Shown here one piece after another: positions 1 to 40,869 of a DNA stretch of 40,869 bases. Below the pieces are notes generated by a model. It was given only the letters and a program-made list of their open reading frames with translations. It searched no databases and had not been told where the DNA came from. Made by a program: the position numbers and the translations under genes. This stretch comes from Jimgerdemannia flammicorona. Lineage: Eukaryota. Position 1 is the stretch's first letter. Every line of letters starts with the position of its first letter. The DNA is taken from assembly GCA_003990765.1 (NCBI GenBank), contig RBNJ01000116.1, positions 1 through 40,869 of the forward strand, given 5' to 3'.

Positions 1-846
<846 letters not shown>

Positions 847-2072
847 TGTAACATGCCTGGCTCAATGGAGGCAAATTACAAGGTTGGGGGTTGATGTAGT
901 TTGGCTTGAGCCCCCGGTTACTTTGTTAAAAGTAACAAAATGTTCTTGGTATTTAGTGATATAATAATTAAAGCTGGATATCTGCAAGCGGTTTCCTTAT
1001 TTGGATGGTTCTCTGGGTGTAGCGGCGATTTGTGTATGACGGGTGATTTGGTGTAGCATGACAGGTTCCTTATGCGGTGCGATCTGGCAATTTAGCGGTT
1101 TTCCTTCTCTTGGATGACGGCAATCTCCAAAAGTATGCAATTTCTGTGTGACAATCTCTTTGTGTAGTGCGACGATCTCCAAAAGTATGTGATTTCTGGG
1201 TAATGGTGCGATTTGGCGGATAACTTAATTTGGGTGCGGATTCTCTTAAATTGGCGGACTTCTTGAATGTCGCGGAATCTTCTATACCGGGCTCACTGGG
1301 AATAGAGGATGGCGCGGATTCTTCCTGAATCAGCAGCTTACTGGGAATAATACTGGCGGCGGATAACTCAATAACTCAGGCTCTCTGGGAACAAACTGAT
1401 AACTCAGATGGCGCAGATTCTTGGCAAGTTACATCAAAGACTGGCTTCATTTGCATGGGGTTGCATCATAGACTGGCTCCACTGTGAAGTTACATCAGAT
1501 AGACTGGCTTGTGGCAAGGTTCCTTAAAGGCTCCCTGGGAATGCAGGTAACTTCTTCAGGCTTATCTGGCAAGTGAACCAAGGCTTTGTATCAGAAAGTA
1601 GACTGGAGTGGAAAAGGAATACTTTGCTCACAATCTCCTAGCAGTGGCTGTAGAGTTCCTCTCAAAGTGTAGTAGACAGACTTGTCTTTTGCTTTGGATT
1701 CAATTTCGGACTGAGGTTTATTCACTCTTGTCTCTGGGGTATTTTATACAGTTGTGGTTGCTATCTGGTTGCTATGTGGCTAACTATAGATTTGCTATCT
1801 ATAGCAAGTGTGCTGGTTCAGCACAGGTGTGCAAGTCTAGCATAGGTGTGCAACTCTAGCATAGGTATGCAACTCTAGCAAGGTGTGTAACTCTAGCACA
1901 GGTGTACAAGTCCTGCACAGATGTATCTTATAGTAGTCTGGCTATTTATACAGTTTTCTATAGCAATGGTTGCCGTGTCTGATTACTATGCTATGTATTT
2001 CATGTCATCTGGCTAATTGTTCATATCATCTGGCTAAGTTATAATTCAGGTGGTACATTTTGATTTGTCACA
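847..2072 (-). repeat. 3' LTR (1226 bp)
   Basis: Termini TGTAACA...TGTCACA; direct repeat of 9641-10806. Confidence 0.95.
1823..1920. repeat. ~20-bp tandem array in the LTR, (CAGGTGTGCAACTCTAGCA)n x~5; equivalent array at ~10553-10650
   Basis: Units directly visible in both LTRs. Confidence 0.9.
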
Positions 2073-2090
2073 TCAGCCCCTACTAAAGGA
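2073..2090 (-). promoter_or_regulatory. Polypurine tract (plus-strand priming site)
   Basis: Minus strand AGTAGGGGCTGA immediately 5' of the 3' LTR. Confidence 0.7.
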
Positions 2091-2619
2091 TGGTCTATCC
2101 TCAGATTGTCCTTTAGTCATCATCTCAGTGTGGGTAAGCATCTTCTGCATCAATATCTGTTCCATCATCTTCATTATCTGTACCATAATTGCTCCATTCC
2201 AAGGGTTCTTCTTCTCCTTCTGGGAACAGGATTTCGACAGCATTGATGATGCTCAGGTATGTAGGTAGCCAGGTTCATTCTTCATATATCACACCAGGGA
2301 AATTGTGCTTGTAACAAGGCTGTAGGGTTATATTTATAAAGGGTGTAGAGCCTGTCTGCAGCAGTGATATCTCTTCTTGACAATCCCATGGTATTTCTGA
2401 TATATGTTTGTTCTGGGGCTGAGAGGTTCTGCAATTGTTCTCCAATTGTATAGTGGGCCTGAAGTTGATGGATCTGTAACAATTATCTGGTCAGGACAAG
2501 ATTCTCTTGATGAATCTGAATTCTCTAGAGAGTAGTCCCATTGATTTCTCAGAATTGGGTCAAAGGAACTGGCAGTAATTGAAATGAGCTAATGATAAGA
2601 GTCTGAAGGCAGTTATCAA

Positions 2620-3700
2620 CTCTCTGATTCATGATATGGAGAAAGGTATATCTTGAGGTGATTGATGTATACTGGTGTCTTCAGGGTTCATCCATCCATG
2701 CTTCTTAAATAGATGCTGGTTTCTCTGCTATTGTACACAAGATAAGGTTCTTCTCATTTAGGCTCCAATTTGGTGGCAAAGTTTGTTTCAATCATACTTC
2801 TCCAAACTAGTACTTGATCTCCAATCTTGATCTTCTGGTCCTTCTGTTTCTGGTCATAGTACTTCTTTTGTCTTTCTTGGGCTTTGGTAATTTGAACTTA
2901 GGTCTAATTATATAACTGTTCTGCCTTTTTGGAGAAATCTCTGAGGTTCTCATGATCAGCAGTTCTGGTCTTCTTGGCAAAAATCATTTCAAATGGCTTT
3001 TGTTTGGTAGAGGCAGAAGGGGTGTTCTGAATTTCCCATAGGATCTCAGATAAGCAAAGATCTCAGTTGGTAGGATTGACTCAGGCATGTTCTTTGTTGA
3101 TGGTCTAGTTCATTCTTTCTGTCATGCCATTGGTCTGAGGGTAGTATGATGTAGTTAATTTGAGGTGGATCTTGTGAATTTGAGCATAACTTGTGATTAT
3201 GGTATTGATGAATTCTGTACCTTGGTCAGAGATAAGTTCTTCTGAGAGTCTATATCTGAGTGTGAGTCTATAGAGAAGGCCTACAATGGTTAAGACATCT
3301 GCAATTTCTATTGGAAAAGCCTCAGGCCACTTGGTCAGATATTCCACAAATATAATAATATACTTATTTCTTCTTGATGTAACTGGTAGGGGTCCAATTA
3401 CATCTACTCCCCATCTCTGAAAGATGTTGTCTGGTGGTGCAATTGGTTACAGTAGTGTTTGGTAATTCTTCCTTCCTTGGTACTTCTGGCAGGTGTTGTA
3501 TTTCTTGAGTATGTTTCTGACTTGTATCCTGAGATTGAGCCAATGTTGATATGTTGTTTACAACTTTTCCTCTATGTTTGCTTGTCCTTGGTGGGCTTTC
3601 TGGTGTTCTTTTTGAATGAGTTCTTCTTGTACCTTGATAGTCTGAGGAGTTTTCTTTAGGGTGTAGTTCCTTAGAACACCCTTCTTCTGATTCATTGAGG
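2620..3700 (-). pseudogene. Gypsy integrase (rve core plus GPY/F module; no chromodomain seen)
   Basis: EYLTKWPEAFPI, ELISDQGTEF, TTSYYPQTNGMTERMN (3105-3347); K*EEPYLV (from KWEGPY) and TLKTPVYINHLKIY at ~2645-2760. Confidence 0.93.
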
Positions 3701-3819
3701 CTGGCAGGAAAGTACATCAATATTGTTGTGAGCTTTCCCTGCTTTGTAGATGATGGTGATTTTGTAATCCTGAAGAATAAGGATCCAATAGACCAGGATT
3801 CTAGTGGGTTTCTTATAGT

Positions 3820-4100
3820 TGAATAGTCATTTGAGGGCTGCATAGTCTGTGATTAGAGTGAATCTTTTTCTGATGAGATAATGCTTAAACAGAGTGACCA
3901 CCCATATGACTGCAAGGAATTTCAGTTTAGTGCTACCATAGTTCATCTGCTGCTGATTGGTGGCTTGACTTATATAAGCTATTACATAGTATTGTTGGTC
4001 AGGTCCTTCTTAGGCTAGAACTGCTCCTAGGCCATCTTTGGAAGCATCTGTATACAAGATGAATGACTTCTATAAATTGGGGCACACAAGGATTGGAGCT
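3820..4100 (-). pseudogene. Gypsy RNase H
   Basis: FILYTDASKDGLGAVLA; NYGSTKLKFLAVIWVV..FKHYL..RFTLITDY. Confidence 0.92.
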
Positions 4101-4149
4101 GAGGTCATGTAGTTCTTGAGTTCTTTGAAGGCTTTCTCTTATAATTATG

Positions 4150-5050
4150 TCCATTTATAAGGTACTCCTTTCTTGAGAAGGACTTGGATTAGGGTAGTGA
4201 TTTAGGCAAAGTCCTTGATAAATCTTCTGTAGTAGGATACCAGCATTAGGAATGATAGTGTTTCCTTTGGGGTCTTGAGTACTGGCCAGCTGTTGATCTT
4301 CTCAGTTTTCTTTGAGTCTACATGAGTTCCTTCTTTCGAAACTGTGAATCTAAGAAATTTAAGTTTCTGTTTCCCAAAATAGTATTTCTTAGTATTGAGT
4401 CTCAGGTAGTTCTTATGGGTGAGCTTGAAGAATTCCTCCAGATAGTGTAGGTGTTCTTCAAATTTGCTAAACAGATATTGGAATCATCTATATATACAAT
4501 TAGGCAGTAGTGGATCAAGAGGACATAGACTGAATTTATCATTCTCTAAAAGGTGGGGGGTATATTGCAAAGTCCAAAGGGTATTCAGAGGTATTCAAAC
4601 AGTTTTTCTAGGATAAAGAAGACTGTATTTTGAATGTCTTTTGGGTCTCAGGGGATCTTGTGGAATTCTGTGAAAAGGTCTATACTGCTGAAGTATCTGG
4701 TATCTTATAACTGATCCAAAAGGTCATTGATTCTTGACAAAGGATAGGTATCTTTTTCAGTAACTAAATCGAGTTTCCTGTAATCTACACAGAGTCTCCA
4801 TCCTCCTTTCTTTGGTATAATGAGTATAGGACTGGCCCAGGGGCTGGTAGAGGGTCAGATAACTCCATTGTCTAAGAGTTCTAGAATGTGCTCCTTTTTC
4901 AATGTTTTTAAGTGATGGGGTATTCTATAGGATTTCTGCTAGATGGGTGTTATATTTCCTGTATTTATGCTGTAGTGATATGATGGGTTATATGGTAGAT
5001 TGCCATAATTGGTAGTGAAGATATCTTGATATTTATTGAGGAGTTCTACT
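4150..5050 (-). pseudogene. Gypsy reverse transcriptase
   Basis: [45 protein letters not shown] at ~4484-4500. Confidence 0.95.
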
Positions 5051-5520
5051 AGTTATTGCCATTGTTGGGGTGTCAATTCTTCTCCAATGTTGGTGGAAGG
5101 CTTCTCTGTCTCCTGGATCACAGAGGGGTCTTTCCTTTCTTTTAGAACCTTTTGCCATTTCCCAAGAAGTTTAGTTCATAAACTTTTCTATAAGTTCAGT
5201 TGAGAAAAGGCACCAGATGTCCTATGATGGTTCCTTTTGACAAGATGATGGTTTCCCAACTTTGGTTGATTGCTTGGAAATGTGCTGGATTCTTCTTGTC
5301 AGAGAATATATATCCTTCTATGTCCAGGTGTGGGATATCTTCATTGGGTTCAAAGAAAATGTTTCTGGAGTCGGGAGGTGTAAAGATTTCGAAGGTAGTT
5401 TGTTCTCCAGGCTCCAGGATGAGATTCTTGTGCAGTTTAACTAGTTAGCAGTACACTTGCTGGAGAACATTCTTCTTGAGATAGTTGACTTGAAGGAGAT
5501 ATATGTACTTTCTTCTTATC

Positions 5521-5930
5521 TGAGCTTCCAAATTCTTTGGCTTGTCTTATTCCTTTGGTCAGTTCAGAGACTTCTTGTAGTTGTGGGGTTTTGACCTTCA
5601 TGAAGACTGCTTGGGCAATCTTCTGTCCTCTAATAATTCAGTGTTATTCTGTACTGCTGTTGTGTAAGATGACCTTGATTTCACCTGTATATCCTGGGTT
5701 AATGGTTCCTCCTTCTATGGTTATTCCTTGTCTAGCAAGTCCAGATCTTGAGGTCAGTTGGATGTAAGCTCCTTGGGGTAGCTGCATGGCTAGTCCAGTC
5801 TGATCATGAAAATTTTTCTAGACTTGATGAATTTATCCTCCAGAACATGAAGATCATATCTTATATCTTCTGAGTGAGCTTTGGTTAGAGGTTTGGCCTT
5901 GGGATACAGCAGGGCATATTGGGCAACATT
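5521..5930 (-). pseudogene. dut: dUTPase domain (trimeric type) within pol
   Basis: All five motifs are recognisable: EDIRYDL (AGYDL), TGLAMQLPQGAY..SRSGLA, GGTINPGYTGEIKVILHN, GQKIAQ, RQAKEFGSS (RGxxGFGS). One frameshift near 5800. Confidence 0.95.
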
Positions 5931-7219
5931 CTTGCTAAGTTTGGACTGTCCTTGGGCTGAGGCTCTACTAGCAGAGAGCCTCCAAGCTCTGAGGTTGAGG
6001 TGTGACCATCTGGCTCCAGTGGAGGGGTCTCAGAGATAGTTGATTCCTCTTCTTTCTGTAGGGTCTAGGGCTTCCATAAAGTTGGTGGCATCCTCTATCC
6101 ATCCTTGGCAGGTTACATGTCTGATGAGGGCTAGGATATCTTCTCCTAAATCATAAATCTTAAGGATCCTTCTTCCTGGCTTCTTGGTCTGGCTTTTTCA
6201 AATCTGGCCTCTGTTATCTACTCTTTTCAAGGTGTGGATTGCAATATCATGACTGAGATAAATCTTCTGATATCTGTAGTCTCAGCAGTCTGGGTGTCTT
6301 CTATAGTTGCAATATTCCATTGCTCAAAAATGATGTTCCCAGTTATTGATTTCTTGTTGTCTTGGGAATTGGTATCCATATTGGTCATAAGTTGGGAGAA
6401 GAGTAGACAAGGGGTATACTTCTGTTCAGGTGAAGAGACTTTATCCTCTGAATCAATTTTGCAACTTGGTGGTAACTTCTTGGAAGGTAGTTGACTGTGC
6501 AACTATATTCAGAGATTCTGGTCTCTGGGGTCTCTGTCTCTCCTATTGGTCTAGTAGATAGCACTGGTAGCAGTAGTCTTAGGAAGAGTGGAAGACTATT
6601 TGGTATGAACATCTTCTTAGCCAAAATGTCCTCTCTTGGTGAGTTTATTTCTTGGGAATAATGGGGATTGTGCTGGGTCTTTCTTCTATATTCTAAGGAT
6701 CATTGTCTTCAGGTGGTGTCCAGTGAGGGTCATCCCAGGGAATGAGTTCAGAGACCTCTTCTTCTTTAGGTACTTCTTGTTTAGGAACTTCTTGGTCAAG
6801 AGCTTCTTCTTCCACAGATGATTCTTGTCTCCAGATTGCTTATACTTCTGTGGCTTCAGTTATAGGTGTTTCTGGAATATGTCTGCATTTCTTCTTCTTC
6901 TTTCTGTACTCTGGGCAGGCTGTGCTAGGCAAATTCCTTGTTCCAATAATCTTGAAGGAGTGCTCAGGGCACTTGTATCTCTTGAGACAGATAGGGCATT
7001 CTTTGATTTCTCCTACAATGGCTCCAATAGTAATGGGTATGGTATTATTGGCCCATACATTGTCTTCTGGCCTGTCATCCACTGGGTTGATCCAGAGATT
7101 GAGTCTGGGATCATTTCCATCTTCAGATTCTTCTTTCTCTTCTGTAGTAGATTCTTCACTGCTGGTGTATTCTTTCCAAATAGTGATCTTCTTCTTCTTC
7201 TTTGATTGCTCATAGCTGG

Positions 7220-7580
7220 TCACCTTAACTCTATACTTCTTGTCTCAGTAGTTAAACTTGAGTATTTGTTGACTGATATCAACAACTGCATTCATTTCCT
7301 TCATCCAGTTGGTGCTAAGAATTATATCATAGGTGACAGCTTTAGTGACAATAGCTTTTGATATGGAGAACTGAATGTATCCCAGGGAGATAGTGATGTT
7401 TCATACTTCTCCAAGGGGTTGAGTTCGGGCTCCATCTGCTACTATGATGCTGAGGTTAGATAGTCTATCAATGGGCCATTGGAGGGTATCCAGGAACCAT
7501 TTGACAATGATACAGATAGCTACTCCTGTATCTATGAGGATTTTCACCTTTTGTCCTCCAATATCTCTATATAGGTAATT
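7220..7580 (-). pseudogene. Aspartic protease
   Basis: VKILIDTGVAICII; ADGARTQPLGE; YDIILSTNWM (DIILGxDW). Confidence 0.92.
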
Positions 7581-7949
7581 GCTGATATGTCTTTCTGCAG
7601 CTTAGATAGGAATGGGAGCTGGCTCTTGTTGTGGAATTGGAACTTGACTAGTGCTAGACCTAGTGGTTCTTAGCAATTTATTTCAGACTCCAGCTGGTAT
7701 CAGTTGCAGGAACCGCAGTAGAGGGACTTCTATTTTGGCCTCTTGAATCTTCTACCAGGCTTCATTATAGATGTCTCTAAGTATGGTCTTCAGGATGTAC
7801 TTCTTCTTGAGCTTTGAGACAGCAGGCTTCTGTTCTTTTTGTTCCATTTCTTTATCTTCTAGTGGCAGCTCATTTGTCTCAGGAATAAAAGGTGAGAGAG
7901 TTCAGGGAGATATTTCTACTTGCTCCTCTTCATGCTCTTCATCTTCTTC

Positions 7950-9253
7950 CTGAATAATTCTTCTGCTGATATTCCTGGATGGCCTTCCTATGGGTCTCTT
8001 CCTCTTCTCTACTAGATAGACTATTTTTCAGGTGATGACCTTGGTAGAGTACAAGTCCAGATCACTGTAGTCTTTACTATTGCTTGCTTCCTTGAAATCT
8101 TTAACAGGATGAGCTTCAGTCTTCTTGTACTGAGTGTCATTTCTTCATTTTGATGGTTCTGAGTCCCTTCAGTCACTCCTTTTATTATCACATTCAGTAG
8201 CATAGTGTCTAAATTGTCCACAGTGGAAGCATTGGACTTGGGCTCTGTCTTAGACAGGGTACCTTCTTTCTTCTTGCTGATAACTCCTGTTATCTCTAGA
8301 TAACCTTGGTTTCTTTATATCAGGTACCCTCTGTTATCTTGATAACTCTGATTTTTACATATGGTGAGTTTTTCAATCTATCTAACCAATTGGTCCAATT
8401 TGGAGCTGAGGTCTTGGATTTCACTCCTGTCCTTCTTTTCTTCTTTGGCTGGCCTTCTTTCTTCAGATCTTTCTTGTCCTTGAAGGAGTCCTTATAGGGC
8501 TTTGATCAGAATGTCTTCTTTATCTTCTTTCTTATCATGATCACTCCAGGTAGTTTCTTGTCTGATATCAAAGAATCCTTGGGCTATATCTACTTGCTCT
8601 TCAGACCTTCTAATACCTAGGGTGTGGACATACTGGGCAATGTTTGGGGGAATCTCATTCATGAAGATCATTGGACCTATGATGTCCTGGTTGATAGTAT
8701 TGAACCTGGTGGCATACATTCTCTTCTGGATTCTTGTGAAGAAGGCTCTGGATGATTCTCTAAGATTTGTCTTTATCTCTATGGTAGATTCTTGAGCCTT
8801 GTGGTAGGTTTCATTTCCTGTATATTTTTTGATGATCCAGTAAACCATGGCTATATATTCTAGCTCATAAGATGCCACTACTTATATCTGTCTCACCAGT
8901 TCTAAATGTGGGTTATTTGCTGTTCAGTGGAAAATTCCTCTGACTAGTTCTCTGAGCTGGGTCTTATAGATAGTGATTTTTCTTTTATCTGGGAGATTTC
9001 TCAGAGATGTAATTTCTTCAATTCCATCAAGGAATTCTCTGGGGTCTTCCTCCAGGTATCCTGCAAAGGTTGGCAATGAGGTGGCCATTTTGTCATCACT
9101 TTCTTCTAATTCTGGTTCTGGTCCGGATTCTGATTCTAATTTGCTTTCTGAACTATCACTGATAATGAGGGTGCTTGGGTATCTTGAGGATGATATTCTG
9201 GACCTTAGATGAAGTGAAATGAGCCTAGGTATTCTTATAAGAGCTATTTCCAA
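7950..9253 (-). pseudogene. Gypsy gag with CCHC zinc knuckle
   Basis: LPTFAGYLEEDPREFL capsid-like start; knuckle CFHCGQFRHYATEC at ~8191-8232. Confidence 0.85.
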
Positions 9254-9620
9254 TTCTGCAAGGGCTAGTGGTAAAGGTTCAATGGGTGAAATTGGTGGGA
9301 CTGATATGGGGTGTCTGGCTGTAAGATCTCAGGCTTGTGTAATAAGATCTTTTAGTTCTTGTGTAAGTTCTTCAAAATCTCCAACAGGGCCACCTGTGTT
9401 GTCTGGTTGATCTGGTTGAGAATTTCAGACTGTACTGGTTTCTGATTGGGATTCTTCTGATGCTGGGTAATTGGTAAGTCTTGAGGTGATTACTTCTCTT
9501 CCTGTCCAAATGCTGGTGATAACTAGTTCTTCTGTAGTGGTAGAGATTGGTGTTGTATCAAATGTATCCAGTTTGACTGTGGGTTCTTGTGAGCTAAAAA
9601 GTCATATCAATTTTGAAAAA

Positions 9621-9638
9621 TTTCTAGTTGAGCCCCCA
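9621..9638 (-). promoter_or_regulatory. Primer binding site, tRNA-Pro-like
   Basis: Minus strand TGGGGGCTCAACTAGAAA, 2 nt from the 5' LTR. It resembles the tRNA-Pro PBS TGGGGGCTCGTCCGGGAT, differing mostly by transitions. Confidence 0.65.
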
Positions 9639-9640
9639 AA

Positions 9641-10806
9641 TGTAACATGTCTGGCTCAATGGAGGCAAATTACAAGGTTGGGGGTTGATGTAGTTTGGCT
9701 TGAGCCCCCAGTTACTTTGTTAAAAGCAATAAAATGTAATTGGTGTTTAGTGATATAATAATTTAAGCTGGATATCTGCAAGTGGTTTTCTTATTTGGAT
9801 GGTTCTCTGGGTGTAGCAGCGATTTGTATATGACAGGCGATTTGGTGTAGCACGACAGGTTCCTTATGTGGTGCGATCTGGCAATTTAGCGGTTTTCCTT
9901 CTTGGATGACGGCGATCTCCAAAAGTATGCGATTTCTGAGTGATGGTGCGATTTGGCAGATAACTCGATTTGGGTGCGGATTCTCTTAAATTGGCGGACT
10001 TCTTGAATGTTACCGATTCTTCTATACCGGGCTCACTGGGAATAGAGGATGGCATGGATTCTTCCTGAATTGGCGGCTTACTGGGAATAATACTGGCAGC
10101 AGATAACTCAATTACTTGGGCTCTCTGGGAACAAACTAATAACTCGGATGGCGCAGATTCTTGGCAAGTTATGTCAAAGACTGGCTTCATTTGCACAGGG
10201 TTGCATCATAGACTGGCTTCACTGCGAAGTTGTGTCAGATAGACTGGCTTGTGGCAAGGTTCCTTAAAGGCTCCCTGGGAATGCAGGTAACTTCTTCAGG
10301 CTTATCTGGCAAGTGAACCAAGGCTTTGTATGACTGGAGTGGAAAAGGAATGTTTTGCTCACAATCTCCTAGCAGTGGCTGTAGAGTTCCTCTCAAAGTG
10401 TGGTAAGCAGACTTGTCTTTTGCTTTGGATTCAATTTCAGACTGAGGTTTATTCACTCTTGTCTCTGGGGTATTTTATACAGTTGTGGTTGCTATCTGGT
10501 TGCTATGTGGCTAACTATAGATTTGCTATCTATGGTAAGTATGCTGGTTTGGTACAGGTGTATAAGTCTAGCATAGGTGTACAACTCTAGTACAGGTGTG
10601 CAACTCTAGCACAGGTGTGCAACTCTAGCACAGGTGTGCAAGTCCTGCATAGATGTATCTTATCTGGTAGTCTGGCTATTTATATGGTTTTCTACAGCAA
10701 TGATTACTGTGTCTGATTACTATACTATGTATTTTATATCATCTGGCTAATTGTTCATATCATCTGGCTAAGTTATAATTTGGGTAGTATGTTTTGATTT
10801 ATCATA
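9641..10806 (-). repeat. 5' LTR (1166 bp)
   Basis: TGTAACA...TATCATA (mutated TGTCACA). Differs from the other LTR by transitions and by indels of 52, 9, 2, 2 and 1 nt. Confidence 0.95.
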
Positions 10807-10840
10807 CTATACATATCTACTTAATATAAGTATATAGTAT

Positions 10841-13096
10841 AGAGTGCTAAGAGAGATTATATTCATCCTTTTGAATATATAAATGAAACTTGTCATCAAT
10901 GCTATGATGGCAAACAAAGTCTGGAAGACACTCCTTTCTCTGCTATCTTACTGGTCACAAGGTTTGATAGACAATCTTCCAAGTTCACTTTCTCTAACTA
11001 ATAACCTCTCTACCTCAGGTTAGTTTGCTGTACCTGTTGCAGGATAGTGGGAGAGAGGCAATGGTGATGAGTTGTCCCTTTATCAGTATCAGATTGGTGT
11101 CTTCTCTACTTTTTTATAATTTCTGGTATCTTTGGCTGTATCTGGAATATACTTATTTTAGTGCAGTGTCTTCTTCCTTTTGTCATTACTAACAAGATGT
11201 CATTTTAGTATATTATGGGTTACATAGAGAGCCAGCCAACCTTGGGCATCAAGTGCTCAGTATAGGTTACCTGTAGGTCCTCAGTGCTTGTAGTGGAGCT
11301 CTCTGGCTTTGGTGAGCTTCTCAGTGAGTATAGTTCTGGCATAACTGACTGCTTTTCAGGTGATATTGGGATGAGAGAGAAGATGACTATCACAGATAGA
11401 AGAAAGAGTGATAATGATAGATCAGTAGAGTGTCAGACTGGGGGCAGTTGTCAGAACATTGGGTAGATACTGCTTCAGTGGGGCCTTTTGATTAGTATAG
11501 AGTAGTTAGGTGGTAGGTGTTACTCTTTTGGCAATTTGTGGAATTGGGTTCTGGTCATTGGGGGGGATTGAGGGACCCAAGGCTATCTATTTCAGATATC
11601 TTGGCTACACTCAACTAGAACTAAGAGCTGATGTAACAATATGATTGAGGTCTACAGGCTTGAGTAGTAGGGTATTGGGGGTCTCCTCCCATCTTACATA
11701 TAAGTTCTCTACTCATCTCACTTAGGAGAACCAGGCCCTATCTACTGTTCTGTACCTTGAGGAGGGTTTTTTCTTTATCTGTGACTTCTACTTAGAGTGG
11801 CAGAGACTATTCTATTCAGCTTGAGCATGGTCTTATATATATATTGGGATTTTGGATATAAACTTTTGGTCATTAGCATATGGCTGAGTTCTCTCTGGTA
11901 GTAGGGAGAGCATGGTATGTAGAATGAGATGCAGACTGCTATAGATCCTGCTGTATCTGGTATGGTTGAGCTGCTGAACAATAGCTAGCCTAAGTTTAAT
12001 GGGAGAGTAATGCTCAATAAGTGGTGGGGGAGGGGTTTGGCCTATATAGTCTAGGTTTTCTTTCAATAAAAATCTCTGAGTCCATTAAACAAAAACAAAA
12101 AACAAAAAACAAAAAACAAAAAACAAAGCCTAGAAGATCTTATACAATTACCACTAGCTGGTATCTATGTCAAACAGATTCTATCTAAAAGTACAACTGT
12201 TTAATATCTGAATGAAGTCCAAGGAGAGTATCCAGAACTATATCAATAGTATTGATGATCTAGTGAATTAAGTGAATTCCCTTTCTATGCCAGCAGACCT
12301 CATCAAGGATGAAGATAAGGTTTTAGTCCTTATGTATAGTCTTCCCAAGGCATATAATATAGTTGTTATTGTTATGAGAGAATTCAGCAAACTATTAGAC
12401 TATAAGTATATCATTATGAGTCTTTTAAATAAAGAATTGAGGCTGGGTGATAATGATAATGAAGATGATGAGAAAGTATTCTAGAGTATATAGATAAGAC
12501 AAAGGTAAGCTGAACAAAGGGTGAGAGCAAAACCAGTAGTATGATAGTTAGTATAATGGTCAATGAGTTAAATTTGATAGTAAATGCTTTTACTATAATA
12601 AGTATAGATACTACAAGCAAGACTACAACTATAAGAAGAAAGAAAAAGATAATCAATAGCAATAAAGATAATATAGATAGGTCAATATCATAGATATCAA
12701 TCATAATGAAGATAGCAGAGATAGCAAAGGTCTGTTCTTTACAGAAATAACAACCTATCCACATGCAGAGAGAGTTATAGAAGCAAATTTGGAAAATATT
12801 TTTACATTGATGAAAAATGCACCAACTATCAGTTCTACTAATTTCAGTACTAGTACCAATATAAGCTATATATTGAGTACTTATAAAAAAGTCTGACTTA
12901 TAGATTCCAGTATAATATATATATTCTATTTTTATATCTAGACTCTATATCATATACTATCCAGAAGATTGCACACTCTTCTGACTACTTTATATTTCAA
13001 TCAGATAGTCAGACACTATATAATAAGAAGCACAATATCAAATATTAACTGAAAGACTATACTTTATGTTTTTTTTATATTCTATATTTTTAATCT
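10841..13096 (+). pseudogene. Ty1/Copia gag-protease relic, split by a LINE fragment
   Basis: ANKVWK|ILY reads across the LINE TSD. UBN2-type gag DEDKVLVLMYSLPKAY..SLLNKELR; degenerate knuckle KCFYYNKYRYYKQDY at ~12582-12625; *LIDSS (WLxDSG) at ~12895. Confidence 0.75.
10929..12120 (+). mobile_element. 5'-truncated LINE (family A 3' end) with (A5-6C)n tail
   Basis: Inverted homologue of 13800-14968; AATAAA at 12065; 17-bp TSD AAACAAAG(T/C)CT(G/A)GAAGA at 10912-10928 and 12121-12137. Confidence 0.92.
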
Positions 13097-13770
13097 TATA
13101 ATAAATCAATTAGTACTAGTATATATTTATATATTAAGCTAGTATAGAAATATACCAAGTTACTATCCAAATTAGTTACTATAATTTAGCTATATATTAT
13201 ATTAGGTATACTAGACAATTAGGACTACTCTACTATACCAACTTGTATAAATAACCCAGATAGCCAAATGAGGGTACAAAGTATTCCTAGCTGATATACT
13301 GTATTAGAATTTGAGATTAATATTTCTAGCTGACACACTATATCAGATTTTGAGATTCATATCCTTAATAGAAATAGTTAAACATTACTAGAAATAGTAA
13401 TCTATAGTTAGCTATATAGTAATTAGATAGTAACTACAACTGTATAAAATTCTCCAAAGAGTTGAGTAAATAAACCTCAGTCTGAAAAGTTATAGAAAAG
13501 TAGAGAGCTTCCTTTTTCTACTCCAGTCTACTTTCTGATAGAAAGTCTGATTTGTTATCAAGTTGAGTAAAGAACTTTACTGCTATTTTAAAGAAGAAGT
13601 CCACCACTTAAAGTCAGTCTAGTATAAGATATACCTTTATAGTAAATAACCCAGTTTGTATAAAGGAAGTAGTCTTTGACATAACTTTGCTCAAGAGAAG
13701 CCTGCCACTTAAAGCCAGTCTAGTATAAGATATACCTTTGCAGTAAATCTGTTTACATAAATGAAGTAGT

Positions 13771-13771
<1 letters not shown>
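13097..13771 (+). mobile_element. Partial LTR of a family related to the dUTPase Gypsy, in opposite orientation, cut by LINE-A
   Basis: TCTATAGTTAGCTATATAGTAATTAGATAGTAACTACAACTGTATAAAAT and ACTCCAGTCTACTTTCTGATA match the reverse complement of LTR 1590-1800. Start TATAATAAATCAA resembles TGTGACAAATCAA. Internal ~39-bp and 101-bp tandem duplications. Confidence 0.8.
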
Positions 13772-13802
<31 letters not shown>

Positions 13803-14832
13803 GGACTCATGTCTCATGGATTTTTATTAGAAGGGAACCTAGACTATATAGGCCAAAACCCTCCCCTACCACCCACCAAGTACTGCCACCCCATTAACCT
13901 AGGCTAGCTATTGTCCAGCAGCTCGACCATACCAGGCGCAGCAGGGCCAAAAAGGCCTGCACCTCATTCTGCGCACCATGCTCTCCCTACCACCAGGGGA
14001 AACCCAATCATATGCCAATGACTGAAAGCACATGCCTGAGAACCCAACATATGTACAAGGCCACACTTGAGCCGAATAGAATAGCCTCTGCTACCCCAAA
14101 GAGAATGACAGGCAAAGAAAAAACTCTCATCAAAGCACAATATAGTGGGTAGGGCCTGGTTCTCCCAGTTGAGATGAGTAAAGGACTTACACATGAGGCA
14201 GGAGGAAACCCCCAATACCCCACTACTCAAGCCTGTGGGCCTTGATCATATTGCCATATCAGCTCCCAGTTCCAGTTGAGTGCAGCCAAGATATCTGAAA
14301 TGGGTAGCCTCAGGCCTCCTGACCCCCTCTGACGACTGGGGCCCAACTCTGCTGACTGCCAAAAGAAGCTGATAGTGACACCTACCACCTAACTGTGCCA
14401 CACCAATCAAAAGGCCCCACCGAAGCAGTACCTGCCCCAGCCCTGATGACTGCCCCCAGCCTGGCACCCTACTGGTTTACCATAATCACCCTTCCTCCTA
14501 TCTGTGATGGCCATCTCCCCTCCCATCCTGACAATACCCGAAAAGCAGTCATCTATGCTAGAACCGTGCTCACTGGGAAGCTCGCCAAAGCCAGAGAGCC
14601 CCACTATAGGTACCGAGGACCTGCAGGTAACCTACACTGAGCACTTGATGCCCAAGGTTGGCCAACTCCCTACATAGCCCGAGATACACCAAGACAACAC
14701 CTTGTTGGTGATGGCAAAAGGAAGAAGGCACCACACCAAAATGGGTACACCCCAGATGTAGCCAAAGGCACCAGAATCCACAAAAAAGTGGAGGAAGCAC
14801 CAATCTAACACCGATAAAGGAGTAACTCATCA

Positions 14833-17800
14833 CTATTGCCCTCCTCCCACCATGCCTCTGTAGGTACAGCAAACCAACCCGAGGTAGAGGGGGTAATAAT
14901 AGGGGAAAGGGAACTCAGAAGATTGCCTACCAAACCTTATGACTGGTAAGATAGTGGAGAAAGGAGCAAGCTCCCCAAGCTCTGTCACCTCCTATCCTCA
15001 AAAACAAATAACCAGTGACCAGCTAGCCTAACCCAAATAGCCAATGCCCAGCCTAAGGTAATCTACTCCTTTTCTACCCCTCCTACCAATTGATCCCTCA
15101 AGTCCTCCCACCTCTCCCATACTTCACCTCTCCTATGCCTCACTCTCAAGTAGTCCCCGATGGCCTGCCAAAAGTCTCCCAATACCTTACACTCTCCTAG
15201 CCAATGTTCTGGCATCTGTACAAAGTCTCCTTCCTGCCCTACATTATGGCACTCCTTACAGTTGAAGCAACCCCCAATGATAAGATGCTCTGAGCAGAAG
15301 TTGAGCATTACATTCCTCCTCAGTATATACCACCAGACCACCCAGTACTTCAGCAGCATCTATTTTTGCACTATGGTACTCTAGGTCCAAACACTATACC
15401 AGTCCCACTCTTCTCCAATTCCAACTCCTTGCCAACTGCTAGGCCACAGATCCTGGCCTGGTCCCCTTTGGCATTCTATTCCATCACCAATATCAAACTC
15501 AAGTAAAGGTATGCCACCCAGCAGTATGCCATCCCATCTCCACATTGCTAGGTCCCAAGCCTCCTCCCCCTCATTCCCCTGCCAGCGAATACCAATATGG
15601 TGTGCTCTCTCTGCTATTCTCTACCAGAAACCTTTATATCACAATTATACAGTGTTCTGAAGTCCAATCAATGAGAGAAGATCACCAGTTGAGCCTCTTG
15701 GTGATGATCACCTCTCCCAGACCTTCTGCAGCAGGAGAACCCAATCCCCTCCTCACAACTCCACTGCCCTCCTAAGCCACCATACTCTCAAGCAGTGTAG
15801 TCATTTGGGAAAGTCCACCAGCCCAAGACCACCTCTTGCCACCAGTAGGGACAAGGTCTCTCAACCAATCTGACTCCATCTACCAGCCCAAATCCATCCC
15901 TTGGCCACCTTCACCAATCTCTTCACTATCTAGATCAGGAAGTCTAGATAATAAGCCAAATACCACAGCTTTGGCAGCCAATATACATTCAAAATCGAGA
16001 CCTGTCCTGCCAGAGAAAAGTGTCTTCCCCCCCAACCCTGCAGGTCCTCCTCCCAAATTCCAATTTACTGCTCCCACAAAAGACTGGGCAGAACTGACCC
16101 ATAGACTGATAAGTAGATGCCCAAGTACTGTACTGCCTCACTGGTGGGGACAATTGTTCCAATAACTTCTCCTCCCACTAGGCTGTTGCCTAGCACCATT
16201 GTTTCACACTTGTACCAATTCAGCTTTACTCCAGAGTTCTCCTCATACCACTCCACTGTCTTCTTGAGCTCCTCGATATCAGCAATCAATTCCAAGCCAA
16301 TCACCATATCATCCACAAAGGCCCCAACTTTCCACCCAATACCATAGATAGAGAGTCCCACTATCCTCTACCTAATTCTGTCCATTAGGGGTTCCAGGAA
16401 AAGAGCATACAAAATGGAGGACAGTGGGTCCCCCTGGGGCACCCTCCTACCCAGAGGGAATGCAATCTCTCTATACCTATTACACAAGAGTGCAGCCCTA
16501 CTCCCTTCCAGTAGGTTGACCATAGCTGACCAAAATTGGATCAGAACCCCCATTCTATCCAATACTTTCACCAGCCAGACTTATCACACCTAGTTATAAG
16601 CCTTCTCCTGGTCCAAGAAGACTAGATGCCCATCCAGTCCACAGGCTCTAGCCCCTTCAATAACTCCATGTACTCAGGCTGTACCATCTCTAATGAGCTG
16701 ACCACCCACAAATCCCCTCTGCTCAACACCTATAACTTGCTGGGCTACCTTCTGTAGCCTTGCAACTACCACCTTAGTCACCAACTTTCTGTCCATATCT
16801 AGCAACATTATTGGCTGCCAGTTCTTTCAATTCTCTTGCCTCCTTTTGTTCTTATAAAGCAGCATCACCAGCCCAAGATCCTACTCCCCCACCCATCTCC
16901 CTGTCTGCAAAATAGAGTCACATAATGCCATCAACTCTCTCATCACACCTGGGACTCCAACCATTTGTTTCCAGAAGTCCCAGGGTAGGCCATCCTCTCC
17001 AGGTGCTGTACCTGAGGCTATTGTGGCAAGAACCTGGTGGATCTCATCCTCCTTCACTGGCATCACCAGGTCACCTAGTCTCTCAACTTGTGGTGGGTGC
17101 CAATTCTCCAATATTTGATTAATGGCAGTAGCATCTGCCCCACCCTCCTCCTTGCTCCACAATCCACTCCATCACTCCTTCAGTAATCCAAGAATATCCT
17201 GTACACCATGCACTAGCACACCATCTAAGTCAAGTACTCCTTTCCACCATTGCTGTACCCTCCTTGCCCTAAGTGTCTTTGTGAGAAACTTGGAAGGCCT
17301 CTCTCCTTCCTCCAGCCCCTGCCAACAAAGCTGTGCTACCAAGCTTTGCACCCTTGCCTCTTCCTCTTCCTGCAGCACCTGTTGTAGTTCCCCAACCTCC
17401 ATCTTCACCCTCATTAACCTCCAATCTTCTTCTCCCTCCACCATTACCAGTCTCACCCACTCCTCCAGAAGTCTAGCCAATCTAGTAGAAGCCCAATGCA
17501 CTCTCTGCCTTCACTGCTTCCCTGCCTCCTTGCCGGCCTTGCTCTAGTATATTCTGGCCATCTCTTTCATCCTTATCTACCAAACCCCAATTGAGGCACC
17601 TTCCTGCCACCAGTTCTCCACCCTCAGCTGAATATCTTTAGCCCACTCCTCTCACTGGGACTCATCATCTAACAAGGAGGAATTTAGGCACCAATGTCCA
17701 GGCCCATCCCCACTTCCCCCAAAGCACCCCTGTCCCAAAAGGCCCCAGTGATCCAACCATGGACACCATTCCACCTCCAGTGACTTCCAAACATCTCGGC

Positions 17801-18428
17801 CCCAACAGTTGGATGTTAGAATCCAGTCTATCCTTGTCTCCAGGCCTCCAGCCCAATGCATATATACCTTCCTATCTCTCCAGTACTCTCTACCAGCATC
17901 TATCAGCACTCCTAGTCTTTTGACTTCCTCCCACATCACCAGCCCCCCACTCCTGCTCTCAGCACCCTGTCCTCCATCAGTTCTATCTATCTGTATATCC
18001 CAAACCATATTGAAATCACCCCCAAGCATATCCACCCCAGCCTCTACAAGGATTCCACTCTCCTGGAGACCCTTCACCCAATCTATATGCTCTCCCCATA
18101 TGGCAGAGCAGTAATAGGAGCTAACTGTAACTGGCTCCCAGCCTGCCCAAATCCACTCACCCCAGACCAGCCTCTCTCCCCAGCTCCTCATGTCTCTTAT
18201 CTCCCCTCTGCTTTTCCAAACCAGAATCCTGATCTTGCCATTCCAAATCACCATACCACCCCATTCCTTTGTCCATTCCATCCTATTAGAGTCATCCTCA
18301 TACCTAACATCCTGCAAGAGGAAGAGATCAGCCTCCAATCCCTTCAGCTAAATAAAAATGTTCTTATGTCTAACAGCACCCTGTAGCCCATTCACATTCA
18401 ATGAAAAAATATTGGTTGTACTGTTCAT
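14833..18428 (-). pseudogene. LINE-A ORF2: APE endonuclease, RT and C-terminal Cys/His region
   Basis: MNSTTNIFSLNVNGL, FLLQDV, GGDFN, TRIDW, LDHW; LEEGERPSKF; APGEDGLP; FLDQEKAY, VPQGDPLS, AFVDDM, YLGI; CKEC...EHWLGEC. Confidence 0.93.
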
Positions 18429-18457
18429 AATGAATATGATTTGTTATCAGTCAATCT

Positions 18458-20424
18458 CTACTGCTCTATGCTCATCTCCTTCTGTGCTATATCCAGATTA
18501 TGTTCTGCTATCACCTCCTCCTCTTCAGCCCTCTGAGCCTCCAATCCAGCCAACAGCTCAATCATCTCTCCATCTGCCTTCTCCTCAAACTCCTTCTGAT
18601 ACTCAATGCAGGCCTCCTGCCAAAGCTGCAATCTATGATACTTGTTCCAACAGTACTCAGCCCTCTCCCCAGCAACAACTGCCATCTCTGCCTCCTGCTC
18701 CTTGTCTACCTCATACCCTTCCTCCTCCAGATACACCATAAGAATTTCCACCTTCAGTGCCATCATCACTCCATCCCTCTGCAATATCTGCACCCAGTGA
18801 TCATCATCCATCACTCTCAGGTCCACCTTTCCCAACTCTTCTGCTGCTAGGTTATTTATCATCCTGCACATCCAAAGTAGGTTTCCCACCTCCTTCCCTC
18901 CAGGGGTCACTGGCCTCTCTCTATCCAGCATTGTGGTACCAGCTCCAGCACTCACAGCCTCATCCCATATCTCTGGGACATCTACCAGTTTCTCCTCCCT
19001 GGCCACCACCACATGTCTCCTGGTCATCACCTCTGGAATGCCGAATTTCACCTGATGGGTCCCCAGCATTGTCACATCCTCCACAATCTTGTTTCTGGAA
19101 GCCAGGCCTCACCTGATAAGAGGAGAAGGAGTGGGGGAATTCTCCCAGACCTCATCCCAAACCTCCAAGATGCCATCAGTATATGGGTCAATAATCTTCA
19201 CCTCCTTCACCTTCCCTGCCTCCTCCCTGGTATTCCCACTCCTCTCACCAGCCCAGACACTTGCTTTGGCCTCTTCTATGCCCATCATCTTGCTCACATC
19301 CTCCTGTGGTCTGCCTCTCAGTTTAGCCAGCAGATCCTTCTGTTTCTTATGCTCCTGAGCTCTTTCCCACTGTACCTTGTCCACTTGAATCCTCTTTCCA
19401 TCCACCACCTCCAGGTGCATCAACTCTACAAAAGCCTTCCAAGCCTTTGCTTGTCACTCTATAGCACTATTCAATTCTTCCAGCACTTCCAATAAATCCT
19501 CTTCCTTCTCTTCACTTCCTTTCACCCTCATCACCTTGCACAAGATCACTCCCCAGACCATCACTGAAGGCCAGTCCCTTGCCTTCCCAGTAGCTTCTTT
19601 CTCAGCCAGCTGAATCCTCACATCCACATCCCCAGTCCTGAGTGAGGTCCCTTCCCAGACCCTGAATCCAATATCCACTACCTCTCCATACTCTGCTATG
19701 ACATCTTCAACTCTCTTTCTTGTCTCTATTGCTGTCACTGTGAGCACTCCTTTCACCAGCAGTTGGACTACCCTCGGATCCCATTTCAGACATCTCACCA
19801 TTGAAATACACACCTCTCCAACCACCAACCCAACCTTCAGTACCTCCTCCAGTGGCTCAGCCTTCTCAAAACCCATCTCCACACCCTCCAGTCCCTTCAA
19901 AAACTTTACTGATGCAGCTTCTGCCACCTGCTTAGTGATAAGCCCTAGCACCATTTTCACTATCACTGCTAAGCCCCAGAAGCACAGTATAACTGCAAAT
20001 ACTGAGATTGATTTTTTGAGTAATGGGACCACCACTAGGTCTGTTATGCCATCTATCAAATTTTCTTGTCTTTCAAGCCTCAGCTGCTCAGCCTTACCAA
20101 CAGCCATCATATCTGGATTTTTTTTCCAGATTGGCAGTCCTGTTACCATCAGCAGTCACACTCCCCCCAGCTGTAACTCCCCCAGCTCCACTGCTCCCCC
20201 TTCCAAGGGCTACTCTCTCATGCACCGCTCCCTTCTCAGTCTCCTTACCCCTCCTCAGCCAGCCCTCCAGCCCTGATATCTGCTGTCTTTCCTTCACTAT
20301 CTCTACAAAGCTCACCCTCTCAGACCCTTATCCTCTACTAGTACTACCACTCCTTCCTTATCCTCCTGCCAGCAGCTCCCTCATGCCCCCCCCCAGGCCT
20401 GGGCCCCTCCCTACCTGCTGCCAT
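18458..20424 (-). pseudogene. LINE-A ORF1 (RRM-like core, acidic/coiled C-terminal half)
   Basis: RCLKWDP..LLVKGV..YGEVVDIGFRVWEGT.LRTGD; homologous to LINE-B ORF1; lies upstream of ORF2. Confidence 0.8.
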
Positions 20425-20536
20425 TTGAAAGCACTTGGGCCACCCTGCCCAGTACATATCTCAGATTGCCTATCGGTCACTATGTTATTAGTCTCTTTAC
20501 TCTAAAAACGATGTTGTAAGTGCCTTCCAAAGGTTG

Positions 20537-22821
20537 TGTAACCTGAATAGTACCAGAGAAAGATCCATCTTGATATATTACTTCACACTTGTACTATATA
20601 ACTACATTCCAACTCAGCAAGATACTAAGTGCTATATCTATATTTAGTATAGTCTAGATAGTCTCTCACTAGTATAAATACTCCCTTTCTCAGATCTCAG
20701 AATCTCAGACTTAGACATGCAAGAACAATCCTGAATACTTCTCCACAATATCCCTTCATACACTACTTCTAGTATAGCAATATTATGAATAATGAATAAA
20801 TCTATTTAATAATCTACAAACTACTCTTAAGTAAATCTGCTCTCTGTTAGATCTTACTCCTAACTATATTATAAAATTTTCTAATTGGGTATTATCTACA
20901 GCAATATGCCAATTCAACTAAGCTGGTCTTAGTTTCTTGAACTTCTTGAAATATAGAAAATTCTGAACATCCAAAACTAGTTCAAATAAGGACTTTGGTT
21001 GAGATGTCAACCCAATCTTAAAATCAATAAGCATAGAGGATATACTTTATATGAAATTGATTATGACCTTAAAGAAAACAGTCTTTCAGAATATCTAGAA
21101 CTTCCAGAAAACTCTTCTAGAACTACATAATAGTTATCTTAACAAGTAACCCTATTACAACTTGATAGTAGTAGTTTATAATCCAATTCTGCTTCAAGAT
21201 GCTTCCTCATCTCACTACAAACCTCTATGAAAATTCCTATAAGTTAGTATAAAGTCCAACCTCTGAACTAGAATTTACCCCAAACTATCTGACAATTTGA
21301 AGAGAATTGAACCTGACATATAAGGACAATTTGACCTCCACACCTATAATAAGTGGGATAGACTTCATTTACAAAAAGAAGTACTCTAATTAAATCAGCA
21401 GATAGGCAAAATCCTATACACTGAACTTCTTGCTCTACACTCTATAAGTTAAGATAAAGAAGATCTTATAGAAGTCTTCTTTACTCTTCTCAACAAGAGT
21501 TTTATCAGCTCTACAAATTCAAGTGATCTAGGACAACCAGCAGCTATCTTTCTAGCCTTAATTCCTTATAAAGCCCAAGCCTCTATAGCTAAGTGACTCA
21601 ACTCTACCAACTTTCACTGTACCAGAACCAAGACTGCCTTATACTACTACTTTTAGAATTGCAAGGCCTATCATATTCTTAAAGAAAAAGCAAGAGAAAC
21701 TCTCTGTCAATAACCTAACCCTGAACCAGAAGTAGGCCTAGCTATAACTCTATCTGAAACTGAAACTAATACTGAACCAGAACCAGATTTTGAATTAAGT
21801 TCATCTGAAATCTGATATATAACTAATTCTATCTACTTTAATGCTGAGCAAACTCAACTATACAGAGACCAAAGCCAAGAGAAGAAGGAGTATCTCAGTA
21901 AATTTGATCTTGGAGATACCATCAAAGGAGACATATATATCTCTATTAAGATAAAACATACTTATATAGTAACAGATAGCTATTTATTGAGCCCTTACTC
22001 CAGACTTACAACTATTACTCCAGCAACTTATATAGACTCAAAGAATACTATCACACTCTATATCAGTATCTCAAGTTATATCAGTAACCCCACTACTAGT
22101 AGTCTAACTGTCTTCAGTAAACAACATAGTGAATTAATAGATTCTAGACCTTACAACCTAGGTAGCCATAATGGTAATAACCATTACTGCCTTAGCTAAA
22201 CAGACCTAACCAATAAAAAGTCTGAGCCTATCTATCTTCAATAGTACTATATAAGAAGTCCAAAGCTTTATTAGTGTAGTTGATACTAATTTCAAAGCCA
22301 ATTAATAGACTAATGAGCAAGTTGCTGACTGCCTTCTGATAAACAATCAAGACTATACTCTGGAACAACTCTTTACTACTATTATAGCCTATATCTGTCA
22401 AGTTGTTATATTCTTCTGAGGACCTGCTAAAGAATGGTAGTAAACCCTTTCTGAAAAACCCCTCATATAGAACATCTAATCTATAGTTGTTGCCCAAAAT
22501 ATAGTAAATAATACCCCAGGATATAGAGTCTATCCTGTAGCCCCTGGACTCAAATAACTTATGATTGCTCAATACTATAGTAAAACTTTGATTACCAAAT
22601 CTCAAGTAAAACTCTATAACCTCAAATTTGATATATATAGCAAGGAGAAATTTGAAACCTTCTATATAAAACTCAAGTCACTCCTGAATATTATTAGCCT
22701 AGAATATATTATCAATAATGAAGTATGAAATAGTATAAGAGCAGATCATTTATTCAATGCACTACCTGAATGGCTTATAAGAAAGATTCAAGAACAAGAA
22801 TGCCTAGTTGGTTATAACTAC
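20537..22821 (+). mobile_element. Probable second Gypsy-type relic: LTR (~20537-20873) plus degenerate gag
   Basis: TGTAAC start, TATAAATA and AATAAA inside, TATTATA (TGTTACA) end. Downstream EPEPDFE stretch and gag-like EKFETFYIKLKSLL..DHLFNALPEWL at ~22640-22800. Confidence 0.5.
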
Positions 22822-23169
22822 TAGTGCTCTGAACAGATGGAGTTGATCTGGATGAGATTTGATTCAGATTCATCATATGATAGATTCGAATCAACTCAGA
22901 TTGGTCTTGTGATCTGATCCAGATTGATCCAGATTGATCCATTTATATTGGTCCATCTGGATTGGTCCATCTGGATTGGTCCATCCAGATTGATCCATCT
23001 GGATTGAAATCTTTAGTGACATCACCCTTTCTTTTGTTCATTTCACTCTTGTTTTTTTTTTCCTACTACACTTTGGTGACATCACCCTTTTCTTTTGCTC
23101 CCTCTCTTCTTTTGTTCTTTTCTTTATTCTTTTTCTTTGTTCTTTTTCTTTGTTCTTTCCTACTGCATC

Positions 23170-25303
23170 ATGAGCAAACAAAACAGCAGGCCTTAATTTC
23201 ATATATTGGTCCAGTCTACTCATTTTTCACCCTATAATAATCATCAAAAGAGAGAGTATTCGAGGTGGAAATGCACTCTCTGCTGACAATGTTAGATTCT
23301 TTCTCATATGGACAGCATACAAGCTGCTCATCGAGAGCCAAAGGAGTGATGGCAGTAGTGATGGCAATGGCAATGGTGATGGTGGGGATAAGGGAGAATT
23401 CTGGCAACAACTCATGGTGGCCCTTCAGACCTTGAAATTCACAGACCTCACAGCTATATATATAGTAGCCTTTTTGGAGCAGCCGATAGTAGATGTAGGT
23501 TGCTCACTTGGCTACCACTTGTTTACTTGTATTTATTTAAACTTCTTCAGTACGACTCAATTTACCTCATACTTTTCTTAGGATTCACAGCTCTATGGTA
23601 AGATCTGCTGACTTTATTCGCAATATCTGGTCAAGATGAAGAAAGGCTGGCAGACGTTGCAGGGCATGCCTTTGGTGACTGAGCTATTAAGTCAATGCAT
23701 TATATGGTAGAGGTCTCAAAAGGAATAGAAGCAAGCCTTCATGAGCAATCTTATACAACACATGCAACTCATTAGTATGTAACTCATTGGCATGCAGCTT
23801 ACTCACTTACTCACTCATGCTCTTTTTCTGAAATACCCATCTTCATATTTTATTTAATTTCATTTTTATGTGGTCTCCTCCTAAAAAAACATCTACATCC
23901 ACATGCAACCTGTCTGCATGCAACCCACCTACACATGACCTGTCCACATACAATCTGCCTGCATACAATCTGCCCATGTACAACCTGCCCACAACCCACC
24001 TGCACACAACCCACCTGCACACAACCTGTCTGCATGCAACCCATCCACATACTTATTTTGGTCCCTCAGATCAGGGCTCAGTTCTATTGGAAAGGAGAGT
24101 TCAAAGTTACCCAAGTTCAACCACATCCAGTGTCTGATCAAATAGAGAAATTTGAGGGCAAGATGTTCAGCATAAGCAGTACCAGCATCATCATCAAGGC
24201 TTGGGGGTCTACATTCGAATCAGAGCCAATTGTACTCGACCAAGGGGTCTATTGGCCAGCAGGAGTAACCAATGATGAAGAGAACCATATCTTTATTAAT
24301 GAATATAGAGAGGTGGTTGCAATGGTGGTAAGAAACCTCTATAGTGATGAGCTTCACTGCCACATTAATGAGATTTGCAAGGATTGCATCAAATACTGGG
24401 TAGCAGGAAAGAGGGGGTGAAAAAAGCAAGGAGGGGGGGTTTGGATGAGAATTGGGTATACTGCAATACTGGCGAAGGGTGGGTTCTGGAGTTCTGAAAT
24501 CCCTCGCACTTGTCTCCCTTTTTTTTTTAACTCCTCCCCAGATAAATCACACTCTTTGCCAATATACTCTTTTTGATACAATTCTAGGAATATACAAGAT
24601 TCTGTACCTCTATCAGAACTTTAGAAGTGCCATTGAAGAGCAAACTGTATATGAGCATAATATAGCCTATGTGGCGATTGTGGCTATGATCTGGAGTTTT
24701 TTGAGCAGATTGGTAGAGCATATGGCAGGCCAGCTTGGTGGTGATCTCAGTGTGACTGTATGTATATTCTTGGCACAATTTAGCATGCCATATGAGGTGA
24801 GGAGCTCAACTTTTTTGGGGTGCTGTAGTTTGGGGAGTTTCTGCCCCCCTACATGTAAAAAGAACTGACCAGTTGCCATCTATTTCAGCAGGTTTCTAAG
24901 CTGGGGCTCCCAGGGCTAGACCAAGGGCAGATATCCACCAGTACAGCCTGGTAGTATGAGGTTCTGGGCCAAGAGTTCACTCAACTGTATGCTTATGTCA
25001 TATCAGGATACATCAGATACAACCTTTCTCTGCCCATACATACAGACTACAATGTCACCCCAGTAATGTTTTATATTTCAGAAAGAAAGGGCCCAATCTG
25101 AGAGGATAGCAGCAGAGTCTGGTATGACCTCATCTATGGTTTTAGGGTTCCGTTTGTAGCTAATATGGCCATCCTATTCCAACCACATGACCACTACAGT
25201 ACTGTCACCTTCGAGAAGAGCTCAGACACAACAGTTGTTGTATTTACAATAGATAATAGGCTCATCAAGGCCTGGGATCAGTGGGTGGAGCAGTTTTTGT
25301 GAG
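23170..25303 (+). pseudogene. Multi-exon gene of unknown function inside the hAT interval (approximate model)
   Basis: Repeated GT..AG introns with pyrimidine tracts and CTRAY branch sites (e.g. 23495-23550, 24797-24888, 25121-25199). Stop-free phase-0 exons 24070-~24399 and 24542-24796. Confidence 0.55.
23900..24050. repeat. 15-bp minisatellite (TGCACACAACCCACC-like) x~10, intronic
   Basis: Directly visible; explains the CTQPT/CVQVG periodic ORFs. Confidence 0.85.
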
Positions 25304-25420
25304 GGTTAGACAATCTTTTGTGAGGGTTAGGCAATCTTTTGTAAGGGTTAGGCAATCTTTCATGAGGGTTAGGCAGCCATTTTGTGTGGGTTAGGCAGTC
25401 TTATGTGGGGGGGATTGGGC
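25294..25420. repeat. 21-bp tandem repeat TTTTGTGAGGGTTAGGCAATC x~5
   Basis: Directly visible. Confidence 0.9.
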
Positions 25421-25632
25421 TGGGCACCTCTTATGTAGTACTAGCTTAGCCATTATGTAGGGCCCTGCTGGCCCCTTGGCCCTGCTCTGTAGTGCTACTG
25501 GTGCAGTACTGCAGTGCAGGGCTGGGGTGCCCGTGGGACCCAAACTGGTGACTTCAACTACTGAAAATGCCCTCCAACTACCAGAAGCACCCTCTGACTG
25601 CCAGAAGCACCCTCTACCCCAAACTCCTTAGT

Positions 25633-26096
25633 GGCTTGGGGCTGCCCCTATGCCACTAGCAGAGGGCTGCAAATTTTGCACACTCTCTCTGCCTGCCTCA
25701 CCCATCCTGAACACTTACAGCTTGGGGCTACTCCTTGCTGCCAGTGGAGGGCCACAAATTTTGTATGCTCCCTCTGCTGACCCTGTGCCTGCCAACCCAC
25801 CAACTGACCCTACCCACTGACCCAGATGCTGTCCTGGGTGCTGACAGCTTGGGGTTGCCCCTTGCTGCTAGCAGAGGGTTGCAAATTTTGCATGCTTCCT
25901 CCACCTACCCCCCTGACCTGGACACTTACAGCTTGGGGCTGCTTCTTGCTACTAGTGGAGGGCCACAAATTTTGTATGCTCCCTCTACTGACCCATCGAC
26001 CTGCCTACCATCCTGCCCACTGACCTAGGTACTGGCAGCTTGGAGCTGCCCCTTGCTGCTGGCTGAGGGCCACAAATATTGCACGCTCCCTCTGCC
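25633..26096. repeat. Five ~55-bp hairpin-forming repeats in a higher-order (A-B-A-B-) array
   Basis: AGCTTGGGGCTGCCCCTTGCTGCYAG..GAGGGCYRCAAATTTTGYAYGCTCCCTC at ~25633, 25719, 25846, 25930 and 26037. Confidence 0.88.
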
Positions 26097-26233
26097 ACTG
26101 CTGCCAACCCCACCCCACTTAGGTCGCAAACTCCAGGCTGAGTCCTCAGGTTTTTTTTTCCTTTTTTATTATTTTTGAAAAGGAGTTAAATATTCCACAA
26201 GGCCAACCAACTTATCTGCAGACCCATCAAATT

Positions 26234-27121
26234 TTAGCAGCCCAAGCCCCACCAAGACTTCAGACACATATATACCCAGATTATCTCAGTATTTAGCATA
26301 TACCTCTTTGGAGCAATGAGGTCTACCTTACCTGAGAACACCTGCTTGATGGGAGTGCTGGAGATAGGAATCACTAGATAGTTCTGAGCTATACCACACA
26401 GGCTGGGAAAGTCCATTTGATGCAGCTGCACACCCTGGTGGATAGAGCAGTAGTTAGATTGGTGGGTTAAATTGGCCCAACACCCACCTGACAACCCACC
26501 TTTCACCAGTTGAGCATCTCCATGCCCTCCAGCAGAACCATGCAGTTACTGGTGAGGTAAATGCTAAGTTCATCTATTGATGGCAGCTCTTCCACTGATG
26601 GCTCTCTCTTCCTCTTTCTACTAAAGTAAATGTGGGACAAGAGGGATCCCTCAGCATATTTGTCTAGACTTCAGCCAAAACCTTGTGGTGGTGCATAGTT
26701 TTTCCAGTATACTTTGATTATGGCCTACTTGGTTCTCTCAATGAAGTACTGCTCCCAGCCCTGATCTTTATGGTATTGTAGCTTTAAGCATAGGTCCAGC
26801 ACTGTTCAAAGAAAAGAAGAGTGAGTTTTTGTGAAGTTTTCTCTATTTTGGAAGGGGCAATGGCCACATGCCGACATCGACATACCTGTACTGATTGAGT
26901 ATACAGTGGTATCTGTTTGGGAGTAGTATTTTCTGAGCTTGCTTAGAGCAACCTCCATGATATCTCTCTGATCTTAGCTTAACTGTAAATCACCACAATC
27001 CTTCAGCCTGTCCTCGAGCTTGTCCTCTAGCTGGTCAATCAGAAGGTTGTATACTGATATCACAGAGCTTATTGTCGGGGTTGTTTGTTTGACTATATCC
27101 TTTATATAATCATCGAAACAC
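26234..27121 (-). pseudogene. hAT transposase C-terminal exons including the dimerization domain
   Basis: PTISSVISVYNLL, ALSKLRKYY, intron GTATGT..AACAG, VLDLCLKLQY (LDPRxK), FPSLCGIAQNYLVIPISSTPIKQVFS..KR..L..MCLKSW. Confidence 0.9.
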
Positions 27122-27201
27122 TGATAGTTATATGTGGTGAGATATTACATTGTATGGAGGCAGACAAAACAAGTGTGAAGTCAGAGCAACCACCACTTAT
27201 A

Positions 27202-27556
27202 GTCCAATTTGTAGTAGATAATTTCGGCTGTGGGAGTCTCTGCTTTGATATTTGCAACTACCTTTTCGGCGGCGGCGAGGTCGCGGGCGCTGAAGATAAT
27301 TTTGGCACCGTGCTTGGCCAAGACACGTACACTTTCCTCGCCTGTGAAGATGCCAATTTTATGCGTCAATTATCATTTCGAAGAAAATGGAGTTTTTCTT
27401 TAAAGAAAACGTATATGGCAAAAGTGAGTATTACACACCAAGGCCGGAGGTGCCGCCAGTGATGAGAAAGGTTTTTCCCTGGACGTCGATATCATCGCGG
27501 GAGAGAACTACCTCAGCGGTGGTGCGGTAGCCGGCGGGTTCGGTGTTAGCGGACAT
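27202..27556 (-). pseudogene. 3'-truncated short-chain dehydrogenase/reductase (retinol-DH/WWOX-like)
   Basis: Exon 1 27556-27439 and exon 2 27341-~27202, with intron 27438-27342 (GTGTGT..CACAG). Reads MSAN..TTAEVV..GKTFLITGGTSGLGEESVRVLAKHGAKIIFSARD..KLD (TGxxxGxG Rossmann motif). No YxxxK region follows. Confidence 0.9.
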
Positions 27557-28000
27557 CGTTGTTGCTAGATTGGAGTGGAAATAGCACGACCATTTAATAT
27601 ACGTCCACTTTTAAAGTTACCTCTGGTGGACTAAAGAAACCGGACGTCACACAGGAGGAAAGTCACTTTTTAAGCGGTCACCTCATTTATCCATATGCCG
27701 AAATGTGACGCATACTACCGATGACGCGGCCCTGAACCACGGGAAGCGGCATTAATATTGCCGTTATTTTCAAATTCTAAACTGATCTGGTATCAAGGTG
27801 ACGCTTTCCACGATCTTCCAAGCTTCAAAGTCCCAGCGCCTGCGGCTACGCCTCATGAAATGCGAACTTGACTACCAACCCCAATTCTTTTTAGACACCC
27901 AGATCTTTAGGATATCATGTGATTCTAAGCTACACAGCCTAGAATCACATGATCACCAATGGCGTCCGTACTCCACCTATCTTTGAGGCCCACTTACACA
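27557..28000 (-). promoter_or_regulatory. Putative SDR promoter / single-copy CpG-retaining DNA
   Basis: CpG abundant, unlike the flanks; TATATTAAA on the minus strand ~40 nt upstream of the ATG. Confidence 0.5.
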
Positions 28001-28199
28001 AATATTTTTTTCCAAAAACAGCTTCATTTAATTGTAGGAAAACTAATTAACTATAAATCTACAAGCTCTTTTTAAATATTTTAAAGGATAAGGTTTTGAA
28101 GATCTTATTATTGATTAATAATGTTTTAAATTACTGCTATAATATAACTTGTTAAGTAGTCATAATCATGATCTAAAAAGAAATGTTTGACCATTGTCT

Positions 28200-29436
28200 G
28201 CTTATTGCTCACTGTCTTTCATTACTATATATCTTACTATATAATATATTTAATCTTAAATAAGTATTAAATATTATTGAGATAGTAACTTGATATATTA
28301 GTATATAACTTTATTTCATTATATTAGTTTTACATCATTCATCAATAATATGTGAAATATATAACTTACATATTTTGAATAAATTACTTCTTCTATTCAT
28401 CACTATAAAGATTATAAGCTCTGATTAGTGGCTAGAAACTTCTCTAGTATATATACTATACTGTAAAATATATAAGTATATATATTAAGTATAAGTATCT
28501 AATAATAGAAAATATAGTCCTGTTGTAAGTACAAATGAACATAGTCATTAACAGCTCAGGTACAGTGAGGAAGTCTGCTAAGATAGTGATATTGAAGTTC
28601 TCTCTGATGGCAGAAGATAATTACAACAAAGATATCTACTTAGATATTAGAGGTAAAGTCTCTCTAGTAGTAGAAATAACTATAAAGTTCTCTAAAGTAG
28701 CAAAGGTAATTATAATAACAAAGTTCTCTCTGGTGATAGAGGTAATTCTCCCAGATGGTAGGTGAAGTTCTCTTAAGATAGTGGGTGATTATACTAGTCC
28801 AGATAGTTAAGGTAATGAATGAAAATAGAAAAGCCTTTTATAGCTTTTATAGATATAACAAATAATAATAAAATTAGTAAAAATATAGTAAACAAGATCA
28901 ATAAAACTGATATAGTCATTAATGAGACTAACAAGATCAGAAATATGGTCAGCAATAAGGCAGAGCTGATAAGACTATAGAAAAGACCAATGAGATCAAT
29001 ATAGCTAATATATATAAGTATCTATATCTAATAGAGATAATAGCAATAAGAAAGTCTTCTATAACTTTTACAAATAAGGTCAAAAGTATAGTCAGGTTAA
29101 GTTTGAAGATAATTTTGACTACTGTAGAAAATATAGATACTATAAATATAAATACTATAAAAAGAAACAAGAGAAACATAGTAATAATAATTATTATAAG
29201 AAATATATAAGACAGTATAGCAATAATATTATTATAGTAATAGAGACCAGTATAGTAGCTATATAATCTATACTAATAATAGTATATTTATTATATAAGT
29301 AACATTCATACAAGTAATATTTATATAAATAACCAGTATTAGTTCTACTATTGACCTAATATCTATATATAAACTCTAGTCAGCTATATGCTTTTATACA
29401 TACTAATAAAAGTAGTGATGTCTATAGTACAGATAG

Positions 29437-29473
<37 letters not shown>

Positions 29474-30350
29474 GTCTCTTGGACTGTAGTACAGATAGTA
29501 CTATCAACTATATATTTAGTAAAAGTATAAATATAGCTAATGAAAATAAAGATAATATCTAAAAAATAGATTTGACATAATATAATATATAATATTATAC
29601 TATATATATAAGGAATAATAGTTAGTACTAATAAAATAATCTATAGACCTATTTGATGATAATTTTCAATTATCAAAAAATAGATATAAATCTAGAGTTT
29701 GAACAATAAGGCAGAAATATTCTATTACTAAAAAATTAATAAAAATAACAATGATTAAGCAGAGATATTAATATAATATCTATAATTAATAATATCTATA
29801 ATATCTACTTCTATAATACTAACTAATCTATAACTAGAAAACAATATTATATAATTAGATTGTCTCTCTATAATAGATATAATAATAGTCTTATAAGTAG
29901 TTGATCATAAGACTTTTTAGATACATATATATGCAAAAGTCTCTTACTATATATAATATTTACATTATTTTTTTATTTATATTATCTATATATATCTTAT
30001 ATTTTACATTATATTTTCTATAAGTATTTCAGATATTATAGAATAGTTTTAATCTATAAAAATTTTAAAGATAGTTATAATTCTAAATTATATATAATTA
30101 GTTCCAGTTTTTTGTATATATTATATATTACTTTTTATTCTAGTTTATATTAGATATAATTTTTTTTTTTTTTTAGTTTTGATATATATATTTTCTTGAG
30201 CAAGAGTGTTATAATAGCAACTATATATATTATATATGACTTTATCCTATTCTATCAATTCTATATCATTTATCAATAATATATAAAATATATAATTTAT
30301 ATATTTTGAATAAATTACTTCTTTTATTCATCATTATAGATATATTATAA
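28200..30350 (+). mobile_element. Highly decayed, internally deleted Copia-like element
   Basis: Direct repeats ~28330-28410 and ~30260-30340 (LTR-like). Degenerate knuckle KFEDNFDYCRKYRYY at ~29100-29150. 29930-29950 resembles the post-pol sequence of the other Copias. Confidence 0.5.
29441..29483 (-). mobile_element. Ultra-truncated LINE insertion (13 nt plus A30)
   Basis: 19-bp TSD CT(A/G)TAGTACAGATAGTACT at 29422-29440 and 29484-29502. The insert ATAGTCTCTTGGA resembles the LINE-B 3' end ATAGTTACTTAGA. Confidence 0.85.
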
Positions 30351-30842
30351 AGATTAAATATATTTATAATCTTATTTATTTATTCTCTTTTATTATTAGC
30401 TTATATATTATATTAGTTGTTTATTAATATTATGCTATATATATATATTAAAAAAAAAATTAAAAATTTAAAAGATTTCATAGACAAATTTACCTACAAA
30501 AATATACAACCTATTAGTTAAAGAGATATTTAGTTATAGACTATCTGTCATCCAGATTACCAGCTCAATCAGTATTACATATACTAGATAACCTTATAGT
30601 ACTCTCACTTCGTCTCTTATTATTGCAATCCATACTGAGCATATAGTATACCATGCCTTTAATATACTGAAAAATATTCATAATTGCTATTCAATAGATA
30701 TTATTATAGCAGAATGAGTATTGTGCCACTTTATTGACTATATACAATATATTAGACCTCATCTCAAGTACAAGATATATCAGAGATTACAATGCTTATC
30801 AATAGAGAATATTATTATCTTTAAGTATAGTATTACTAGACT

Positions 30843-30899
<57 letters not shown>

Positions 30900-30995
30900 G
30901 TTACTTAGACTTCTTTATTTAGACTATCTAAAATGCTATTACAATGAAATTAACCATATCCGCTATAGTAATATATCATATTTAAGTAAGTTTGG

Positions 30996-33900
30996 TCACC
31001 CAACTCCTTTCTTCCATCTGATTCCATACTCCTCTAACACCAGGTGCCCTTGGCTTTGCTGAATAATGTCCTGTACTTTCCGTAAGGTCTCTGGCTGAAG
31101 CTGTCTCCCCTGATACCACCACTCTTATACCATCTCTTGAAAAAGCCCCTTCTATTGCTCCACCAGCTCGCTAATCTCTAACTATGGGTCTCACTTAAAC
31201 ACCCAATTCCAGTGTACTGCCATCAGAACCCAGACCCCCAGGACTTGACCTAAGCCCCCCCAGATATCTCCTATCTTTCCCACCAGCCAGCGCTTGACTA
31301 CCAGACTGACAGGATCTCTAGTTCTTCTGCCAGTTGAGTGCCAGTAATCTTCCAAGCATTGCCAGAACCCTTCTACACCAGGGCAGGCTGCCAGAATATG
31401 CTCTGATGACTGAACTACTCCACCATCTACCTCACTGTACTACTTACAGTCCTGACAGCCATCTATCTCCATCCATCCTATCCAATACCCCAGCATCACA
31501 TTTCTCCTCAGGAAGTACCACCATATAACCCAGTACTTAGGGGATACCACCTTGAGCAAGGTATCTCCCCAACTCTAGATTCAGTCCCACTCTCAGCCTT
31601 CACCCAATCCTGCCTTCTGCCAACCTACCAGCCATCTCTCCAGAGGGCCCGATCTGATCCACTCCATCACCTCAATCAATGAGTACTCCTTCAGACTATG
31701 ACCACTAATACAGAGGTCCCCCATTCACCACCATCTCTGCTCAGGATCCTTACCATCCTCCATCTCTGGCCCTGCCAACCCCATGGCCAGCCAGGCCTCC
31801 ACCATATCCCACCAGAATCTCTTATACCACAGTCAACTGATATTTCCAACCTGAAGCAAACCCTGCATATCCTTCTAAACCTCACCATGGGGGCAGAACT
31901 GAATCTTCCAATTGTCCATTGTCAGCCTACCCCAACCCCCTTCTCCTATCTCTGCCAATTGACACCCCCACCAACCTCTAAGTACCTTCAGCCATTACCT
32001 GAAGTCCACCAACCCCAGGCCGCCATCCATTGTCCACATCACTAGTGCATCCCATCCAATCTGTAGCTGTTTCCCATACCATAACCAGCCTTCTACAATC
32101 TTCTTCAGCTGCTGCACTACCCATCCTGGAAAGTCTAAGTGATACCCTAGATACCACAATTTAGGCAGCCAATATATATTCAAGACCACAATCCTACCAA
32201 CCAAGGAGAAACTCCTTCCAGACCAACCAGTCAAAGCATCTTCCAACTTCTGAATTGTACCACTCCACCACTCCTTTAGCAGGACTATCCCATATACTGA
32301 GAACTAAATATCTAAATATCGAACAGTACTTCTAGTAGCCACCAATTGTCCAAATTGTCTATGTTCTCCCAGACTGGCATCAAGTTCCATTATCTCACAC
32401 TTGCCCCAGTTCAGCTTCACCCCTGCCAGTCTCTCATACTGTCCAACCCCTTCCTGTAAGAGGTCCATGTCCTCCATGCTACCTAACCCAACCACCATAT
32501 CATCTACAAATACACTCAGTTTCCATACTACACCACCCATCTGCAGTCCAGAAAGCCACCCCTTCAGCCATACCAGCAATGGCTCCAGAGAGAATATGTA
32601 AAGGAGGGGAGAGAGAGGATCTCCCTGTAGTATACCACATCCCAAAGCAAACTCTAGGCCACTCCACTCATTCATCATAACTGCCACTCTGCATCCCCAT
32701 ACTAAGCCCATCAATCTCCCTGCTTCTGCTGCTCCAAATCCAACCTTTCTCAGAACAGTCTCTAAGTATATCTACTGTACTCTGTCATATGCCTTCTCTT
32801 GGTCCAGGAAAACCATCCTGCTATCCACCTACTGGCTCCTACAGCTTTCTAAGACATTCTGCACCCAAGCTGTACTATCTCTGATCTGCCTTCCTTTGAC
32901 AAAGCCTCACTGCTCTTCACCAACCAGCATGCCCATATACTGCTGCATTCTTCCTGCTAGAATCTTCAAGACCAGCTTTCTATCCACATTCAGTAGCATA
33001 ATAGGCCACCAATTCTACCACACCCACTGATCACCCTTTTCCTTATATAGGAGGGAAACTAATCCCAAGGAACCATTGCCAATCCAGCTGCCCTCCTTCA
33101 GAACAAAGTTGGCCATCTCTACCAACCAGCTGCCAAACTCTGCCTTGAACTCCTTCCAGAATTCCCAGGGCAACTCATCCTCCCCAGGGGACGAACCAGC
33201 CTGTGTCTTCTGCAATATCTCCAAAACTTCATCCAAAGACACTTCTCTCATCATCACCCTCCCTATCTTAGGTATTTCTGCTACTGGCCAAGTGTCTACC
33301 ATATTGCCATTATCCTCCCCAGATACCACATTCTCTTCATACTCCCCTCCATCCTGCCAGAGAGCCTGCCATTGTCCTGAGACCTCTCCCAACATATCAG
33401 CAATCTCTGTGACCTCCATTCCATCTTTGTACAGTACAGAGGCCCAACTGTGTTGCACCCTTCTGGCCTTCAAGATCCCAGACAGATATTTAGTTGGTCT
33501 CTCACCCTCCTCCAACTGCCTCACCCGTAGTCTAGCAAGTAGACCATCTACTACCCTATCCTCAACAGCCCTCAATTCAGTCTATAGCTCTGCCACCTCC
33601 ACTGCCAACTGGCGGCACTTCTTTCCAGACAGGTTCCCCCCTTCCATTAGCTTCAATCACCACCTCAGCTTCTTTTCGACCCTCCTTGCCTTATCCTTCT
33701 GCTCCTTTCCAGCTACTTCACCAATATCTCTCCAATAAGTACCAGCCAAATGTTTGAATTTACCCCACCATTCTGCTATTAACTGCCTATCATTCTGCCA
33801 CCATGTTTCTTCCTGTTACACAATGGCCACAAACTGATCTCTTTCCTTCTTTCTCCTGAGTAAAGCTATGTTGAGACACCAGCACCCACCACTACTGTTT

Positions 33901-34628
33901 GCCACTTAAAATCTGCCACATATCTCCACTTCCCAATGATCTGACCAAGGGCACCAACACACCTCAGCAACATCTAGTACATTACCCCAATACTTAGCTA
34001 CCAGCACCCAATCAATTTATGTCCCAACTAATTTATCTCCCACTGAGTGCTACTGGGTTAATGGTCCTGACTCATCTCTCTGATGCCAACAGACACCATC
34101 CACCAGTCTCATATCATGCTCCACCTGAAGCCACTAAGACAGCCCAGGGGAAACTGCTATGCCTGCCCCTCTATCTGACCTGTTCAGTATCCTATCATGC
34201 ACCATATTGAAATCCCCCCCCAGAATGTCCAGTGCCACTACCTCCCAACCTTCCCAAGCCCACCAGTCCTCAACCCATTGCTTTCACTCTCTGCCAACTG
34301 CAGGGAGATAAACCAAGCCTACTGCTAGACCATCATCTGCCCTTCCTTTTAGCCTTCCCCACACCAATCTATCACTATAAACCTTGACCTCCACCAGCTC
34401 ACCTTGACCAACATCAACCAGGATGCCCACCTGCTTGTTCCAACCTGTACCACTATACCATTCTATACTCCACATCTCAAAGTCCTGCTCTCCATATACC
34501 CAAACATCCTGAAGGAAAACAATATCATATCTTCTGACTTTAAGCCATTGAAATAGTTGCCTCTTAATGCCATCACACAACCCATTGATGTTGATTGATA
34601 ATATGTGTAAACTGTTCATCATCATCAA
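30996..34628 (-). pseudogene. LINE-B ORF2 (APE-RT)
   Basis: MNSLHILSININGL, VFLQDV, GGDFN, WSDHW, LEEGERPTKY, SSPGEDELP, FLDQEKAYDRV, ILQGDPLSPLLY, VFVDDM, SLVGRIVVLN. Confidence 0.93.
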
Positions 34629-34639
34629 AGAAATATTTA

Positions 34640-36500
34640 AAGCTCAGCTGGGACTGCCACCACTTTTTCAGCCCTTCCTCTAATGATCTCTCACTGGTCC
34701 TCACAAATCACCCTCCAGATTCAATTACCATTCACACTGCTGCAGAAAGGTCCACTCTTTCTGCTGCTACCTTCCTTATGTCTGCCATCCTGCTCTCATC
34801 AATATCATATCCTTTATCATCCAAAAGAGCCACAACCATTGCTGTCACCAGCTTAGGCCCCTGCATCGTAATATTGAGAAATTCCTCCCATGCCTCCTGA
34901 GATCCATGAAATATATCCACTTCCTTGATGTCTTTCTCAGCAAGTTCCTCAAGTACTACCTGATACCAGCTCTCTACCATCATTTCCAGGGGCCCAGGAG
35001 TTGATGGCCTGGGGGTCCTGCTCAGCTTCTGCAGTTGCTCTCTGTCTACTGACACATCCAAAGCCACATCCACCAGCTCATCCTCCTCCACAACCTTCTC
35101 CAAATGTACCACCTCACCAGCCTCAGGGCACTCCCAATGGACATTTGCTGCCCCAGCCATATGGGTGTCCTCAACCTGTATCTCCGGCACCACTTCGATA
35201 TCTGCCTCAAAGCCTCCTTCTCCCACCTCCTCCTTATCTGTCTATTTCCCTCTCACTGGCATATGTGCTGAGCTCTCCACACCACCCAGCTGAGAGAAGG
35301 ACACCTCGGCTGCTTCCACATCTTCCATCTGATTCTTAGCTGCCTCTACTCTCACCTCCTCTTCCACTGCCACCCCCTGAAGGGCCATCTGCAGATGCTC
35401 TCAATTTCCTTTCCTCTATCACTTCTGCTTGCCATCTGCCTGAATCCAGACCCAATCCTTGGCATACTCCTCCCACTTCCTCTTTTGCAGCTCTTTTGCA
35501 GCCTCTCTCTCCTCCAGAGCAATTACCAACTCTTCCTCCTGTTCCACTCCCTTCCTCCTCCACACCTTGCACTCCTGCCCTCCAACTCAAATCCCTTCAG
35601 ACCAATCTCATCCCAGACCAGTCACCTCTTTGCCTTCCAGTCACAGCATTATCTTGCAGTTGCCATTTCTCAATTTGGTGTTCTCCCAGAACATGAACCC
35701 GAAATCCACCATCTCACCATAGCCACCCAGTACCTCCACCACTATCTCCTTGGTCTCCTGTCTGCCCAGAGTCAGTAAACCCTCCACCATCAGTTGAATA
35801 GCTCATGGGTCCCACCTCAAACACCTTGCCATCCCAATTCTGACACTCTTGACTACCATTCCTTTTTCCAGTACCTTTACCATTGCATTCTCCTCCACAA
35901 ATCCAATCTCCACTGCCTCTACTGAAGGGATGAACTTCAGAGATTCTGCCCCTACCACTTCCTCCCCCACCAGCCTCAGAACCTCCCTAGCTGACATTGC
36001 CAATCCTAGGAAATTTGCCGAAACTGCCCATGTTGATACCGATTTGTGGAATAATGGCCTCACCACCAATTTGCCTGTCCTGGCTGCTAGGGTCACCTTC
36101 CCCTTGGTCCCAGAATACCAGTGGTTGCCTCACCAGTTGCAGCTGCACCACCAGCAGCCCTCTCCCCAGCCACTGGCCCAGCCACAGAAGAACCAGTCCC
36201 CAGCATCACACTACCAGACCCCTGTCCCCTTCCAGCCACCTGACCTATCACCTGACCCATCACCTGACCCCTCTCCCTATCAATACTATGCCCCCCCTAC
36301 CCCACCCCCAAGGGCCTGGCTGTAGCCCTCCTACTTCCAACTACAGTATACCAAGCCTTAATTCCACCAGCCCTCCCCTGACCACCAGCCTCTCCCACAG
36401 CCATGCCAGCCCCTGCAACAGCTGCAAAGCTCTTGGGAATACCCAGACCAGGCCTCCTTCTCTCCAGACACTCAGAGCTAGAGGAACCTTGACTAGCCAT
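34640..36500 (-). pseudogene. LINE-B ORF1
   Basis: MASQG..KSFAAV; RCLRWDP; homologous to LINE-A ORF1. Confidence 0.8.
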
Positions 36501-37399
36501 ATTGCCAAAACTTGACGGTTTTCTCTAAAACTTATTGTACCTTATAGATAGACTCCTGCTGCATGATGTATACTAGTTTGTTTGAAATAAAAACTTGAAA
36601 ATATGTTGTCTTTTGCCGAAAGGTACTTGCATGGCTTAGCTCGCTCTGCATGGTTCAAGTAAAAGAAGTTCCCTTAGAGTCTGTATCACTAGACTTCTTT
36701 AATCTTATAGATATCTTTATAGATATTTAACTAATTTATATTTACTTATACTAAATCATTTGAGTATAGTCTAAATATATATAGTTTATAATAAATATAT
36801 AGTATATTTGTATCTATTATATATAATTAATATTCTAAGAAGATAAGATATATCATCTATATCTATTATCTTAAACTACTAGTATAGTATTATCTTTATA
36901 TTATTGATCTTAATTACCATTCTGACCAAAATAATATTATCTATCTAAATGTCTAGGTATACATACTAATCCTAAGAATATATACTGAGTATATATGTAT
37001 AGATCAGCTTCACAATACTTAAATCTATTATCTAAAAGATATTTAAGAATTTTTCAGTTCTATAGCCTTGCTGCTTATTTAATGCCATAGAGATCTTTAT
37101 ATAATTTGCATATGAGCTCTTTTTGCTCATCATTATATAGTTTGTATTCTTGTGGTTAATATATATATAATTCAGTATTCATATCTTTATTCAGGAATAC
37201 TATCTTAATATCTATTTAGTAGATTTTGTAGTTTTATTTGGCTCTGATTATGTTGTAAAGAGAGGTATTTTATTGAAGTTGCATAGGTCATATACTTCTC
37301 TATATTACTGATGAATGATATAAATCTGATAGAATGATGTAAGGTCATATGCTAGCATATTGAGTTGCTATCTCAATACTCCTGCTCAATAAGATATAT

Positions 37400-40300
37400 A
37401 ACCTAAAAAAAAAATATACAATATATACCCCCCCCCCCAAAAAAAAATACAAACTAGAATAAAAGCAAACTAGAGTAAACTCAATTTGACCAATGAGATG
37501 CTATATAGATAACTATAGAAGGTCAAAATTCCCTGCTTATAACTATGAAAATAGATAAGAAATATAGTAAAATAACAGTAATATTTACAGGAATATAAGT
37601 AATGTGATGAATATATATAACATCTGCAAGAATATAGAGATGTATATGTAAGATATAGTAGAGGACTTTTTGAAGCCTGAAAAGTATTCTGTAATTAAAA
37701 AAATGCTGGTATAAGACTCATTTCTTTACAATATAGCTTGAATTTTAGCTTTAGAAGGGCTTTCATAAGTGAATTAGTGATCATATACTCTATAGAGATA
37801 TATTCTAGATGTATAGTACTAGTTTCTATGCATTTGTATATAAAATAATACTATATATTGATATACTTCATTCTGTTATAGTGTACTGGATTCTTGATAA
37901 GTATAATTATAGATTAATTATCTTGGTATAGTATATTGCTTTCTTGTATAAAGCTAAGCTCCTTTAATAGTTCACAGAGCTATATAGCTTCCTTTGTTAT
38001 CAATGACAATACCTGATATTTAGCTTATATAGATGATATTGCAATAGAGAATTGCTTATGTATTTACCATAAGATGATAGATCTTTGGTCACCAATATAG
38101 AAGAGATACCCAGTTATAGATCAATGGTCATCTAAGTCTCCAGCCCAATCAGCATCACATATGCCAGATAGTCAGATATTATTACTCTTACTATAGCTTT
38201 TACTATTGCTCTCACTTAATCCAATATTATTGCCCAATATAAGTATATAGTATACTGATTCTTTTAAGTATCAGAAAATCCTCTTAATGGTACTCCAATA
38301 TAAATTATCATAGCAGGAGAAGTACTGCATCACTTTATTCATAGTATATGATATATTAGGTCTCATTTCTAGTATGAGATATATGAGAGAGCTGACTACT
38401 TACTGATAAAGAATATTTTTGATAGACATATTGTTATCATCATTCTCAGGTATAGTGTTTGGCTTTCTTAACTTCATAGAAGTATCTATAGAAGTACCAA
38501 CTGACTTGTATTCACTTATATTAAAGTGTTTAAGGATAGCTTTAGTATATATTTCTTACAAGAGATATATAGTATATATGTTTCTATCATATATAATCAA
38601 TATCTCCAAAAGAAAGAATATGTTGCTCATGTAAGTTATCTTGAATTCTTGGTGTAGAGTTTCCTTTACTCTATTAAGCCTGTTCTTGTTAGTAACAATA
38701 ATAATATCATCTACCTATATACTAATGAATACTATGCTGTCATCATAATACTGGACATATATACAATTATCCACTTCACAATATGTGAATTCATTGTTAA
38801 GGAGATATTTATCAATCCTTTTATTTCATAATCATACTACTTGTTTGATGCTATATAGTCCTTTATATAATTTATATATGAGCTCACTGTTTTGTAATCT
38901 TGCAGTTGATAGATATATAGTTCAGTATCTATATTGCCATTTATAAATACTGTCTTTATATCTATTTGATGGATTTTGAGGTCATATATCATACTAATCA
39001 CAAGGAGTATTCTAAATAAAGTAAGCTTAAATATTGATGAAAATGTCTCATCATAGTCTATGCTATAATTCTATAAATAACTCTTAGCAATGAAACAAGC
39101 TTTATATCACTCTACATTACTATTAACATTGTACTTTATCCTATATACCCACTTGGATCTAATTATTTGATAGTTTGGTAAAAGAGATACTAAATTCCAT
39201 ATATTATTCTCAATGAGTGAATCATATTCCTCATCTATCATGTATTACTACTTCTTGTTATCAGTATTACTTATGGCTTTATTATACATGTTTAGCTTGC
39301 CAGATGTCATGATATATATATATTTATATGCTTTAGCATAGCTTACATAGTTGACATTACTGCTATCTAGTGCTTGCTAGTATGTCCTAATAACTTCCTA
39401 ATTCTGAATACATCTCTCAGTATATGTTGGACTGTTTTTGCATTTATTTACCCTTTATAGAAGATTCTTTATTATTGGAGGACTCACTATTATCATCTTC
39501 ATCTTTGATCTCAGTAATTCTTGACTAGGGTAACTCTTGCTCAGATATATATAGCAGTTGATAATAGTTTTGATTAACTACTAGAATCATCAGAGATATT
39601 AGTAGTACTAGTTGGAATGTAGATGTGGTGGTTTCCACAGATATTTCCATATAGATCTCTTTATTATTATTTCCTTTTTTATTGAATTATATATTATACA
39701 AAATAATTATACATTTTGTCCATAGATTCCAAAGCCTATATGATTTTCTACTATATCCAAGAAGTATGTACTTGACTACCTTTAGCTTGAATTTATACCA
39801 ATTGATATTACTTTTATTAAGAATATATATATTGTATCTAAATTTTCTATAGATATAATATATCAGACTTTATTCTACTCTATAACTCTTCAGGAGTAAG
39901 ATTGTCATCCTTATGCTTATTGTTGTTGCCAGCTTTCTTGCTTAGTGATTAAGATATGCATCCATTACAGATATATACCACCATTCAGCTCAATAGGAAT
40001 ATTTTAATCTGGTAGCATTGATTATTATCTGCACTATTTCAATGACCATATGGTTAAATTACTTGGCCATATCATTTTACTGAGGTATATAAGGAGCTAT
40101 AATTTAATGGCTTATGTTATATTTTATCAAGAACTCCCTGAATATATTATTGATATATTTGTATCCATTATCTGAGCATATAGTACATATTCTATATCCT
40201 ATCTTATTCTTGGTAATTACTTTAAATTCTTTGAATTTCTCTAAGGCTTTGCTCTTCACTGATAGGAAATATATATATGCCTTATATATATAATTGTCAA

Positions 40301-40869
40301 TAAACATCAGAAAGTATCTCTTGCTGAAATATGATAGAATATATATTGAGCCACATATGTTCATATAGATTAGATCAAAGATCTCCAAGGCATGCTTCAG
40401 TTATTCTTCAAATAGTTACTGAAAGGCTTTGTTTTTCAAACATGCCTTGCAAAAACTATCCTCTAGATATATATAGACAGCAATTCTTTTACTGAGCTAC
40501 TTCTTGTCATATATTTAAGGCTTATCTTGTTAACATATCCTAAATATTGATACAACATATTGGACATATCAGGAGTAGTTATTGCATAAGTGGAAGCTTT
40601 CATACCATTTGGTATCCTATTGATTATATAAAGATTTTTGCATTTTGAAACTATTGTTAGCTTATTATCATACAAATCATATATGGTAGCACTCTTTGCA
40701 TATATGTATATTTCTTTATTGCTATAGGACATTATTTTTCCCATAGAGAAGAGATTCTTTCTTATCTCTAGAGCATATAGTATGTCTCCAAGAATTGTAA
40801 TAGACTCAATAACATTTCTATAGAGATATATCTCCATATTTCTCTTTTCTTGAGTATAGATGATATTTT
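37400..40869 (-). mobile_element. Ty1/Copia element: pre-integrase, integrase, RT, RNaseH and probable 3' LTR (runs off the window)
   Basis: 40104-40388 DLIYMNICG..YFLMFIDNY..CSDNGYKY (rve); IHQID and ISI*VDD RT motifs; CDADWAGDLDD at ~38130-38160; IN-RT order is Copia-type. Confidence 0.92.

Follow-up and report, generated by a model that had tools for sequence, protein, structure and literature searches.

The 40,869-nucleotide stretch of DNA analyzed here (the window) encodes a trimeric-type dUTPase at positions 5521-5930 of the minus strand, as seen by six-frame translation and in a Pfam scan. Very probably, this segment represents the dUTPase domain in a dead Ty3/Gypsy retrotransposon copy, whose family would encode a trimeric-type dUTPase in pol, between the protease (PR) and the reverse transcriptase (RT).

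For the Pfam scan, positions 1000-13000 of the minus strand were translated in three frames, with stops entered as X. The dUTPase profile PF00692 matched with an E value of 7.3e-16 and 58.6 bits against a curated cut-off of 22, and the alignment spans profile positions 35-128 of 129, corresponding to nucleotides 5521-5802. On the plus strand, 5401-6060 is rich in T and no frame is open; the coding sense is minus. Trimeric dUTPases are defined in the literature by five motifs, and all five are recognizable, in order, in the translation and alignment of the window copy: DIRYDL (motif 1, 5852-5867), SRSGL (motif 2, 5739-5751), GGTINPGYTGE (motif 3), KIAQAV (motif 4), and KEFGSS (motif 5, 5523-5541), all on the minus strand, the positions being those of the codons. 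The domain is a bona fide member of PF00692, and on the combined evidence of the Pfam match, the alignment, the codons, and phmmer we annotate 5521-5930 as a dUTPase domain pseudogene. A first-pass annotation of this DNA had described a “complete” dUTPase with all five motifs in the pol frame and had proposed the Pfam profile as a check. The profile match is clear and the motifs are present with the deviations then listed. Completeness holds for coverage of the domain but not for its integrity, since the core carries two in-frame stops and is a broken pseudogene, and motif 1 lies in one frame while motifs 2 to 5 lie in another.

The damage can be read codon by codon against the three flank-sharing relatives found, P0271, P0122, and P0134. 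The dUTPase core is read in a frame other than that of its flanks, the shift occurring near 5805-5830 and the return near 5500-5510, and codons 5646 and 5640 are its two in-frame stops. Changes affect three motif residues: Gly to Arg in motif 1, Asp to Asn in motif 3, and Gly to Glu in motif 5. The window has the codons AGA (R), AAC (N), and GAA (E) where the relatives have G, D, and G, so that a single G>A transition separates each deviant residue from that of the family, in agreement with the earlier proposal that G>A and C>T changes account for the motif deviations. The stop codons, TAA and TGA, stand at sites of W and R in the relatives; one corresponds to a single C>T change and the other to two G>A changes. 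The window copy is thus without the catalytic Asp of motif 3, which the relatives keep, and without an open reading frame. Along the homologue-defined frames of the whole element, the coding path contains 50 stops in 1,891 codons and several frame changes. This copy is a dead pseudogene, inactivated by frameshifts, stops, and transitions.

The relatives were found by a HMMER search in which 1.84 billion cluster representatives were queried with the core of 100 residues; 14,903 proteins matched at E≤1e-3, of which 717 reached E≤1e-10 and 2 reached E≤1e-30. P0122 (226 aa) is 73% identical to the window in the core and runs on into the window's downstream linker. P0271 (404 aa), the only match among 855 longer candidates when P0122 was used as the query, aligns to 6320-5106 and comprises the end of the upstream spacer, the linker, and between them a full dUTPase. 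P0134 (1,179 aa) includes a CCHC motif, a protease, a 412-residue spacer, the dUTPase, and the linker. Its collinearity with the window extends from 8309 to 5079, with identities of 24 to 48%, and the domain itself is 49% identical. Their PF00692 scores are 95.3 bits for P0271, 112.7 bits for P0134, and 62.6 bits for P0122. Motifs are canonical in all three, with P0122 covering motifs 2 to 5 only: P0271 has VGYDL, SRSGL, IDPGYTGE, KITQ, and KGFGSS, and the relatives together give VGYDL, SRS(G/S)L, ID(P/N)GY(T/R)GE, (K/R)I(A/T)Q, and KGFGS(S/T). Residues 880-1179 of P0134 gave only dUTPase clusters scoring below 0.9 in the Atlas.

Among 271 proteins compared, the spacer and the linker match only P0122, P0271, and P0134, and in these three proteins neither region has a Pfam family at E≤5. 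A structure model of P0271, built from a seven-row alignment, has a mean pLDDT of 41, with 56 to 85 in the core blocks and below 50 in the spacer and linker; the linker is modeled as beta strands at this low pLDDT. A word-index search with the window dUTPase region against proteins of 825 to 2,625 aa yielded 28 candidates, of which none scored.

The intact motifs of P0271, P0122, and P0134 make it plausible that the ancestral enzyme of the family was probably active, as the first-pass annotation had supposed. In active copies, the domain would be released from, or act within, the Gag-Pol polyprotein as a homotrimer and would hydrolyze dUTP to dUMP and pyrophosphate close to where reverse transcription takes place. 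Less uracil would thereby enter the cDNA, which would be shielded from uracil-excision damage, a protection that would be most relevant in non-dividing cells, where host dUTPase would be low. This uracil-limiting role is drawn by analogy from the retroviral dUTPases. Motif 2 of the family is S-R-S, compared to P-R-S in the vaccinia-type enzyme, and motif 3 is IDPGY, compared to IDEDY; because of these deviations, full catalytic competence of the family is treated here as an assumption.

The same lineage-specific deviations, together with the embedding of the domain between two conserved regions without assigned function, might be taken to indicate a dUTPase-fold protein kept for a structural, regulatory, or signaling role rather than for uracil control. 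We consider such a non-catalytic role improbable. P0271, P0134, and, for motifs 2 to 5, P0122 conserve the catalytic motifs, including the Asp of motif 3 and the Gly-rich motif 5, and they do so although P0134 is only 47 to 49% identical to the window's family; selection for catalysis would be expected to produce such conservation. An enzyme acting in uracil control remains our preferred reading of the family's domain, with its competence assumed as above.

The element that carries the domain is a whole LTR retrotransposon of 9,958 bp on the minus strand (847-10804), delimited by blastn of both ends and by reading the termini and flanks. A target-site duplication of 6 bp, which reads TACTAT on the plus strand, flanks it at 841-846 and 10805-10810. 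Its 5' LTR (9641-10804, minus) is 1,164 bp long, with TG…CA ends and 19-bp tandem repeats, and its 3' LTR (847-2070, minus) is 1,224 bp long; both were defined by blastn and LTR alignment. The 19-bp unit is found in both LTRs, with three overlapping register copies at 1779-1883 in the 3' LTR and five at 10529-10671 in the 5' LTR, and the difference in LTR length is due in part to this array. The two LTRs are 91 to 93% identical (1,077 matches, 84 mismatches, and 66 gap columns). A putative primer-binding site (9623-9640, minus) directly follows the 5' LTR and a putative polypurine tract (2071-2084, minus), G-rich rather than purely purine, directly precedes the 3' LTR, each assigned by position only. 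Rfam and tRNA scans of the window found nothing.

Between the LTRs, Pfam and tblastn give the order gag(CCHC)-PR-spacer-dUTPase-linker-RT-RNase H-integrase on the minus strand. The gag remnant (7900-9088, its 3' limit approximate) is collinear from 8309 with the gag of P0134; the first Met of its readable frame is at 9088 and its CCHC zinc knuckle is at 8190-8231. The aspartic protease (7260-7562), with its DTG motif at 7518-7538, is placed by Pfam and by tblastn with P0002, P0007, P0003, and P0134; its Pfam matches, Asp_protease_2 at 23.0 bits and RVP_2 at 19.8 bits, are both slightly below their cut-offs. The lineage-specific spacer (5931-7259), placed by tblastn and homologous in parts to P0134 and P0271, contains Cys-rich motifs at 6960-7001 and 6285-6320 on the minus strand. 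Neither motif has a Pfam match, and both may be zinc-binding; P0271 conserves the second, of which P0134 has a counterpart. On the other side of the dUTPase, the lineage-specific linker (5106-5510) is about 135 codons long, has four stops in this copy, and is conserved in P0122, P0271, and P0134. From the protease to the dUTPase there are thus about 450 codons without an assigned domain, and from the dUTPase to the RT homology about 135.

The RT itself (4453-5121), with YIDD at 4480-4497, is supported by Pfam RVT_1 (E of 3.7e-11) and by tblastn, and the RT connection and RNase H (3695-4477) by RT_RNaseH_2 (E of 2.3e-27), RT_RNaseH (E of 2e-26), and tblastn. The integrase (2646-3686), comprising an H2C2 zinc finger and the core, has nine stops; it was assigned by tblastn with P0001 residues 466-841 and by Pfam, where rve (22.2 bits) and Integrase_H2C2 (18 bits) both score below their cut-offs. 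All of these domains are on the minus strand. With the protease Pfam match at approximately 7299-7562 and the RT match at 4453-4818, the dUTPase lies between the two, as first annotated. Only about 575 nt separate the integrase homology from the 3' LTR, and there is therefore no space for an env gene. No chromodomain (PF00385) was detected at E≤0.01 in the minus frames of 1000-13000, where decay could mask a weak match, and none is present in P0001, the closest integrase-bearing relative.

Decay is not confined to the dUTPase or to this element: a CpG-targeted C>T/G>A process has acted over the whole window. CpG observed/expected ratios, measured on 847-10804, 14000-20500, 31000-36500, 28000-31000, and 37000-40000, are 0.03 in the internal region of the element, 0.06 in two LINE-like elements, and 0.00 to 0.06 in AT-rich stretches; across the window they range from 0.00 to 0.13, with 0.29 in 24000-28000. 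The GC-richer repeats have an excess of TpG/CpA. Of the 84 mismatches between the LTRs, 78 are transitions, nearly all in CG/TG/CA/TA pairings, which is the pattern expected if ancestral CpG was deaminated on both strands. The pattern would fit either methylation-driven or RIP-like CpG-targeted mutation.

The rest of the window consists of transposon remains, and no host genes were recognized by Pfam on its open stretches. The fungal origin given in the first-pass annotation is plausible, although the contents of the window lend it no support of their own. Outside the element, 110 open stretches of at least 70 aa gave only Copia gag, RT, and integrase, LINE RT, and hAT dimerization matches. 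Two decayed LINE-like non-LTR retrotransposons lie on the minus strand at approximately 14000-20500 and 31000-36500, with about 50% GC and a GC skew of -0.4 to -0.5 on the plus strand; their RT pieces are at 16068-16367 and 32307-32771, and an Exo_endo_phos-like open reading frame at 17655-18347, which the Atlas clusters with Exo_endo_phos at 0.95, is a LINE endonuclease. Copia-type fragments (gag, RVT_2, and integrase) are found at 12272-12481 on the plus strand and at 38840-39070, 40107-40400, and 40466-40867 on the minus strand, within very AT-rich stretches of 18 to 28% GC. Their presence there suggests that these AT-rich stretches consist of repeats that are older and have mutated more heavily. 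A hAT C-terminal dimerization domain at 26237-26545 on the minus strand (31.6 bits against a cut-off of 21.4) is the remnant of a DNA transposon. There is also an inverted repeat of about 1.2 kb with 77% identity (10931-12116 versus 13772-14966), which lies just outside the 5' LTR of the Gypsy element and encloses an AT-rich Copia-like fragment, and a local direct repeat of about 150 bp with 85% identity (25634-25783 versus 25847-25994).

The relatives of the element as a whole bear on whether the dUTPase belongs to the lineage or arrived in this copy by secondary insertion or host-gene capture. When the RT-connection/RNase H stretch was used as the query against proteins of 825 to 2,625 aa, 133 proteins matched at E≤1e-3 among 946 candidates. 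Among the matches listed, the best are Gypsy-type polyproteins with 42 to 47% identity, the closest one with a name is a protein of Rhizopus delemar (42%), and named animal and plant Gypsy-type proteins have 35 to 40% identity in RT/RNase H. None of the 120 listed of the 133 carries PF00692, and in seven close relatives that possess PR as well as RT, 192 to 342 residues and no dUTPase lie between the two Pfam matches, compared to about 830 residues in the window. These observations would suit an insertion confined to this copy. Against it, the domain in P0122, P0271, and P0134 is accompanied by the same spacer on its upstream side and the same linker on its downstream side, and the window domain has decayed like the rest of the element, which makes a private insertion, named in the first-pass annotation as a case that would overturn its interpretation, very unlikely. 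Because three natural relatives share both the domain and its unusual flanks, we take the dUTPase to be a heritable part of the lineage. One close RT relative, P0003 (888 aa, 42% identity), has a NUDIX hydrolase domain (49.1 bits) before its protease.

By its domain order and its similarity ranking, the element classifies as a Ty3/Gypsy-type (Metaviridae-like) LTR retrotransposon; the order PR-dUTPase-RT-RNase H-integrase, the LTRs, and the target-site duplication bear out the class first proposed. dUTPase is best known from betaretroviruses, non-primate lentiviruses, and ERV-L, and methylated animal genomes, too, are typically strongly depleted of CpG, so that an animal endogenous retrovirus of one of these kinds had to be weighed against a Gypsy element. 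There is hardly any likelihood of this, considering that the best RT/RNase H relatives among the matches listed are the Rhizopus protein and then Ty3-G, 17.6, and K02A2.6-like proteins, that the Pfam families matched are RT_RNaseH_2 and Integrase_H2C2, and that the distance from the integrase homology to the 3' LTR leaves no room for env. Moreover, PR-dUTPase-RT is an order that Rodriguez et al. (2017, PMC5408684) report for retrotransposons. As for a chance or wrong-frame artifact in a low-complexity decayed repeat, the broken reading frame and its stops weigh next to nothing against the Pfam E value, 717 library proteins at E≤1e-10, and an intact dUTPase-bearing protein 73% identical to the window, and we dismiss it. 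The dUTPase of a decayed Gypsy copy thus stands as the preferred reading.

To place the domain among other dUTPases, a tree of 151 rows was calculated from the best-scoring domain of each protein, the rows being without taxonomy; besides the window, it included 149 of the 150 best HMMER matches (P0142 was dropped) and P0271. The window, P0122, and P0271 form a clade with an SH-aLRT of 99. With 11 of 148 inner branches well supported, the tree does not resolve the origin of the domain. P0134 falls outside the window's family in free trees, at a position that is unsupported in the 151-row tree. An AU test was run on 48 hand-picked rows, comprising the family, P0134, tree neighbors, retroelement-linked rows, and a spread of others, with 103 rows dropped. 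When the family and P0134 were constrained together on these rows, lnL was 23.4 better than in the free quick search and p-AU was 0.885. A single acquisition in the common ancestor of the family and P0134 is therefore not rejected and would be compatible with the data; because the flanks are shared, one acquisition is the simplest reading.

Solved structures do not point to a source either. Of the solved dUTPase sequences, 72 distinct ones match P0271 at E≤1e-5, led by 2okd at 83 bits, and cellular, DNA-virus, and retroviral enzymes all fall within 57 to 83 bits, with no group standing out among the 72. The entry codes matched presumably belong to human, yeast, plant, DNA-virus, and retroviral enzymes. 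Separately, 24 of 150 scanned dUTPase hits, including P0121 and P0123 to P0131, have two or three tandem dUTPase domains per chain by our own profile; their per-domain identity is only 30 to 40%, and summed scores lift them to the top of the list.

Other retroelements have combined a dUTPase with pol in different ways. Six of the 68 scanned hits of at least 200 aa are retroelement-linked, including P0134. The domain lies between PR and RT in P0249, after the integrase in P0184, and before PR in P0245, and it is accompanied by a Pol beta-barrel domain in P0146 and by RVT_3 in P0161. In RT, P0249 and P0184 are 35 to 36% identical to the window, compared to 34 to 40% for relatives that have no dUTPase. 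We suggest tentatively, as a possibility on which we would not insist, that the window's family and P0134 form a separate, non-chromoviral Gypsy lineage that itself gained a PR-RT module of about 600 residues, composed of the Cys-rich spacer, the dUTPase, and the beta-rich linker. If so, the NUDIX domain of P0003 would suggest repeated capture of nucleotide-pool-sanitizing enzymes by the clade, and the unassigned flanks would act together with the dUTPase.

Capture of dUTPase recurs in retroviruses, in a few fungal Gypsy elements, and in bdelloid elements, and it bears on how retroelements cope with uracil in non-replicating cells. The present locus adds one more PR-dUTPase-RT lineage, with natural intact relatives. 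A limited full-text literature search found no account of this lineage or of its spacer and linker. The parts most deserving of further work are the two conserved unassigned flanks and the NUDIX-bearing relative P0003. The general picture is unchanged, given that the copy is a pseudogene and that both the arrangement and independent acquisitions are already in print (PMC2864245 and PMC5408684). In the former (Novikova et al. 2010), Gypsy families of Postia placenta are described with dUTPase in three different places, of which PosPlaTy3-5 shows the one between PR and RT, and independent acquisitions from different sources are suggested. PMC2864245 also cites dUTPase-bearing Metaviridae elements of Phanerochaete chrysosporium (Novikova & Blinov 2008) and the LTR retrotransposon Tmt1 of Tuber melanosporum with dUTPase (Riccioni et al. 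2008), so that the fungal precedents named in the first-pass annotation, Tmt1 among them, are borne out. The novelty it implied is smaller, since these sources give PR-dUTPase-RT for PosPlaTy3-5, for the Phanerochaete elements, and for the bdelloid elements Juno, Vesta, and TelKA (Rodriguez et al. 2017, PMC5408684). In Entomophthora muscae, PF00692 is enriched together with retroviral protease families, according to a preprint (10.1101/2023.09.13.557621); we regard this as a lead on the host, short of a match.

Compared with these known systems, the retroviral dUTPases are alike in being of the trimeric family and in lying within a pol/pro polyprotein, and they score 58 to 67 bits against P0271. 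Among them are 1duc/1dun and 1f7d/1dut, which we take to be the EIAV and FIV dUTPase structures. They are no closer to P0271 than the cellular and DNA-virus enzymes (57 to 83 bits), and the element in the window is Gypsy-like. Juno, Vesta, and TelKA are alike in having the dUTPase between PR and RT, as described in PMC5408684. Juno has an extra zinc knuckle with its dUTPase, and the window element has Cys-rich motifs in the spacer before the domain. In the same description, the hosts are animals and many such elements have an ORF3/env-like gene. Rotifer RT hits are about 36% identical to the window, compared to 42 to 47% for the best unnamed relatives and the Rhizopus protein, among the matches listed. 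Tmt1, as cited in PMC2864245, is a fungal LTR retrotransposon reported with a dUTPase. PosPlaTy3-5 and the Phanerochaete elements, compared by the description in that paper, are Gypsy elements with the dUTPase between PR and RT. They contain chromodomains, whereas none was detected in the window element at E≤0.01, and by description the window element has approximately 450 extra codons before its dUTPase and approximately 135 after it.

Follow-up and report, generated by a model that had tools for sequence, protein, structure and literature searches.

The window analysed here is a contig of 40,869 nucleotides from Jimgerdemannia flammicorona. It contains a Ty3/gypsy (Metaviridae) LTR retrotransposon of ~10 kb, which is encoded on the minus strand, is bounded by two long terminal repeats (LTRs) and carries the target duplication TACTAT on both flanks (Table 1). 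Pfam searches, in which stop codons were read as the letter X, give the domain order gag, aspartic protease (PR), an unmatched segment (referred to below as segment X, or simply X), dUTPase, reverse transcriptase (RT), RNase H (RH) and integrase (IN). The gag region has no Pfam gag or zf-CCHC match at E ≤ 0.01 and was recognised from the features listed in the table. Two relatives align with the PR region, and the alignments of relatives are unbroken across 2364-5270.

Table 1. Features of the Ty3/gypsy element and of segment X, in window coordinates.
Feature	Position	Strand	Evidence and remarks
5' LTR	9641..10804	minus	TG...CA ends; TACTAT at 10805-10810
gag region	7700..9300	minus	CCHC knuckle motif at 8231-8190 in read-through translation; three-base periodicity p 6e-5
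Aspartic protease (PR)	7253..7562	minus	Asp_protease_2 E 7.4e-5, RVP_2 E 4.4e-4; active-site DTG 7541-7518
X, segment a: protease tail, Lys run, first acidic Ser/Glu-rich linker	7101..7252	minus	70% identical in frame to P0121; disorder-like composition
X, segment b: Cys/His block	6843..7100	minus	CxxC-x5-CxxH at 7001-6960; within 134-codon stop-free run
X, segment c: second acidic linker, then LIPWDDP motif	6624..6842	minus	LIPWDDP at 6746-6726; P0122 aligns 6761-6624, 54%, same frame
X, segment d: central stretch	6321..6623	minus	6 of the 13 stops; no positive codon score
X, segment e: C-terminal block adjoining dUTPase	5937..6320	minus	positive codon score; periodicity p 0.04
dUTPase, trimeric-type	5520..5936	minus	PF00692 E 4.5e-16 at about 5802-5520
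Pre-RT linker, RT, RNase H, integrase	3135..5519	minus	across three frames
RT (RVT_1)	about 4818-4450	minus	Pfam 2e-11
RNase H (RT_RNaseH_2)	about 4150-3760	minus	Pfam 1.1e-27
Integrase	about 3630-3135	minus	Pfam rve 1.3e-4 and Integrase_H2C2 1.8e-3
3' LTR	847..2070	minus	TG...CA ends; TACTAT at 841-846

The copy in the window is dead and heavily decayed. Its Pol is scattered over three frames, and the five recognised domains contain 14 stops in 615 codons (one per ~44 codons). The recognised domains score approximately one third to one half of what intact relatives reach; RVT_1, for example, scores 44.5 bits here and 95-140 bits in relatives, and rve scores 22.6 bits here and about 28-83 bits in relatives. 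This decay is transition-driven, with strong loss of CpG. Between the two LTRs (847-2070 and 9641-10804), identity is 87.8% over 1227 aligned positions; they differ by 78 transitions and 6 transversions, with 40 of the 84 differences in CpG context. The observed/expected ratio of CpG is low throughout, at 0.13 for the element and 0.11 for the window as a whole. In a comparison of 121 retrieved polyproteins with the element, which comprises 367 alignments and counts positions many times, the His residues of the relatives lie opposite Tyr of the element in 23% of cases and opposite His in 16%, whilst Gln lies opposite a stop in 9%, Trp opposite a stop in 11% and Glu opposite Lys in 17%.

Several further features are present elsewhere in the window. 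A copia-type gag fragment (PF14223, E 8.5e-12) is located at about 12125-12442 on the plus strand, just outside the gypsy element, and short inverted fragments at 13385-13548 that are 81-90% identical to the LTR parts 10435-10538 and 1581-1619 look like the remnant of a related LTR. Two blocks, at 14000-20500 and 31000-36500, contain non-LTR (LINE-like) reverse transcriptases, with RVT_1 at about 16113-16829 (minus) and at 32304-32771 (minus) respectively; these blocks have a GC content of about 0.5, an extreme GC skew of about -0.45 on the plus strand and a CpG observed/expected ratio of 0.06. Very AT-rich blocks (GC 0.19-0.28) lie between the repeats at 1-1000, 28000-31000 and 37000-40000. 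On the minus strand, an open frame at 40463-40867 runs off the end of the window and may be another retroelement; its weak match to the Pol beta-barrel (PF22936, E 0.008) is below the cut-off.

Segment X extends from 7253 down to about 5937 on the minus strand, spans 439 codons and has no Pfam match. A sequence-only reading of this DNA had singled out 5935..7215 as an unexplained insert between protease and dUTPase; its coordinates were right, and the strand, which it left unstated, is the minus strand. It had also described one frame that continues from the end of the protease to the start of the dUTPase with only scattered stops. PR and the start of the dUTPase do lie in one common frame, in which 13 of the 439 codons of X are stops, but about 6620-6320 within this frame has no coding signal. 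Among 2000 shuffles of the sequence, 25.7 ± 4.8 stops are expected and 0.4% of the shuffles have 13 or fewer, and the stop density of X resembles that of the recognised domains. The PR frame does not stand out by its number of stops alone, since another minus frame has 16 stops over X and the codon-aligned antisense frame has 12.

Codon usage and periodicity provide further measures of coding. A log-likelihood score for codons, for which the five recognised domains of the element served as training set, favours the PR frame over 7700-6740 and over 6320-5840. Three-base periodicity is found over 7253-6741 (p 0.0014) and over 6320-5937 (p 0.04), with values of 7e-5 to 0.065 for the known domains and 0.7 for the LTRs as controls. 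Coding is thus supported in the N-terminal 170 and the C-terminal 128 codons of X. In the middle of X there is no positive codon score in any frame and no three-base periodicity over 6740-6321 (p 0.30), and the ~100 central codons at about 6620-6320 contain six of the 13 stops; this stretch is compatible with compensating frameshifts or with non-coding sequence.

X can be subdivided into five segments (referred to as a-e). A run of 134 codons without stops extends over 7244-6843, which is long for this copy and could hint at constraint or recent conversion. Segment b, which contains the Cys/His block, has weak periodicity (p 0.20 over 7100-6840), holds one of three windows of X with folded-like composition and has no Pfam, PDB or usable ESM Atlas match. 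In segment c, an imperfect 15-nt tandem repeat at 6758-6811 (3.6 copies, 79% matches) encodes the acidic linker, which suggests that the second acidic linker grew via local duplication. Frames other than the PR frame are open around segment d at 6699-6385 and 6502-6227, and segment e is probably coding in the PR frame.

Only two proteins match X in a phmmer search against 1.84 billion representative proteins, and both are short fragments. P0121 (77 aa, E 7.8e-9) aligns to 7319-7101 with 70% identity and reaches from the PR end into the first acidic linker, whilst P0122 (59 aa, E 2.6e-5) aligns to 6761-6624 with 54% identity. They cover residues 2-51 and 163-210 of X, both in the PR frame, and have R, W and E opposite three stops of X. 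Both are ENA singletons, each on one contig of 1076 bases, and they provide the one other copy available for comparison, which is fragmentary. This second copy contains the PR-to-X junction and residues ~163-210 of X, so the junction and at least the first ~210 codons of X are, as judged from aligned sequence, a family trait that is read in the same frame.

Other searches on X were negative. Pfam gave nothing in six frames at E ≤ 10, NCBIfam nothing in the three minus frames at E ≤ 1 and PDB sequences nothing in the three minus frames; no homologue of X was found among the long proteins (1338-4258 aa) of a set of 5.8 billion, and the best phmmer match among the 121 retrieved polyproteins (E 0.16) is not significant. 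The ESM Atlas gave no usable match for two stop-free stretches of X (134 and 55 aa), and none of the 288 pattern matches from a scan of bacterial and archaeal genomes was confirmed. Two candidates were rejected, namely an Rfam match with E 0.98 and the MarR-type regulator 3bpv_A, which matches the C-terminal block together with the start of the dUTPase at chance level (PDB E 1.3). Little weight can be placed on these negative results: in this heavily decayed copy even the recognised domains reach scores far lower than in relatives, and a diverged folded domain in X could therefore have been missed.

The size of X is best appreciated from the spacing of the flanking domains. Spacing was measured in 30 of the 121 retrieved relatives, chosen for a protease flagged in their annotation and for a combined length of under 50,000 residues. 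From the end of the PR model to the start of RVT_1, 29 of the 30 have 132-327 residues and one (P0051) has 498, with a median of about 240, and the corresponding distance in the element is 812 residues; this supports the earlier remark that standard Gypsy pol has nothing this large at this position. The distance from the end of the dUTPase to the start of RVT_1 in the element is 234 residues, which is the usual PR-to-RVT_1 spacing, and relatives align up to 5270, so X and the dUTPase together form the surplus, directly after PR. P0051 (2044 aa, NCBI source) is similar to the element in that its oversized PR-RT interval contains no Pfam domain at E ≤ 1e-5; it differs in that it lacks a dUTPase, and its similarity to X is not significant (best E 1.5 in the search of 121 proteins). 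Additional modules are also present elsewhere in gypsy-like relatives: in P0007 a viral fusion glycoprotein (PF24664, E 1.8e-105) precedes PR, P0009 carries a Macro domain that separates RNase H from IN, and P0099 includes part of a Dam-like methyltransferase.

The dUTPase is located between PR and RT. Its first motif lies upstream of the Pfam match, at 5873-5850 and in the PR frame, and there is a one-base frame break near 5795. There are 71 matching dUTPases in the PDB (best 3mbq_A, E 5.2e-16, with an alignment that continues through the last motif), and none of these matches reaches upstream into X. A tandem-dUTPase origin of X was rejected, as X has no similarity to the rest of the window, the dUTPase included. 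Of the 120 RT/RNase H relatives listed, none has a PF00692 match. A search of long polyproteins with the dUTPase region retrieved P0123 as the only dUTPase-bearing polyprotein; its dUTPase follows the integrase, unlike the PR-dUTPase-RT order of the element, and its RT is about 30% identical. Just past the dUTPase, at 5520-5270, ~80 residues have neither an alignment to relatives nor a Pfam model and may represent another unexplained stretch, smaller than X.

Composition places X on the disordered side of the charge-hydropathy plot, with a mean hydropathy of 0.395 compared with a boundary of 0.416. Among 20 forty-residue windows, 17 are disorder-like and three are folded-like (residues 61-100, 241-280 and 361-400), whilst all five control domains of the same decayed copy are folded-like by the same measure. 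Most of X is hydrophilic, acidic and probably intrinsically disordered, and its composition points to a spacer more than to globular proteins; the disorder is judged by composition only, and by a composition itself altered by transition decay. Two or three short patches of higher hydrophobicity may represent small modules. Acidic stretches had been noted in the sequence-only reading and are confirmed here. The same reading had seen a globular-looking C-terminal part, which the structure prediction does not support: single-sequence AlphaFold models have a mean pLDDT of 33.7 (all of X) and 33.2 (last 128 residues), and the last ~70 residues are predicted as helical at very low confidence.

The Cys clusters pointed out in that reading are present, with 11 Cys codons in X (nine TGC and two TGT), but some of them may be decayed Arg codons. 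All 31 Arg codons of X are AGA or AGG and none is CGN, there are 11 TGG codons, and seven of the 13 stops are TGA. Since CpG decay turns CGY into TGY and no CGN is left, part of the Cys richness of X, and of its Tyr richness, may be mutational. No zinc-finger family model matches X in Pfam at E ≤ 10 and there is no PDB match, and neither P0121 nor P0122 spans the Cys block.

The explanation preferred here, which is put forward tentatively and as somewhat short of probable, is that X is a lineage-specific and mostly disordered junction region of Pol that is translated together with PR and the dUTPase. X would be translated in the protease frame as part of a PR-X-dUTPase-RT-RH-IN polyprotein, and could subsequently be excised by the protease or left attached. 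As a long spacer, it may enable a dimeric PR and a trimeric dUTPase to assemble from one precursor, and it may carry cleavage sites and possibly time the activation of PR. Taken as such, X appears to be a region of ~420 residues in the Pol of a dUTPase-carrying Ty3/gypsy element that seems to match nothing known beyond its own family. It is unlikely that the protease frees from X one or several folded accessory proteins with a function of their own, for example in binding nucleic acid or chromatin via the Cys/His block, or with a helical C-terminal domain. The CxxC-x5-CxxH motif, the three folded-like windows and the helical prediction for the last ~70 residues are consistent with such proteins, as are descriptions of LTR retrotransposons that capture extra domains (PMC5408684, PMC6431247), among them a Zn knuckle beside the dUTPase in bdelloid Juno elements (PMC5408684). 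Against these features are set the lack of any match in Pfam, NCBIfam or PDB when thresholds were permissive, in the frames searched, the low pLDDT of both the whole of X and its C-terminal part, the two stop-free stretches without a usable ESM Atlas match, and a Cys block that may derive from Arg, given the missing CGN codons and the number of TGA stops, and that lies outside the coverage of the second copy. The homology and fold searches gave no sign of separate accessory proteins or of an action of X on the host or on silencing, and the analysis decides neither for nor against an accessory-protein role. Quite unlikely is that X is a so far undescribed accessory module of Pol from an unsampled Ty3/gypsy lineage, acquired with or beside the dUTPase, in which at least one part truly folds (a small zinc-binding block, a helical domain by the dUTPase, or both) and has a nucleic-acid or chromatin role beyond that of a plain linker.

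The adjacency of X and the dUTPase, which together make up the surplus over the PR-RT layout, could also be explained if X were a foreign (host or viral) coding remnant, captured with the dUTPase in one event as a passenger and now an orphan. Separate retrotransposon lineages appear to have gained dUTPase independently of one another (PMC2864245), a point in favour of such a capture; it is nonetheless improbable, as only two same-family fragments among the 1.84 billion representatives resemble X, no PDB dUTPase match extends into X and X is similar to no other part of the window. More improbable still is that X includes non-coding sequence, chiefly at about 6620-6320, which is spliced out or bypassed in the manner of plant Ogre elements, for which an intron between the protease and RT frames is described (PMC6317226). 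This would account for a central stretch that lacks periodicity and a positive codon score and holds almost half of the stops, but both of its flanks are coding-like in one frame, its base composition and strand skew are the same as those of the rest of the element, and the excess of stops could stem from decayed Gln, Arg or Trp codons. Highly improbable is a nested unrelated element or an opposite-strand gene within X. The plus-strand open frames at 6727-7215 and 6150-6494 (162 and 114 codons) and the low number of stops in the codon-aligned antisense frame would suit a gene on that strand; antisense stops arise opposite the sense codons TTA, CTA and TCA, however, so an open antisense frame is expected opposite a sense frame rich in Glu, Lys and Ser, and Pfam has no match there in any of six frames. 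A match to a known nested element had been named beforehand as grounds for rejecting the insert. The start of X is contiguous with PR in the second copy, no direct or inverted terminal repeats bound X and there are no foreign protein matches; X is thus not a nested insertion that this copy alone carries.

The J region of yeast Ty3 is reportedly ~10 kDa in size and dispensable. X is similar to it in lying directly after PR and in having no recognised enzymatic domain, a likeness that is one of position only, and differs from it in being about four to five times longer (439 codons) and in being followed by a dUTPase instead of RT; the order in Ty3 Gag3-Pol3 is given as PR-J-RT-IN (PMC5371799). 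Ogre elements resemble the element in having stops in a stretch that separates PR from RT; the counterpart in X is the central ~100 codons without coding signal. The Ogre spacer, however, averages 274 bp and separates two open reading frames, whereas the flanks in X are coding-like in one frame and its first ~210 codons are conserved as protein in the second copy.

A dUTPase between PR and RT is described for PosPlaTy3-5 of Postia placenta, for elements of Phanerochaete chrysosporium and Tuber melanosporum, for Juno, Vesta and TelKA of bdelloid rotifers and for a giant gypsy element of planarians (PMC2864245, PMC5408684, PMC6431247), and in Entomophthora muscae dUTPase and protease domains are described as enriched (bioRxiv 10.1101/2023.09.13.557621). 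The known dUTPase-bearing Ty3/gypsy elements have the same PR-dUTPase-RT-RH-IN order and the same trimeric type of dUTPase as the element described here, which differs from PosPlaTy3-5, Tmt1, Juno/Vesta and the others, to which it is likened by description only, in its ~420 extra residues between PR and dUTPase. A long PR-dUTPase region is not mentioned for the known elements in the available portions of PMC2864245, PMC5408684 and PMC6431247. The element thus belongs to a known kind, the dUTPase-bearing Ty3/gypsy elements, and what appears new is the orphan region of ~420 residues that follows PR and is represented by one dead copy and one fragment.

Retrotransposon Pol proteins acquire extra modules, of which dUTPase is a known case. 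In repeats decayed at CpG, apparent motifs rich in Cys and Tyr can be mutational artefacts, and X calls for caution in this respect. As a single, heavily decayed copy, the element is at present of value mainly as a pointer to a poorly sampled family of elements. Should intact copies bear it out, an orphan region of 420 residues that accompanies a dUTPase directly after the protease would be a new accessory region in Ty3/gypsy architecture, and would provide a natural case for the effect of long disordered spacers on polyprotein processing.
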